Positions 1 to 40,111 of a DNA stretch of 40,111 nucleotides are shown here, in pieces (the stretch's first letter is position 1; the number at the start of each line of letters is the position of its first letter). The position numbers were made by a program, and so were the translations under genes. The notes beneath the pieces are model-generated. The model had not been told where the DNA came from, searched no databases, and saw only the letters and a list, made by a program, of their open reading frames with translations. Source of the DNA: an uncultured Gammaproteobacteria bacterium (GTDB taxonomy: Bacteria > Patescibacteriota > Microgenomatia > JAMCZE01). Where the stretch lies: positions 1 to 40,111 of the forward strand of contig CAZNUP010000002.1 in NCBI GenBank assembly GCA_964576435.1. The letters run 5' to 3'.

Positions 1-772
1 TAACAGGCTGATCGCATCCAAGCGTCCACAGCGACGATGCGGTTTGGCACCTTAAATAAGACATTGGGGTGATATGGGTGTAAACCTATACCAAACGTTA
101 TCAAACAAATAAAGTCTTTTTGAAATACAAATTTAAATTCAGCTAATATCGGTGAAACCCAAAATTAATGGTGGTTTTAAAACATTAATGGGTAATACCG
201 AGGGAAGTCCTAGTGACCCCGTATCGACTGAGAGTTTTATACTCGAGATGGACAAAAGAAAATATATTAAGTCCATAAAACGCTGACGCCTTTAATAATT
301 TATTGAAGGACGAAGATATAGTCAGACCTTTCGAGGAATCGAGAGTGCTATCCAAAATGGGAATTTTGGAATTAGCGATGTCGGCTCATCCTATCCTGAG
401 GCTGGAGAAGGTCTCAAGGGTCCGGCTGTTCGCCGGTTAAAAGGGTACGCGAGCTGGGTTCAGAGCGTCGTAAGACAGCTCGGCCTCTATCCAGTATGTC
501 CGCAAGAATTTTGAGAGGAGTCGTTCATAGTACGAGAGGACCTGAACGAACGAATCCCTGGTGTTCCAGTTGTCTCTTCAGAGGCACCGCTGGGTAGCTA
601 CATTCGGAACGGATAAGCGCTGAAAGCATATAAGCGCCAAGCCAACCTCAAGATTAAAATTCTATGTTCCGTAAGGGACGAGAGATCCGTGGAAGACTAC
701 CACGTTGATAGGCTCCAGGTGTAAGATCCGTAAGGATTTCAGCTTAGGAGTACTAATTTGATCGACTGTAGA
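1..772 (+). rRNA. rrl: 23S rRNA, 3'-terminal portion (5' end cut by window edge), interrupted by an intron at 53..375
   Basis: 1-52 and 376-~772 read colinearly with conserved domain V/VI 23S sequence (AACAGGCUGAU...GGCACCU | CGAUGUCGGCUCAUC...GGUACGCGAGCUGGGUU...GUUGAUAGGC...GUACUAAU). There is no credible ORF and a 5S rRNA follows. The 3' end is approximate (+/-10 nt). Confidence 0.95.
53..375 (+). mobile_element. Group I intron (ORF-less, 323 nt) inserted in the peptidyl-transferase loop of 23S rRNA
   Basis: It interrupts the invariant GGCACCU|CGAUGUCGG. Exon 1 ends in U52, which can pair with the GGGGUG guide at 66-71 (P1 with a U.G wobble), and the insert ends in G375 (omega-G). GAAGAUAUAGUCAGACC at 312-328 matches the Tetrahymena J8/7-P7 segment AAGAUAUAGUCGGACC. 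A complementary GACUG lies at 226-230, and a CCU-UUCG-AGG hairpin follows. Confidence 0.85.
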
Positions 773-853
773 TTTTTATTTAAACTTTTGTTTGTAAAGA
801 TCACGCCTTCTATTCACCTTTAAAAGAGCAAAGAAAACTAGGGCTCTAGAATT

Positions 854-970
854 TCTGGTCTTTGGAGCGGCCTGGAACCACTCCTTCCCATTCCGAACAG
901 GGATGTGAAACGGGCTAGCGGAGACAATACTTGAGGGGAAACTCTCTGGGAAGATATCTCAAGGCCAGGA
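854..970 (+). rRNA. rrf: 5S rRNA
   Basis: Contains CCCAUUCCGAACAGGGAUGUGAAAC, matching the E. coli CCCAUGCCGAACUCAGAAGUGAAAC core. The terminal helix pairs CUGGUCUU with AAGGCCAG. An extended flanking stem (839-852 with 969-982) is followed by a T-run, which looks like a processing or terminator stem. Confidence 0.9.
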
Positions 971-1045
971 ATTGTAGAGCTCTTTTTGTATCTGCCTTTT
1001 TTGGGTATTTGCATTTTAAGTTTTAGTTAAGCTAATATTAAGTTA

Positions 1046-2857
1046 GTGGAGAAATTACCTTCTATTAAGTCACTTTTTGAAGATACCTGGGCGGCTTTTA
1101 AGGGCAGTTTACTAAATGTTATTCTTCTCGGTGTTGGAAGCACGTTATTTTCAATAATTGCAATTGGAATTTTCATTGTTTTAGCCTTTGCTACTGGAAT
1201 GATTAGGCCTGGATCTACTCCAAATCTTAATCCAAACACATTAGTATTAGGCTCAATAATTTTTGTTTTTCTTTTTGTTTTGTTTCTTGTTATTCAATCG
1301 GTTTTTAGAATTGGGATGATTTTAGCGATTGGAGAATATGAGAAAAAAGAATCAGTTGTACTTCTTTTCAAAAGGTCATTTGGGCTATTTATACCCGTTT
1401 TCTTAACAGAAATAATTGTCTCGTTTTTGATGTTTGGAGCATTCTTCTTTTTTATAATTCCAGTACTATTCTTCTCAATTTTCCTCATGTTTACAGTTTT
1501 TGAAGTTATTCTTGGTGGGAAAAAATATAGTCAGGCACTTAAGGGAAGTGTAGAGATTGTTAAACAACATTTTGGTGATGTGTTTTTGAGACTTCTTGTT
1601 TGGGTAGGCATTTATATGCTTGCTAGTATGGTTACGGGGATAATAACTGGATTTTTACCAAACAATTTGGATGTACTTGGGGCAATGGGATCGTTTATTT
1701 TGAATATTTTCTTATCTTGGTTTGGAACAATTTACTTTATTTCTCTTTATAAACAGGTTGTTAAAAGAACAGATTTTTCAGGTCCAGTTAGCCTTAAATG
1801 GTTTTGGATAGTGTCACTTCTTGGATGGATACTTGGACTTATTTTTATATCTTCTGTTATCGCTTTAGTAGCAGCCAATAGTAAGGAAATACAAAAGTAC
1901 CTTGAGACCATTGGTGATAAAAAAGCGGCTTCAGAGGCCAGTTTATTGACCACTGCACCGTCTTCATGTGGATTATCTATCCCAGTTCCCAAGACAACTG
2001 ATACAACAGGTGAGGGTAAAACTAGAAAGTGGCTGTATGAGGAAGTCCCACTCGATAAAAGCGAGTTTTTTATTTTGAATAAAGATGTGTTTTCTCCTGA
2101 TCTACTTTTGGGTTCGTTTATTGGATATAAAGAATCAGATTCTAGACTTGGGGGAACGGAAAATGAATTTTCAACCTCATACCCAGGTCTTATTGTATTT
2201 TGTGTAGACAATACCAAAGGGTTAACACTTAAAGAATATGAAGATCTTGCGCTTGCTAACAAGGATTTCAAAGTTACTACACAGAAACCGGTTATGTGGG
2301 GTGAAGTGAAATTTGTGCCAGTTGTAGTCGATGGAACATTTAGAGGTAAAGAGCTTAAAGACTTAGGGTATTTAGCGGTTACCCAAGACGGTAGTAGACT
2401 TATTTATGGAAGATTGTGGGCACCTGAAGATAAAGATCCAATTAAGAGTAAACTGACATCTGACATAAATACAATTTTGAATAATTTAAAGTATCGAAAA
2501 TCACCATTGAAATTGTCACAAATGACTTTTTCTAATCCGAATACTGTTCAAAAACAATCATCTGCGCAACAAAATGTAGTCCCTGCATGCACCCAATACA
2601 ACATTAGAGAAGGGGAATTTGCAAGTAATAAGTGCTACAGCCAGAATGATTATAGTGACCTTAACTACTATATAAATCAATTTAATAGTGCTGTGTTTAG
2701 TTACAATGGTGCTAACGGTCAGATGAGCGTTACTTGCAATGGTAGCGATTTCTTTAAGGAGCAATGTGAGGTAAATAAAAAAGAAAAAGAGCAGGCACAG
2801 GCTGATATGGACAAATATAGAGGAATAATCAATGGGATTATCGCGAGGGGGAAATAG
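1046..2857 (+). CDS. Hypothetical polytopic membrane protein with a Cys-containing extracytoplasmic C-terminal domain
   Basis: 603-codon ORF with a GTG start. The first ~290 aa contain multiple hydrophobic helices and the C-terminal ~300 aa are hydrophilic. I recognise no family, and the start codon is uncertain. Confidence 0.7.
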   Translation: MEKLPSIKSLFEDTWAAFKGSLLNVILLGVGSTLFSIIAIGIFIVLAFATGMIRPGSTPNLNPNTLVLGSIIFVFLFVLFLVIQSVFRIGMILAIGEYEKKESVVLLFKRSFGLFIPVFLTEIIVSFLMFGAFFFFIIPVLFFSIFLMFTVFEVILGGKKYSQALKGSVEIVKQHFGDVFLRLLVWVGIYMLASMVTGIITGFLPNNLDVLGAMGSFILNIFLSWFGTIYFISLYKQVVKRTDFSGPVSLKWFWIVSLLGWILGLIFISSVIALVAANSKEIQKYLETIGDKKAASEASLLTTAPSSCGLSIPVPKTTDTTGEGKTRKWLYEEVPLDKSEFFILNKDVFSPDLLLGSFIGYKESDSRLGGTENEFSTSYPGLIVFCVDNTKGLTLKEYEDLALANKDFKVTTQKPVMWGEVKFVPVVVDGTFRGKELKDLGYLAVTQDGSRLIYGRLWAPEDKDPIKSKLTSDINTILNNLKYRKSPLKLSQMTFSNPNTVQKQSSAQQNVVPACTQYNIREGEFASNKCYSQNDYSDLNYYINQFNSAVFSYNGANGQMSVTCNGSDFFKEQCEVNKKEKEQAQADMDKYRGIINGIIARGK

Positions 2858-3191
2858 TAGTGCGGAACCTTGTCCTTCTTGCTCTATCAGCTACGTCATA
2901 GGCAGCTTTTATTATTTCATCTCCGTTTACTAACCAAGGATTCTTATCATCACCTTGAGGTGATTTTTCATATTCGGAATTTACTTTTTCTCCTACTTTT
3001 AGTAAATTTTCGCTTTGATGGTTTTTTGGCAACCTTGTATTCAGACTAGCTGCTTTAATCCATATACTGTGGAGTGTTTTAGCAGGGTCACGTCTATCAT
3101 TTCCTGAAACAAATTTGGCTAGACAGTTATTAAAATCTCTTACTTCAATTGCTTGATTTCGGCCTATTCTTAGTACATCTACAATGAGCAT
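2838..3191 (-). CDS. Hypothetical protein (117 aa)
   Basis: ORF only. Its tail overlaps the convergent upstream gene by 20 nt. No recognisable motif. Confidence 0.4.
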   Translation of the reverse strand: MLIVDVLRIGRNQAIEVRDFNNCLAKFVSGNDRRDPAKTLHSIWIKAASLNTRLPKNHQSENLLKVGEKVNSEYEKSPQGDDKNPWLVNGDEIIKAAYDVADRARRTRFRTTISPSR

Positions 3192-3247
3192 AATTGTATT
3201 ATAGGTCGATCTTTGCGTTTTGGCAATTTATTGAGTAGGATTATGTA

Positions 3248-4138
3248 ATGGACGTTTCAATTGTAATTGTTTCATTTAATGCAAAAGATCTTACACAAAA
3301 GTGCTTAGAATCGATCTTTAAATTTACTGAAGATGTGAACTTTGAAGTAATTGTTGTTGATAATGCATCGACTGATGGAGTAGTGGAAATGTTAAGAAAA
3401 TTTGGGGACAAAATTAAACTTATTGAATCAAAGGAAAATTTGGGATTTGCGAAAGGCAATAATTTGGGAATTTCTAAGGCAAGTGGTAAATACATCTTTC
3501 TTTTGAACCCGGACACAGAACTTTTAGAAAATAGTGTTGAGAGGCTTGAAGTTTGGATGAATGCGCATACTGATGTGGCTGTTGTATCGTCACAAATGTT
3601 AAGTTCTGAGCACAAAATTTCTCCTACAGGTGGATTCTTCCCAGACCTTAAAAAAGTGTTTGCTTGGGGGTTCTTTTTAGATGATTTACCAATTTCTCCA
3701 TTTTATGGTTCGTCGTTTCATCCACATGCGGGAAAAATTTATGAGAAAGAGTTTTATCCTGACTGGGTGACTGGAGCTATTTTCTTTGTTAGGAAAGAAG
3801 CAATTAATCAAGTAGGAGTTTTTGATGACAACATGTTTATGTATGGTGAGGAGCTTGAATGGTGTATTAGATTTAAGAAAGCAGGGTGGAAAATTGCTTA
3901 CACTCCAATAACAAAGATTGTTCACCATGAACGTGGGACACAAGGAGGATTGCCGCGAGGGGCTGTGCTTGGGGAATTTAAGGGTCTTAAATATATTTAT
4001 GGAAAATATGAATCAATCCCAAGACAACTACTTTTGGGGACAATTTTAGATTTTGCAGCAATATTTAGGATTTTTATGTGGCTAGTTAGGCTTAAACCAA
4101 AAATGGCTAAAGTTTATCTTGAAGCCTTATTTCTTTGA
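3248..4138 (+). CDS. Family 2 glycosyltransferase
   Basis: N-terminal VSIVIVSFN...VVDNASTDG...NLGFAKGNNLG and later DxD-like and EELEW motifs are typical of GT2 (rhamnosyltransferase-like) enzymes. Confidence 0.9.
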   Translation: MDVSIVIVSFNAKDLTQKCLESIFKFTEDVNFEVIVVDNASTDGVVEMLRKFGDKIKLIESKENLGFAKGNNLGISKASGKYIFLLNPDTELLENSVERLEVWMNAHTDVAVVSSQMLSSEHKISPTGGFFPDLKKVFAWGFFLDDLPISPFYGSSFHPHAGKIYEKEFYPDWVTGAIFFVRKEAINQVGVFDDNMFMYGEELEWCIRFKKAGWKIAYTPITKIVHHERGTQGGLPRGAVLGEFKGLKYIYGKYESIPRQLLLGTILDFAAIFRIFMWLVRLKPKMAKVYLEALFL

Positions 4139-4372
4139 TAAAAGTTCTTTTTCAATTTTGCGAGTAGAACTACTAATTATTTGCCTTTGTCGTATTGAAG
4201 TGATTGCCTTTGCTAAAACTAATGTAATTACGCCGCCTTCAAAACCGATTTGGCCAAAAACTGTAGAAAGAGTTAACAGAAAAATCCCATCTGCAAGAAG
4301 TAGATCTGGTCTAAAAATACCTTTTTCGGCTGTTTCTCTCCTGTGATATAAATCTTGTAATTTTTCTGCCAT
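4127..4372 (-). CDS. Hypothetical small membrane protein (81 aa)
   Basis: ORF with two hydrophobic segments. It reads as more protein-like than the overlapping + strand ORF 4119..4346. No family assigned. Confidence 0.35.
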   Translation of the reverse strand: MAEKLQDLYHRRETAEKGIFRPDLLLADGIFLLTLSTVFGQIGFEGGVITLVLAKAITSIRQRQIISSSTRKIEKELLSKK

Positions 4373-4428
4373 CTATATATTATAGGACAGAGTGTCCTTT
4401 TATTCAATTTTACTGCTAGAATTATAAT

Positions 4429-5340
4429 ATGATTTCTGTTGTCATCCCCAACTACAACGGTCGGGAACTTTTGGAGAAAAATCTCCCTAAACTTTTGACT
4501 TTTCTTAAGAAATCTGAGCTCAAATATGAGCTTATTGTGGTTGACGATTTTTCAACTGACAAGTCGGTCGAGTTTTTAAGAAGTCAGGAGGGGATTAGTC
4601 TTATTGAAAGAACTTCAAATAGCGGGTTTCCAATTAGTGCTCACCAGGGATTTTTAGAATCAAAAGGAGATATTGTTTTTGTAATCAAAAACGATGCAAT
4701 TCCAGAAAGGGCAGATTACTTTAAACTTTTATTAGACCATTTTAAAGACCCTAAGGTGTTTGCAGTTTCGGCTGCTTTAAAAACGATTGAAAATGGCAAA
4801 GAAGAAATTAGAGGGTGTGGAATCATCTATTACGAAAGAGGTTTTTTTCTTCATAAGCGTGGTGAGGATACTAGCAAGATTTCTTCTTGGGCCGATGGGA
4901 GTTCGTCGGCATTTAGGAGAGAGGCTTACTTTAAAGTTGGAGGGTTTGATCCAATTTTTGCACCGGGATATTGGGAGGATGTGGATCTTGGTTATAGAGC
5001 GTGGAAAGCGGGATATAAGATCGACTTTGAGGTTAAGGCAGTTCTTCTTCACGATTTTGAACAAAGTGTTTATAAGAAGAAATATGGAGATAAACTGCCT
5101 TTAATTAACGTTCGTAATCAGTTTAATTTTGTGTGGGCGAATGCTGACATGAATTATATTTGGAAATATATTTTTTGGTTGCCTATTCATTATTTAATAT
5201 CCATTAAAAATTGGGATTTTACTTTAATTAAAGGCCATTTGTGGTCACTTTCTCAAAGTATTCAGCTTTTCAAAATAAGAGCAAAAAGGAAAAAACTTTA
5301 TAAATTTAGTGATGATGAGGTATTAAAATTATTTAAGTAA
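4429..5340 (+). CDS. Family 2 glycosyltransferase
   Basis: MISVVIPNYNG...VVDDFSTD...WEDVDLGYRAWKAGY are typical GT2 motifs. Confidence 0.9.
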   Translation: MISVVIPNYNGRELLEKNLPKLLTFLKKSELKYELIVVDDFSTDKSVEFLRSQEGISLIERTSNSGFPISAHQGFLESKGDIVFVIKNDAIPERADYFKLLLDHFKDPKVFAVSAALKTIENGKEEIRGCGIIYYERGFFLHKRGEDTSKISSWADGSSSAFRREAYFKVGGFDPIFAPGYWEDVDLGYRAWKAGYKIDFEVKAVLLHDFEQSVYKKKYGDKLPLINVRNQFNFVWANADMNYIWKYIFWLPIHYLISIKNWDFTLIKGHLWSLSQSIQLFKIRAKRKKLYKFSDDEVLKLFK

Positions 5341-5379
5341 GTCCTTTACAAGGTTTGTATATTTAGTAAACTAGGATAT

Positions 5380-6105
5380 ATGGGTGATGGAAAGATAGTA
5401 AGTATTGAAGCAAGCGAAGGGACTCCTGTAAAAGACGTGTCTATAATTTCTCCAAATCAACATCTTCTGGAAATGCTTCCAATTCCTGCAAGCGAACGAG
5501 AACACCTAGTATTTAACCAGGATGGGGTGGCTTACATTTCCAAGCAGGAAGGTATTTACGATTCACATGATTACCGAATTCAGATAATTCAAGGAGGTGC
5601 TGGTTTAAGATTTGAGGCGCCCTCGGATAAAAATGGATTAGTAGCATGGAAACAGGAAATAGTCGAAATGCCTGATGGGGGTGTTGTCACAGAGGAAACA
5701 ATAGAACCTCATTTGTCTTCGAGAATGGATAATAAAGATCAGCATATTAAGTCTGTGCAAAAAAGGGCAGAATATTTAATGCGCTCTGCAACCAGAGAAT
5801 TTAAGGGGCTAGATGAAAGTTTTGATCCATTTTACATTGAACTGATGGATAAAGTTAGAACAGGTCAAGATCGTGTACAGTGGGACTTACATGGATATAA
5901 CACAGAGACAATCGTTTCTAAGTCGACGATAAAACCAGGTCTAGAACCTCAAGTGGAAATAGTTGTTGTTCAACAAATTCTCGGGAAAAAGGATGAACAT
6001 GTTCTTGATTATGATGTTCATACAACAAGAGCAAAGTTTTCTGGAGGAAGGCCTTTGCCTGAGTCAGTTTCAACAAATATTGATAAGTGGCAAGTAAGAA
6101 GATAA
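5380..6105 (+). CDS. Hypothetical protein (241 aa)
   Basis: Clean ORF in a coding-dense context with a hydrophilic product. No recognisable family. Confidence 0.6.
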   Translation: MGDGKIVSIEASEGTPVKDVSIISPNQHLLEMLPIPASEREHLVFNQDGVAYISKQEGIYDSHDYRIQIIQGGAGLRFEAPSDKNGLVAWKQEIVEMPDGGVVTEETIEPHLSSRMDNKDQHIKSVQKRAEYLMRSATREFKGLDESFDPFYIELMDKVRTGQDRVQWDLHGYNTETIVSKSTIKPGLEPQVEIVVVQQILGKKDEHVLDYDVHTTRAKFSGGRPLPESVSTNIDKWQVRR

Positions 6106-6123
6106 GTTTTGGGTATTTATAAT

Positions 6124-7032
6124 TTAATCTCCAAGTGCCCCGCGAATTCCTAGAAGAAAATCCTTAACTCCCTGTTTTTGCATAGGTCTTCCGGTTTTTA
6201 AAAGCCTAAAGGCTTCTCTCAAAACTGCGATTTTTGTACGAAGTGGGGCATAACGCATTGCAAAAATTAGACGATTTCTTGTTGTCATGTAATCCGAAAA
6301 AGGAGAGCCAATGCCTCCTGTTCTTGAGACTTTGTGATAAATACCAGTTAAACCGTCATAGTAGAGTTTGAAACCGGCTTTTTTTACTTTTTCTTGGAAG
6401 TCGTTATCGTCGTAATAGGCAAAAAGTCCTTCATCCCAGAAAATGCCTTTGTCGTAGATTTTTCTACTTACTAAGACACAAGAACTACTTACGAATTCTG
6501 TTTCTTCTACCAAATCATATTTACCGGTATCTACATCATCAATTCCTCTATGGTGTGAATTGATATTCTTCCAGTCAAAAGAACCCCCGGCGTACCAAAT
6601 TACATTTCCTTTATCACTTGGTTTGTATTTTTCCTTTTGATATTCAAAACCGGGTGCAAAGTAAAGCTTTGGTGAAACCATGCCAATATTTGGCTCAGAT
6701 TCAATGGTTTTAACAAGATCTAAAAGAAGATTTTTGTCTTTTATTTCAGTGTCGTTATTTATAAGTAGGATATAGTCAGCTCCCCAAGCGAGTCCTGCTT
6801 TGGCTGAATCGTTATATCCTCCTGCGGAACCTCTGTTTTCCTTCTTCTCAATGAGATTTGTAGTTGGAAATTGCTTTTTGATGGCGTCAGCCGAGCCATC
6901 AGAAGAGCCGCCATCGGTGACAAAAACTTGGACTTCTAGCCCCTTTGTATCTAGTTTTTTGAGGCTTGACAGAAAGTCTAGGGTGTCTTTTTTTCCATTC
7001 CAATTAACTGTGCAGATTGCGATTTTGATCAT
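6124..7032 (-). CDS. Family 2 glycosyltransferase
   Basis: IAICTVNWNGKKDT...DGGSSDGS...LLINNDT...YYDDNDF are GT2 signatures. Confidence 0.9.
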   Translation of the reverse strand: MIKIAICTVNWNGKKDTLDFLSSLKKLDTKGLEVQVFVTDGGSSDGSADAIKKQFPTTNLIEKKENRGSAGGYNDSAKAGLAWGADYILLINNDTEIKDKNLLLDLVKTIESEPNIGMVSPKLYFAPGFEYQKEKYKPSDKGNVIWYAGGSFDWKNINSHHRGIDDVDTGKYDLVEETEFVSSSCVLVSRKIYDKGIFWDEGLFAYYDDNDFQEKVKKAGFKLYYDGLTGIYHKVSRTGGIGSPFSDYMTTRNRLIFAMRYAPLRTKIAVLREAFRLLKTGRPMQKQGVKDFLLGIRGALGD

Positions 7033-7053
7033 TAGCTAAATTTTAGCAGATGT

Positions 7054-7416
7054 TTATTCATCAGTTTGAATTAAGGCGTCGTGTAAGGGGTTAAAAGTTT
7101 GTTGACGAGCATTTTCAAGGGCTTTATTCCACTTATATCTGATTCTACCGTCTTCATCGGTATAGGGGATGGCTTTGACTCTAGTGTGCATTACAACCGA
7201 GGGATGTAACTCTCCATTGTGAATAGGGCAAAACAACATATGTTGTGGGGTTAGGATTAGAATTGGGTGTCTTTTTCTTCCCGGAATTTCTATATTGCAT
7301 ATTTTAGAAACAGATAAGGCGCCCATTCCTTCCTGAGTTAGTAGGTACTTTTTACATAGGGCAAATGTATGTAATTCCTCGGCGGTGTAAGTCTGTTTCT
7401 CCCTTTTCCTGCCCAT
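7054..7416 (-). CDS. Hypothetical protein (120 aa)
   Basis: ORF only, on the same strand as and immediately upstream of the GT2 gene. Confidence 0.5.
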   Translation of the reverse strand: MGRKREKQTYTAEELHTFALCKKYLLTQEGMGALSVSKICNIEIPGRKRHPILILTPQHMLFCPIHNGELHPSVVMHTRVKAIPYTDEDGRIRYKWNKALENARQQTFNPLHDALIQTDE

Positions 7417-7464
7417 ATGGTCGCATTCTACCTTTCTTGACGGGCAATTTCCAAGTGAACATAG

Positions 7465-7493
7465 TTGTCTTTAGGATATCTACATGATAAAAT
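7465..7493 (+). promoter_or_regulatory. Candidate sigma70-type promoter upstream of rpsA
   Basis: TTGTCT (7465-7470), a 17-nt spacer, then TAAAAT (7488-7493) preceded by TGa (extended -10). Confidence 0.35.
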
Positions 7494-7528
7494 ATTGACA
7501 AATACAAAGGGAAGGAAGTGTTTCATGA

Positions 7529-8689
7529 TTGAAAAAGTCAAAAACTGGATCAGCAAAATCTTCGGAAAGTAAGGCTTCTAAAACAGCCGAAGTTTCTCCT
7601 GTAAAGAAAAGCAGTAAAACCCAAGTCGAGCCAACAACCATGGAAGCGCTTCTTGCTGATGTTGGGTACGGCTTTAAAGGCTTCAAAAAAGGGCAGTTTG
7701 TCTCTGGAACAGTATCTTCAATTTCTGGGAAAGAAGTTTTAATTGACTTTGGAGGTAAAACTGAAGGGGTTGTTGGAGAAAAAGAATGGGAAGATGTTAA
7801 AGGGTTTGTTTCAAAACTTAAACCCGGCGACAAGATTGAAGCCATGGTTATTTCTTCAGAAAACGATCGCGGGCAAATGGTTGTTTCAATTAGGTCAGCT
7901 GGAAACAAATTTAGATGGCAAAGAGTCAAGGAACTCCTTAAGAGTGGGGATGCTGTTAATGTTCGAGGAATGGAAGTGAACAAAGGTGGAATCTTGGTCG
8001 ATTATGATGGTCTAAAAGGATTTATGCCAGGATCACAACTTGCTCCTGAACATGCTTCTGACATGGCCAAGCTTTTGAATAGAATAATTCCAGCTAAAGT
8101 CATTGAAGTTGATCAACAGCAAAATAGACTAATTTTCTCTGAAAAGGCAGTCACTGGGGCTGCTGATCTATCTAAAAAGCTTGATGAAGTCAAATCGAAA
8201 GTTAATATTGGAGAAAAATATAAAGGAAAGATATCAGCAATTATGCCGTACGGCGTATTTGTGAACTTAGAAGCTGGCCCTGATGGACTAGTCCACATTT
8301 CCGAAATATCATGGGAAAAAGTTGATAATTTAGCGGGAATTTTTGAAGTCGGGGAGCAAGTTGATGTTTTGGTTCTTGGAATCAATGAAAATGACGGGAA
8401 GTTGAATCTTTCCATTAAACAACTTCTACCTGATCCATGGGCAGATCTTGCTAAGAAATACTCAACTGATAAGGAAGTTAAAGGAATTGTTACTAGAGTT
8501 TCTGCATATGGAGTGTTTGTGAAACTGGAAGATGGGGTTGAGGGTTTGATTCATATTTCCAAAGTTCCAGCGGGAACTGAATATGAAGTCGGAGAAACTG
8601 TAAAATGCACAATTGAGTCGGTTGATGTTAAATCACATAGAATCTCATTAATTCCAGTTGTGACCCATAAGCCCATTGGGTATAAATAG
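7529..8689 (+). CDS. rpsA: 30S ribosomal protein S1 (four S1 domains)
   Basis: Repeated S1 OB-fold signatures are present (GxxVxGxV...GVFVxLxxGxxGLxHISE). The ORF opens at TTG 7529 with a Lys/Ser-rich extension. ATG 7640 (MEALLADVG...) is an alternative start. Confidence 0.9.
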   Translation: MKKSKTGSAKSSESKASKTAEVSPVKKSSKTQVEPTTMEALLADVGYGFKGFKKGQFVSGTVSSISGKEVLIDFGGKTEGVVGEKEWEDVKGFVSKLKPGDKIEAMVISSENDRGQMVVSIRSAGNKFRWQRVKELLKSGDAVNVRGMEVNKGGILVDYDGLKGFMPGSQLAPEHASDMAKLLNRIIPAKVIEVDQQQNRLIFSEKAVTGAADLSKKLDEVKSKVNIGEKYKGKISAIMPYGVFVNLEAGPDGLVHISEISWEKVDNLAGIFEVGEQVDVLVLGINENDGKLNLSIKQLLPDPWADLAKKYSTDKEVKGIVTRVSAYGVFVKLEDGVEGLIHISKVPAGTEYEVGETVKCTIESVDVKSHRISLIPVVTHKPIGYK

Positions 8690-8692
8690 AAT

Positions 8693-9028
8693 ATGGTACG
8701 TCATAATTCTGTAGTTTTGGCGCAAGTAGTTCCCGAACCAAAGGTTCCTGTTGTATTTCCCAGAAACGATATGGGGTTTATGATACTTGTGAGTGCTGCT
8801 CACGAAGTTCGTGTTAACTTAGGCGATATTTTGGCAAACAGAAAAGGATGGAATCAACAGTTGGATAATGAACTTCGAAGTTTAGGATTTGGTGGTCCGG
8901 AGAGTGTAACTAAGCAAGATTTGCAAGGCGTTGTAACCAAATTATGGGGAGACGAAATATGGCAACAAGCAAGTAAAAAACCTGAGTTAACCATGTCCCA
9001 TGTGATCAAATACCCTGAGTTTCGTTAA
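8693..9028 (+). CDS. Hypothetical protein (111 aa)
   Basis: ORF that begins 4 nt after the rpsA stop. No family recognised. Confidence 0.5.
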   Translation: MVRHNSVVLAQVVPEPKVPVVFPRNDMGFMILVSAAHEVRVNLGDILANRKGWNQQLDNELRSLGFGGPESVTKQDLQGVVTKLWGDEIWQQASKKPELTMSHVIKYPEFR

Positions 9029-9073
9029 GAGTATTTTCAGATTATATTACCTTTTTAGGTTATAATTTAGTTC

Positions 9074-10132
9074 ATGAAACTTTCAGAAAGTTTTGCACTT
9101 AAACTCTTTGATAAACACGGTATTTTGCATCCTAAAGTTTCTCCCACTAATGGAAAAGTAATTGTTAAGGCAGATATAGCATTGGGAGGGAAAAAAAAGG
9201 CAGGACTTGTACAGATTTGTGACTTTGAAGATGCTTCTAAGATTTCCAAAAAAATGGGAGTGCCAACTGCAATTTATGAATTTATTCCTCACGACGAGGA
9301 ATTTTTTGTGGCCTTAAAAGCAGTTCGGGAAGGAGTTGAAATTTATTATTCTCATGTAGGGGGAGTTGATGTTGAACAAAATTGGGATAAAGTTCAAAAA
9401 ATACTGGTAGCAACTGATTCGATTCTAGAAGAAAAACAACTTTTCGATTTAGTTTTGGAGAAGAGTGTGAGAGAGTGGATTGTACGTTTGTATGAGTTTT
9501 TTCAATTGGAAGATGCTACGTATTTAGAAATTAATCCATTTACTGTTATTAACAAACAGGTGATGCCACTTGGGGTAGTGCTAGTTTTAGATGATGCGGC
9601 TTCCTTTAGGCATCCTGATTGGCCAGATATTGTTGATAATTCAGGTTCAGATCGAGAAAAAAAAGTCCGAGAGGTTGATGAACAAATTAAGGGTTCAGTT
9701 AAGCTGGTTGAGGTTCCTGGAGGTGGAACTACTGCATTGATGGCTGGGGGTGGAGGAGCAGCTTTATTTCTTTGCGACGCGATACTGGAACAAAATCTAA
9801 AACTGGCTGATTACGCGGAATTTTCAGGTAATCCTCCTGATTATGCGGTTTATGAACTGACAAAACAAGTTTTAAAATTGCCTGGAATTAAAAATCTGGT
9901 TATTGGAAGTGGGATTGCAAATTTCACACCGGTTATTGGTAACTTCATGGGGATAATTCAGGCATTTAAAGAGTCTCCGGAAGTTAAAAATTTGAAGATC
10001 GTGATTCGGAGGTGTGGCCCTGAGGAAGATATGGCAATTGCTTTGATGAAAGATTTTGCAAAACAATCAGGGCTAGATATTCAGGTTTTTGGGAGGGAAA
10101 TAGGAATGACACAGATTGTTAAGAAATTATGA
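9074..10132 (+). CDS. ATP-grasp subunit of an ATP-citrate lyase / citryl-CoA synthetase-type enzyme (SucC-like beta subunit)
   Basis: SucC/ACL-beta layout: LEINPF, LVLDDAASFRHPDW, ALMAGGGGAALF, ADYAEFSGNPP. The ACL-type GSGIANFTPVIGNFMGIIQAF (compare ACL GGSIANFTNVAATFKGIV) replaces the SCS-type GGIVRCD. Confidence 0.8.
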   Translation: MKLSESFALKLFDKHGILHPKVSPTNGKVIVKADIALGGKKKAGLVQICDFEDASKISKKMGVPTAIYEFIPHDEEFFVALKAVREGVEIYYSHVGGVDVEQNWDKVQKILVATDSILEEKQLFDLVLEKSVREWIVRLYEFFQLEDATYLEINPFTVINKQVMPLGVVLVLDDAASFRHPDWPDIVDNSGSDREKKVREVDEQIKGSVKLVEVPGGGTTALMAGGGGAALFLCDAILEQNLKLADYAEFSGNPPDYAVYELTKQVLKLPGIKNLVIGSGIANFTPVIGNFMGIIQAFKESPEVKNLKIVIRRCGPEEDMAIALMKDFAKQSGLDIQVFGREIGMTQIVKKL

Positions 10133-10767
10133 ACAAATACCAAGCTGTGATTCCTCTTGGAGGGGGACGAAATAAAAATGGAAGCTTAACAGAAATGTCA
10201 TGTGAGAGGCTTGATAAAGCAGTTGCTGTATTTGAAAGTGGCATAGCGGATCTGATTTTTTCGTTGGGCGGGCATAAAAGCACATATAGACCAAATGCAA
10301 TTGAGTTTAGCCAACCTGGTGGAGTCTTACGTGCTAAATATCTTAGTACAAAAGGCGTTCCAATGGAAAAAATTATCATTTTGAAAATGGAGTGCCGGGA
10401 TACAATTGGAGAAGCGTTGGCAGTTCGTGAATATCTTCAATCCAGTGAAATCAAAAAACTGCTTGTAGTGACGTCGGAATTACATCTTCCTCGGGCATTG
10501 TTTTTGTTTAGAAGAATTCTTGGGACGGGTTTTGAGATTTATGCAGAAAGTGTTCCTTCAAATGGGTTGTTGATTGGGGATGAGGAAAAAGAATATTTGG
10601 AATTAGCTAAAAGATTTTTTTTGGTTAAACCAGCTTATATAAGGGAAAAAAGTTTTGATGAATGGTTTCTTGGGAACCAGGACTACTATTTTAATTTATT
10701 GTCAATTCATGATAAATATCATTCCCTTGGGAAGGAATCTCAAGCTTATTTTGCGGTCAAAGAGTAA
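10129..10767 (+). CDS. YdcF/DUF218 family protein
   Basis: IPLGGG...LIFSLGG...LLVVTSELHLPRALFLF matches the pattern of DUF218 (SanA/YdcF-like) proteins. The start overlaps the upstream stop (ATGA). Confidence 0.7.
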   Translation: MNKYQAVIPLGGGRNKNGSLTEMSCERLDKAVAVFESGIADLIFSLGGHKSTYRPNAIEFSQPGGVLRAKYLSTKGVPMEKIIILKMECRDTIGEALAVREYLQSSEIKKLLVVTSELHLPRALFLFRRILGTGFEIYAESVPSNGLLIGDEEKEYLELAKRFFLVKPAYIREKSFDEWFLGNQDYYFNLLSIHDKYHSLGKESQAYFAVKE

Positions 10768-10776
10768 GTGTGTGAA

Positions 10777-11001
10777 TTATTTTCCGCTTGTAAACTCATC
10801 TACCAACTTGATGGCTTGTTCTAGTATTTCTGGCGTGGGTTTAAAGTCCTTTGGATGGTCGAGGATCCAAGGGTTAGCTGATAAGTCTAGCCGCACACTT
10901 GGGAGTTCGCCAGTGGCAATTTTAGCTAAATCGCCCTCTTCTAGCCTTCTTAGGCTATTTTGATCAATTGCGAATACTAGTGCTAAAACTTCTTTTGGCA
11001 T
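10777..11001 (-). CDS. Hypothetical protein (74 aa)
   Basis: ORF only. It lies on the opposite strand within an otherwise + strand run. Confidence 0.4.
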   Translation of the reverse strand: MPKEVLALVFAIDQNSLRRLEEGDLAKIATGELPSVRLDLSANPWILDHPKDFKPTPEILEQAIKLVDEFTSGK

Positions 11002-11087
11002 GTCAGTGATTTTAGTATTGTGAGAGTGTACTGTCTGTGATTTAAATCATAAACAGAAGTTTAGAAGGAAGGTGGTAAAATTACCAA

Positions 11088-12026
11088 GTGGAAAGGTTTC
11101 GGACAATTTTAATTGGTGGAGATTCTGCAAAGAAGGCTGCTGGTCGAATTGGAGAGTTTGACTATTTGATTGAGCAACCGCTTTCTGTCGTGGCCTTTGT
11201 TAACCCGGCATCTTCAGCACATTTTCAACTTGTGAAATCGGGAGAAAAATGGAGTGATGTACCAATTTTCGACTCGCTTTCTCGAGCACTTGAAAATGAT
11301 AAGGACGTGAACAGTGTTGGAATTCATTTCAATGCAAAGCATGTGCTTCATTGGGTGAAAGAAACTGTTAAACATCCACAAATTAAAACAATTGTGATTT
11401 TAGCGGAAGATGTGCCAGAAAAGGATGCACGGGAGATTGTGGCCTTGCAGAAAAAACATAATATCAACATCCTGGGCCCTTCATCACTTGGGATAATTGT
11501 TGCTGGTCAGGGTAGGATTGGAGAACTGTGTGGGGAGTTCAAAAATCTGCAGCTTTGTAAATTGGATCAAATGGGATGTGTGGGTGTTGTTACTAAGTCG
11601 GGGACTATTGCTGGAGAAATGGCTTGGGTTGTTTCGCAAAATTCTCCTGGAGTGTCGACGATTGTGCAGATTGGAGGAGACACATTTCCAGCAACTGATT
11701 TTGTGCATTGGCTTGATTATTTTTCGAGAAATAAAAATACAAAAGTTGTGATTTTGGCAGGAGAAGCGGGGGGAGACTTAGAAGAAAGAGCAGCGGAGTG
11801 GTTGTCTAAAAATAAGGTAAATTATAAAGTACTGGCGGCAATTTCCGGAAAATTTATGGAAAAAATGCCAAAGGGGCAGAAGTTTGGACATGCTGGGGCT
11901 AAGCAAGAAGAGTCAGGCTATGGATCAGCAGCTAATAAAGTCAAAGTTTTGCGAGAAGCAGGGGTGGAAGTGGTAGAATTTGAGGAACTGGGGAAGAGAC
12001 TCAAGTCAATTAATTATGAAAAATAA
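11088..12026 (+). CDS. CoA-binding/CoA-ligase alpha subunit of an ATP-citrate lyase / citryl-CoA synthetase-type enzyme (SucD-like)
   Basis: GPSSLGII, VGVVTKSGTIAGE and QIGGDTFPATDF (ACL-type GGDRYPGSTF). The phosphohistidine loop is KFGHAGA (ACL QFGHAGA). GTG start is preceded by AGGAAGGTGG. Confidence 0.85.
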   Translation: MERFRTILIGGDSAKKAAGRIGEFDYLIEQPLSVVAFVNPASSAHFQLVKSGEKWSDVPIFDSLSRALENDKDVNSVGIHFNAKHVLHWVKETVKHPQIKTIVILAEDVPEKDAREIVALQKKHNINILGPSSLGIIVAGQGRIGELCGEFKNLQLCKLDQMGCVGVVTKSGTIAGEMAWVVSQNSPGVSTIVQIGGDTFPATDFVHWLDYFSRNKNTKVVILAGEAGGDLEERAAEWLSKNKVNYKVLAAISGKFMEKMPKGQKFGHAGAKQEESGYGSAANKVKVLREAGVEVVEFEELGKRLKSINYEK

Positions 12027-12738
12027 TCTCATCTATTTTAAAAAAGGGGTAAGGCTGGCAAGAGCAAACCTTAGATTATTAGCAATCTCGCTTGGTCTTA
12101 TTCTGCTTGTGAAACTTATTTTTGTGCTTGGCAATGCTGATGTGGGGATTTCATATTTAATCCTGTTACCGATTTCAGTTGTGAGTGTGTTTGTGATGTT
12201 TGGCTATGATTTTGCAAGATATGCTTTTTTGAACCAAGCTGAGTTAGGAAAACGAGCAACTAGCCAGGAGATTAGGGCTAAAACATGGGAAACAACAAAA
12301 AGATTAATTTTGCCAATTTTTGCGTTTTTAGGGCTAATGGCCGTGGGCGGGGTGGCAGTTGGGGTGCTTGTGGCAATAGGAGGGGTTGGAGTTCGAGAAT
12401 TGTTAATGAGCACAGGAAGATATTGGGGTGTGTTTTTCGCTTTTGTCGCAGGAATTTTCTGGTTTGTGCCGACGTTTTTTGTAGTGGAAAAAAGGAAGAT
12501 GAGAGAGGCGATTCCACTGGCACTTCGCTTTTTCTTTGCGCATGTTGATTTTGGAGTTTTATTGTTGGGGATTAACTTTTTGATTGCGGGCTTAGCGTAT
12601 CTGTTGGCGAGTGTGAGTTTTGCACTCGATGCTAATGGCTTTTTGCCGGTAATGTTGACTGCGTGTTTGATGTTTGGTGTTGATTCGAGCGTAGTGTGTT
12701 ACTACCAAGATAAAAAATCCCATGAAAACATTGCCTAA
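12016..12738 (+). CDS. Hypothetical polytopic membrane protein
   Basis: About 6 hydrophobic helices. The ORF is open from 11980, but ATG 12016 (MKNNLIYF) is the more likely start. It overlaps the upstream stop and the relic ccl start at 12722. Confidence 0.65.
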   Translation: MKNNLIYFKKGVRLARANLRLLAISLGLILLVKLIFVLGNADVGISYLILLPISVVSVFVMFGYDFARYAFLNQAELGKRATSQEIRAKTWETTKRLILPIFAFLGLMAVGGVAVGVLVAIGGVGVRELLMSTGRYWGVFFAFVAGIFWFVPTFFVVEKRKMREAIPLALRFFFAHVDFGVLLLGINFLIAGLAYLLASVSFALDANGFLPVMLTACLMFGVDSSVVCYYQDKKSHENIA

Positions 12739-12762
12739 ACCCGTTGAACCGCTTGTGGTGAC
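12722..12762 (+). repeat. Direct repeat copy A: relic duplicate of the 5' end of the citryl-CoA lyase gene (encodes MKTLPKPVEPLVVT, then I-stop)
   Basis: 41 nt, 35/41 identical to 13455-13495, with the last 28 nt 27/28 identical. Reading from ATG 12722 it gives 15 codons ending at TGA 12767-12769, which overlaps the NYN gene ATG 12766 (ATGA). Confidence 0.85.
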
Positions 12763-12765
12763 TAT

Positions 12766-13395
12766 ATGAATACGTTTATTTTTATCGATGCTTCGAATCT
12801 TTTTTATGGGGGAGAGAAAAGTTTGGGCTGGAAGGTCGATTATGAGAAGTTTGCCAATTATTTAAAAGACAAATATCGTGCTCAGGAGATATTTTATTTT
12901 GGAGGCGTAGAGACCCATGGTTTTCCATACGATTATGTTAAATCTGAAACTGTCCCAATTTCAAAACTTGCCAAATATCTCGAAGATTTAGCTAAAAAGG
13001 AAGGGAAAAAATTAAACGAGGCTCAGCTCTTTCTCTTATCAAGACACGTTCAACGAGTTCATTTTTATCGAAAATTGGAAGAGTTTGGTTATAAGTTGTT
13101 TTTAAAACCAGTTAAGACATATACTCAGCCAGATGGGCAAACCGAGCGTAAGGCCAATTGTGATGTGGAGATGGCCTTTTATTTAATGAAGGAAAAAGAT
13201 AATTTTGGGAGAGTGTTGGTTCTTTCAGGAGACGGAGATTTTTTACCGGTTTTGAAGCATCTCAGAAGTGTTGGAAAAGAAGTTTTGATTTTGGCTCGGG
13301 GAGCGCGGACGGCAAAGGAAATAAAGCAGTTCGCTGGTAGTAATTTTAGAGATTTTGTTAAACTTGAGCGAGAAATTAAATATACGGGAAAATAG
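12766..13395 (+). CDS. NYN-domain (LabA/DUF88-like, PIN-fold) predicted ribonuclease
   Basis: IFIDASNLFYGG at the N-terminus, KANCDVEMAFYLM, and VLVLSGDGDFLPVLKHLRSVGKEVLILA match the NYN acidic-residue pattern. Confidence 0.8.
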   Translation: MNTFIFIDASNLFYGGEKSLGWKVDYEKFANYLKDKYRAQEIFYFGGVETHGFPYDYVKSETVPISKLAKYLEDLAKKEGKKLNEAQLFLLSRHVQRVHFYRKLEEFGYKLFLKPVKTYTQPDGQTERKANCDVEMAFYLMKEKDNFGRVLVLSGDGDFLPVLKHLRSVGKEVLILARGARTAKEIKQFAGSNFRDFVKLEREIKYTGK

Positions 13396-13404
13396 GCAAA
13401 AAAA

Positions 13405-13431
13405 GAAGCGGACATACGAAATATCCGCTTC
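13405..13431 (-). terminator. Hairpin with flanking A-tract on + strand (reads as an intrinsic terminator on the - strand)
   Basis: GAAGCGGA (13405-13412) pairs with TCCGCTTC (13424-13431). Seven A residues precede it on + (a T-run after it on -), and there is no T-run after it on +. Confidence 0.4.
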
Positions 13432-13454
13432 ATGTTTAGTGAGGATATTATACC

Positions 13455-13495
13455 ATGAAGAGTCTACCTAAACCAGTTGAACCGCTTGTGGTGAC
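13455..13495 (+). repeat. Direct repeat copy B: functional 5' end of the citryl-CoA lyase gene (MKSLPKPVEPLVVT...)
   Basis: See copy A. This copy is in frame with the full-length gene. Confidence 0.85.
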
Positions 13496-14246
13496 CACGG
13501 TCTTTGATGAAAAAGCCGGGGAGGAGAGATACAAAGGTGTGCCTGTCTCTGAACTTCTCAAGGGGCAACTTGAGGAAACGGTGTGGCTTTTGTGGACAGG
13601 CAAAAAGCCGTCGAAGGTTCAGGCTGATCTAGCGCGGATGATTCTCATCATGGTCGCAGATCACGGTCCGGAAGTTGCTGGGGCATATGCAACGATTTTG
13701 GCAACGTCAGCGGGGCTTTATATGCCGCAAGCAGTTGCCTCAGGAGTGCAAATGATTGGGCCGAGGTTTGGGGGAGCTGCTGGTATGGCGGCAGAGGGAT
13801 TTAAGTTCGCGGTTGAAAACGGGTTCACAGTGGAACAGTTTGAAACGTGGGCGAAAGAAACTAAAGGGTGGCGCACATATCCTGGAATTGGACACAAAAT
13901 TTTCTCACGGGCAAAACCAGATAAAAGAGTTCAAGAGCTGGTCAAATTCGCTAAAGCAAACATCAAGCAGGCTAGAGGGCTAGAGGGTAAGCAGGTTAGC
14001 AGCACGCCACACTTAGATTTTGCTTTAAAACTCGAACAGGAAACTTTGAAAAAGAATGACAAATTGATTTTGAATATTGACGGGTGCATTGGTGCGGTGT
14101 TGATGGATGCCGGATTTCCACTTGAAGGCGTGGATGGGTTCTTTATTCTTTCAAGAACAATTGGTTTAATTGCTCACTTCATTGATCAAAAACAGAGGGG
14201 GACCGGCTTAATCAGGCTTCCGGAGGAATTAGTGCTCCACAAATAG
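13455..14246 (+). CDS. Citryl-CoA lyase / citrate-synthase-like C-terminal module of ATP-citrate lyase
   Basis: At 263 aa it is the size of stand-alone Ccl. GIGHKIFSRAKPDKRVQEL corresponds to the citrate synthase/ACL GHR(V)...PD.R motif, and DGCIGAVLMDAGF...LSRTIGLIAH matches the citrate-synthase small/large domain pattern. Confidence 0.8.
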   Translation: MKSLPKPVEPLVVTTVFDEKAGEERYKGVPVSELLKGQLEETVWLLWTGKKPSKVQADLARMILIMVADHGPEVAGAYATILATSAGLYMPQAVASGVQMIGPRFGGAAGMAAEGFKFAVENGFTVEQFETWAKETKGWRTYPGIGHKIFSRAKPDKRVQELVKFAKANIKQARGLEGKQVSSTPHLDFALKLEQETLKKNDKLILNIDGCIGAVLMDAGFPLEGVDGFFILSRTIGLIAHFIDQKQRGTGLIRLPEELVLHK

Positions 14247-14474
14247 ACCTCTAATTCAGTTCAAACTAGGTTACAAGCAACATTCGGAAGCGGGCGGTAG
14301 AATCCCCAAAAGAAGTGAGGGTATTTTATGGCTGAACAAAAAATTGAACTTTCCATCAACAGGAAAAACTGGATTCATATGGGAGGATAATGCTCTTAAG
14401 GATTTTGATGGTGAAGAAGTTTTAAGATTAGAAATTTGTAATCCTAAATAAGAAGGTATTTTTACCATTAGGTT

Positions 14475-16016
14475 TTACTCAAATATTTCAATTGTATTTG
14501 TGGGTTTTTTAACAATAGGGAGGTCAACTATTGTTGTTCCTTGTTGAGGAACTTTAAAATAAGTATTAACTTCAACAAAGGGAGTAGTTCCATTTTGGGT
14601 CCACTTCATAAGTTTAATTATAAATTTGTCTCCACCTGGTACCTTACAGTAGAAGTAATGATTATCTGTGGGGATTATTGTCGGGGTTTTAATTTGATTG
14701 CAGTTTATGAAGGTTAAATTTTTTGCTAGATCTGGTCTACCTATTGCATAGTTTCCTTGAGAAAGTTTTTCAAAGGTAAAATTTATCCCATTTTTATCAT
14801 TTGTCGAATTTGTTTCGGCTAAAAATGTGTTTGAATTGCCTGTTTTTTTAGCCAATAAAATGGTGGTTCCTTGCAGCGAGGTTTCATTTTTCTCATTGTT
14901 TTTGACGGCATTTAAATTTGAGTCAATAAAAATGCTTCCTTCAACTTTGCCACTTGGTGGAGGAGTTGGACTTGGGACCTTTGTTTGATCAAGGAATTTG
15001 CTATCTGCCATGTTCCAATGTGTAAAGAGATAGTTTCCTTGTTCTGGATGAGTGTGGAAGTAGTCGTCTTTGTTGCAATCAAGTCTGTCGTAGTCCTCAT
15101 CTGCACTACAAACATGTTGTGTTTCTTGTCCATTTGGATTGTCCTTATAGCACATAATGTCGTTCCCATCGAAACAATGCCAATAGCCAGTTGAATGGGG
15201 AGCTGATAGTTGCACTGCTCCAATTGTGTGTGATGCTTCATGGACTATAACTCCTGGAGTGTCATATTTTTTACTGCTCCAACAGGCAACGACTGCGTAA
15301 TCTGGTCCATTATTATTTTTATTTTTGTTAAGCTTTCTATCGTCTGGATTTATTGTCCCTTGGCCACAATAGGGGAAAGTTGAACTGTCTAGAAAGACAA
15401 TATACTTTCTACTTCTTTTATTGAAGCCCTTTTCTTCTAAGGCTGCCATAATTGTTCCAATATTTTCGTCCTCTCCAGGATTTATGACGACATTTGTAAT
15501 TGTTGGTTCGCAGTTTGCTTCTTGAGTTAAACGAAGACCACGATATCCGCCAGTTTGGGCAGAACTTTTGACGAATATGGCATTAGCTTTTTTAAGCCAA
15601 CCTCTAAAGTTTTTGATCTGTTCGGGATTGTAGCGATCGGCTCTATTTGAGGGCCTAACATACAAGGTTTCGAATCTTTCGCCAGATTGACCATTTCCAA
15701 TACAGGGAATTCCTTCTGATTCAAGAAGTGCTTCCGCTTCAACAGTGCCTTTAGTTTGGTATTCGCTCATAGGGTCAGGGCCATGGGTACAAAAAGGAGT
15801 GCCGTCTGATCTTGTCTTGTCTTTAACTTTATAGAGACTGGGGCAGGATTTTTCGTCAATTTCTAGTCCAAGTTTTGTCATTTGTTCTTTAGATAGAAGA
15901 GGTTTTGGTTCTGAGGCTTGTGATTTTAGGGTGGTAACGGTTTTTAGATTGGTGCCAATTGCAAAAGTCAAAATGAGAACTAAGGCAAGAATTGAAAGGC
16001 CAAAAAAGGACTTCAT
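14475..16016 (-). CDS. Secreted zinc metalloprotease-like protein (HExxH)
   Basis: The N-terminal signal/anchor is MKSFFGLSILALVLILTFAIG. VIVHEASHTIG provides an HExxH motif, followed by a Cys/His-rich stretch and then a beta-rich C-terminal domain. The ORF is open to 16037, but ATG 16016 is preferred. Confidence 0.7.
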   Translation of the reverse strand: MKSFFGLSILALVLILTFAIGTNLKTVTTLKSQASEPKPLLSKEQMTKLGLEIDEKSCPSLYKVKDKTRSDGTPFCTHGPDPMSEYQTKGTVEAEALLESEGIPCIGNGQSGERFETLYVRPSNRADRYNPEQIKNFRGWLKKANAIFVKSSAQTGGYRGLRLTQEANCEPTITNVVINPGEDENIGTIMAALEEKGFNKRSRKYIVFLDSSTFPYCGQGTINPDDRKLNKNKNNNGPDYAVVACWSSKKYDTPGVIVHEASHTIGAVQLSAPHSTGYWHCFDGNDIMCYKDNPNGQETQHVCSADEDYDRLDCNKDDYFHTHPEQGNYLFTHWNMADSKFLDQTKVPSPTPPPSGKVEGSIFIDSNLNAVKNNEKNETSLQGTTILLAKKTGNSNTFLAETNSTNDKNGINFTFEKLSQGNYAIGRPDLAKNLTFINCNQIKTPTIIPTDNHYFYCKVPGGDKFIIKLMKWTQNGTTPFVEVNTYFKVPQQGTTIVDLPIVKKPTNTIEIFE

Positions 16017-16037
16017 AATATGATAGTATTTCACCAC

Positions 16038-17345
16038 ATGGCAAGATTTTCTTCAATATTTATATGTCAGCAGTGTGGATATCAAAGTCCAGCCTCACTT
16101 GGAAAGTGCCCAAATTGTGGATCGTGGAATAGTTTTTCTGAGGAAGTTATACAAACCGGGAAAAAAGAGGCAGGTGGCAAACAACACACTACTATTAATA
16201 GTGGTGATGCCAAGCCGGTCAAACTTTCTGAAGTCGCTGAGGCTAAAACCACTCGAATTCCTACTGGAATGGGGGAACTTGATCTGGTTTTAGGAGGAGG
16301 AATTGTTCCTGGGATGGCAGTTTTACTATCTGGAGAGCCAGGAGTTGGTAAATCAACACTTCTTTTAGAGCTTGCTAAGAAAATTCCGGGAGTGGTTTTA
16401 TATGTAGCTGGTGAGGAATCAGCAGCCCAAATTAAAATTAGGTCAACAAGACTCGGAATTAAGGCAGACAACATTGTAGTTTTGGAATCAACTGATGTTG
16501 ACTCAATTGTTTCGACAATTAGTGACAAGTTGAGTTTGGTGATTGTGGATTCAATCCAAACCTTGACCACATCGGATTTATCCGGAACTGCTGGATCAGT
16601 TGGACAGGTTCGCGAATCAGCAGCCCGACTAATTTCTGCAACAAAGTCACTAGGGATTCCGGTTTTTATTGTTGGGCATGTAACTAAGGAAGGAACAATT
16701 GCGGGACCTAAAGTTTTGGAACACGCAGTTGATACTATTATTAATGTAGAAGGTGAGAGATATACGTCACTTCGAATAGTTCGGACTAGTAAGAACCGGT
16801 TTGGGCCAACTGACGAAGTGGGGATTTTTGAAATGAGTGATTCTGGGCTTAAGGAACTTAAGGATTATAGTGGGTATACAAATGAGGAGGCTGATAAGAA
16901 CAAGCCCGGGTCATGTTTAACAATTACAATGGAAGGGACGAGACCAGTTTTAGTTGAAGTGCAGGCTCTAGTTACTTCAACGCCACTTCCAATGCCAAGG
17001 AGAGTTGCGTCGGGCGTGGACTATAACAGACTACAAACTATCATTGCAATTTTACAGAAACGACTATCTATACCATTATATAAGGAGGATGTGTATGTGT
17101 CTGTTTCTGGAGGGCTCAAGATTTCAGAGCCTGCTGCCGATCTAGCTATTGCCTTAGCAATTCTTTCGAGTTTTAAAGATAAAACGTTAACAAATGGAAC
17201 TGCTGCAGTTGGAGAATTAGATCTTTTGGGGAATGTTAGAAGAGTTAATTCTTTAGAGAGAAGAATTAAAGAAGCAAAGAGAATGGGGCTTAAAAATGTG
17301 CTGTCATTTGAGAATTTAAAAAATCTCCAGGGTTTTAAGATCTAA
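16038..17345 (+). CDS. radA: DNA repair protein RadA
   Basis: Zn finger CQQCGY...CPNCGSWNS, Walker A GEPGVGKST, KNRFGPTDE motif and a Lon-like C-terminal domain. The ORF is open from 16020. Confidence 0.95.
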   Translation: MARFSSIFICQQCGYQSPASLGKCPNCGSWNSFSEEVIQTGKKEAGGKQHTTINSGDAKPVKLSEVAEAKTTRIPTGMGELDLVLGGGIVPGMAVLLSGEPGVGKSTLLLELAKKIPGVVLYVAGEESAAQIKIRSTRLGIKADNIVVLESTDVDSIVSTISDKLSLVIVDSIQTLTTSDLSGTAGSVGQVRESAARLISATKSLGIPVFIVGHVTKEGTIAGPKVLEHAVDTIINVEGERYTSLRIVRTSKNRFGPTDEVGIFEMSDSGLKELKDYSGYTNEEADKNKPGSCLTITMEGTRPVLVEVQALVTSTPLPMPRRVASGVDYNRLQTIIAILQKRLSIPLYKEDVYVSVSGGLKISEPAADLAIALAILSSFKDKTLTNGTAAVGELDLLGNVRRVNSLERRIKEAKRMGLKNVLSFENLKNLQGFKI

Positions 17346-17448
17346 CTTTCTTTTTATTTTCTAATCGAGTTCAAAAATATTTTTTTCATGGCATAAATAA
17401 TATAACTATGGGTATATCTTGTAGTGTGTAACTAATTAACTATCGGTC

Positions 17449-17476
17449 TTGACAGTCCATGAAAACATGATATAAA
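17449..17476 (+). promoter_or_regulatory. Candidate strong sigma70-type promoter
   Basis: TTGACA (17449-17454), a 16-nt spacer, then TATAAA (17471-17476) preceded by TGa (extended -10). Confidence 0.45.
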
Positions 17477-17509
17477 TTGTCGTAACAACATAAATTTTTT
17501 TAACTGTCT

Positions 17510-17665
17510 ATGGCATTTCGAGCAAATTTCTGGAAAAAATTTAAAAGAATAATTCTTCGAAAGAGAGAACTCCTTAAAACTCGTGAGACAAGAAGTGTCT
17601 ATTCGCAGCAAATTGGTCAACTTCTTAAAAATTCTGATAATCAAATAGTTAAGATGACAAGTTGA
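17510..17665 (+). CDS. Possible small basic protein (51 aa)
   Basis: My own translation gives MAFRANFWKKFKRIILRKRELLKTRETRSVYSQQIGQLLKNSDNQIVKMTS. It starts about 27 nt after the predicted TSS and ends 1 nt before the next ORF. It is too short for the supplied ORF track. Confidence 0.25.
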   Translation: MAFRANFWKKFKRIILRKRELLKTRETRSVYSQQIGQLLKNSDNQIVKMTS

Positions 17666-17666
17666 T

Positions 17667-17933
17667 ATGTTAGAAAAATCTACAAACCTTGCCTTACCAA
17701 TTCGCGGGAGATTAAATTTCGATAAGGATGTGGCAAATGCATTTTTACAAGCTGAATTACATACTCCGATTAGGACTCTTGTTAAAGGCAAACCAATTGA
17801 ATATGTGATTGATTATAAAGCAGGAAGTGGGACTAAATCGGGATTTCGTGTTACTGATGGAAATAATAACGAAGCGTATACTTACAGTTTTATAGAAAGA
17901 GCAGACTGGTGGGTTTTGGATTCCAACCAATAA
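17667..17933 (+). CDS. Hypothetical protein (88 aa)
   Basis: ORF followed immediately by a long hairpin (17937-17977). It reads as more protein-like than the antisense ORF 17432..17791. Confidence 0.45.
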   Translation: MLEKSTNLALPIRGRLNFDKDVANAFLQAELHTPIRTLVKGKPIEYVIDYKAGSGTKSGFRVTDGNNNEAYTYSFIERADWWVLDSNQ

Positions 17934-18026
17934 AAAAGCATCACTTCCGCAGCCTGAGAGTCTCGAAAAGTGATGCTTCTAATTAATCTTTTTGGCTTCT
18001 AGGCAGTAGAAGTCAAAAAAATCTTA
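17932..18026 (-). ncRNA. Candidate small RNA (about 95 nt, two hairpins plus U-run)
   Basis: On the - strand, a promoter TTGACA-17-TAAAAC (18061-18033) is followed by hairpin 18014-17994. Next comes a 10-bp stem hairpin 17977-17937 followed directly by UUUUUU (17937-17932). There is no ORF. Confidence 0.3.
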
Positions 18027-18032
18027 AATACA

Positions 18033-18061
18033 GTTTTAAACTGCCATGAAATACTTGTCAA
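18033..18061 (-). promoter_or_regulatory. Candidate promoter of the putative sRNA
   Basis: On the - strand, TTGACA (18061-18056), a 17-nt spacer, then TAAAAC (18038-18033). Confidence 0.3.
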
Positions 18062-18249
18062 ATGTTTTTTCACGCTCGCTAAAGTTTGAAAAGACCATTG
18101 GGACAATGTAATTCATTAACCATGTGGGTTGCTAGAATTTTAGTACTCAATAGTTAGTGTTTGGGCTTTTAGGAATTTGCGAACGATATGGGTTTCAAGA
18201 CTTGGGCAGGGTCTTGGAGCCCGTAGCGTTCACAAACACAACTTTAATA

Positions 18250-18278
18250 TTGACAAAGAACCAAGAAGGAGAGATAAT
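18250..18278 (+). promoter_or_regulatory. Candidate rho promoter
   Basis: TTGACA (18250-18255), a 17-nt spacer, then GATAAT (18273-18278). The first ATG of the rho frame (18313) lies about 27 nt after the predicted TSS. Confidence 0.45.
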
Positions 18279-18312
18279 TACTTTTGATTTAGGTTTCTCC
18301 TCAAAAACGGTT

Positions 18313-19818
18313 ATGGCCTCAAGTTCAGGAAGTTCCACATCACAAAAGGTGCGTCGACCAGTCATTAATGGAGGGTCTGTCAAAAGACCAGAGCCAGTGT
18401 CTTCTGGTGCAACTAGTGCAACGCCAATTAATATTGACGATTTAGTAGGAGCTCCTGTAGCTACCACACCTGAGTCAAAACCAACTCCGGTTCAACCTGT
18501 GCAACCCGTTTCTATGGAAGTTCCACCACCAATGGAAGCGCCAGGGGGATACAATAATCGACCTCAACATAACAATAATAGGGGTCAAAATAATAATTTT
18601 AATAACAACAATAACTTTAATAACAATAATAATTTCAACGGCAACAATAATAACAACTTTAATCAGCAACCTAGAACCGTGCACACACACGACCTTAATG
18701 ATGCTTCTATTCAAACTATGAATCTATCTGGAATTTTGGACCAAACTCCAGAAGGGCATGGCTATTTGAGACCAAAATTCACTCCATCGGATTCAGATGT
18801 CTATATTTCCTCATCTCAAATTAGGAGATTTAATCTTAGGCCTGGAGATATGGTTGAGGGAGTGGGGAGACCACCAAAAGAAAGTGAGAGATATTATGGT
18901 CTACTTCGGGTTGACAAAATTAATGGACTTGCCGCAGATCAACTTGGAGAAAGACCAAAGTTTGATGACTTAGTACCAATTTACCCTGATAAAGCGTTGA
19001 AATTAGAAACTGGACCCGAGCCACTCTCTACAAGAATCATTGATTTGATTGCTCCAATTGGAAGAGGGCAAAGAGGAATGATTGTGTCACCTCCTAAAGC
19101 TGGAAAAACATGGCTTTTAAAAGATCTTGCTAACTCAATTTCGACAAATTACCCTGATTATCACCTTATGATTGCTCTTGTTGGTGAGAGACCAGAAGAA
19201 GTTACTGATATCCAAAGAAGCACAAAAGCTGAGGTTATAGCCTCAAATTTCGATCAACCAGCCTCGGATCAGGTTCGGGTGGCAGAAGTTACTTTAGAGA
19301 GAGCAAAGAGATTAGTTGAGCAAGGGAAAGACGTAGTAATCCTTTTGGATTCAATTACCAGACTAGCTCGAGCTTACAATATGGCAGTGCCACCATCTGG
19401 TAGAACTCTTTCTGGAGGATTTGATCCAGCCGCTTTATTCCCACCAAAGAAGTTTTTAGGAGCAGCAAGATGCGTTGAAGACGGAGGATCACTAACCATT
19501 ATTGGAACTGCTCTTGTTAACACTGATTCAAGGATGGATGATCTCATTTACGAAGAATTTAAAGGAACTGGGAACATGGAACTTCATCTTGATCGCAAGA
19601 TGGCTGAGAAGAGAATTTATCCAGCTATTGATGTTGGAAGAAGTGGAACTCGCAATTTTGAGCGTATGTTTGACCTGGAAACCCTTAAAAAACTGGATAC
19701 TCTTATTAAAATGCTTCATCTTTTGTCAGATGAAGAAAGAACACAAGTGCTTGTTGATAGACTTGCAAAGACAAAAGATAACGCGGAATTTTTGGAATCT
19801 CTCTCCATGGGAGCCTAG
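18313..19818 (+). CDS. rho: Transcription termination factor Rho with a disordered, Asn-rich N-terminal region
   Basis: Rho CSD-like RNA-binding domain (GHGYLRP...YISSSQIRRFNLRPGDMVEG...ERYYGLLRV), Walker A GRGQRGMIVSPPKAGKT, and Q/R-loop regions. The frame is open from GTG 18157. I prefer ATG 18313 because a near-consensus promoter lies at 18250-18278. Confidence 0.9.
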   Translation: MASSSGSSTSQKVRRPVINGGSVKRPEPVSSGATSATPINIDDLVGAPVATTPESKPTPVQPVQPVSMEVPPPMEAPGGYNNRPQHNNNRGQNNNFNNNNNFNNNNNFNGNNNNNFNQQPRTVHTHDLNDASIQTMNLSGILDQTPEGHGYLRPKFTPSDSDVYISSSQIRRFNLRPGDMVEGVGRPPKESERYYGLLRVDKINGLAADQLGERPKFDDLVPIYPDKALKLETGPEPLSTRIIDLIAPIGRGQRGMIVSPPKAGKTWLLKDLANSISTNYPDYHLMIALVGERPEEVTDIQRSTKAEVIASNFDQPASDQVRVAEVTLERAKRLVEQGKDVVILLDSITRLARAYNMAVPPSGRTLSGGFDPAALFPPKKFLGAARCVEDGGSLTIIGTALVNTDSRMDDLIYEEFKGTGNMELHLDRKMAEKRIYPAIDVGRSGTRNFERMFDLETLKKLDTLIKMLHLLSDEERTQVLVDRLAKTKDNAEFLESLSMGA

Positions 19819-19872
19819 ATCCTGGGCTAATTTGACACCAATTTATTAATATTGTAATCTTCCAAAGTCCCT

Positions 19873-20985
19873 ATGCTTAGACAGATCAGATCGGATTTCT
19901 TGGAGTTTGGGAAAACACTAGGGTGGTACTCAGGCCGTAAAGCGCGCTATTTTGCTTCCTTTTTTGAATCTGGTAAGGCAGTTTTTGTTGATGTTTTGAA
20001 GGCAAGAAGGGGAACATATCAGAAGCCATTTTTACACGTAGGAATGGTTTTACTTCTTATTACTGGAGTTTTGACGGGCCCACTTATTATTAACCAGTAC
20101 CCAACAGCAGCTAATGCGGAATCGGTGACTTCGGCTCTTTCTCCATCTGCAATTTTAAATAATCAGGCGGATATTACTAACATTGACACTGTTACTAAGG
20201 AATCTGAGAAACCACGTCGAGATATTATCGAATACACCGTTCAAGGAGGGGATACTCTTTCTTCAATTGCTAAGAAATTTAGTCAGAAAAATGACCCAAT
20301 GGACGTTGATTCCATTGCGTATTTGAATAATTTTTCAGATAGCAAAATACTTAAACCTGGAGATGTAATTAAAATCCCGCCAACAGCTGGAGTAATTGTT
20401 GATGTAAAAAGTGGAGATACGATTTATTCACTGGCTAAAAAATATGGTCTTCCATCAGCCCAGCCAATTGTTGATTGGCCATATAATTCATTTGTTGATG
20501 ATGAGAAATTTAGTTTAGCCTCTGGGCAAACTTTAGTTATTCCAGGGGGACGAGCTCCAGCTGTAGTTCAAATTATGCCTTCTGCTCCAAGATCAACTCC
20601 TGGATCTGGGATATTTACACCAGGAAATGGTCAATTCAGTTGGCCAGTTCAAGGACTTATCACTCAATATTTTGCTTGGTATCACACTGGTATTGATATT
20701 GCCGGACCTATTGGAACTGCTGTTACTGCGGCTGATTCAGGAAGAGTTGTGTCAGCACTTTATGACAACTATGGTTATGGTTATCATGTAATCATCGATC
20801 ATGGAAATGGTTATCAAACACTTTATGGACATTTATCGAGAATCGACGTGGGAGCTGGGCAAAATGTATCTCGTGGACAACAGCTTGGACTTCGCGGGTC
20901 AACTGGAAGATCAACAGGACCTCACGTTCACTTTGAAGTCAGAAGAGGTGGCGCATTCCAAAATCCAATGGAGTTTTTGAGATAA
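19873..20985 (+). CDS. LysM-domain M23 family metallopeptidase
   Basis: One TM helix and two LysM repeats (YTVQGGDTLSSIAKKF, VKSGDTIYSLAKKYG). M23 motifs are HTGIDIAGPIGT and GSTGRSTGPHVHFEV. Confidence 0.9.
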   Translation: MLRQIRSDFLEFGKTLGWYSGRKARYFASFFESGKAVFVDVLKARRGTYQKPFLHVGMVLLLITGVLTGPLIINQYPTAANAESVTSALSPSAILNNQADITNIDTVTKESEKPRRDIIEYTVQGGDTLSSIAKKFSQKNDPMDVDSIAYLNNFSDSKILKPGDVIKIPPTAGVIVDVKSGDTIYSLAKKYGLPSAQPIVDWPYNSFVDDEKFSLASGQTLVIPGGRAPAVVQIMPSAPRSTPGSGIFTPGNGQFSWPVQGLITQYFAWYHTGIDIAGPIGTAVTAADSGRVVSALYDNYGYGYHVIIDHGNGYQTLYGHLSRIDVGAGQNVSRGQQLGLRGSTGRSTGPHVHFEVRRGGAFQNPMEFLR

Positions 20986-21040
20986 CTTCTAAACCGTATT
21001 TAGGTTTTTAAGGTCAACTTCTTGTATAATTTCCAAAGTA

Positions 21041-21111
21041 GGGCCATTAGTACAGTGGTAATACACGTCATTCGCATTGACGAAGCGCCGGTCCGATTCC
21101 GGCATGGTCCA
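21041..21111 (+). tRNA. tRNA-Ala (anticodon CGC)
   Basis: Hand-folded cloverleaf with acceptor GGGCCAU/AUGGUCC including G3:U70 (the Ala identity pair). The anticodon arm is CGUCA-UUCGCAU-UGACG and the T arm GCCGG-UCCGAUU-CCGGC. GG is present in the D loop, and CCA is not fully encoded. The T loop reads UCC instead of the usual UUC. Confidence 0.8.
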
Positions 21112-21114
21112 CCT

Positions 21115-21336
21115 ATGAATGAATTTCTAACAAAGACAATTGAAGCCTTTAATGAAGCAGAAGGAACTACTGATAGACAGGATGCGAGATCGAGGTTTCA
21201 GAGAACAATTTTTCTTGCTAGTATTGCATTGAATTTAATTCCTAAGGAATATCCTAGATCAAAAAGACTCGCTATTCTTTTGAGGACTAAAGCGTTGCTA
21301 AGAGTCGATAAAATACCTTTTGAAATCAAAGAGTAA
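21115..21336 (+). CDS. Hypothetical protein (73 aa)
   Basis: This is the part of ORF 21022..21336 that does not overlap the tRNA, starting at ATG 21115 (MNEFLTK...). Confidence 0.35.
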   Translation: MNEFLTKTIEAFNEAEGTTDRQDARSRFQRTIFLASIALNLIPKEYPRSKRLAILLRTKALLRVDKIPFEIKE

Positions 21337-21368
21337 TTAGCCCATTAGGACATTGCCTTATTAGCGTT

Positions 21369-21812
21369 ATGAAAATTAAAATTAAAAGAATTGATAAGGA
21401 TCTACCTCTTCCGACTAAGATTCCTGGCGCTGCGGGATACAACTTGTATTCGAGAAATAAAGTTAATATTGCTCCAAAAGAAATTAAATTGGTTTCTACC
21501 AATTTAATAATTAAGCTACCTGATGGCTACTTTCTTATGATAGCTAATCGGAGCAGTACACCAATTAGCAAGGGTTTAATTGTGGCTAATGGTGTCGGGA
21601 TTGGTGATCCTTTTTACTGCGGGGATAAAGATGAAATTCTAATAGAATTTATGAATATTACTGATCATGATGTGGTCATTGATAGAGGGGAGAAATTAGC
21701 TCAAGCTTTGGTTATTAAGTATGAGAGCCCAGATTGGTTAGAAGTTGTAGAAATGGGAGAAGAGGGCGTGGGTGGCTACAAGCTTGTTAATGGCAAACCA
21801 ATGATTGATTAA
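21369..21812 (+). CDS. dut: dUTP diphosphatase (dUTPase)
   Basis: 147 aa with AAGYNLYS, NRSSTPISKGL, and GVGIGDPFYCGD (the dUTPase motif 3-like G.ID..Y.G pattern). Confidence 0.8.
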   Translation: MKIKIKRIDKDLPLPTKIPGAAGYNLYSRNKVNIAPKEIKLVSTNLIIKLPDGYFLMIANRSSTPISKGLIVANGVGIGDPFYCGDKDEILIEFMNITDHDVVIDRGEKLAQALVIKYESPDWLEVVEMGEEGVGGYKLVNGKPMID

Positions 21813-21842
21813 TGGAAGTGGGGGTAGAAAGATATACTAACA

Positions 21843-22442
21843 ATGACAGAATCTCGTCACGCAGTCATGATTGTCAGGGGACTTAACGATCAAAGAGAAG
21901 GAATTTATGAGAGGTTGATTGGGTTTGGCGGTTGGGAGAAAGATGGACTTACACCTTTCGTCTATAGACCAAACTGGCATGATGGTGAGGATTTTAAAGA
22001 AAAACTTAAAAAAGGACTCCAAGAAATAGAAAAACTTCATGATCAATATGGGAGGGTTTCTGTGGTTGGATGTAGTGCTGGGGGATCTTTTGCCGGAAAC
22101 ATGTTTGGTGAAAGCAAATTAGCTCATAAAATGGTGAATAATTGCGGGAGAATGCGTAAAGGAGAAGTTTTTGGATTCAGAGGCTTTATTAAGAGAACTG
22201 CAACGAGTTATCCATTTGCTCAGTCAGTAGTCTATTTTGAGGAAAGCATCGAACCAAATTTAACAACTTATCAAAGGGGTAATATTATGACTATTACGCC
22301 ACTTTTGGGTGACGAACTTGTTCCTGCTAACACAGTACTTATTAGAGGTGCAAGAAATATTACTTTACCCTTAATAGAACATGGTTTTACAATTGCAGCT
22401 GGACTTTTTTCGAGACAAGTTAGAGAATTTTTGAAAACATGA
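21843..22442 (+). CDS. Alpha/beta-hydrolase-like protein (putative serine hydrolase)
   Basis: Nucleophile elbow VVGCSAGGS (GxSxG), with candidate Asp (GDELV) and His (IEHG) downstream. Confidence 0.6.
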   Translation: MTESRHAVMIVRGLNDQREGIYERLIGFGGWEKDGLTPFVYRPNWHDGEDFKEKLKKGLQEIEKLHDQYGRVSVVGCSAGGSFAGNMFGESKLAHKMVNNCGRMRKGEVFGFRGFIKRTATSYPFAQSVVYFEESIEPNLTTYQRGNIMTITPLLGDELVPANTVLIRGARNITLPLIEHGFTIAAGLFSRQVREFLKT

Positions 22443-23095
22443 CCGAATCAAAACTTAAAGAAAGAAAAGAAAGAATCCTCAAAATTATAAAAGTATTGCA
22501 TGAACTTTTTCCGGAAGCTCAGACTGAACTTCACTATTCAACCCCATGGGAACTTTTAGTTGCTGTGCAACTTTCTGCACAGTCAACTGATGTTCAGGTG
22601 AATAAAGTGACTGAGAAACTTTTTAAAAAGTATCCCAAATTTGAAGACTATTTAAATGCTGATTCTGCTCAATTTACTAAAGATATTTCTTCTGTAAATT
22701 TTTTTCAGAATAAAGCGAAAAATATTTTAGCGGCTGCTAAACAGTTAAAGGATGGAAAACTTCCTGATACTATGGAAGAACTTGTGAAACTTCCTGGAGT
22801 TGCCAGGAAAACAGGAAATGTGATTTTGGGTCAGATTTACCACAAAGCGGAAGGAATTGTAGTTGATACGCATGTAATTAGGTTATCTCAGAAATTCGAT
22901 TTAACTGATTTTAAAGATGCAGTTAAAATTGAAAAAGACATAATGGAAATTATTTCCAAATCGGAGTGGATTTTTTTTGGAAACGCTTTAGTTTGGTATG
23001 GTAGGAGAATTTGTCCTGCTAGACTTCATGATTGCAGTGGGCATCCATTAACAAAAATTTATCCCCCTGCAGCCAATATCTGGCCTAAGAAGTAA
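22439..23095 (+). CDS. nth: Endonuclease III family HhH-GPD glycosylase with an incomplete Fe-S cluster loop
   Basis: HhH LVKLPGVARKTGNVILG (catalytic Lys) and VDTHVIRLS (catalytic Asp). The C-terminus reads C-x6-C-SG-H with no further Cys. ATGA overlap with the upstream gene. Confidence 0.85.
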   Translation: MTESKLKERKERILKIIKVLHELFPEAQTELHYSTPWELLVAVQLSAQSTDVQVNKVTEKLFKKYPKFEDYLNADSAQFTKDISSVNFFQNKAKNILAAAKQLKDGKLPDTMEELVKLPGVARKTGNVILGQIYHKAEGIVVDTHVIRLSQKFDLTDFKDAVKIEKDIMEIISKSEWIFFGNALVWYGRRICPARLHDCSGHPLTKIYPPAANIWPKK

Positions 23096-23120
23096 TTATT
23101 TGGTAGAATCGACTTCATAA

Positions 23121-23191
23121 GGGCCCATAGGCTATCGGTAAACTGCCTCCATGGCATGGAGGATTGCGGGGTTCAATTCCCCGTGGGTCCA
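23121..23191 (+). tRNA. tRNA-Ala (anticodon GGC)
   Basis: Acceptor GGGCCCA/UGGGUCC with G3:U70. The anticodon arm is CCUCC-AUGGCAU-GGAGG and the T arm CGGGG-UUCAAUU-CCCCG. CCA is not encoded. Confidence 0.85.
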
Positions 23192-23365
23192 CAAATATTT
23201 TTAATAGAGAACTTCAAATAGATTCTTTTCGAATTTAATTTCAATTAGTTTTAGTTTGTCTTATGTCTTTTTTGCATACTTACTTATTTCAAATTTTTAA
23301 CTTTAAACATACTTAAAACTTGGTTCATCTTATTTTTATTGTTGCAACAATTTATTTTTGACTAC

Positions 23366-23394
23366 TAGACAACACTCTTAAACTTCCATAAAAT
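23366..23394 (+). promoter_or_regulatory. Candidate glgA promoter
   Basis: TAGACA, a 17-nt spacer, then TAAAAT. The ATG lies only 10 nt after the -10 box, implying a very short leader. Confidence 0.3.
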
Positions 23395-23403
23395 ATTTTC
23401 GCT

Positions 23404-24942
23404 ATGGCCAGACCCCTCAAAGTTCTATTTGTTTCTGCAGAAGTTGCACCATATTCCTCCGTTGGAGGACTATCTCAAGTTGCGTATTTCCTTTCGCTTG
23501 CTTTAATCAAAAAAGGAATTGATATCCGCATTTTTACTCCTAAATACGGAATCATCGACCAGAAAAAATATCCAATGACTGATGTTATTTCGGGGATGGG
23601 TGTGCCAACAGGGGAACCGGAAGGATCTGATAAACCAAGAGAACTTATTTCCAATGTCAAAATGCACAATGAAAAGAAAAAAACTGTGCCAACTGTTTAT
23701 TTTTTAGAAAACCAAGAATATTTTGAACAGAGAGCTAATGTTTATGGATATAACGATGATCACATTAGGTTTGCGCTCCTTTCAAGAGGAGCACTTGAGT
23801 TTGTTAGAATGGGGTATTTTGAACCGGATGTGATCCATGTTAACGATTGGCACACAGGATACCTTCTAGACTATCTACATCAAGCGAGAAAAGACATTCC
23901 AAGACTTAGGGATGTTGCTAGTTTACTTTCGATGCACAACCTTTATCAAGGAACATTTGATTTCAAAAATGCAAGTGAAATGGATTTTGATGATGGCAAA
24001 AGTGTGCTGCAGCCATTTTTCTCAGAAAGATTTATGAAGCAGAACCCACTTAAGAGGGCAATTATGTATTCAGACATTATGAATACAGTGTCTGAGACAT
24101 ATGCCCAGCAGATTTTGACTGATGAATACGGGAATGGACTACAAAATCTTTTGAAGGAACTTAGGGGAAAACTATTCGGGGTTTTAAATGGAATTGATTA
24201 TAACGATTTTAATCCTCAATCTGATCCAATTATTAAAGCTGGGTTTAGTTCAAACAATTTGAAACCTAGAATTCAAGACAAAATGGATCTTGTTAAGCAG
24301 TTTGGACTGGAAAAAGGGGAAGAGAGACCGCTTGTGGTTTTTTGGGGAAGGTTTGACGATCAAAAAGGAGTTGGACTAATTTGCGAAACAATTAAGTTTC
24401 TTTTAGATGAACTTGATATTAATTTCTTAGCTCTTGGACCAACAAGTAATGATTATTACAGAGATTTCTTCACAAACTTAGAAAAAGAAAATCCAGGACG
24501 AGTTGGGTCACACATTATGTTTGATGCTCAACTTGCCAGGAAATTTATGGCGGGAGCGGATATTGCTCTTTTCCCATCAAAGTACGAGCCAGGAGGCATC
24601 ATGGCACTTGAGGCGATGCATTACGGACTGGTACCAGTTGTTAGAAACACTGGGGGACTTGCTGATTCGGTTGTTGATTATGACCCAGAAAAAAATGTCG
24701 GCACAGGATTTAAATTTAATAAATTTACGAGAGAGGGATTCTTAGTTGCTGTGGTCCGTGCTTTGGAAACATTTAGGAATAAGAAAGAGTGGGGGAAGAT
24801 TATGAGAAGGGGAATGGAAAGAGATTTTTCTTGGAGCAAAACTGCCGAGCAATATATTGATCTTTACAATCGGGCTGTTGAAATTAGAACTGAGGCAAAC
24901 TCAGATAATCCTCCAAGGGCGTTTAGACAGGAATTTAGTTAA
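23404..24942 (+). CDS. glgA: Glycogen/starch synthase (GT5)
   Basis: KVLFVSAEVAPYSSVGGLSQV at the N-terminus, HVNDWHTG, and FPSKYEPGGIMALEAMHYG at the C-terminus. Confidence 0.9.
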   Translation: MARPLKVLFVSAEVAPYSSVGGLSQVAYFLSLALIKKGIDIRIFTPKYGIIDQKKYPMTDVISGMGVPTGEPEGSDKPRELISNVKMHNEKKKTVPTVYFLENQEYFEQRANVYGYNDDHIRFALLSRGALEFVRMGYFEPDVIHVNDWHTGYLLDYLHQARKDIPRLRDVASLLSMHNLYQGTFDFKNASEMDFDDGKSVLQPFFSERFMKQNPLKRAIMYSDIMNTVSETYAQQILTDEYGNGLQNLLKELRGKLFGVLNGIDYNDFNPQSDPIIKAGFSSNNLKPRIQDKMDLVKQFGLEKGEERPLVVFWGRFDDQKGVGLICETIKFLLDELDINFLALGPTSNDYYRDFFTNLEKENPGRVGSHIMFDAQLARKFMAGADIALFPSKYEPGGIMALEAMHYGLVPVVRNTGGLADSVVDYDPEKNVGTGFKFNKFTREGFLVAVVRALETFRNKKEWGKIMRRGMERDFSWSKTAEQYIDLYNRAVEIRTEANSDNPPRAFRQEFS

Positions 24943-25619
24943 CGTTTTTTTGGGTTGTATCCTAAATCTATCCTAGCGTTTTCGATATCTAAAAATCTTC
25001 CGGGATTATCAGAAACTGCAAAATAGACTCCAAATTTTACATTTGCTTCAATTGATTTTTGAACAATATCTATAAGGTCATCTTCAAAAAGTTCTACTTT
25101 ATCAAGTTCTGGATCATGCTTTGTATGAGCGGTAGTGTGGCCGATTCTGAGATTGATTGAAGAGATATTAAATAAATCTGAATATGTTCTTCCAATTATC
25201 TCACCAACAACTTTAGAAGCTCCATAGAATTCGTCTGGACGTACAGGATCAAGAGTTGTCAAAAAATCTTGACCTTCAATTGTTTTTGGATAGTTTGGAT
25301 ATTTTCCTATGGTGTGAGTAGAACTAGCAAAGACAACTTTTGGAATAGAGAATTCTTTTGCCATTTCGTAAATATTTCTTGTGCCTTCAATATTATTTTT
25401 TGAAACATTTTCCCAAGAAGCAAAAGGGTAGGGGTCGGCGGCAAAATGAATAATGGAGTCAATTTGTGGGAGCTTGTTAAAGAATTCTCTTAGTCCAACA
25501 ATATCTGAAATGTCTGCCTCGATTTTATCAAGGCCAATCACTTCGTATTTGTTTTTAAGTCCTTCACTTAGAATTTGGCCAAGAATTCCATTTGCACCGG
25601 TAATAAGAACTTTTTTCAT
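24939..25619 (-). CDS. NAD(P)-dependent epimerase/dehydratase family (SDR) protein, short form
   Basis: Rossmann MKKVLITGANGILG and catalytic YGASK (YxxxK). Its stop overlaps the glgA stop inside GTTAAC. Confidence 0.75.
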   Translation of the reverse strand: MKKVLITGANGILGQILSEGLKNKYEVIGLDKIEADISDIVGLREFFNKLPQIDSIIHFAADPYPFASWENVSKNNIEGTRNIYEMAKEFSIPKVVFASSTHTIGKYPNYPKTIEGQDFLTTLDPVRPDEFYGASKVVGEIIGRTYSDLFNISSINLRIGHTTAHTKHDPELDKVELFEDDLIDIVQKSIEANVKFGVYFAVSDNPGRFLDIENARIDLGYNPKKR

Positions 25620-26332
25620 TTATAGGCAAGGATTAATATATCTCTGCCGTAGGGGTGTTCAGCGCTTAAGTGAAATGGTACATGCGCAATCACTTTAAAA
25701 CCTACTGAGGTAAGAATGTTGTCGAGTGATTGCTGAGAAAATTCGTGCACAGGTAAGATCATCTCTCTATTAGTGGTCAACTTATTAAACTCTTCCTCAG
25801 TAATTACTTCTTGGACTAATTCATTATTTTCGATGTGGTTTTTTTCAAATTGGTCTTTGTCTGATTTGGAATTGCTTGTAGTTAAGATGAAGAGCCCGCC
25901 ATTTTTCAGTGAATTGTAAATACTTTGGATCACGGCGACGACGGAAGCTGTTGGTATATGCTGAATTATATGACTTGAGAGTGCGGCATTTGCTTCATTG
26001 TTAATGGTAAGTTTTTCAGTAGGGATATTCAGGAATTCTACTTTATCTTGGATCCCAAATTGTGAGATGTATTCTTTGGCCCTTTGAATTCTAGCGGCGT
26101 CTGGTTCTATAGCTATTATTTTATTAAAAAGTCCACTAAATTCTGGAATCAATCTTCCCTGTCCGCAACCCGCATCAATGAAAAGTTGTCCACTTTTGAT
26201 AAATTTTTTGGCATAACTCAAGATTTCAGTCTCATCTTGAGCCCAGAACTGGTTTTCTTTTTCTGCTTTTTCAATCGCTTTTAATGTTGCTGCTTCAGTT
26301 GGGTCGGGGTAGGTGAAATTATTGTCTGACAT
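25616..26332 (-). CDS. Class I SAM-dependent methyltransferase
   Basis: Motif I is LFIDAGCGQGRL, with a post-I acidic residue and GGLFILT (motif III/IV-like). ATGA overlap with the downstream SDR gene. Confidence 0.8.
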   Translation of the reverse strand: MSDNNFTYPDPTEAATLKAIEKAEKENQFWAQDETEILSYAKKFIKSGQLFIDAGCGQGRLIPEFSGLFNKIIAIEPDAARIQRAKEYISQFGIQDKVEFLNIPTEKLTINNEANAALSSHIIQHIPTASVVAVIQSIYNSLKNGGLFILTTSNSKSDKDQFEKNHIENNELVQEVITEEEFNKLTTNREMILPVHEFSQQSLDNILTSVGFKVIAHVPFHLSAEHPYGRDILILAYK

Positions 26333-26359
26333 CGCTATATGATATCATAAATTTGTAAA

Positions 26360-27148
26360 ATGAATCTGATTCAATCACTTATTTTGTCAATTGTAGAAGG
26401 TGTTACTGAATTTTTACCTATCTCTTCGACGGGGCATTTACTTTTAACATCTGAAATTCTCGGTATTACTCAAACTGAATTTGTTAAAAGCTTTGAGGTA
26501 ATTATTCAACTGGGGGCAATACTTGCGGTTGTGGTGTTCTTTTTTCCTCAGATGAAGAAGATTTTGAAACTTTGGAAACCAGTGCTTTTTGCTTTTATTC
26601 CAACTGCAGTTGTAGGGCTTTTCCTTTATAAGATAATTAAAAGTATATTTTTTGAACAGATTTGGATCACTATATTTATGCTTTTTGCCGGAGGTGTCTT
26701 TATTCTTGTGTTTGAATATTTTTATAACAAAAGGCTAACTCGAAGTGAAAAGATGGATAAATCTTTGGAGATTAAAGATCTCAATTGGAAACAAGCGGGG
26801 ATTATTGGAGTTATTCAATCAATTTCTGTAGTTCCTGGAACATCAAGAGCACTGGTGTCCATTTATGGGGGCATTTTGACTGGACTATCTCGTGAACAAG
26901 CAGTGGAGTTTTCCTTTCTTCTTGCAGTTCCCACAATAGCGGCGGCTGCTGGACTAGATATGATTAAGAGCAGTTGGAGTTTTACTGGAAGTGAGTGGGT
27001 TAGTTTAGTTGTTGGATTTATGGGAGCATTTGTTTCCGCATTAATTGTGATTAAGTTTTTCCTTAAGTATTCTAAAAATCATAATTTTGTAGTGTTTGGA
27101 GTTTATAGAATTATTCTTGCTATCCTTTGCTTCTTCTTTCTTCTCTAG
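26360..27148 (+). CDS. uppP: Undecaprenyl-diphosphate phosphatase
   Basis: EGVTEFLPISSTGHL and PGTSRA motifs, with 7-8 TM helices. Confidence 0.9.
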   Translation: MNLIQSLILSIVEGVTEFLPISSTGHLLLTSEILGITQTEFVKSFEVIIQLGAILAVVVFFFPQMKKILKLWKPVLFAFIPTAVVGLFLYKIIKSIFFEQIWITIFMLFAGGVFILVFEYFYNKRLTRSEKMDKSLEIKDLNWKQAGIIGVIQSISVVPGTSRALVSIYGGILTGLSREQAVEFSFLLAVPTIAAAAGLDMIKSSWSFTGSEWVSLVVGFMGAFVSALIVIKFFLKYSKNHNFVVFGVYRIILAILCFFFLL

Positions 27149-27150
27149 AC

Positions 27151-27208
27151 AAGCGAAAGTCCCGAGCTTTAACCCGGGACCAAGGCGAGAGTTTCTCGAC
27201 TTTCGCTT
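27151..27208. terminator. GC-rich structured inverted repeat between convergent genes (probable terminator)
   Basis: An 11-bp outer stem pairs AAGCGAAAGTC (27151-27161) with GACTTTCGCTT (27198-27208). It encloses two small hairpins (CCCG...CGGG and CGAG-AGTTT-CTCG). There is no T-run immediately adjacent. Confidence 0.45.
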
Positions 27209-27217
27209 AAACCCTCT

Positions 27218-27418
27218 TTATTTCTTTTTTAATAAAGGAAGGCCTGTTCTTTTGGATTCAATTACTGTGTAACCAACTGGGACTTCTTCAAGACCGTTTG
27301 GTCCAACAGCTCCTGCAAACCAATAGATCACTTGAGTTTTTCCTGACCCTTTGAGATCAACCTTCTTTGTGTGAAGGTAGTAGGTTTTGCCTTTGGAGTT
27401 TTTGTGTGCGTATGCCAT
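27218..27418 (-). CDS. Conserved-looking small hypothetical protein (66 aa)
   Basis: ORF preceded by a strong SD (GGGGGTGA, 8 nt upstream of the ATG). The product is basic and beta-rich. Confidence 0.6.
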   Translation of the reverse strand: MAYAHKNSKGKTYYLHTKKVDLKGSGKTQVIYWFAGAVGPNGLEEVPVGYTVIESKRTGLPLLKKK

Positions 27419-27502
27419 TAACTTTCACCCCCTTTCAAAAATTTCAGATTATATATCTGATTTCTTTATGCGGGGTCAATTTATACTTATTTTTTTGATT
27501 TG

Positions 27503-28690
27503 TCAAATCTGGGGGAGATCTCGAAGCAAATCTTGTCGCATCTTGTCAAACATTTGATACTTTTTTTCTACTTCTCCGGACCACTGATGGTGCCATATAG
27601 ACAATAAAAACTCATGATAGAACTTTTCTGCAACTTGTTTTTTCTGTGGATCCATTGGCACAGTTCTTACGCAGCGAATTAATTCTTTAGCACCACTTTC
27701 AACTAGGTCTGGATGCCACCATGGGAGGTTACTTAGCCAATATGGGTGACATGAGGAAATGCCTTTGTCAAAATGAACTTCAGCTGAATGAACCATGTGG
27801 GAAGGAATTTTTTCGGAACGAGTTTCTTTGAGCGCTTCATATGCCATATCAGCTAATTGATAGTATTTTTTTTGAAATTCATTATCTTTATTTAACCAAT
27901 AGGGGAAGGGATTATTGTTTTCTAGATCTTTTTTGGTTGTTTGCCAAGTTGAGGCAACTATTTGAGAATTTTCTGGAGCATCTTTTGGATTAAGCTCAGA
28001 AAGCTTTACAAAATCAAATTGCTTTTGACCGAAGAGATCTTTTAGGAAATTGATACGTTCTTGATAATGGTGACCAAACACTTCGGCATCGGTTGTGCAA
28101 ATTAATGGACTTTCTAAAGATTGTGCAAAGTTAGCAAATCTATCTGCTTGAAGCTCTGTAGGATAGCTTCTAATGAGTTCAGTAAGCTGTCTGGAATTTA
28201 CCATTAACTTGGTATTTTTATAGTTAAATGCCCCTGGTTTACCAAAAGATGTTTCATCTATAACTACAAAATTTGATAAGTTGCCAAATAATTCAACGGT
28301 TTTTTCGTTGACGGCTAATTCTGGAGGGAAGATACCTACAAAATTTTTAATTCCACAGAAATTTTCTAGAACTTTTTGGTTTTCTTTTAGTTGTCTTTCT
28401 AAAACATCAGGGTGAGTGAGAGGGGAGATGGGATGGTAAACAGGAGAATTTAGAAACTCAACTTTTCCTGACTCGGCAAGACGCCTAAATTTATGGCTTA
28501 AATCATGATTTGTGATTGCTTGAGTCTGAAGAAGGAGGGACCCTGATAAATTTATGGTAACTCTTGCATTTTGGGTCTCTAAAAGAAGATCACAAAGTCT
28601 TAAATAGCAGCTTCTTAGGATTTCTTCAGTAAGGTTTAAGCTTTGAGTGGGGGGCTGATAAAAATGTAGGACGAGAGCGAACTGAGTCAT
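27503..28690 (-). CDS. Glycoside hydrolase family 57 protein (alpha-glucan-active)
   Basis: N-terminal FALVLHFYQPP is the GH57 region-1 type motif. Genomic context is glgP and glgA. Confidence 0.75.
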   Translation of the reverse strand: MTQFALVLHFYQPPTQSLNLTEEILRSCYLRLCDLLLETQNARVTINLSGSLLLQTQAITNHDLSHKFRRLAESGKVEFLNSPVYHPISPLTHPDVLERQLKENQKVLENFCGIKNFVGIFPPELAVNEKTVELFGNLSNFVVIDETSFGKPGAFNYKNTKLMVNSRQLTELIRSYPTELQADRFANFAQSLESPLICTTDAEVFGHHYQERINFLKDLFGQKQFDFVKLSELNPKDAPENSQIVASTWQTTKKDLENNNPFPYWLNKDNEFQKKYYQLADMAYEALKETRSEKIPSHMVHSAEVHFDKGISSCHPYWLSNLPWWHPDLVESGAKELIRCVRTVPMDPQKKQVAEKFYHEFLLSIWHHQWSGEVEKKYQMFDKMRQDLLRDLPQI

Positions 28691-30258
28691 GGATTTGTAT
28701 TATATAGCTTTTCCCAGTAGTCTTTCAAAACACGCTTGGTTGTGAACTGTCCTTCAACGAGTCTTATGGTTCGTTTCATTCTTCCAAGCCACTCACTCGG
28801 GAGGCCTTCGTCGTTTATTTTATAGTAGAGAGGGAAGATTTCGGTTTCTAGGATTTTATAGAGATCTTGTGCTATATGCTCTTCTTTTAGAATCCAACCA
28901 ATGTCATCCCAATTTACTTCAGACATCCAACCATCATTTGTAGAAAATTCTAGATCTCCATTAGCTCCAGCTTTCATTCCTGAAGTACCTGAGGCTTCAA
29001 TACCTGGGGTGGGGGTATTTAACCAAACATCACTCCCAGCGACTAATTGCTGGGCAATTTTTAAATTGTAGTTTTCTAGGAAACAAATTCTGGTAGCTAA
29101 ATTTTTTGCTTCCAGAGTTGCCTTAATTTGATCTTTGATATCTTGGGCATCAGCATCATTGGGATTAGTTTGGCCAGCAATAACAAACTGGACTGAAGGA
29201 AAAAGGGATGTGATCTTTGTTAATTCATCGACATTTTTGAAAAGGAGGTCGGGACGTTTGTAGGAAACGAAGCGTCTAGCCCAGCTAATTGTCAAAGTAT
29301 TTGGGGAAAGCCTAATACCGGTTTCGTTTTCGAGGAAATCTAACATTTTTACTTTGTTGCCTTGATGGAGTTGCCAAAGGTCAAGATCAGAAATTGTCTC
29401 TGGATCAATGGGTTGTTTTTGCCATCGAGTTAGATTTATGCCGTTTGTTATGGTTACTAAATTGCTGTGAGGATGTAATTCTTTTTCTGCTTTGGCATGG
29501 GCAACACTTACGGCGCTGCCAATTTTTGTATAGCGCAAAAGAAAGTTTGTAGTTGCAAACATATCTTTATGAGTGGTATTGGTTCCTAACTCAAAGAGGG
29601 AATCCGTATTTTTGAGGAAGCTTAGCTTTTGTTTAAATTCCTCTTTTGATATATAGAGACCACCACCTGTTAAAACTGTGTGTTTGGTCGCTATGGAAAT
29701 CTTTTTGACTTCGTTTAGTTTTTCAGCATCTCCGTTTGATAACCCAAGAAGAGTCATGGCGGTGTGGCCTTCGTTTAGATGGAAATAGTCAGGAGCGAGG
29801 TTTTCAGACTTTAAGATTTTTACTAATCCGAACCCTAAAACAATTTGTTGAGAAAGCATAATGTCTTTGGTGGGACCATAGAGATGTTTTGTTATATTTC
29901 GATGCGATTCGTTATTTATTGCTATGTCTGTATCTAGTAGATAGACAGTCGATTGATTGTAGGTTTTTTTCCAGACTTGGAACCAAACTTCTTCAGTGCC
30001 TAAGTTAGTTGAAAAATATTTGATATTACCGGAAATGTCCTTTAAAGTTTCAAAGCCAAAAAGGGTAGGATCAATACGGCCTTTTTCGTGGTGAGCATGA
30101 AATCCGTGGCTATAGAAAATTCCAAGCCCAACCATATGAAATTCTTCAGGAGGAGTTTCTAACATTAGGTCGCCAGCTAGGACACCAAGGCCACCTGCAT
30201 AAATGGGCAAGTTATCTTCGAGTGCGTATTCCAAACAAACGTAGGCGACAGTTTTCAC
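28687..30258 (-). CDS. glgP: Alpha-glucan phosphorylase (GT35)
   Basis: VAYVCLEYAL...GGLGVLAGD at the N-terminus and a PLP-lysine motif EASGTSGMKAGANG. The ORF is open to TTG 30297, but GTG 30258 matches the usual N-terminus better. Confidence 0.9.
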   Translation of the reverse strand: MKTVAYVCLEYALEDNLPIYAGGLGVLAGDLMLETPPEEFHMVGLGIFYSHGFHAHHEKGRIDPTLFGFETLKDISGNIKYFSTNLGTEEVWFQVWKKTYNQSTVYLLDTDIAINNESHRNITKHLYGPTKDIMLSQQIVLGFGLVKILKSENLAPDYFHLNEGHTAMTLLGLSNGDAEKLNEVKKISIATKHTVLTGGGLYISKEEFKQKLSFLKNTDSLFELGTNTTHKDMFATTNFLLRYTKIGSAVSVAHAKAEKELHPHSNLVTITNGINLTRWQKQPIDPETISDLDLWQLHQGNKVKMLDFLENETGIRLSPNTLTISWARRFVSYKRPDLLFKNVDELTKITSLFPSVQFVIAGQTNPNDADAQDIKDQIKATLEAKNLATRICFLENYNLKIAQQLVAGSDVWLNTPTPGIEASGTSGMKAGANGDLEFSTNDGWMSEVNWDDIGWILKEEHIAQDLYKILETEIFPLYYKINDEGLPSEWLGRMKRTIRLVEGQFTTKRVLKDYWEKLYNTNP

Positions 30259-30439
30259 TTCTCTTTTAAGTATTAGATACTTTAAAAAAAGAATCAATAT
30301 TTCGAATAACTATAAGATCTTCGCATTTTTACGATAGAGTAGGTTTTTTATCCAACATTATCGTGAAGCAGCTTTTCACCTTGACTTTCTTAATTATATA
30401 TAGTTACCTAATTAGAGAGGCTAATTTGCGCGGCGCAAG

Positions 30440-33400
30440 TTGAGTTCGAAATACATGCAAACTGCTCTAGTTTCCCAGGCACAACTTATTGATCTAGCCA
30501 CGAAGGCGGGGTTTGTTTTTGGTTGGGGAGAGCCGGAGAACCGCATTAGATATTGGAGTACTATCGGTCTTATTCCACATGCAGTTAAAAAAGATGGGCT
30601 AGGACATTATCCTTGTTACACAGTAGATCTTCTTTTAAAGATCCAAGAACTTCAAAAGCAAGGACTACCTTTGGAAAACATTAAAGCAATTGTGAATAGG
30701 GAAGAGATGAGACTTAAGGTTGGTGAAATGCTCAATGGGGAGAGTGTTCCACAAATTCCTGAACCCGTTGTACCTAAACCCAGTGCTTTATATGAAGATA
30801 TCAAACCAGGACGTAAGTATTCAAAAAAAACAATTGCAGTTGTAGCTGGACTCTTATTTTTACTTCTTAGTGTTGGACTTGGTGGAGCTTATGGAATTTA
30901 TAAATTTAGAGAAGCAGGAAATATTTCAGCTGGATCAGTGCTTGCTGGATTTTCGGCTAAGAAGTTTTTACAGTTCAACCCAAGAGTTAAATTTGCAGGT
31001 TCTCCAGATGGTTTCTCGCTCTATGGAGGAGAGGTGGAGAGAAGGCTAACCGTAATTGGTTCTGATGTGGGACTTGATCAAAATCTTACTGCAACTTCTT
31101 CACCAACATTTGCTGGAATTAATCTTCCTGCCACAACTGGTCAGATTGTTGTTGGTGGAACAGGAATCATTACTGCTCCACAAGCAACTGGGACAATTGT
31201 TTTGGATACTGCGACTCAGACACTTACTAATAAAACGATTTCTGGATCTGATAACACATTTTCTAACATTCCTAACTCAGCTCTGTCTAATTCTTCCATA
31301 ACAATTAACACATCTGGATCACTTTCTGGTGGTGGCTCTGTGTCACTTGGTGGATCAATCAGTTTGTCGGCCTCAGGGGGAAGTAGTGGAACAACGAGCA
31401 CGGCATCGGCTGGGTTTTTAACTTTGCAAACATCCGGTGGAAATTTGGGAAATTCGGTGCTGTCCCAATCTGGGGGAACACTGCAAGTTGACGGCTTGAA
31501 TGCCGTCAGTGTTGGCAGCTATTCCTGCGTGATCACCACAAACGGCATTGTCACTGATTCTGGAGCGTGCCCATCTGGGGGCGGTTCAAAATGGCAGCTT
31601 AATGCTGGAGTTTTGGCGCCAAATGATGTGACACAATCGGTGGCTCTCGGAGATACAGCGAGTGCTTCTGCAAAGATTTTCCTGGACGGGGTCAGTGGAA
31701 ATGTTGGAATTGGAACTGGAATTCCTGGTGCAAATCTTCATGTTGTTGGAAAAGCAATAATAAAAGATTCCAATGATAATGTTTTTATTTCCGACGGAAA
31801 CACATATGGTGGGTCGGCTTGGAATGTGGCAATTGGTGCTGGGTCAATGAATGCGCTTCAAGGGAGTGCAGAAAGTAATGTTGCTGTTGGCTACCAGACT
31901 CTAAGATCAATGACTGTTGGCACAAATAATGTTGCACTTGGTAAGCAAGCGCTTTATTCTGCCGTTAACAGTTCGGGTACTGTTGGTCTTGGAGATAGGG
32001 CAGGTTTTATGTCAAATAGTTCTCAGAGTGTTTTTATTGGTACATCGGCTGGATTTTATGAAAACGAAGATTACAAACTTTACATTTCGACTAGCAATAC
32101 TGCCTATCCTTTAATCTATGGCGATTTTAATCAGGCATATGTTGGAATCAATGGCACATTGGCTGTTGGGATAGCGACGCCGTCAGGGACTTTGGATGTT
32201 CGGTCGAGAAATGGAACAATGCCAATTGCGTCAATTTCCGGAGCGTCTTCTTTACCGGCATTAGTTGTTGATAATAGTGTTGGAGATTTGTTTACAGCTT
32301 CTTCTTCCGGACTTTCAAGATTTGTGATTACACAGAATGGAAACGTGGGCATTGGAAGTTCTGTGCCAAATGCAAAGCTGGATGTGCCGGCAAGGGTGAA
32401 GTTTGGCGCGCCTACAGGAAACGCTGAATCAGTTTTCATAAACGGCGGAAATGAAACTGCGTCAGCGGCAACATATAACTTAGGGTTAATGACTGGAGCG
32501 TTGAATTCAATAACTAGTGGAGACTATAACACGGCTGTGGGATACAACGCAGGCTATAGTTTGACTAACACTGGAAACAATGTCTTGATGGGTTATGAGG
32601 CTGGCGCAGGGCTGACAGGGGACCAAAATGTCTATTTGGGAAATTTTTCTGGACCAGGATTTGGTCAAGGCGATGGTAATAGTGATGAAAATATTGCGAT
32701 TGGATATAGTGCTGCCAATAACCTTAAGGGATGGGGAAATATTATTATGGGTGCGCAGGCAGGACAATCTGTCACAACAGGGAATTATAATTTAATTCTT
32801 GGATATGATGCGGAAGTTTCAGGCGGAGCGACAAGTTATTCAATTGCTTTAGGATATTCGGCAACAACAAATGCAAGTAACCAAATGGTGGTAGGAGGAA
32901 GCGGTGGAGTTATTAATGATGTCTATTTTGGAAATGGAGTCACTTCATCTTCGCCAACAAGCCCAACCATTAACGCATCAGGAGGGAGTGGTAATAACAT
33001 AGCGGGAGGCAATTTAACTCTGGCTGGGGGAAAGGGAACGGGCAATGCTGCTGGGGGCGACATAATTTTCCAGACGTCAGACGCTGGAGTGTCGGGATCA
33101 ACTCTTCAATCGCTAACAACAAAAATGACGATTTCTGAACTTGGGCATGTTACTCCAGGAACTGATGATGCTCAAGATCTTGGAAGCAATAGTTTGAGAT
33201 GGAGGGATATATATTTGGGGCCGGCATCGCTGCATATTGGAACAGCGACTGGGGATGAAGGGTTGATCACGTATGACACAGGACTTAATAACACAAATAT
33301 TTCCAGCCCGGGGAATGTGATTATGCAAGCTTCTAGTGGGAACGTCGGAATTGGAACGACTGATCCACAATATAAACTAGATGTTGTTGGGTCAATGAGG

Positions 33401-35212
33401 GTGAACGGAGGAATCACGGTTAATTCATGCACGGGTTGTGCGGGAGCTTCACAGTGGCAACTTAATTCTGGGGTTCTTGCTCCAACTGATGTGACCCAGT
33501 CGCTGGCAATTGGGGGAACAGCAACCAGTTCAGCAAAGTTTCTCGTTTACGGAGTCAGTAGCTTGAATCCAGTAGCCAGCATTTCCGGGTCCTCATCTAA
33601 GGCGGCATTTATGATCGACAACACAGTTGGGGATTTGTTTACGGCCTCTTCCTCAGGACTCAACAGGTTTGTCATTAAACAAAATGGTGGAGTTGGCATT
33701 GGCGCTGCTAATGTTGGCAAGACGCTGGATGTGCGCGGACCTGTGGCGATTGCACAATCTTCTGGAGGAACGGGGGCGCTGGATATTGAACCACTTGCTA
33801 ATGGGGCAGAATTTTGGACGAACACTGGCTATGATCCATTGAGTCCAACGGCTGGCTGGACAAGCACAATGGCACTGGTTAATGGGAACGTCGGTGTGGG
33901 AACGACAACTGCTAGTTCACAAATGCACATTTATAATGGGGGTGGGAGTGCGACGGGGTTAACCGTGCAAAATGCAAATGCTGGAGGGAATCCATTTATT
34001 CGAGTGCAGGGAGCATCCAGCAGGTCGGTGAACGTCTACCTGAATGGTGGAGGAACTGACATCATGTCTTTGGCAGTGGCTTCTGATTCACCTTTTGCCC
34101 AGATACATGCGGCATCAAATTATGGGCTGCGATTTTATACCCATGGGGGAAGTTTGGCACAAACCATTGATATCAATGGTAATGTTGGGATTGGGAGCGA
34201 CACACCTGGAGTGAGACTGGATGTTGTGGGAAGCGGCACAGGTGGAACAATCGCCAGATTTGTTGATAACAATACCACCGGGTGCACGCTTGCAACTGGA
34301 GGCACTATCTCCTGTTCATCTGATGTCAATCTTAAAAAGAATATTGAGGAATTGCCGTATGGTCTTTCTGAAATAATGCGACTGCGACCGGTGGAATTCA
34401 ACTGGAAAGCTGATGCTGAAGGCCTTGCCAAGTCGCTTGGGTTTATTGCGCAGGATGTTGAACATGTGGTGCCAAAATTGGTGACCACAGACCCGGCTTC
34501 TGGAACGAAGCAACTTAACACGATCGGGCTGGTGCCGATTGTTGTTAAGGCTTTACAGGAGCAACAAGCGCAAATTGCGGGACTTCAGGAGATCCCACAG
34601 ATTAAGAGTGATTTGGAAAAGACACGGGAAGAGATGGCCAGTGTTTCAGCTAGACTTGCAAACGTTGAACAGAAAGTAGAAGTTGAATGGCCAACTTTGG
34701 ATCTTAGTGATTGGACAAACGCCGATTTAGCAACAGTTGCAGGCGACCTGAAAGTTACTGGCCTTACTCAACTTGCGGAAACTTCTATAGGTGGGAAATT
34801 GACGGTTGGACTATTAGCATTTGATGATCTTGACGCAGACATTAGTAGCCTTGGTGAAAAATTTAGCATTCAGGATGGGGCAGTGCTAATAGGCAAAAAT
34901 GGCGATATAACAACCTCTGGCAAAATTGAGGCTAAATCTATCCAAATTGAGAAAATTAACGTTCTCGGAGAGGAAACTTCTAGTAGTTCAGCTAGTCTCA
35001 AGGCTTCAATCGGTACTATATATATAGAACCAGGGGAGACATCAAAAGTAGTTCAAACTACAGCAATTACGGATAGGTCAAAAGTGTTTGTCAGCGTGGT
35101 TGAGGAACCAGTGGCAGTTTCAGCTCGAAAGATAGGAGATAATCAATTCGAGGTCAAGATTAAAGAGCCGCTTGGAAATCGAATCAGTGTGAATTGGTGG
35201 GTGGTGAACTAG
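30440..35212 (+). CDS. Giant membrane-anchored protein: MerR-like HTH, one TM helix, tail-fibre-like repeat region, S74-type intramolecular chaperone module, extra C-terminal domain
   Basis: HTH: RIRYWSTIGLIPH...YPCYTVDLLLKIQELQKQGLPLENIKAIV. TM helix at nt ~30832-30903. Six copies of the (S/N)G(N/G)VG(I/V)G...(L/M)(D/H)V motif. S74-like SSDVNLKKNIEEL...GFIAQDVEHVVP...VKALQEQQAQIAGLQ at nt ~34316-34590. TTG start at 30440, with ATG 30455 as an alternative. Confidence 0.85.
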   Translation: MSSKYMQTALVSQAQLIDLATKAGFVFGWGEPENRIRYWSTIGLIPHAVKKDGLGHYPCYTVDLLLKIQELQKQGLPLENIKAIVNREEMRLKVGEMLNGESVPQIPEPVVPKPSALYEDIKPGRKYSKKTIAVVAGLLFLLLSVGLGGAYGIYKFREAGNISAGSVLAGFSAKKFLQFNPRVKFAGSPDGFSLYGGEVERRLTVIGSDVGLDQNLTATSSPTFAGINLPATTGQIVVGGTGIITAPQATGTIVLDTATQTLTNKTISGSDNTFSNIPNSALSNSSITINTSGSLSGGGSVSLGGSISLSASGGSSGTTSTASAGFLTLQTSGGNLGNSVLSQSGGTLQVDGLNAVSVGSYSCVITTNGIVTDSGACPSGGGSKWQLNAGVLAPNDVTQSVALGDTASASAKIFLDGVSGNVGIGTGIPGANLHVVGKAIIKDSNDNVFISDGNTYGGSAWNVAIGAGSMNALQGSAESNVAVGYQTLRSMTVGTNNVALGKQALYSAVNSSGTVGLGDRAGFMSNSSQSVFIGTSAGFYENEDYKLYISTSNTAYPLIYGDFNQAYVGINGTLAVGIATPSGTLDVRSRNGTMPIASISGASSLPALVVDNSVGDLFTASSSGLSRFVITQNGNVGIGSSVPNAKLDVPARVKFGAPTGNAESVFINGGNETASAATYNLGLMTGALNSITSGDYNTAVGYNAGYSLTNTGNNVLMGYEAGAGLTGDQNVYLGNFSGPGFGQGDGNSDENIAIGYSAANNLKGWGNIIMGAQAGQSVTTGNYNLILGYDAEVSGGATSYSIALGYSATTNASNQMVVGGSGGVINDVYFGNGVTSSSPTSPTINASGGSGNNIAGGNLTLAGGKGTGNAAGGDIIFQTSDAGVSGSTLQSLTTKMTISELGHVTPGTDDAQDLGSNSLRWRDIYLGPASLHIGTATGDEGLITYDTGLNNTNISSPGNVIMQASSGNVGIGTTDPQYKLDVVGSMRVNGGITVNSCTGCAGASQWQLNSGVLAPTDVTQSLAIGGTATSSAKFLVYGVSSLNPVASISGSSSKAAFMIDNTVGDLFTASSSGLNRFVIKQNGGVGIGAANVGKTLDVRGPVAIAQSSGGTGALDIEPLANGAEFWTNTGYDPLSPTAGWTSTMALVNGNVGVGTTTASSQMHIYNGGGSATGLTVQNANAGGNPFIRVQGASSRSVNVYLNGGGTDIMSLAVASDSPFAQIHAASNYGLRFYTHGGSLAQTIDINGNVGIGSDTPGVRLDVVGSGTGGTIARFVDNNTTGCTLATGGTISCSSDVNLKKNIEELPYGLSEIMRLRPVEFNWKADAEGLAKSLGFIAQDVEHVVPKLVTTDPASGTKQLNTIGLVPIVVKALQEQQAQIAGLQEIPQIKSDLEKTREEMASVSARLANVEQKVEVEWPTLDLSDWTNADLATVAGDLKVTGLTQLAETSIGGKLTVGLLAFDDLDADISSLGEKFSIQDGAVLIGKNGDITTSGKIEAKSIQIEKINVLGEETSSSSASLKASIGTIYIEPGETSKVVQTTAITDRSKVFVSVVEEPVAVSARKIGDNQFEVKIKEPLGNRISVNWWVVN

Positions 35213-35219
35213 GGTGATA

Positions 35220-35228
35220 TGGTATAAT
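35220..35228 (+). promoter_or_regulatory. Extended -10 element (TGGTATAAT) upstream of the zinc-ribbon gene
   Basis: A perfect TGnTATAAT lies 8 nt after the stop of the giant gene. It predicts an about 110-nt leader that contains a 12-bp palindrome. Confidence 0.35.
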
Positions 35229-35342
35229 GCATTTACCAGTTCGGAAACCTCGTAGTTTTAGACTCTATCCTGGAATTCCAGTAGTGAGTGGGAAACCAAA
35301 AGGACACTGGAATTCAACAACGGATGGAGGTGACAATCAAAA

Positions 35343-35690
35343 ATGGATTTTCAAGATAAAACACTCGTCTGCAAAGATTGCGGAAAAGAGTTCGTATGGA
35401 CAGCTTCTGAACAGCAATTTTATGCTGACAAAGGCTTTACCAACCCCCCTGTCAGATGCCCAGATTGTCGTGCTAAAAGAAAAGCACAGATGAATGATGG
35501 CGGCGGACGTGGAGGATACAATGGTGGAGGAGGCAACTACAATCAAGGACCAAGACAAATGTATGCAGCAACCTGCAGCAATTGTGGACAGCCTTGCCAA
35601 GTTCCTTTCCAACCAAGACTCGACGATGCCGGTAAACCAGTTAAACCAATTTATTGCAATAACTGTTACCGACAAATGAAAGGAAACTAG
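35343..35690 (+). CDS. Double zinc-ribbon protein with Gly/Arg-rich linker
   Basis: CKDC...CPDC and CSNC...CNNC pairs are separated by NDGGGRGGYNGGGGNYNQGPR. Strong SD GGAGGTGA at 35326-35333. The N-terminal half resembles the 'probable zinc-ribbon' (zf-trcl-like) family, recalled from memory. Confidence 0.8.
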   Translation: MDFQDKTLVCKDCGKEFVWTASEQQFYADKGFTNPPVRCPDCRAKRKAQMNDGGGRGGYNGGGGNYNQGPRQMYAATCSNCGQPCQVPFQPRLDDAGKPVKPIYCNNCYRQMKGN

Positions 35691-35714
35691 TTTGAGGATT
35701 AGTTAACTTTTAAA

Positions 35715-35745
35715 AGACTTCCTAGAAATAGGGAGTCTTTTTTTT
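35715..35745. terminator. Bidirectional intrinsic terminator
   Basis: AGACTTCCT (35715-35723) pairs with AGGGAGTCT (35730-35738) and is followed by a T8 run. An A/T tract on the other side serves the convergent - strand gene. Confidence 0.8.
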
Positions 35746-35759
35746 GGAGAATTAACTAT

Positions 35760-37844
35760 TTATTGAAGCTCTCCACTTGAAGTACCTACTTGAGGAGCTG
35801 GAGTAGTTGCAGCTTTAGGTAGGTTTGTTTGTGTGCCACTTGGTGAAGCTAGTGGTTCTTGTGGACCAGCTGGTGTAGTGCCAGTTTGGCCGGATTTAGT
35901 GGCTTCAGCGGCCGCGTCACTTGAAATCTTTTTATTTACTTCAACAATTTCAGCGTTTACTCTCACACAATCCGCGCCGGTATTAGAGACGGCACAGACT
36001 AGGGTAGAAGTGGTTTGTAGTTCTTGTAATGCTAATTGGTTTTGACCAAGACCTTTTAAGGCTTGAGCTAAGTTGTAGTGAGCATTAGCAAAGTCTGGTT
36101 TCAAGTTTACTGCAGTATTAAAGATTTGCGCGGCGTTTTGGTAGTCACCGGCGGCAAAGAATATGCCTCCTAGATCGAGTCTTAGTCTTGGGTTGGTTGG
36201 ATCAAGTTGAACGGCTTGGTTTTGAGAAGCAACCGCCCATTGATCTGCCCCTTGTGCGAAATTGATAAGGTTTCTATAGACTAGGGAAAGATTTTCCCAA
36301 GCACTGGCTCTTTGAGGGGCTAAGGCGGCACCAGCTCGTGCTTCTCTAATTGCTTGTTGAACAAGAGTTACCACGGTCTGTTTTTGTTCGTCGGTTAGAT
36401 TTGCTTGACCAGCTAAGGAATTAGCCAGGGCAAGATTAGTTTGAGAATAACTGATTCTATAGTTTGAGTTGTATGGATTTAGTTCCAAAGCTTTGATCTG
36501 AAGATCGTAAGTTTCTTTGCCTTGATTCTTTGCGGCTGCTTCTAAGCTTCTGGCAAAGTAGTAGTCAGCTAGGGTAAAGTTTCTTAAATATCCTGGCCAG
36601 ACTAGTGTTGTAAAAACGACAATGGTCAAGACTATAGTAGCAATGACTGGAAAGACTTTACTTGATTTTTCTTCTTCTTTTGAATAGAGACTGACACCTT
36701 TTAGTCTATAGAAAGCCATCAACATACCTGATGCTGCAAACAAAAGGAAGAGTGATAAAAGGGGGGCGGGGAAAATTAATCCGAGGACTAGGATTACAGC
36801 AATTGAACCAATGATACCTTTTTCCATTGGTGAGGTGCCTTCGAGTTTTAGCCTAGCTCTTGCTATTTGAACAAACTTCAAAATGTAGAAAGCGACAAAG
36901 GCAAGACCTAAGATGCCAAGACTTGTTAAGACTGAGAGGTAAAGGTTGGAACTGGTTGAGAACCTTAGATTCCAAAAATTACTGGCATTAAATTCGGTCG
37001 GTTTATATAGAGTAAAAGCGTCGAGTGTGTTATTTGGCCCAATGCCAAGAAGTGCATTCTTTGGGGTTTGAATTACACCTGTTGCAATTTTCCATCCAGA
37101 AACGTGATCCAAGAGAATTGGTCTATTTTGAAAAAGAACATATGCTGAGCAAGCCATGCCTATTACGATTAAGACAAGAAGAGGTATGGTGGCGCCTTTT
37201 TGCTTTAGACCGTGTGATTTTGAAAGGCCAATTACTAAAGGTAAAACAGCTGCTAAGAATAGAACTGCTGCTAGTGCTGAGCCGGCGATATTGAAGCCAG
37301 GGTTCAAAAGGAAAAAGTTAATATTTATCTTTAATACTGGATTTAATAGAACATAAAGTGTCTGAATGCCTATAAATGCACCAAGGATTGCTCCGACTAT
37401 GCCAAGAAATAGAGCAAATTTTTCAACAATGGTTTCCTTTTGAGGGATGAGGGAGAAAAGGAAATAAAGACAGACTCCGCCAACTAACATTAAAGTTTCA
37501 CCGGAAAGAGAAGCGTAGAAATTTGGTGTCAAAATAGCAGAGACAATTGCCAAGATGCCTAAGAGGAGTAGAGGAAGATCAAAGGAACTTTTGATCATTC
37601 CATATCTTTTCTGGAAAAGAGATCTTATTGACCAAACCAAAAGACCACCAATGCCTAGAAAGAAAATAAGCAGTTGTTTTGGGAATTCTAGTGGATCTGA
37701 AAGGAAGGGAACAAAGATTAAAGGAATAGCAATAATTGCGACAAAACAAATTGCTAAGACGATATTTCCAAGAGTCAAAGAAATTTGTTCTTTGCTTTCT
37801 TTACTAATGTTTTCCATTGGATTTGGAATTGTGACGTTGTCCAT
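35760..37844 (-). CDS. O-antigen ligase/polymerase-like polytopic membrane protein with C-terminal TPR repeats
   Basis: At least 10 hydrophobic helices over ~430 aa, then TPR-like repeats (AHYNLAQALKGLGQNQLALQELQ and others) and a low-complexity Thr/Pro/Gly tail. Confidence 0.8.
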   Translation of the reverse strand: MDNVTIPNPMENISKESKEQISLTLGNIVLAICFVAIIAIPLIFVPFLSDPLEFPKQLLIFFLGIGGLLVWSIRSLFQKRYGMIKSSFDLPLLLLGILAIVSAILTPNFYASLSGETLMLVGGVCLYFLFSLIPQKETIVEKFALFLGIVGAILGAFIGIQTLYVLLNPVLKININFFLLNPGFNIAGSALAAVLFLAAVLPLVIGLSKSHGLKQKGATIPLLVLIVIGMACSAYVLFQNRPILLDHVSGWKIATGVIQTPKNALLGIGPNNTLDAFTLYKPTEFNASNFWNLRFSTSSNLYLSVLTSLGILGLAFVAFYILKFVQIARARLKLEGTSPMEKGIIGSIAVILVLGLIFPAPLLSLFLLFAASGMLMAFYRLKGVSLYSKEEEKSSKVFPVIATIVLTIVVFTTLVWPGYLRNFTLADYYFARSLEAAAKNQGKETYDLQIKALELNPYNSNYRISYSQTNLALANSLAGQANLTDEQKQTVVTLVQQAIREARAGAALAPQRASAWENLSLVYRNLINFAQGADQWAVASQNQAVQLDPTNPRLRLDLGGIFFAAGDYQNAAQIFNTAVNLKPDFANAHYNLAQALKGLGQNQLALQELQTTSTLVCAVSNTGADCVRVNAEIVEVNKKISSDAAAEATKSGQTGTTPAGPQEPLASPSGTQTNLPKAATTPAPQVGTSSGELQ

Positions 37845-37848
37845 ATTT

Positions 37849-38370
37849 TTAATTTTTGATTAGGTAATTAATATTTGTTTTGTCTAAATTGTCAAGACTT
37901 GTTTTGGGAACGGCAATTAAATAGACATTGGATTTATCAGATCCAGAGTGCATTTTTACACTATTATTTAACGAAAGACTATCCACTTTATTCATAGTGT
38001 TTAGACCACTTGTATTTAAAGTGGAGACTAATACACCAATTACAAGACCTAGGAAAAGATAAGCAAAATTTGATGGTTTAACTTTGATTACAAAGTCGTT
38101 ATTAATAGCAGGAATTTGGACTAGAGATAGTTCTTGAACTGGTAACAAATTGGTTTTTTGCATTTGTGAGAGAGTAATGCCTTGGTTTTGCATGTTTTTA
38201 ATTTCCTCAATCTTATTTAGTGAATCTTTTGGATAACATCCCGTCATTTCACCATTGATCTTCTTTTTGATTGCTTTTGGAAGTAAGCCCAATTTTGTCA
38301 AATAGGCAATTTGCACTTTTGTAGTGCCAGTTTGATTTGTGAGTTCATTAATGGTTATTAAGTCAGACAT
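37849..38370 (-). CDS. Membrane-anchored MerR-like HTH protein (paralog of the N-terminus of the giant protein)
   Basis: ITINELTNQTGTTKVQIAYLTKLGLLPKAIKKK...GCYPKDSLNKIEEIKNMQNQGITLSQMQK aligns with residues ~15-85 of the 1590-aa protein. It has one TM helix (FAYLFLGLVIGVLVSTL) and a short external tail. Confidence 0.7.
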   Translation of the reverse strand: MSDLITINELTNQTGTTKVQIAYLTKLGLLPKAIKKKINGEMTGCYPKDSLNKIEEIKNMQNQGITLSQMQKTNLLPVQELSLVQIPAINNDFVIKVKPSNFAYLFLGLVIGVLVSTLNTSGLNTMNKVDSLSLNNSVKMHSGSDKSNVYLIAVPKTSLDNLDKTNINYLIKN

Positions 38371-38496
38371 ATTTTCTTTCCAAAAGAAATTCCTTCATTC
38401 CAGACTAAAAGTTTTTTTTGAAACAGTCAATAGGTCAAAATATGTCAAAAATGAAAAAAGTTGCAGTTTAGGTCTTATCTTTGTATTCTGATAGAT

Positions 38497-39261
38497 GTGA
38501 AGAAAATTGTTTTCGCTACAACTATTTTTATATCTTTTTTCCTGTCGATATTTTCAGGAGTGGTATTTGCTGATTACTCTGCGATCTCGATCGCCAATAC
38601 TTATTTTATTTCTGATAAACAAGCAAAGTATGGAGATATTATTAGTAATTCGACCAAGGGACTTGTTAGGACAACCTCGCCTTATCAGAGCACAATTTTG
38701 GGAGTATTAACCGAAGAACCTGTGGCAGTTTTTAAAGCAGACTCTGATGCGGAAAAACCCGTCGCAACAGGCGGGGTGGTTGTTGTTAATGTAAATAGTA
38801 GCAACGGTGAAATAAAGAAGGGGGACTTTGTTACTTCTTCTTCTACACCTGGTCAAGGGATGAAGGCCACTAATTCTGGTTATGCAATTGGAATGGCAAT
38901 TGATAACGCAAGTGGAGGGAAAGTTAATGTGGCGCTCCGAGTTGAATACGCGGAACTTTCTTCACCTCAAACACTCAAACGATTATTTGATTTACTTGGT
39001 AGGGGAATATTTCAAAATGTTGAGGACCCTGATAAGTTTGGACAACTTATCAGGTACATTGCCGCAGGTCTTGCGATCATTGCAGCAATACTGCTGGCGC
39101 TTTTGACTTTTTCCAGATCGGTTCCAAAGGCAATTGAAGCCATTGGTCGAAATCCGCTAGCTAGGACATCTATTTATCTGTCGTTGGTGGTTTCAGTGAT
39201 TTTGATGATTGTAATTATTGCTATGGGGATAGCGGGAGCAGTTATTGTTTTGCGAGTTTAA
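38497..39261 (+). CDS. Hypothetical exported protein with two C-terminal TM helices
   Basis: GTG 38497 gives a signal-peptide-like N-terminus (VKKIVFATTIFISFFLSIFSGVVFA). A beta-rich middle region precedes two hydrophobic helices at the C-terminus. The ORF is open from TTG 38461. Confidence 0.65.
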   Translation: MKKIVFATTIFISFFLSIFSGVVFADYSAISIANTYFISDKQAKYGDIISNSTKGLVRTTSPYQSTILGVLTEEPVAVFKADSDAEKPVATGGVVVVNVNSSNGEIKKGDFVTSSSTPGQGMKATNSGYAIGMAIDNASGGKVNVALRVEYAELSSPQTLKRLFDLLGRGIFQNVEDPDKFGQLIRYIAAGLAIIAAILLALLTFSRSVPKAIEAIGRNPLARTSIYLSLVVSVILMIVIIAMGIAGAVIVLRV

Positions 39262-39292
39262 AGGATCGTTTTATATATGGTAATCTTAATTC

Positions 39293-39931
39293 ATGGAAAC
39301 TAATTTGGTTTTAATTCTTATTGGGGTAATTGTTGTTTGCCAAGTGCTTTTACTTGTTTATTATTTCAAATCAGTAAAGCAATCTCAAAAAGAAACCACA
39401 CTTGACGAAAAAGAATGGGATCTTCTTCATGATGCCCAAAAGAAATCACAAGCAATTGTCGCTAATTCCGAACTGGAATCAATAAGACAAACGGCTTCGA
39501 CGAGACTTCAAACTGAAAAGTTTGAAAAAGAATACGAAAAAGAAATGGGACTCACCTCGCGGGAAGTTATGGATCTTATCAAGGCTGAAACTGCAAAGGC
39601 AGGACAGAATTATAAAGTAGAACTAGCAAAGATGCTTGAGGAGCAAAAAATGGAACTTAATGATAATAAGAAGATGACTAACCAGAAAATGGAGGAACTG
39701 GTTTTGGGACTTGATAAGGATCTTAGTCAGACGGTTAAGTCTATTGAGGACCAGGTGCAAAAGGATCTTTTGGAATATAAGAAGATGAGAGAAAGACAAA
39801 TTGACCAAAATGGTGAAGAAATACTTGAAAAAGCAGCGGAACTATTTATTGGGAAAGCTCTTGACCGTAAAGGACATATGCAGCTTATTTATGAAGCCTT
39901 AGAGAGAGCAAAAAATGAAAAACAAATTTAA
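39293..39931 (+). CDS. Membrane-anchored coiled-coil protein, hypothetical
   Basis: N-terminal TM helix (LVLILIGVIVVCQVLLLVYYF), then a Lys/Glu-rich heptad-like sequence. Confidence 0.6.
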   Translation: METNLVLILIGVIVVCQVLLLVYYFKSVKQSQKETTLDEKEWDLLHDAQKKSQAIVANSELESIRQTASTRLQTEKFEKEYEKEMGLTSREVMDLIKAETAKAGQNYKVELAKMLEEQKMELNDNKKMTNQKMEELVLGLDKDLSQTVKSIEDQVQKDLLEYKKMRERQIDQNGEEILEKAAELFIGKALDRKGHMQLIYEALERAKNEKQI

Positions 39932-40111
39932 TTTTCTCAGTCGGAGTGAAGCGCTTAACGATCTTTGGTCTAGACGGGACGAATTTGAAAAGAACGACAA
40001 ACTGGAAGAATTCGAGGCTTTGGAAAAAGAAATTAAAGAGGTGCCAACTTTGACCGTGGATATGGTTTTTGAGCCCAACCAAAAAGAAACGCTGGAACTT
40101 TTAGAAAGAAC
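39915..40111 (+). CDS. Hypothetical protein, 5' partial at window end
   Basis: My own translation from ATG 39915 gives MKNKFNFLSRSEALNDLWSRRDEFEKNDKLEEFEALEKEIKEVPTL..., with no stop before the window ends. It overlaps the upstream gene by 17 nt. Confidence 0.4.
   Translation, partial: MKNKFNFLSRSEALNDLWSRRDEFEKNDKLEEFEALEKEIKEVPTLTVDMVFEPNQKETLELLER

Follow-up and report, generated by a model that had tools for sequence, protein, structure and literature searches.

Three open reading frames in the window, the 40,111-nt stretch of DNA that we analysed, clearly correspond in sequence to the parts of an ATP-citrate lyase (ACL): AclA, the CoA-binding/phosphohistidine half of AclB, and the citryl-CoA lyase (CCL) half of AclB. 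The reading we favour, at a probability of about 0.72, is that they constitute a functional ACL of the Chlorobium/Nitrospira type, the aclB gene of which was secondarily split within its inter-module linker, giving three genes. The ACL enzyme itself is already known; what is new is the three-piece organisation. The host is a Microgenomates/Gottesmanbacteria-like member of the Patescibacteria; the named homologs of its RadA (Patescibacteria group bacterium, Microgenomates and Gottesmanbacteria) agree with the reduced organism foreseen in the original prediction. The locus comprises the following features:

7529..8689, plus strand: rpsA, ribosomal protein S1 with four S1 domains (Pfam S1, 1.4e-45)
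8693..9028, plus strand: lineage-specific 111-aa ORF between rpsA and aclA, without family match
9074..10132, plus strand: aclA, compact ATP-grasp and citrate-binding ACL subunit of 352 aa (Pfam, PDB match)
10129..10767, plus strand: DUF218/YdcF-like gene between aclA and aclB-N (Pfam DUF218, 5e-15)
10777..11001, minus strand: 74-aa opposite-strand ORF, without family match
11088..12026, plus strand: aclB-N, CoA-binding and phosphohistidine (CoA-ligase) half of AclB, stand-alone, 312 aa, GTG start (PDB match)
12016 (ATG) or 11980 (TTG) to 12738, plus strand: gene of a polytopic membrane protein (ORF)
12717..12762, plus strand: left copy of a 46-nt direct repeat, the relic 5' end of CCL (ATG at 12722, MKTLPKPVEPLVVT, then I-stop)
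12766..13395, plus strand: NYN-domain (LabA-like nuclease) gene (Pfam NYN, 1e-17; PADLOC NYN, 1.3e-10)
13405..13431: hairpin with an 11-bp stem in the NYN-CCL spacer, within the inserted segment, T-run on the minus strand (terminator-like match)
13450..13495, plus strand: right copy of the 46-nt repeat, the functional CCL start (repeat search, alignment)
13455..14246, plus strand: aclB-C/CCL, citryl-CoA lyase (citrate-synthase-fold) module of AclB, stand-alone, 263 aa (PDB match)

Identity and conservation of the three ACL genes

The original prediction had located the three ORFs correctly and quoted motifs that are indeed in their translations: GSGIANFTPV in aclA, GGDTFPATDF and KFGHAGA in aclB-N, and GHKIFSRAKPDKRVQEL in CCL. 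It had left a choice between a split ACL and a Hydrogenobacter-type citryl-CoA synthetase/lyase, and domain and structure comparisons decide for the former. AclA matches the Pfam families Citrate_bind (PF16114, 3e-39) and the ACL ATP-grasp domain (PF24948, Citrate_synth_N, 5e-24); AclB-N matches Ligase_CoA and Succ_CoA_lig; and CCL matches the C-terminal domain of Citrate_synt (1.5e-27), covering profile positions 160-355 of 357 only. In a PDB search, ACL of the 6HXJ type is the best match of all three ORFs (1e-61 to 4e-78): AclA matches Chlorobium 6HXJ_A at 1.3e-62 (215 bits) vs. 1.1e-16 (64 bits) for CcsA, 6HXQ_B; AclB-N matches residues 10-314 of 6HXJ_B at 3.7e-78 (266 bits) vs. 1.6e-23 (87 bits) for CcsB, 6HXQ_A, and about 1e-25 to 1e-35 for SucD structures; and CCL matches residues 350-594 of 6HXJ_B at 1.3e-60 and the isolated Chlorobium CCL module 6QCL at 1.8e-61 (208-211 bits) vs. 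3.1e-17 (66 bits) for Hydrogenobacter CCL, 6HXP.

The residues for catalysis and for citrate binding are intact. H147 and D209 of CCL align with H491 and D543 of 6HXJ, the diagnostic CCL residues given in PMC13147460, and are invariant across the clade; AclB-N retains the FGHAGA phosphohistidine loop; and AclA has the ATP-grasp invariants common to SucC (K32, E76, E152-x-N154-P155 and D173) and conserves the citrate-site positions aligned to G309, N346, T348 and R379 of human ACLY. The ACL genes are under purifying selection: in comparison with L095, the closest relative, dN/dS is 0.063 for aclA, 0.090 for aclB-N and 0.054 for CCL (approximate values, dS being near saturation), and pN is similar to that of rpsA and radA.

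Compared with bacterial AclA/AclB (Chlorobium limicola 6HXJ; Nitrospira aclA-aclB, e.g. L017), all domains are present in the same order, the catalytic His/Asp, phosphohistidine loop and citrate loop are shared, and the window CCL is about 48-50% identical to the Nitrospira CCL module. The differences are that AclB consists of two polypeptides instead of one chain of 610-620 aa, with the ~45-aa linker almost wholly deleted; that AclA is cut to 352 aa by loop deletions; and that the genes lie beside rpsA, kept apart by unrelated insertions, and not in a reductive TCA (rTCA) cluster with aconitase, IDH and PFOR. Human and other eukaryotic ACLY (6HXH, 6POE) is a more distant match (about 118-124 bits); it has the same domain set and chemistry in a single chain of 1100 aa, and in gene organisation it and the window stand at opposite extremes.

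Distribution and insertion history of the locus

The same three genes follow rpsA in about 25-35 relatives from many samples, with ~25 stand-alone AclB-N homologs (303-342 aa) and ~34 stand-alone CCL homologs (236-276 aa) that are 54-85% identical. Across the clade rpsA is the conserved gene just upstream of the ACL set; S1 lies directly 5' of aclA in L001, L004, L005, L092 and L096, and the synteny from rpsA to radA is kept in the last four of these. In L004 and L096 the ACL set forms a compact operon of overlapping genes; therefore, the split is ancestral to the clade and the intervening genes entered later, by lineage-specific insertion. The original description of the locus as no tidy operon, with a YdcF/DUF218 gene, an opposite-strand ORF, a membrane protein gene and an NYN gene interleaved, thus holds for the window but not as a property of the system, being a derived state of this lineage. 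In L001, of one Gottesmanbacteria lineage, the set is decaying: aclA is frameshifted, aclB-N is truncated and CCL is reduced to 17 aa, so the set is dispensable in some relatives. Separately, L006 and L007 only seem to be split, owing to frameshifts introduced by long-read assembly.

The 111-aa ORF has no match in Pfam or NCBIfam and no homolog at related loci. The ATG of the DUF218 gene overlaps the aclA stop codon (ATGA) at the very spot where aclB-N starts in the compact operons, and this gene was not found at the aclA/aclB-N junction of any related locus. The 74-aa ORF, uncertain as a real gene, has no family in Pfam, NCBIfam, PADLOC or PHROGs and no homolog at related loci. As this opposite-strand ORF and a 320-bp gap precede aclB-N, co-transcription of the three ACL genes in the window is doubtful.

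The membrane protein gene likely starts at ATG 12016, with TTG 11980 as the mechanical ORF start; it overlaps the aclB-N stop by 11 or 47 nt, respectively, and its last 17 nt overlap the relic CCL start, both overlaps having been anticipated. The accompanying suggestion of a dedicated partner such as a transporter is not supported: the protein has no family match in Pfam, NCBIfam or PADLOC and only a weak PHROG match without assigned function; among related loci a homolog at the same position occurs in L092 only (34% over 120 aa, E 2e-10); and the gene was not found in the compact operons L004 and L096 nor in L095.

The NYN gene, not found at any related locus, interrupts the ancestral CCL behind its codon 14, and the 46-nt repeat flanks the insertion. 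Its copies are identical at 39 of 46 positions (85%; local-alignment score 32 vs. a null maximum of 13), the relic sequence aligns with the start of CCL in both L092 and L095, and a GAGGA ribosome-binding site lies at 13441-13445, just 5' of the functional start. The duplication of 46 nt on insertion of NYN therefore preserved the CCL start. The order membrane protein-NYN-CCL recurs in three independent Logan assemblies (SRR14271332, SRR14271335 and SRR14271336), which excludes an assembly artefact, and the 1.4 kb with two full genes between the aclB halves exclude a simple frameshift.

We propose that the three-gene set was passed on vertically beside rpsA in a Gottesmanbacteria-related Patescibacteria clade, as a compact operon with overlapping genes at the outset. 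The window's lineage later received insertions at both junctions, with the ACL reading frames undamaged: the DUF218 gene and the small reverse ORF at the aclA/aclB-N junction, and the membrane protein gene, then NYN, at the aclB-N/CCL junction.

Predicted mechanism and direction of the reaction

Solved structures of ACL and CCS/CCL suggest how the three proteins may work. AclA and AclB-N would form the synthetase module, in which ATP would phosphorylate the histidine of the FGHAGA loop and citrate bound at the IANFT/RR site would be activated to citryl-CoA; the stand-alone CCL module, the Chlorobium counterpart of which is tetrameric, would then cleave citryl-CoA to acetyl-CoA and oxaloacetate via a His/His/Asp triad. 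Hydrogenobacter thermophilus CcsA/CcsB and Ccl (6HXQ, 6HXP; Aoshima et al. 2004, cited via PMC13147460) likewise comprise three separate polypeptides with an equal division of labour, and are therefore the best functional analogue for a non-tethered system, in which free citryl-CoA passes from synthetase to lyase. Citryl-CoA in the window's enzyme could be handed over in this way, or within a non-covalent complex.

In an organism that lacks a TCA cycle, the set likely serves to turn scavenged citrate into acetyl-CoA and oxaloacetate. The same proteins running in reverse would make an ATP-conserving citrate synthase (acetyl-CoA + oxaloacetate + ADP + Pi -> citrate + ATP) and provide a fermentative symbiont with substrate-level phosphorylation, a direction we consider unlikely. 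Reverse operation of ACL has reportedly been described in Desulfobacter, by Moeller et al. in 1987, and the 40-kb window holds no other TCA gene, which suits this direction. The reaction is near equilibrium: for cleavage, the standard free energy is about -8 kJ/mol (PMC13147460). However, the nearest fused relatives (Nitrospira) use ACL for cleavage, in rTCA gene clusters; there is no evidence of an oxaloacetate supply or a citrate sink; and no sequence feature discriminates between the two directions.

Origin of the divided aclB

Both the trees and the alignment of the linker speak for a fused aclB that was divided secondarily. In distance/NJ trees of unlabelled representatives, support is moderate: the AclB-N split clade joins the fused Chlorobium/Nitrospira forms with 90% bootstrap and is separated from the remaining fused ACLs (98%); in the concatenated tree the same grouping has 68% and the other fused group 100%, and the CCL tree gives 39% for the split clade with its nearest fused group. 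Fused forms therefore lie on both sides of the split clade. Both AclB halves group with Chlorobium/Nitrospira-type ACL. The ~45-aa linker is alignable in the two fused groups alike; its C-terminal half survives in L094, on a separate CCL, and all that the window's clade retains of it is MK[SD]LPK-PVEP.

A second three-gene ACL, in Roizmanbacteria (L008, GCA_024654535.1), also belongs to the CPR, with separate aclA, aclB-N and CCL and with unrelated genes between aclA and aclB-N; we found no description of it in the searchable literature. Its proteins are only 28-37% identical to those of the window, and it descends from a different fused AclB lineage: its position is nested among fused forms (92-100%), and the fused protein P0143 is the best match of both AclB halves. 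By these relationships the Roizmanbacteria set is a second, independent fission, which shows that such fissions occur in CPR.

It is improbable, though less so than the readings below, that the CPR set was never fused and descends from an unfused intermediate between CCS/CCL and ACL, with AclB of the Chlorobium/Nitrospira and the archaeal/eukaryote type fused independently. In the CCL, AclB-N and concatenated trees, the split clade stands beside the nearest fused group as its sister and is not nested in it; in the CCL tree, the stand-alone protein P0104 branches off basally to all CCL modules of the ACL type; and gene fusion is generally commoner than fission. Yet under this history fusion must have taken place independently at least twice, at one and the same point and with a linker that can be aligned, the separate CCL of L094 carries at its N-terminus the Group-I-specific linker segment LPKLPK...EA.K..E, and Roizmanbacteria provide a clear case of fission.

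Fission of a fused ACL also fits better than membership of the Hydrogenobacter CCS/CCL family, which is very improbable. The three-polypeptide layout is shared, the best NCBIfam matches of CCL are citryl-CoA lyase models, and a preprint (10.1101/2022.10.25.513756) places some CPR sequences with CCS/CCL; but those matches all fall far below curated cut-offs (106 vs. 261 bits), 6HXQ and 6HXP score three to four times below 6HXJ, AclA carries the ACL-specific Citrate_bind and ATP-grasp domains, and the trees join both AclB halves to Chlorobium/Nitrospira ACL. The three-part state in the window seems to have arisen secondarily, from a fused ACL, unlike the CCS/CCL branch, to which it is distant in sequence. 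Equally improbable is a broken, decaying or mis-assembled aclB: decay is visible in L001 and artefactual splits in L006 and L007, but for the window this reading is contradicted by complete ORFs with intact catalytic residues, dN/dS of 0.05-0.09, recurrence of the split in some 25-35 relatives across many samples, identical gene order in three independent assemblies and the two full genes in the 1.4 kb between the halves. Finally, chance neighbourhood of an ordinary succinyl-CoA synthetase (SucC/SucD) and a truncated citrate synthase has a negligible probability and is refuted by the Pfam, NCBIfam and PDB comparisons: the NCBIfam matches include succinyl-CoA synthetase alpha/beta and citrate synthase models but are all far under curated cut-offs (64 vs. 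376, 164 vs. 353 and <=59 vs. >400 bits), ACL structures score much higher, and CCL lacks the N-terminal half of citrate synthase.

In conclusion, the window provides a natural three-protein form of an enzyme usually made of one or two proteins, in a CPR bacterium with a tiny genome.

Family identity of the three ORFs

The original prediction described three ORFs as a citrate-cleavage set, either a split ATP-citrate lyase (ACL) or the citryl-CoA synthetase/citryl-CoA lyase (CCS/CCL) type of Hydrogenobacter. All three were confirmed on the + strand with exactly the coordinates claimed, and the motifs quoted for them are found in their translations.

The three ORFs and their Pfam matches
9074–10132, + strand: ORF1 (aclA), 352 aa; PF16114 citrate-binding domain (3e-39) and PF24948 ACL ATP-grasp (5e-24)
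11088–12026, + strand: ORF2 (aclB-N), 312 aa; Ligase_CoA and Succ_CoA_lig
13455–14246, + strand: ORF3 (CCL), 263 aa; C-terminal part of the citrate-synthase fold

Judged from its sequence, the three-ORF set is a split ACL. Both Pfam matches of ORF1 exceed the gathering scores, which classes it as an ACL-type A subunit; and in a PDB search against all solved structures the best match of each ORF was the Chlorobium limicola ACL (6HXJ). As ORF2 and ORF3 both align best to 6HXJ AclB, they correspond to two halves of one AclB chain.

Matches of the three ORFs among solved structures
ORF1: 6HXJ AclA (6HXJ_A), 1.3e-62, 215 bits; against CcsA (6HXQ_B), 64 bits
ORF2: 6HXJ AclB residues 10–314 (6HXJ_B), 3.7e-78, 266 bits; against CcsB (6HXQ_A), 87 bits
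ORF3: AclB residues 350–594, 1.3e-60, and the isolated CCL module 6QCL, 1.8e-61, 211 bits; against Ccl (6HXP), 66 bits

The predicted three-polypeptide layout thus stands, as does the split ACL, whereas membership of the CCS/CCL family does not: the set scores 64, 87 and 66 bits against CCS/CCL, compared with 215, 266 and 211 bits against ACL; the match to NF004864 reaches 106 bits against a curated cut-off of 261; and the remaining PRK06224 models of NCBIfam likewise fall under their cut-offs. What the window's set has in common with the Hydrogenobacter system is that large subunit, small subunit and lyase are separate polypeptides. In ACL (AclA/AclB, EC 2.3.3.8), by contrast, the CoA-ligase half and the CCL module share one AclB chain; in the window they are encoded by separate genes 1.4 kb apart. 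Succinyl-CoA synthetase (SCS) and citrate synthase fare no better. The NCBIfam matches include models for SCS, for citrate synthase and for citryl-CoA lyase, each of them far under its curated cut-off (TIGR01016, 64 bits vs. 376; TIGR01019, 164 bits vs. 353; all citrate synthase models); ORF3 covers only positions 160–355 of the 357 in the citrate synthase profile; for ORF1 and ORF3, SCS and citrate synthases rank below even the CCS/CCL counterparts in the PDB search; and the best SucD chains match ORF2 at ~88–124 bits, slightly above CcsB and far below the 266 bits of ACL.

H491 and D543 of 6HXJ serve as diagnostic ACL active-site residues (PMC13147460). H147 (GIGHK) and D209 (NIDG) of ORF3 align with these two residues. 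An alignment of 15 homologs shows no variation at either position, nor at D69-H70, R158 or R234. ORF2 carries the phosphohistidine loop FGHAGA, within a KFGHAGAK segment identical to that of Chlorobium 6HXJ_B in the alignment. When ORF1 is aligned to human 3MWD_A, the positions of human G309, N346, T348 and R379, reported to be citrate-binding residues (Sun et al. 2010), are conserved (FSGNPP, IANFT and RRCGP). The ATP-grasp residues of ORF1 (K32, E76, EINP and D173) are invariant and common to E. coli SucC. The shortness of ORF1 is explained by absent surface loops, which the related locus L004 also lacks.

Origin of the split AclB

We built neighbour-joining trees with bootstraps for the CCL module, AclB-N and their concatenation, taking the Chlorobium reference sequences from PDB alignments. 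In these trees, which include no labelled CCS/CCL sequences, support for the ACL-type clade is 100%, and the clade of the window falls inside the ACL radiation. Its nearest relatives outside the clade are fused Nitrospira AclB proteins (621 aa, 46–50% identity), whose gene adjoins aclA, aconitase and further rTCA genes. The split clade groups with L094, another aclB-N/CCL split pair (Logan SRR22388125, 124–2087), at 96–100% support; the fused Chlorobium/Nitrospira group is sister to the split clade, with 39% support in the CCL tree, 90% in the AclB-N tree and 68% in the concatenated tree; and all other fused or single-chain ACLs form the other branch (98–100%). The split clade is thus flanked on either side by fused forms.

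The linker of the fused proteins, ~45 residues long, is alignable across both fused groups; in L094 the C-terminal half of the linker survives, attached to the N-terminus of the separate CCL; and in the window's clade the remnant is MK[SD]LPK-PVEP only. L094 thus looks, by its sequence, like an intermediate stage of fission. We consider that a fission within the linker gave rise to the split clade and that trimming came afterwards, with a probability of about 0.8; we put it no higher because the trees are distance-based and place the clade as sister to a fused group, not nested within one. That same sister position leaves some room for the converse, an improbable one in our estimate, in which the three-gene sets of the Candidate Phyla Radiation (CPR) are living descendants of an unfused pre-AclB stage and fusion happened independently in the Chlorobium/Nitrospira and the archaeal/eukaryotic lines. 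In the standard scenario AclB derives from a fusion of CcsB and Ccl (10.1101/2022.10.25.513756); were the split sets to predate that fusion, they would be the missing intermediate from CCS/CCL to ACL, in a scenario that derives the citrate synthase of the Krebs cycle from a CCL-like ancestor.

Besides the probable fission in the window's clade, a second event is indicated by L008, a Candidatus Roizmanbacteria locus (GCA_024654535.1, 2224–6801) with a divergent three-gene ACL: aclA of 389 aa, aclB-N of 309 aa and CCL of 266 aa, with ORFs of 100, 57 and 377 aa between aclA and aclB-N. Its proteins are just 28–37% identical to the window's and are nested inside a different fused group (92–100%, neighbour-joining). 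As both halves find their best match in one and the same fused AclB (P0143/L097), L008 represents an independent fission. Two further apparent split ACLs, L006 and L007 (ENA ERZ25039588 and ERZ25039585), were rejected as frameshift artefacts, since aconitase is fragmented in the same contigs. These are Nitrospirota-like rTCA clusters in long-read assemblies; the breaks seen in both aclB and aconitase are most probably frameshift errors, of a kind that might be taken for split ACLs.

Conservation, insertions and genomic setting

Public data contain ~25 stand-alone AclB-N proteins (303–342 aa, 54–81% identity) and ~34 stand-alone CCL proteins (236–276 aa, 60–85% identity). In an exhaustive 50%-cluster library the split clade falls entirely into one cluster (385 bits), and the next match is a fused AclB of 610 aa (203 bits). 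In a GTDB genome scan the matches listed are almost all Nitrospira, with at least three genomes of the split clade; CCS/CCL and Chlorobi references do not occur among the 80 loci listed. GTDB representatives with a split ACL include L012–L014 (CAZRUW01, CAZXMM01 and CAZQWX01), which carry the NCBI title “uncultured Gammaproteobacteria bacterium”; this title is probably wrong, as their gene order rpsA, ACL, radA agrees with that of the CPR loci.

The original prediction had also noted unrelated genes between the three ORFs, and a DUF218 gene, a 74-aa opposite-strand ORF, a polytopic membrane protein and a NYN-domain protein are indeed found there. Across related loci the order glycosyltransferases, rpsA, aclA, aclB-N, CCL, radA is conserved; L004 and L096 have the three ACL genes packed into a compact operon whose stops and starts overlap; and the inserts differ from locus to locus. 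The interleaving thus came about secondarily, through insertions peculiar to each lineage, in a three-gene operon that was originally tidy and both junctions of which have repeatedly accepted foreign genes.

Genes inserted at the junctions of the ACL operon
Window: DUF218 gene (10129–10767) and reverse ORF at one junction; membrane protein (12016–12738) and NYN gene (12766–13395) at the other
L092, related locus: 305-aa gene at one junction; 101-, 116- and 237-aa genes at the other
L005, related locus: 82-aa ORF
L095, closest relative: 59-aa PDDEXK-like ORF

The membrane protein is the sole insert with a counterpart, the 237-aa protein at the same position in L092 (34% identity, E 2e-10); the DUF218, NYN and reverse ORFs and a 111-aa ORF have none in related loci. 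The order membrane protein, NYN, CCL recurs in three independent assemblies (SRR14271332, SRR14271335 and SRR14271336). Pfam and NCBIfam gave no family match for the membrane protein, and its proposed role as a transporter found no backing in family evidence. When the inserts in the window, L092, L008 and L005 were searched against PADLOC and PHROGs, the one notable match was that of NYN to the PADLOC NYN model, and no match marked them as belonging to a defence system or phage.

The insertion history of the window's set is well documented. NYN is flanked by a 46-nt direct repeat (12717–12762 and 13450–13495, 39/46 identical), of which the right copy provides the genuine start of CCL. The left copy, which corresponds to the ancestral ccl start of the original prediction, encodes MKTLPKPVEPLVVT from ATG 12722; its homology to CCL breaks off at 12762, and four bases further on is the NYN start codon; its match score is 32, compared with a maximum of 13 among 300 control windows. 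The last 17 nt of the membrane gene overlap this relic, just as the L092 homolog overlaps the real CCL start of its own locus. From the relic and real starts around NYN, we infer that an insertion of ~687 nt after CCL codon 14 brought in NYN together with a hairpin and a GAGGA ribosome-binding site; the 46-nt duplication kept CCL whole. It is unusual for a single-gene insertion to come with so long a duplication and leave the downstream gene intact; one possible mechanism is that a circle bearing the CCL start integrated in Campbell fashion. Relic duplicated starts were also sought at aclA/DUF218/aclB-N in the window and in L092, L005, L095 and L008, and none rose above background.

Against L095, dN/dS is 0.063 for AclA, 0.090 for AclB-N and 0.054 for CCL, values that are approximate because dS is high (1.4–2.5); against L092, the non-synonymous divergence of the ACL genes (0.16–0.26) is comparable to that of rpsA (0.17) and radA (0.26). 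The split ACL of this Patescibacteria lineage is real and conserved, and it is probably functional. In some relatives, by contrast, loss is under way: the Gottesmanbacteria contigs L001–L003 (6720–8990) have aclA broken into 283- and 147-aa pieces, aclB-N truncated at about residue 283 and CCL reduced to its last 17 residues. Downstream of the decaying set lie AbiEii and YafQ/YoeB-type toxin genes.

The reduced, CPR-type host of the original prediction is supported by named RadA homologs (Patescibacteria group bacterium, 71%; Candidatus Microgenomates, 63%; Candidatus Gottesmanbacteria, 57–58%) and by an AclB-N homolog named from a Gottesmanbacteria MAG. The rest of the window holds housekeeping and glycan genes (S1, RadA, Rho, UppP, glycosyltransferases and glycogen enzymes). 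An Rfam scan of the window found no RNA family in or near the ACL region and, elsewhere, only two tRNAs and the following rRNAs.

Ribosomal RNA features of the window
1–778: 3′ end of 23S rRNA, cut by the window edge
854–970: 5S rRNA, after the 23S 3′ end

In L001 (127–627) and L005 (1–474), LAGLIDADG homing-endonuclease ORFs are situated before the glycosyltransferase/rpsA/ACL region, which would fit rRNA genes with introns in the vicinity; in the window, 23S and 5S precede the same region. A perfect TATAAT (9061–9066) is found 7 nt before the start codon of aclA, which has no clear Shine-Dalgarno sequence; it may reflect a leaderless or very short-leader transcript, or mere AT-richness. Promoter and terminator counts in 7000–16500 were not above shuffled expectation, so no transcription units could be drawn from them. 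Between CCL and radA, the − strand (14475–16037) encodes a probably secreted 520-aa protein whose matches, M12-like metallopeptidase and prealbumin fold (SpaA/SdrD), are weak and which has no counterpart among related loci. A glycogen-type cluster (23404–30297) comprises a starch/glycogen synthase, a GH57 enzyme, a phosphorylase-like glycosyltransferase, an epimerase, a methyltransferase and UppP/BacA. Further along (30440–35212, 35343–35690, 37849–38370 and 38461–39261), a G+C-richer stretch (0.43–0.49 vs. ~0.37) encodes a 1590-aa protein that combines a MerR-type HTH at its N-terminus with a Peptidase_S74 (endosialidase chaperone) domain. In its vicinity are a treble-clef zinc-finger protein, another MerR-like protein and a weak match to a phage cement protein, and this may be a phage-derived or surface-fibre region.

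Predicted mechanism and role

By analogy with the solved ACL and CCS/CCL systems, AclA and AclB-N would form the synthetase module, in which the histidine would be phosphorylated by ATP, citrate activated and citryl-CoA made; the separate CCL module would then convert citryl-CoA to acetyl-CoA and oxaloacetate, either docking non-covalently or taking up free citryl-CoA. Action of the untethered CCL on free citryl-CoA is a possible working mode, even though the set fails as a member of the CCS/CCL family, and would make the set a natural experiment on whether the true lyase site of ACL lies in its C-terminal module. In the case of the human enzyme ACLY, which is a drug target, the site of citryl-CoA cleavage (CCL or synthetase module) and the reason for tethering are still discussed in the structural papers of 2019–2020. 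A naturally untethered, ACL-derived CCL, with its His/Asp under strong purifying selection, is a ready system for testing tethering and the free travel of citryl-CoA.

The favoured role is citrate cleavage supplying acetyl-CoA and oxaloacetate, in an organism whose 40-kb window shows no TCA genes. The reaction lies near equilibrium, at about −8 kJ/mol toward cleavage (PMC13147460), and the enzyme may run in the reverse, ATP-forming direction.

A CPR survey has credited a gltA/citrate synthase gene to CPR MAGs (PMC11608272), an annotation that might in some cases stand for a CCL gene of the present kind; a 2022 preprint mentions in passing that some CPR/DPANN sequences annotated as SCS or citrate synthase group with CCS/CCL (10.1101/2022.10.25.513756); and aclAB was found enriched in Saccharimonadia MAGs in 2025 (PMC12577380). 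We found no description in the literature of a three-gene ACL-derived system in CPR, and as far as that literature goes the split three-gene ACL is a previously undescribed form of a known enzyme. It places a conserved enzyme of citrate, acetyl-CoA and oxaloacetate in CPR organisms thought to be without a TCA cycle; and if the split clade arose by fission, the CcsB–Ccl fusion has been undone at least twice in CPR bacteria.

Follow-up and report, generated by a model that had tools for sequence, protein, structure and literature searches.

How can a genome whose genes overlap in tightly packed operons accept another gene without loss of function in those on either side? The question is raised by a nuclease gene of the NYN family that lies within a split ATP-citrate-lyase (ACL)-type operon of a Patescibacteria (CPR) genome. 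The window, that is, the whole stretch of DNA analyzed here, comprises 40,111 nucleotides, and in it, the NYN gene stands between two copies of the 5' end of the downstream gene, ccl. A sequence-only reading of this DNA had proposed that a one-gene cassette landed inside the ccl start and that duplication of the ccl 5' end spared the host genes. Our analysis bears out the insertion and the duplication but refutes the single gene, since a convergent small RNA gene with its own predicted extended -10 promoter accompanies the nuclease. The features of the locus are as follows.

9074-10132, plus strand: gene 1 of the ACL-type operon, ATP-grasp/citrate-binding subunit (ccsB/aclB-like; Pfam Citrate_bind, 3e-39, Citrate_synth_N, and ATP-grasp_2)
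11088-12026, plus strand: CoA-ligase subunit of the operon (ccsA-like; Pfam Ligase_CoA, 1.5e-12)
11980-12738, plus strand: membrane-protein gene, 252 amino acids, without family (ORF list)
12717-12762, plus strand: repeat copy A, left copy of the duplicated target (ccl -5 to +41), 39/46 identical to copy B
12722-12769, plus strand: relic ORF of 15 codons, the old ccl start (MKTLPKPVEPLVVTI and stop), its TGA overlapping the NYN ATG (ATGA; translation and sequence)
12766-13395, plus strand: NYN (LabA-like, PIN-like) nuclease gene, 209 amino acids, intact (Pfam PF01936)
13395-13440, minus strand: conserved small RNA with a 5'-ACUAAACAUG tail, an 11-bp hairpin, and a U-run (covariance model, terminator scan, and folding)
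13441-13445, plus strand: GAGGA, putative Shine-Dalgarno sequence of ccl, 9 nt 5' of the ATG
13447-13455, minus strand: predicted extended -10 promoter of the small RNA (TGGTATAAT)
13450-13495, plus strand: repeat copy B, right copy of the duplicated target and functional ccl 5' end
13455-14246, plus strand: ccl, citryl-CoA-lyase-like with a citrate synthase C-terminal domain, 263 amino acids (Pfam Citrate_synt, 1.5e-27)

The duplicated ccl start and its relatives without NYN

The repeat that the sequence-only reading had noticed around the NYN gene is as described, and our repeat search extends it to 46 nt, reaching 5 nt 5' of both ATGs. Outside repetitive protein genes, no other direct repeat of 24 nt or more within 4 kb occurs in the 40-kb window, and local alignment of the two flanks scores 26 to 28.5 against a shuffle maximum of 9 to 11. 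All seven mismatches fall within the first 26 nt, and the final 20 nt are identical. This clustering had been taken to speak against an assembly artifact; the clustering itself is borne out, but it has at least two explanations, either divergence after release from dual coding or a foreign origin of one copy. Two Logan contigs, made by another assembler and possibly from the same reads, span both junctions: one (L001, run SRR14271331) is 100% identical to positions 12559 to 16590, and the other (L002, run SRR14271335) includes the two copies of the repeat as well as NYN and ccl, with 100% protein identity.

The membrane-protein ORF terminates 17 nt into copy A, which translates as MKTLPKPVEPLVVTI up to the TGA that overlaps the NYN ATG at 12766, just as had been read from the sequence. 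At the end of this relic ORF, GGTGA (12757 to 12761) is a possible Shine-Dalgarno sequence for NYN. Copy B was correctly identified as the real ccl start, since its translation begins with MKSLPKPVEPLVVTT and fits the N terminus MKxLPKPVEP(I/L)VVT conserved among 34 ccl homologues (at least 60% identity). The suggestion that ccl had obtained a fresh Shine-Dalgarno sequence is likewise plausible, given GAGGA shortly before its ATG. The gene itself matches the NCBIfam citryl-CoA lyase models, at scores under their cutoffs.

Mapping related ACL-type operons, we found NYN in none of the eight examined. A single-protein query recovered no ccl loci in genome contigs, and an alignment-based rescan recovered five. 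Gene 1 of the operon is syntenic in L005, L006, L008, L009, and L094. The membrane protein, which has no match in Pfam or NCBIfam, is 34% identical (E 1e-12) to a protein of L006, and the TGA of that L006 gene overlaps the GTG start of ccl (GTGA) with no NYN in between, which is the empty site that the sequence-only reading had predicted. In L094, the CoA-ligase gene (4069-5004) directly overlaps ccl (5001-5765); ATGA overlaps mark the compact operons of L094 and L095, and no genes are inserted in those of L008 and L009. The contents of the junction differ among the eight relatives: L005 holds a remnant of another nuclease-type gene (PDDEXK_3), and in L092, the junction of this operon is duplicated in a like manner, with another cargo. 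Together, the eight relatives, and L006 and L094 in particular, support a lineage-specific insertion of NYN at the ccl start with a duplicated 5' end that spared both neighbors. Among the loci searched, we found no donor copy of the inserted DNA and no near-identical empty site, and no relative has a bare 46-bp microduplication without insert.

The NYN nuclease and its convergent small RNA

The gene between the copies encodes an NYN protein, as had been proposed (PF01936, 65.5 bits over a cutoff of 24.2, E 1e-17), with 2,656 homologues that are ~70% identical across Patescibacteria. The invariant residues D8, N11, D133, and S154-G155-D156-G157, among them the acidic D8, D133, and D156, are all present here, and at least 90% of 30 homologues share D158 as well. 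An AlphaFold model (pLDDT 85), whose best PDB match is 2qip (Foldseek E 5.5e-8, TM 0.78), predicts a PIN fold of Rossmann-like type in which the acidic active-site residues are conserved. LabA and VPA0982 (2qip) share this fold, and the PF01936 and PADLOC LabA-like models both match the CPR protein; unlike them, the CPR clade has a helical-hairpin insertion of ~45 residues (residues 65 to 106) and a dedicated small RNA beside the gene. Characterized relatives of NYN/LabA-like proteins act on RNA. The PADLOC match is the generic "LabA-like NYN" only, NCBIfam holds no model for the protein, and literature searches on NYN proteins in CPR bacteria or Patescibacteria, or in connection with small RNA, returned nothing relevant. 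Carriage by phages is unlikely, as a relative is encoded in only 1 of 2.9 million viral contigs. At the window locus, NYN appears to have no promoter of its own: its -10 box matches at 3 of 6 positions, compared with at least 5 of 6 in 39 of 69 other loci.

The sequence-only reading had placed an opposite-strand terminator hairpin behind NYN. That hairpin (13405-13431) is real, and an independent scan identifies it as a minus-strand intrinsic terminator, but it belongs to a conserved small RNA gene. Its 11 bp fold with -16.8 kcal/mol (z = -4.9), the stem contains an invariant A-U/U·G step, and the U-run lies at plus-strand positions 13398 to 13404. Throughout the family, the order is an extended -10 promoter, a 5'-ACUAAAC(G/A)UG tail, an 11-bp covarying stem, and a U-run. 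In an alignment of 61 distinct sequences, 99.4% of stem cells are paired, with compensatory changes at 9 of the 11 pairs, and the invariant U·G wobble is valid on the minus strand only. Strand is equally clear from our covariance model R1: its score for the minus strand of the window is 65.2 bits (E 2e-11), that for the plus strand 12.9 bits. In ~84 of 85 homologous CPR loci, the NYN stop is followed by the hairpin, the ACTAAACGTG tail, and the extended -10, and R1 has exactly one match per NYN locus, detects the RNA even beside a 59%-identical NYN left out of training, and has no match in the NYN-less ccl loci or elsewhere in the window. No Rfam 15 family reaches its gathering threshold for the hairpin, in the region or in the whole window; the best scores are L20_leader (27.4 bits, threshold 58.7) and suhB (25.3 bits, threshold 41), both on the minus strand and terminator driven. 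These features predict a previously undescribed convergent small RNA gene of ~45 nt that abuts the NYN stop, a candidate for a new RNA family absent from Rfam.

Across 70 distinct loci, the predicted promoter of the small RNA has a -10 box with at least 4 of 6 matches in 67, the TG motif in 51, and a -35 box with at least 4 of 6 matches in 58. In the window, this promoter overlaps copy B (positions 1 to 6) as well as the A of the ccl ATG, and ccl codons stand in place of the -35 box, which is left with 2 of 6 matches. A sigma-70 scan of the window does not list the promoter because the scan needs a -35 box. The GAGGA of ccl sits in the 6-nt spacer between the -10 box and the start of the small RNA, and this spacer is variable elsewhere.

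Mobility of the module and origin of the insertion

The NYN gene and the small RNA gene relocate as a unit of ~0.7 kb. Four module pairs (L040/L043 versus L071, L068 versus L075, L013 versus L014, and L024 versus L029) are 85 to 91% identical in nucleotide sequence over ~620 to 740 nt, starting at most ~40 nt before the ATG and ending just beyond the small RNA -35 box, and their flanks, compared over several kilobases on at least one side per pair, share on translation nothing but two or three very short matches. The contexts of the module are unrelated, with 113 neighboring genes in 97 clusters. ychF is the downstream gene in four loci, with an identical hairpin variant in all, and in L014, L033, and L076, the module is directly upstream of the ychF start. 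The ends of the module are not fixed, as similarity breakpoints vary between copies: the window copy comes without the NYN promoter and the small RNA -35 box, whereas in L018, the NYN promoter is part of the insert, together with extra sequence of 123 nt upstream and 139 nt downstream.

The search for other NYN genes flanked by a duplicated 5' end of the downstream gene, which the sequence-only reading had advised, yielded L033, where 42 nt (14 codons; 42 to 45 nt) of the ychF start are duplicated around NYN. In L018, 85 nt of the ychF promoter are duplicated, and in L015, tandem modules enclose a ychF remnant of ~19 nt. Flanking duplications exceed 500 nt in L074 and L029; in L029, the module lies between duplicated copies of the 5' part of a gene, and in L074, L088, and L090, it lies between older tandem paralogues. 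The clearer duplications are unequal in length, from 46 nt in the window and 42 to 45 nt in L033 to 85 nt and >500 nt, and most NYN loci have no detectable flanking duplication. NYN stands between homologous genes in 4 of 44 loci versus 1 of 217 other genes (P = 0.003). However, short repeats in the 300-nt flanks are not significantly more frequent than around control genes (12% versus 5%, P = 0.18), and we therefore claim no NYN-specific target-site duplication. Some flanking repeats are genome-wide regulatory elements; the 45-nt flanking repeat of L091, for example, is a terminator-promoter element that also occurs 3' of the next gene and was rejected.

These patterns do not support an insertion sequence or transposon, as there are no defined ends, no fixed-length target duplication, and no transposase or recombinase, NYN being the sole ORF; the repeat search found no terminal inverted repeats at 12763 and 13449. 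The window ORFs include no integrase in the neighborhood of the module, and an integron cassette was rejected because the ACTAAAC/GTTTAGT motif is one position off the core consensus and occurs on one side of the hairpin only, without a paired partner. RNA-mediated (retro-) insertion was considered because the left end in the window coincides with the start of a leaderless NYN mRNA; as a general model, it was rejected on L018, whose insert holds the NYN promoter and 123 nt of upstream sequence.

We consider it probable that a two-gene module, an RNase-RNA pair, was inserted into the overlap of the membrane-protein gene and ccl by illegitimate recombination followed by selection. A segment of ~0.69 kb (about 12763 to 13449/13452) would have entered the overlapping junction without any site-specific enzyme with defined ends, by recombination of an illegitimate, microhomology, or template-switch type; the right junction offers just 2 nt of microhomology (AT). 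The strand may have departed from ccl +41 in the target and resumed at ccl -5, with 46 bp copied twice. Selection would then have retained the event because the duplication leaves both neighbor genes intact, the 3' end of the membrane-protein gene in copy A and the whole of ccl in copy B. The module presumably came trimmed: NYN would now be read from the operon transcript, with translation probably initiated by coupling to the 15-codon relic ORF (ATGA) or from the GGTGA at its end, and the small RNA would be left with an extended -10 only, its TG motif supplied by the CA preceding the ccl ATG. ccl, in turn, would have gained the GAGGA ribosome-binding site within the promoter-to-start spacer of the small RNA. 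Thus, an ultracompact overlapping operon could accept a gene without loss of function through a duplicated junction, reuse of the old translation start, and a ribosome-binding site in the incoming promoter. The junction duplication of L092 with another cargo favors a general recombination-plus-selection process, and since the same solution is found in L092 and, with the same module, at ychF starts, recurrent junction duplication seems to be a general way for these genomes to gain genes. The intervals duplicated in the window and in L033 nearly coincide (relative to the downstream gene, about -5/-1 to +41/+44), which random breakpoints and selection explain only partly.

A different recombination route, which we regard as rather unlikely, is a Campbell-type integration, in which a circularized or foreign fragment carrying NYN and the small RNA upstream of a ccl 5' end recombined through one crossover within the identical 20 nt at the 3' end and left a hybrid ccl start on each side. 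It fits the mismatch pattern at least as well, as a crossover point predicts all seven mismatches 5' of the identical block; the 5' part of copy B matches the L005 ccl start at 38/41 positions, and copy A is nearer to the start in L092 (36/41) than to that in L005 (33/41), although the informative sites are too few to assign the copies to lineages. In its favor, the module stands just 5' of gene starts elsewhere, such as ychF in L014, L033, and L076, and the tandem amplification in L015 shows that recombination occurs at such repeats. However, this route needs a donor in which NYN adjoins ccl, which is found neither in the eight ccl relatives nor among the catalogued downstream neighbors of NYN, together with a 0.73-kb circle recombining through just 20 to 46 bp of homology, and it merely defers the origin of the first insertion. 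We give only a slim chance to a two-step origin, in which slippage produced a neutral 46-bp tandem microduplication and the module later inserted at its joint. For modules between older paralogues (L074, L088, and L090) or between duplicated copies of a 5' part (L029), the duplication may predate the insertion, and the joint between duplicates would be a safe landing site; yet two rare events would have had to meet at exactly one nucleotide, with copy A ending precisely at the left junction and copy B beginning precisely at the right one, and no relative carries the microduplication alone.

The resemblance to free-standing homing-nuclease genes drawn in the sequence-only reading fares slightly worse still. 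NYN would cut NYN-less ccl starts and be copied in during repair with duplication of the 5' end, and the position of a nuclease gene between conserved genes, its absence from relatives, the duplication of the first 14 codons of the downstream gene in two independent cases (window and L033), and the presence of other nuclease-type genes at the same junction in relatives, as in L005, all recall homing. We judge it very improbable, as the unrelated contexts speak against site specificity and no other ccl locus is occupied, the insert ends vary, and homing through double-strand-break repair makes no target duplications. Moreover, the obligatory small RNA partner is left out of this account, and the searches with the protein detected only the NYN domain and none of the recognized homing-endonuclease families (LAGLIDADG, GIY-YIG, HNH, His-Cys box, PD-(D/E)XK, and EDxHD). 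To our knowledge, NYN/LabA-like proteins are not a homing-endonuclease family, and as noted, their characterized relatives act on RNA. Least credible of all is that the arrangement is ancestral, with NYN lost from the relatives by repeat recombination, or that the contig is chimeric. Recombination between the 46-nt direct repeats would restore a perfect empty site, and so presence or absence alone gives no polarity. Against loss, however, the eight relatives without NYN have junctions unlike one another, the operon of L094 is compact and overlapping, L008 and L009 lack inserted genes, and the module moves independently elsewhere; against an artifact, contigs from two runs span both junctions, and the longest identical stretch of 20 nt is too short for k-mer assembly collapse or misjoining. 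NYN, the small RNA gene, and ccl are moreover all intact.

Relation to known systems and possible function

Among elements that insert into genes, the module resembles the free-standing homing genes of T4 (seg/mob) in being a nuclease gene amid conserved, packed genes with presence/absence polymorphism, but it differs from them in lacking site specificity, in its target duplication and variable ends, in its nuclease fold, and in its obligatory RNA partner. Like integrative elements that restore their target, such as islands at tRNA 3' ends, it is flanked by direct repeats of a gene end and leaves the gene functional; unlike them, it duplicates the 5' end of protein genes, has no integrase or att site, and meets different targets in different events (ccl and ychF). 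That the module is an autonomous selfish CPR element, with NYN and the invariant-tailed hairpin RNA promoting its own relocation or its retention by addiction and with insertion producing long, variable target duplications by gene starts, is a speculative reading that we think unlikely.

As part of the favored reading of a two-gene insertion, the nuclease and the structured RNA would be a probable RNase-RNA pair of toxin-antitoxin-like character, the RNA serving as inhibitor, substrate, or antisense regulator. Such a pair function would explain why the two genes constantly travel together and persist after random insertion. Type I toxin-antitoxin systems with a convergent, 3'-overlapping antisense RNA include txpA/RatA and bsrG/SR4 of Bacillus subtilis, and RalR/RalA and SymE/SymR have nuclease toxins. 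The module resembles them in combining a compact protein gene with an opposite-strand small RNA gene that has its own strong promoter (predicted here), in the terminator hairpin of the RNA at the 3' end of the protein gene, and in its unrelated genomic contexts. The convergent RNA gene abuts the NYN stop, and overlap hinges on the 3' end of the NYN mRNA. In contrast to type I systems, the protein is a 209-amino-acid NYN nuclease, ~70% conserved across classes, rather than a small, fast-evolving peptide, and the 5' tail and two stem pairs of the RNA are invariant in sequence, an invariance that pure cis-antisense pairing does not need. With type III systems (ToxIN and CptIN), the module shares an RNase strictly co-inherited with a dedicated structured RNA and an intrinsic terminator between the genes. 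However, ToxI-type RNAs are tandem repeats upstream on the same strand, and the partner there has a ToxN/Kid-like rather than an NYN/PIN-like fold; the single hairpin unit, its downstream position, and its opposite strand do not fit a ToxIN-like type III system.

The protein identity of ~70% across CPR classes could equally reflect a housekeeping RNase with a cis-regulatory antisense RNA or a toxin-antitoxin-like pair. The strongly covarying RNA strictly accompanies a hypothetical nuclease that ranks among the most conserved in CPR bacteria (more than 2,600 homologues), and an RNase with its partner RNA offers an experimental handle on CPR function. Both the relic ORF and the small RNA are features that annotation pipelines would overlook.

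The inserted segment at the start of ccl

The region around NYN, a gene for a PIN-like (LabA-like) nuclease, holds the following features:

11980-12738, plus strand: membrane-protein gene (252-aa ORF)
12717-12762: copy A, the left repeat, with a relic ORF of 15 codons
12766-13395, plus strand: NYN gene
13395-13440, minus strand: small RNA gene, which with NYN makes up the module
13450-13495: copy B, the right repeat
13455-14246, plus strand: ccl, a citryl-CoA-lyase-like gene (263 aa)

By repeat search, copies A and B form a 46-nt direct repeat with 39/46 identity, far above chance (local score of 26-28.5 versus at most 9-11 in shuffles), and no second such repeat occurs in the 40-kb window once repetitive protein genes are excluded. 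Both copies begin 5 nt 5' of their respective ATG; all seven mismatches fall within the first 26 nt, and the final 20 nt are identical. The membrane-protein ORF ends 17 nt into copy A, which itself translates as MKTLPKPVEPLVVTI and stops at a TGA overlapping the NYN ATG. Copy B is the true beginning of ccl, with an N-terminus that fits MKxLPKPVEP(I/L)VVT, conserved in 34 ccl homologues. An assembly chimera at the repeats is very unlikely, because the longest identical stretch between them is only 20 nt; moreover, both junctions are spanned by two Logan contigs, L001, which is 100% identical to window 12559-16590, and L002, from a second run, which includes the two repeat copies together with NYN and ccl at 100% protein identity. 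The layout is exactly as the sequence-only reading described it, including the real ccl start and the short ORF of copy A.

Pfam assigns NYN to PF01936 (E 1e-17), ccl to the citrate-synthase C-terminal domain, and the neighboring genes to subunits of a split ATP-citrate-lyase/citryl-CoA-synthetase-type (ACL-type) operon. We gathered eight related operons, in which ccl is 65-85% identical.

Content of the junction between the CoA-ligase gene and ccl in related operons
L094 / L095: compact, with 4-nt overlaps of ATP-grasp, CoA-ligase, and ccl
L008, L009: gene-free
L006: homologue of the window membrane protein (34% identical, E 1e-12), ending in a TGA that overlaps the ccl GTG (…GCTAAGTGAAAGAT…)
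L005 (closest, 85%): decayed PDDEXK_3 gene
L092: ~330-nt insert with diverged duplicates of the CoA-ligase 3' end on its two sides

NYN is present in none of the eight, and L006 provides the empty site anticipated from the sequence, with the membrane-protein stop directly overlapping ccl. NYN at the ccl start is an insertion, as had been proposed from the duplicated 5' end: NYN and the small RNA gene entered the junction between the membrane-protein gene and ccl, and 46 bp of the target were duplicated. At L092, the CoA-ligase end occurs twice, as …GVQVVEFELLGKVLSAL and as …GEVVEFEELGKELKDLTL, each followed by a stop; the latter has kept its overlap with the ccl ATG. Thus, junctions of the ACL-type operon repeatedly take up foreign DNA, and overlapped gene ends were duplicated at least twice, both neighbors thereby surviving.

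The L092 insert (within 1040-1500) carries cargo other than NYN that, on reading the sequence, resembles a small minus-strand ORF. The junction in L005, from which the membrane gene is absent, is filled at 2376-2845 by the decayed PDDEXK_3-type nuclease gene, called as a 59-aa ORF with a weak Pfam match and with a stop breaking the apparent frame just upstream. In the window, a DUF218 gene (10129-10767) separates the ATP-grasp gene from the CoA-ligase gene and is a further lineage-specific insertion in the same operon; it is missing from the compact L094, L008, and L009, where ATP-grasp and CoA-ligase lie 1-4 nt apart. P0186, a 178-aa protein of locus L096, reads as having a hydrophobic pilin-like N-terminus and shares 91% identity with the ccl C-terminus over its final 34 residues, reflecting either a rearrangement that duplicated the ccl 3' end or a chimeric 1-kb contig. 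Elsewhere in the window, the 23S rRNA 3' segment (1-778) aligns to 451 model positions (2475-2925) across 778 nt, indicating an insertion of ~330 nt in the rRNA gene, within which the rRNA strand has no ORF of 50 aa or more.

The small RNA gene and its NYN partner

The hairpin behind NYN had been read as a terminator for the opposite strand; an independent scan also calls it a minus-strand intrinsic terminator, but the hairpin is part of a conserved small RNA gene of ~45 nt, and the supposed one-gene cassette therefore holds two genes. We fetched 80 homologous NYN loci from metagenomes and examined 85 (these, the window, three further loci, and one without a complete stop). The same element lies 0-30 nt past the NYN stop codon in all of them except L054. 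On the strand opposite NYN, it consists of a promoter with an extended -10 box (TGnTAnAAT) and, in most cases, a TTGACA-like -35 box; a spacer of 6 nt; a near-invariant tail, ACTAAAC(G/A)TG; and a hairpin of 11 bp with a T-run behind it. Among 70 distinct loci, the -10 box matches at 4/6 positions or better in 67, the -35 box does so in 58, and the TG motif is present in 51. Covariation was computed from 61 distinct sequences aligned without gaps: 99.4% of cells pair and 9 of the 11 pairs show compensatory changes, with one A-U pair and a neighboring U·G wobble invariant. On the NYN strand, this wobble would become a mismatched C·A, which identifies the minus-strand RNA as the functional molecule.

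Against R1, a covariance model of the small RNA, the window element reaches 65.2 bits when read on the minus strand versus 12.9 bits for the plus strand. Each NYN locus yields exactly one R1 hit and the NYN-less ccl loci yield none, and R1 also detects the RNA beside a 59%-identical NYN outside the training set. The predicted fold has -16.8 kcal/mol (z = -4.9). No Rfam 15 family matched the element at threshold and our literature search found no paper describing it, making it a candidate new RNA family. The sole NYN homologue without this RNA, in L054 (269-1000), has a GC-rich hairpin of another kind behind it.

NYN has 2656 detectable homologues and is ~70% identical across Daviesbacteria, Gottesmanbacteria, Wolfebacteria, Gracilibacteria, and other Patescibacteria. 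It is an intact member of the PIN-like nuclease family with invariant acidic residues, and the only structural relative of its confidently predicted model (pLDDT 85) is 2qip, an uncharacterized LabA-like protein. Strict pairing of NYN with an RNA whose tail and stem step are invariant in sequence suggests direct protein-RNA recognition, and because of this we favor an RNase-RNA pair that may act in a toxin-antitoxin-like manner over the possible alternative of a housekeeping RNase with an antisense regulator. Gene insertion with a function-restoring target duplication and modules of a nuclease plus a small RNA are known kinds, and the interest lies chiefly in the NYN-small RNA pair found across the CPR.

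Relocation of the module and origin of the insertion

The 113 genes neighboring NYN fall into 97 clusters. In four comparisons (L040/L043 with L071, L068 with L075, L013 with L014, and L024 with L029), nucleotide identity of 85-91% is confined to 620-740 nt, from at most ~40 nt 5' of the NYN ATG to just past the small RNA -35 box, and the flanks, available for several kb to one side or both in each pair, share no translated similarity except two or three very short matches. NYN and the small RNA form an evolutionarily coherent, relocating unit. Its ends vary: both outer promoter parts are missing from the window copy, and the L018 insert has an extra 123 nt and 139 nt. Terminal inverted repeats and a recombinase are absent from the module, and only 1 of 2.9 million viral contigs carries a relative.

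Another NYN gene, of the kind that the sequence-only reading proposed to look for, is flanked by the duplicated 5' end of its downstream neighbor: in L033, the first 14 codons (42 nt) of a ychF-like GTPase gene are repeated 5' of NYN, behind the leaderless ychF promoter. In L018, the ychF promoter is duplicated (85 nt, 98% identical, ending at the A of ATG), and a decayed ychF start immediately follows the module. Homologous genes flank NYN in 4/44 loci, compared with 1/217 other genes (Fisher p = 0.003); short flanking repeats do not differ significantly between NYN and control genes (12% versus 5%, p = 0.18). L015 (3931-4962) has two tandem modules, their NYN genes 98% identical over 100 nt in the 5' parts and separated by the small RNA and a ~19-nt ychF start remnant, which looks like amplification through unequal recombination between flanking repeats such as those of L018. 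The ychF-like gene is directly 3' of the module in L014, L018, L033, and L076, which carry the hairpin variant of the window (GAAGCGGA…); ychF is absent from the 40-kb window itself. A repeat in L091 (900-2250) was rejected as a target duplication, being a genome-wide terminator-promoter element of ~35-45 nt (TCGCCATTAAGGCGATTTTTTGTTAnAAT) ahead of three consecutive genes. In L064 (5347-6259), another small gene, which we take to be DUF3800-like from its MLTIFIDESG… N-terminus, lies between 61-nt direct repeats (~80% identical).

Duplication length and position differ from locus to locus, which, together with L092, argues for general recombination filtered by selection rather than an element-encoded integrase; the homing-endonuclease-like behavior once suggested for NYN is not supported. 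For the window, we infer with moderate confidence an illegitimate insertion of the template-switch or microhomology type, in which a strand would leave the target at ccl +41 and re-enter at ccl -5, with AT as shared bases at the right junction, and selection would retain the product because both genes are preserved. The main rival, Campbell-type integration of a donor fragment already bearing a ccl start, accounts well for the mismatch distribution, and by our count copy B matches the L005 ccl start at 38/41 positions and copy A that of L092 at 36/41. However, it requires a donor arrangement, and none was found.

Wiring of the module into the window operon

A -10 box 4-10 nt 5' of the ATG, implying leaderless mRNAs, is found in 39 of 69 NYN genes examined. 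The window NYN lacks its own (3/6), with only TAT and the end of copy A upstream of its ATG, and must therefore be transcribed with the operon; its translation is probably coupled to that of the relic ORF (ATGA) or starts by way of GGTGA at 12757-12761. The small RNA promoter is reduced to TGGTATAAT (plus-strand 13447-13455), ccl codons occupying its -35 position. Its last six bases are the first six of copy B, its TG motif is read opposite the CA preceding the ccl ATG, and a repeat mismatch, A at 13452 against C in copy A, makes its -10 box a perfect TATAAT. The 6-nt spacer between this box and the RNA start, variable in other loci, is here filled by GAGGA (13441-13445), the probable Shine-Dalgarno sequence of ccl. 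On the plus strand, the hairpin comes with the mismatched C·A and no more than three U's, making transcriptional read-through into ccl plausible, in agreement with the 44 of 54 downstream neighbors that are co-directional with NYN.

What the first reader, a model, noticed from the sequence alone, without database searches (positions are those of the whole stretch)
30440..35212. Giant protein joining a cytoplasmic MerR-like HTH to an extracellular tail-fibre-like region with an S74 autoproteolytic chaperone module
One uninterrupted 1590-codon ORF combines parts that do not normally occur together.
- Residues ~10-85 follow the MerR winged-HTH pattern (R-x-Y-x3-GL-x-P, then Y, a leucine-rich helix, and G-x-x-L-x-x-I-K): RIRYWSTIGLIPHAVKKDGLGHYPCYTVDLLLKIQELQKQGLPLENIKAIV.
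- There is a single hydrophobic helix, TIAVVAGLLFLLLSVGLGGAYGIY.
- About 1100 residues of Gly/Ser/Thr/Asn-rich sequence carry six copies of the SGNVGIGT-x-P-x-x-KLDV-type motif seen in tail-fibre-like proteins.
- The segment SSDVNLKKNIEELPYGLSEIMRLRPVEFNWK...GFIAQDVEHVVPKLV...VKALQEQQAQIAGLQ matches the peptidase S74 / intramolecular chaperone domain. In endosialidases and phage tail spikes, that domain drives trimerisation and then cleaves at the Ser of its S-D-x-x-L-K-x-N-I motif.
- A further ~210-residue domain follows the S74 module.

The implied topology puts the DNA-binding domain inside the cell and a trimeric fibre outside. MerR regulators are normally soluble dimers.

Inference: this could be a one-component, membrane-tethered regulator whose sensor is an adhesin fibre. 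That would suit contact sensing in an episymbiotic lifestyle. Alternatively the HTH may be reused as a membrane-proximal anchoring or assembly domain. I know of no described system with this combination.
Basis: partly seen in the sequence, partly recalled or inferred. Interest (0 to 1): 0.8.

Follow-up and report, generated by a model that had tools for sequence, protein, structure and literature searches.

The report
Membrane-tethered MerR domain on giant fibre
A 1,590-residue protein of an ultra-small (CPR/Patescibacteria) bacterium really does join a cytoplasmic MerR-type DNA-binding fold, one membrane helix and an outside phage-tail-fibre-like stalk, and it is the enlarged version of a widespread, undescribed family of about 220-residue membrane-tethered MerR-like proteins.

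Summary

It is not a one-off or an assembly artefact. Four independent assemblies hold syntenic orthologs. The N-terminal module (MerR-type winged HTH, flexible linker, one N-in TM helix) occurs in 166 cluster representatives and 107 species-representative loci, almost all labelled Patescibacteria. Most members are about 220 aa: HTH, TM and an ~85-aa β-domain. That same β-domain ends the giant protein, so the giant is this core with phage-tail-fibre and autochaperone modules inserted.

Related giant fibres carry other cytoplasmic N-termini: none, HTH_17, or tandem integrase SAM-like domains.

My best reading is a trimeric surface fibre whose cytoplasmic end is a membrane-tethered DNA-binding domain, ToxR-like in logic and closest to TnrA/GlnR in fold. 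DNA binding is inferred, not shown, and this clade's HTH is unusually non-basic. S74 cleavage cannot release the HTH, so it is not MYRF-like.

I found no description in the literature. Databases auto-annotate such proteins as "MerR family regulators".

The parts
30363..30379 (+). GTGAAGCAGCTTTTCAC, a 5-N7-5 inverted repeat next to an invariant CTTGAC
   Evidence: Identical arms in the window, L001 and L002 but not kept in the more divergent L083. Unique in the window, though one match is not improbable by chance (0.55 expected). It has the same 5-7-5 geometry as TnrA/GlnR sites (PMC4335299). This is a candidate operator only.
30380..30404 (+). Conserved promoter-like block CTTGAC...TAATTATATATAGT
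   Evidence: CTTGAC and the AT-rich TATATA block are invariant or nearly so in four orthologous loci. The consensus scan reports TTCACC-18-TATAGT, a 9/12 match.
30423..30441 (+).
   Evidence: The TTGC-N5-GCAA core is invariant in four loci while the 5-nt centre varies (GCGGC, GCCGT, ATTTC, GCGGT). 0.03 matches are expected by chance. RNA folding is not better than shuffles: z = +0.3, -0.7, -1.7, 0.0.
30440..35212 (+). Giant ORF, 1590 codons from TTG; the likely true start is ATG 30455 (1585 aa)
   Evidence: Orthologs with the same architecture occur in independent assemblies: P0002 (L001), P0003 (L083), P0004 (L002).
30467..30733 (+). Cytoplasmic MerR-type winged HTH (residues 10-98): strand, a1, long conserved G-x-x-F-G-x-G-x-P loop, a2 recognition helix N34-R35-I-R37-Y38-W, two-strand wing, a3, a4
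   Evidence: Pfam MerR_1. AF2 pLDDT 94-98. Foldseek best matches are GlnR/TnrA-DNA complexes, target-normalised TM-score 0.67-0.71. Profile hit to MerR 4ua1. Conservation map.
30734..30829 (+). Disordered, Pro-rich cytoplasmic linker (residues 99-130) ending in the basic stretch KPGRKYSKK
   Evidence: Mean pLDDT 50-67 over residues 101-130; sequence; charge bias.
30830..30901 (+). Single transmembrane helix (residues 131-154), N-in signal-anchor
   Evidence: Kyte-Doolittle 2.41; model helix 129-151; family-wide positive-inside bias, p = 2e-8.
30902..34315 (+). Extracellular Gly/Ser/Thr/Asn-rich fibre (residues 155-1292); it starts with the family 'VLA' motif at residue 168 and carries six GNVGIG-type motifs and repeated modules
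   Evidence: Composition and motifs. PHROG tail-fibre and virion-structural hits: phrog_5481, phrog_6002, phrog_23837. Homologs are named 'tail fiber domain-containing protein'. No Pfam family passes threshold.
34316..34588 (+). Peptidase_S74 intramolecular chaperone / autoprocessing module (residues ~1293-1383): S1294...K1299 dyad, GFIAQ at 1334-1338
   Evidence: Pfam 52.1 bits; positions; weak sequence matches to the phage S16 long-tail-fibre chaperone 6f45 and the MYRF ICA domain 7dc3; defining residues from PMC3742440.
34529..34669 (+). Two long helices after S74 (residues ~1364-1410), a probable coiled coil
   Evidence: Helices 85-103 and 107-131 of the C-terminal model, at low confidence because it is a monomer model.
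34685..34996 (+). Conserved pre-terminal region (residues 1416-1519), motif ...ATVSGDLKVxGxTxL...GLL...; probably trimeric beta-structure
   Evidence: Conserved in 17 family C-termini with S74, Peptidase_G2 or neither upstream. Not modelled confidently.
34997..35209 (+). C-terminal beta-domain (residues 1520-1590) ending ...SVNWWVVN; it is shared with the ~220-aa minimal family members
   Evidence: An HMM built only from small proteins hits residues 1507-1585 (1585-aa numbering) at i-E = 7.5e-6. In-register alignment. pLDDT 83-95. Foldseek: tailspike C-terminal domains in PDB at E = 5e-3 to 3e-2, and 30 phage proteins at E <= 1e-3 in BFVD, including K1-lyase C-terminal domains. No Pfam or NCBIfam model.
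35760..37844 (-). Polytopic membrane protein with C-terminal TPRs (694 aa), the conserved partner gene of small family members
   Evidence: TPR hits only. Ortholog of the cluster found in 55 of 77 loci, 50 of them on the same strand as the small family gene, median gap 84 nt. Syntenic in L001, L002 and L083.
37849..38370 (-). Second family member in the window: 173-aa HTH-TM protein, 4 nt upstream of the TPR membrane gene on the same strand
   Evidence: Pfam MerR_1 25.5 bits. Small-only N-terminal HMM E = 1.4e-11. It has lost both recognition-helix arginines.

Best explanation
**What it is (shown).** This is a genuine single-pass, N-in membrane protein of a Patescibacteria (CPR) bacterium. From N to C it has:
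- a cytoplasmic MerR-superfamily winged HTH without the MerR coiled coil or effector domain;
- a ~30-residue flexible linker and one TM helix;
- ~1,140 extracellular residues of phage-tail-fibre-like repeats;
- a Peptidase_S74 intramolecular chaperone with an intact Ser/Lys dyad;
- a ~200-residue conserved C-terminal region ending in a tailspike-like beta-domain.

It is the expanded form of a Patescibacteria-wide family whose minimal members (~220 aa) are just HTH, TM and that beta-domain.

**How it most likely works (inferred).**
1. The C-terminal region and S74 nucleate a homotrimer outside the cell.
2. S74 then probably cuts at S1294. This leaves a trimeric fibre anchored by three N-terminal TM helices, with three MerR-type domains hanging on flexible tethers under the membrane.
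3. Those domains most likely bind DNA in the TnrA/GlnR manner, with weak dimerisation on a short palindrome. That makes the protein a membrane-tethered DNA-binding protein, ToxR-like in logic, that couples a surface fibre to gene expression or to the nucleoid. The invariant TTGC-N5-GCAA repeat at its own promoter is the first candidate site.

The fibre itself is probably an adhesin or contact structure that can work without the HTH.
For: **Architecture and family**
- Domain calls.
- Confident MerR-fold model, with PDB fold matches essentially all MerR-family.
- The module occurs in 166 cluster representatives, is nearly always N-terminal and is followed by one TM.
- HMMs built only from small proteins recognise both ends of the giant (N-terminus 1.4e-17, C-terminus 7.5e-6).
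- 107 species-representative loci, almost all labelled Patescibacteria; 77 family genes called there, mostly 215-250 aa, 51 with the C-domain.
- Four syntenic orthologous loci from different assemblies.
- N-in topology.

**DNA binding**
- The most conserved family positions are the canonical MerR recognition-helix and wing positions: N34, R35, R37, Y38, K41, G43, P46, R50.
- R37 and Y38 align with TnrA R31 and Y32, which contact bases. R31A abolishes binding (PMC4335299; alignment).
- Family HTH domains are strongly basic (mean +6.7; 98% positive).
- The closest folds, TnrA and GlnR, also lack a coiled coil and dimerise on DNA.
- Related giant fibres with the same C-terminal region carry two other DNA-binding folds at the same cytoplasmic position: HTH_17 in one or two copies, and tandem Phage_int_SAM. 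Each is followed by one TM.
- Conserved inverted repeats lie upstream of the gene.

**S74**
- Dyad and GFIAQ motif are present.

**C-terminal domain**
- Tailspike-like fold.
Against: - No DNA-binding experiment exists, and no site can be assigned to this protein.
- The giant clade's HTH has net charge 0 to +2 and has lost the 92%-conserved K41.
- TnrA's other key residue, R28, aligns with Asn34.
- The small syntenic paralog has lost both arginines, so the fold can persist in this family without the canonical contacts.
- MerR-like folds can be protein binders: CbpM (3ucs) is among the fold hits.
- A three-fold symmetric fibre does not match a two-fold palindrome.
- Fibres with no cytoplasmic domain exist, so signalling is not intrinsic to the fibre.
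- If S74 cleaves, the conserved C-domain is detached, which is hard to fit with a simple sensor role.
- The GTGAA-N7-TTCAC element is absent from L083, and neither palindrome recurs upstream of family genes in other loci.
- Trimerisation and cleavage are inferred from homology only.
Confidence: 0.5

Rival explanations
1. The MerR-like domain is not a DNA binder here. It is a cytoplasmic protein-protein module that docks the fibre's membrane anchor to a cytoplasmic or membrane partner, as RodZ's HTH docks MreB, or pairs with the HTH of the small paralog. Its role would be placing, assembling or exporting the fibre.
For: - The layout (cytoplasmic HTH, TM, extracytoplasmic beta-domain) equals RodZ's (PMC6052060, PMC9804626).
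- CbpM, a MerR-like protein binder, is among the fold hits.
- The giant clade's HTH is almost neutral.
- The adjacent small paralog has lost R35 and R37 yet is conserved in four loci.
- Small members are paired with a polytopic TPR membrane protein in 55 of 77 loci.
- The family-specific conserved G-x-x-F-G-x-G-x-P loop between a1 and a2 is not a MerR DNA-contact element.
Against: - The best-conserved positions are the MerR DNA-reading positions, and most family HTHs are strongly basic.
- Three unrelated DNA-binding folds occupy the same position in related fibres. That is easier to explain by selection for DNA binding than for one specific protein partner.
Confidence: 0.28
2. The HTH binds DNA for a purpose other than transcription. 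It would tether the nucleoid, or incoming or processed DNA, to the envelope complex, linked to natural competence.
For: - In 37-49 of 77 loci the small family gene lies close to dprA (divergent, median 95 nt away), comM, comEC, comEA and an arsR-type gene. Identities were confirmed by Pfam.
- Integrase-type SAM-like and excisionase-type HTH_17 domains appear as alternative N-termini.
Against: - The synteny comes from related lineages (WWE3 and MAGs labelled Saccharibacteria) and may be inherited gene order.
- None of these competence genes is within this 40-kb window.
- No experimental link exists.
Confidence: 0.12
3. It is a MYRF-like or RIP-type latent transcription factor: proteolysis frees the HTH from the membrane so that it acts as a soluble regulator.
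For: - One polypeptide holds a DNA-binding domain, an S74/ICA module and a TM helix, as in MYRF (PMC3742440).
- There is a weak sequence match to the MYRF ICA domain 7dc3.
Against: - The domain order is HTH, TM, fibre, S74. Cleavage at S1294 is extracellular and about 1,140 residues beyond the TM, so it cannot release the HTH.
- The minimal family members have no protease module at all.
- No site-2 protease evidence was sought or found.
Confidence: 0.05
4. It is an artefact or a mobile-element gene: a mis-assembled or frameshift fusion of an HTH-TM gene with a fibre gene, or a prophage tail-fibre gene.
For: - PHROG tail-fibre hits.
- Higher GC in the fibre part (0.43-0.49 against 0.36-0.39).
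Against: - The same fused architecture occurs in four independent assemblies and dozens of distant homologs.
- The neighbours are housekeeping genes: glycogen metabolism, BacA, ATP synthase.
- No other phage structural genes are nearby.
- The GC rise fits the Gly/Ala-rich composition.
Confidence: 0.03

Closest known systems
TnrA/GlnR (minimal MerR-superfamily regulators of Bacillus)
   Same: - Best structural match to the N-terminal domain (4r4e, 4r24, 7tea; target-normalised TM-score 0.67-0.71).
- ~80-90-residue winged HTH without the MerR coiled coil.
- R-Y pair of the recognition helix conserved (R37/Y38 = R31/Y32).
- C-terminal extension after a4 used for something other than dimerisation (PMC4335299).
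   Different: - TnrA and GlnR are soluble.
- They have an extra N-terminal helix for dimerisation.
- TnrA R28 is Asn here.
- This family has a 6-residue conserved loop insertion between a1 and a2.
- This family is followed by a TM helix and an ectodomain.
ToxR-like transmembrane transcription regulators (ToxR, CadC, VtrA) and their co-component partners (ToxS, VtrC)
   Same: - Bitopic layout: cytoplasmic N-terminal winged HTH, one TM, extracytoplasmic domain.
- DNA is bound while the protein stays in the membrane (CadC: PMC5430869).
- There is a co-transcribed membrane partner (PMC9214523). The small family members are likewise followed by a membrane protein gene in 55 of 77 loci.
   Different: - ToxR-type HTHs are OmpR/PhoB-type, not MerR-type.
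- Their ectodomains are small sensor domains, not kilodalton-scale trimeric fibres.
- The partner here is a polytopic TPR protein, not a ToxS/VtrC-like barrel.
- No function has been shown here.
MYRF (eukaryotic membrane-bound transcription factor with a phage-derived ICA/S74 domain)
   Same: - The only well-studied protein that combines a DNA-binding domain, a Peptidase_S74-type intramolecular chaperone and a TM helix.
- Ser/Lys dyad and G-x-I-A-Q motif are shared.
- Trimerisation through the ICA domain (PMC3742440).
   Different: - MYRF's order is DBD, ICA, TM, so cleavage releases the DBD. Here the order is HTH, TM, fibre, S74, so cleavage is outside the cell and frees only the C-terminal ~300 residues.
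- MYRF's DBD is Ndt80-type.
RodZ
   Same: Cytoplasmic N-terminal HTH, basic juxtamembrane stretch, one TM, linker, small C-terminal beta-domain outside. This is the same layout as the ~220-aa minimal family members. It is a precedent for an HTH used to bind a protein (MreB) rather than DNA.
   Different: RodZ's HTH is XRE-type and its C-terminal domain is DUF4115. Neither is detected here.
Phage tail fibres and tailspikes with C-terminal intramolecular chaperones (endosialidase, phage S16 gp37, GA-1 neck appendage)
   Same: - S74 module with its catalytic dyad.
- Gly-rich repetitive fibre.
- C-terminal beta-domain resembling tailspike C-termini.
- Close homologs swap S74 for Peptidase_G2 (P0003, P0004).
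   Different: - It is encoded among housekeeping genes of a cell, not in a phage.
- It is anchored by an N-terminal TM helix.
- It carries a cytoplasmic HTH.
- About 200 conserved residues follow the chaperone module.

Membership tests
MerR superfamily winged HTH (Pfam MerR_1, PF13411) | Profile match above the curated cut-off | tested here: met
   29.2 bits (whole protein) and 34.5 bits (N-terminal fragment) against a cut-off of 21.6. A family profile hits the MerR structure 4ua1 at E = 3.7e-6.
MerR superfamily winged HTH (Pfam MerR_1, PF13411) | Fold: a1-a2 HTH, two-strand wing, a3-a4 | tested here: met
   AF2 pLDDT 94-98 with elements E10-12, H13-22, H32-41, E49-51, E54-58, H61-73, H78-98. 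Fold hits are essentially all MerR-family.
Classical MerR-family regulators (MerR, CueR, BmrR, SoxR) | Long C-terminal antiparallel coiled-coil dimerisation helix (a5) | tested here: not met
   The last helix ends at residue ~98 and is followed by a disordered Pro-rich linker and the TM helix. MerR-DNA-bind is not hit in this protein.
Classical MerR-family regulators (MerR, CueR, BmrR, SoxR) | C-terminal effector-binding (metal, drug or redox) domain | tested here: not met
   None is detected. NCBIfam CueR and MerR equivalogs score 13-18 bits against cut-offs of ~147-151.
Classical MerR-family regulators (MerR, CueR, BmrR, SoxR) | Binds a dyad operator inside a promoter with a 19-20 bp spacer and activates by DNA distortion | not testable with these tools
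   Conserved inverted repeats exist upstream, but neither lies between clear -35 and -10 hexamers with a long spacer.
TnrA/GlnR family | Base-contacting residues R28, R31, Y32 of the recognition helix | tested here: inconclusive
   R37 and Y38 match R31 and Y32 (96-98% conserved in the family). The R28 position is Asn34 (90% conserved), with Arg35 adjacent.
TnrA/GlnR family | Extra N-terminal helix a1' that mediates the weak dimer | tested here: not met
   The model shows a short strand (residues 10-12), not a helix, before a1.
Peptidase_S74 / intramolecular chaperone autoprocessing domain | Profile match above the curated cut-off | tested here: met
   52.1 bits against a cut-off of 22, residues 1294-1348, covering profile positions 1-57 of 58.
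Peptidase_S74 / intramolecular chaperone autoprocessing domain | Ser/Lys catalytic dyad five residues apart, and the G-x-I-A-Q trimerisation motif | tested here: met
   S1294-D-V-N-L-K1299 and G1334-F-I-A-Q, compared with MYRF S587/K592 and GVIAQ.
Peptidase_S74 / intramolecular chaperone autoprocessing domain | Trimer-dependent autocleavage that releases the C-terminal part | not testable with these tools
The monomer model of this region has low confidence.
ToxR-like transmembrane one-component regulators | Cytoplasmic N-terminal DNA-binding domain, single TM, extracytoplasmic C-terminal part | tested here: met
ToxR-like transmembrane one-component regulators | OmpR/PhoB-type winged helix (Trans_reg_C) | tested here: not met
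   There is no Trans_reg_C hit, and the domain is MerR-type.
MYRF-type membrane-bound transcription factors | [quoted passage not shown] | tested here: not met
   The order is HTH (10-98), TM (131-154), fibre, S74 (1293-1383).
RodZ | XRE-type HTH (HTH_25) and C-terminal DUF4115 | tested here: not met
   Neither Pfam family is hit in the giant or in the small members.
Undescribed Patescibacteria family 'MerR-like HTH - TM - WW-ending beta-domain' (defined here) | N-terminal module with L-I-x3-L-I-x2-A-x3-G-x2-F-G-x-G-x-P-x-N-R-[LI]-R-Y-[YW]-x-x-[IL]-G-x-[LI]-P, followed by one TM | tested here: met
   phmmer finds 166 representatives. The small-only HMM scores E = 1.4e-17 on the giant. Alignment A1.
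Undescribed Patescibacteria family 'MerR-like HTH - TM - WW-ending beta-domain' (defined here) | C-terminal ~85-aa beta-domain ending F/V-x-W-W-[IV]-x-[NKD] | tested here: met
   The small-only HMM hits the giant's C-terminus at i-E = 7.5e-6. In-register alignment A5. 41 of 150 N-module proteins and 51 of 77 genomic members have it; the 41 and 51 counts use an HMM seeded from the same protein set.

The most novel reading that the evidence does not exclude
Patescibacteria have a lineage-wide class of trimeric, membrane-tethered MerR-type DNA-binding proteins. Their ectodomain ranges from a single tailspike-like beta-domain to multi-thousand-residue phage-derived fibres. Contact of the fibre with a host cell or surface, or loss of its autocleaved C-terminal cap, would be passed through the single TM helices and change how the three cytoplasmic HTHs engage DNA. 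In these very small cells that would directly couple host contact to transcription, or to DNA uptake and processing, given the dprA/comM/comEC/comEA neighbourhood of the small members. This would be a new principle of one-component signalling built from phage tail parts.
Probability: 0.15. Interest if true: 0.9.

Novelty: new variant of a known kind. Interest (0 to 1): 0.68.

Why it matters
CPR/Patescibacteria make up a large share of bacterial diversity. They have small genomes, and the cultivated members grow as epibionts on host bacteria (PMC10633639). How they sense and hold on to hosts is largely unknown.

This finding delimits an undescribed, widespread protein family that puts a MerR-type DNA-binding fold directly under the membrane and links it to surface structures built from phage tail-fibre parts. 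Current databases label such proteins 'MerR family transcriptional regulators', which hides the fact that they are membrane proteins, some of them thousands of residues long.

If the HTH binds DNA, this is a new class of membrane-tethered regulators and a direct route from cell contact to the genome. If it does not, it is a new example of an HTH reused as a cytoplasmic docking module. Either way, the ~220-aa minimal members give a tractable handle for biochemistry, and for genetics if cultivable Saccharibacteria carry the family.

Tried and rejected
**Searches that returned nothing or little**
- Word-indexed searches with the N-terminal 180 aa and with a C-domain profile returned nothing although members exist. 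This is a method limit for short divergent modules. The exhaustive phmmer search and local HMMs were used instead.
- phmmer of the full protein against PDB sequences gave nothing. With the S74 region alone, the top hits to NSF-N are spurious and only 6f45 and 7dc3 are meaningful.
- The cluster-member look-up gave almost no taxonomy.
- Literature searches for a prior description found none. The library is incomplete, so absence is not proof.

**Ideas tested and dropped**
- RNA-hairpin reading of the upstream palindrome: folding energies do not differ from shuffles, and the hairpin is absent from the L083 minimum-energy fold.
- GTGAA-N7-TTCAC as a general operator: it is not conserved in L083 and is absent upstream of family genes in 76 other loci. 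A different palindrome (TTCTAT-N5-ATAGAA type) recurs in only 4-9 of those.
- My first guess that the 694-aa neighbour is an O-antigen-ligase-like protein: no Wzy_C or similar hit, only TPRs.
- Prophage or tailocin origin: rejected on the neighbours.
- MYRF-like release of the HTH: rejected on domain order.
- Signal-peptidase cleavage at the conserved VL(A/G) motif: considered unlikely because the motif lies 19-48 residues past the TM.

**Partial result**
- The monomer AF2 model of the C-terminal 311 aa is usable only for the last ~70 residues.

Full report

Yes. Window 30440..35212 (+) is one uninterrupted ORF of 1590 codons counted from a TTG. The public protein set holds it as 1585 aa starting at the ATG of codon 6 (P0001). 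That start is more likely correct, because the bases just upstream are conserved as non-coding DNA in orthologous loci whose coding regions start elsewhere.

- **Profile hits.** Pfam gives MerR_1 at residues 31-86 (29.2 bits for the whole protein, 34.5 for the N-terminal fragment; cut-off 21.6) and Peptidase_S74 at 1294-1348 (52.1 bits; cut-off 22). PHROGs adds tail-fibre and virion-structural families along the middle and C-terminal parts.
- **TM helix.** A single strongly hydrophobic segment lies at residues 131-154, with KPGRKYSKK before it.
- **Repeats.** Six G[NG]VG[IV]G motifs lie at residues 420, 634, 967, 1083, 1149 and 1247 in sequence with 13-22% Gly and abundant Ser, Thr and Asn.
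- **S74 residues.** The S74 segment has S1294 and K1299 five residues apart and GFIAQ at 1334-1338. The MYRF study showed that the Ser/Lys dyad is needed for cleavage and noted that the perfectly conserved GVIAQ lies in the region required for trimerisation of the phage proteins (PMC3742440).

**2. The N-terminal domain is a genuine MerR-superfamily winged HTH.**

An AlphaFold2 model built on 52 family sequences has pLDDT 94-98 over residues 11-90. Its order of elements is strand, a1, a2, two-strand wing, a3, a4. It is followed by a low-confidence linker (mean pLDDT 50-67 over residues 101-130) and a confident TM helix at 129-151.

The listed top 50 Foldseek PDB hits are almost all named MerR-family proteins. 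The best are the GlnR-DNA and TnrA-DNA complexes, with target-normalised TM-scores of 0.67-0.71. A profile of the family hits the MerR structure 4ua1 at E = 3.7e-6 across the recognition helix, the wing, a3 and a4.

The hallmark MerR coiled coil and effector domain are absent. In this respect the domain resembles TnrA and GlnR, which lack the coiled coil and form weak dimers only on a 17-bp site (PMC4335299).

**3. It is not a one-off.**

- **How common the module is.** An exhaustive phmmer search with residues 1-180 finds 166 cluster representatives at E <= 1e-3, from 54 to 6,437 aa. The module is almost always at the extreme N-terminus and is followed by one hydrophobic helix around residue 100-180.
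- **The minimal form.** The commonest form is a ~220-aa protein: HTH, TM and an ~85-aa C-terminal domain ending ...F-(N/D)-W-W-(V/I)-x-(N/K). The giant ends the same way (...SVNWWVVN).
- **Independent test.** HMMs built only from the small proteins recognise the giant's N-terminus (1.4e-17) and its C-terminus (i-E 7.5e-6), and hit the C-termini of 30 proteins longer than 800 aa. Small and giant C-domains align in register.
- **Conclusion.** The giant is therefore the family core with ~1,350 residues of fibre, autochaperone and conserved pre-terminal sequence inserted between the TM and the terminal domain.
- **Databases.** Neither Pfam nor NCBIfam has a model for the C-domain or for the small proteins as a whole. 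NCBI auto-names giant relatives 'MerR family DNA-binding transcriptional regulator'.

**4. Distribution and context.**

A scan of one genome per species gave 107 confirmed loci. Nearly all are labelled Patescibacteria: WWE3, Saccharibacteria, Shapiro-, Woyke-, Wildermuth- and Nomurabacteria. A few MAGs are labelled 'Gammaproteobacteria', one of them a 0.9-Mb chromosome, and these are presumably mislabelled. One is labelled Nanoarchaeia. The window's Rho is 63% identical to that of a WWE3 MAG.

In 77 loci where I could call the gene, most members are 215-250 aa, seven exceed 1,000 aa, and 51 have the C-domain. The conserved neighbours are:
- a ~750-aa polytopic membrane protein with C-terminal TPRs, present in 55 loci, on the same strand in 50, with a median gap of 84 nt;
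- DprA, divergent, in 43 loci;
- ComM in 37, ComEC in 43, ComEA in 43 and an ArsR-type regulator in 49.

The window itself contains the membrane-TPR ortholog (35760-37844, minus strand; E = 6e-57). Directly upstream of it on the same strand is a second family member of 173 aa (37849-38370; small-only HMM 1.4e-11). The competence genes are not in this window.

The order phosphorylase, giant gene, (zf_Tbcl), TPR membrane protein, small HTH-TM gene recurs in three other assemblies (L001, L002, L083). That rules out a chimeric assembly and a prophage.

**5. Topology.**

Across 93 family proteins with a clear TM, the 15 residues before the helix carry 3.04 K+R on average against 1.92 after it (Wilcoxon p = 2e-8). 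The HTH is therefore cytoplasmic and everything after residue 154 is outside.

**6. The ectodomain.**

The fibre part has no Pfam family above threshold, but it matches phage tail-fibre PHROGs and many proteins named 'tail fiber domain-containing'.

Close homologs are mosaics. P0002 adds BNR-like repeats. P0003 and P0004 replace S74 with a Peptidase_G2-type autochaperone. More distant relatives carry FG-GAP/VCBS, Kelch, dockerin or an intein.

After S74 come two long helices, then a conserved region, then the terminal beta-domain. Only the last ~70 residues fold confidently as a monomer (pLDDT 83-95). That domain resembles the C-terminal beta-sandwich of phage tailspikes and depolymerases:
- PDB: 9k4a, 7eea and Sf6 (4urr) at E = 5e-3 to 3e-2;
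- BFVD: 30 phage proteins at E <= 1e-3, several of them 'K1 capsule-specific polysaccharide lyase C-terminal domain'.

By analogy with phage fibres, I infer that the C-terminal region nucleates a trimer and that S74 then cleaves at S1294. Neither step is shown.

**7. Does the HTH bind DNA?**

*For:*
- The most conserved family positions are the MerR DNA-reading and structural positions: N34, R35, R37, Y38, K41, G43, P46, R50, G55, P58.
- R37 and Y38 align with TnrA R31 and Y32, which contact bases.
- 98% of family HTHs are net positive, with a mean of +6.7.
- Giant fibres with the same C-terminal region carry two other DNA-binding folds at the same cytoplasmic position: HTH_17 in one or two copies, and tandem integrase SAM-like domains. 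Each is followed by one TM. Recruitment of different DNA-binding folds to one position argues that DNA binding is the selected property.
- Upstream of the giant gene, a TTGC-N5-GCAA inverted repeat is invariant in four loci while its centre varies, and an invariant TGCAAA lies ~20 nt further on. RNA folding does not explain this conservation.

*Against:*
- The giant clade's own HTH has net charge 0 to +2 and has lost K41.
- TnrA R28 aligns with Asn.
- The small syntenic paralog has lost both arginines yet is conserved.
- CbpM shows that MerR-like folds can bind proteins.
- Some homologous fibres have no cytoplasmic domain at all.
- A three-fold fibre does not match a two-fold site.
- No site can be assigned to this protein.

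**8. Mechanism I commit to (confidence about 0.5).**

It is a trimeric, N-terminally anchored surface fibre, probably an adhesin or contact structure, whose three cytoplasmic MerR-type domains bind DNA while tethered to the membrane. In logic it is ToxR-like. In fold and in lacking a coiled coil it is TnrA/GlnR-like.

The rivals are:
- a RodZ-like docking role for the HTH (0.28);
- DNA tethering linked to competence rather than transcription (0.12);
- MYRF- or RIP-like release of the HTH (0.05). The domain order makes S74 irrelevant for this;
- an artefact or a phage gene (0.03).

**9. Novelty.**

The parts are known. Bitopic HTH proteins and S74-bearing fibres are both known kinds. What I could not find described is the family itself (MerR-type HTH, TM, tailspike-like domain, with fibre-inserted giants). 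I checked through six of the literature searches and one directly read paper on Patescibacteria genetics, within an incomplete library. I therefore rate it a new variant of a known kind, of considerable interest for CPR biology, with function still to be shown.

Noticed in passing
window 37849-38370 (-): This is a second member of the same HTH-TM family: 173 aa, one TM near residue 105, short ectodomain ending TNINYLIKN, no C-domain. Its recognition helix has lost both conserved arginines (R35 to Q, R37 to A), as have its syntenic equivalents in L001, L002 and L083.
   Followed up: partly
window 35760-37844 (-): This 694-aa polytopic membrane protein has C-terminal TPRs. Its orthologs lie immediately downstream of small family members in 55 of 77 Patescibacteria loci, which suggests an operon. 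The membrane part has no Pfam or NCBIfam family, and my O-antigen-ligase guess was not supported.
   Followed up: partly
L003-L082 (species-representative loci), e.g. L067:4557-5435, L061:491-2032, L050:3796-4797, L010:2056-2751: The small family genes sit in a conserved neighbourhood with dprA (divergent, ~95 nt away), comM, comEC, comEA and an arsR-type regulator in 37-49 of 77 loci. This may be a functional link to natural competence or simply inherited gene order.
   Followed up: partly
proteins P0018 (2416 aa) and P0075 (2242 aa): These giant fibres have the same C-terminal domain, but their cytoplasmic N-terminus is two tandem phage-integrase SAM-like (core-binding) domains followed by one TM. 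One source names P0075 'site-specific recombinase XerD'.
   Followed up: partly
window 30941-30949 (residues 168-170) and homologs: A V-L-(A/G) motif lies 19-48 residues after the TM in the 11 HTH_17/MerR-type fibre proteins checked and in the plain signal-anchored ones, but was not found in the two with Phage_int_SAM N-termini. It opens a conserved stalk (...L-x-[LF]-N...[LI]-D-Q-[DN]-[LV]-[ST]-x-x-S-[ST]-P-x-F-A). Its role is unknown, and it lies too far from the TM for typical signal-peptidase cleavage.
   Followed up: no
window 35343-35690 (+): This 115-aa protein has two treble-clef zinc-finger domains (zf_Tbcl and zf_Tbcl_2) and lies directly downstream of the giant gene. The same gene follows the giant homolog in L083.
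   Followed up: no
window 38461-39261 (+): This 266-aa protein has N- and C-terminal hydrophobic segments and a sub-threshold Phage_cement_2 hit (22.3 bits against a cut-off of 24). It is syntenic in L083 with the same weak hit, and its function is unknown.
   Followed up: no
window 31000-35000: The fibre-coding part of the ORF has GC 0.43-0.49, against 0.36-0.39 in the flanks and 0.38 in the kb that holds the HTH/TM-coding part. This fits Gly/Ala-rich coding, though acquisition of the modules from elsewhere cannot be excluded.
   Followed up: no
L002:109-822 and 6597-6953; L084:12492-13762: AbiE-type toxin-antitoxin genes flank giant homologs in two loci. A bAvd-like gene (an accessory protein of diversity-generating retroelements) lies near the giant gene in L002.
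   Followed up: no
proteins P0175, P0242, P0198, P0201 and others (600-880 aa): Another subclass has the same HTH-TM module and GNVGIG-type fibre motifs but a different conserved C-terminus ending ...FNI(L/F)LL(V/A)YDQ(I/V).
   Followed up: no
window 23404-30297: A glycogen or alpha-glucan metabolism cluster lies directly upstream of the giant gene: GT5 starch-synthase-like, GH57 and a phosphorylase-like gene, interspersed with an epimerase-family gene, a methyltransferase and BacA. The phosphorylase-giant adjacency is conserved in L001 and L083.
   Followed up: no
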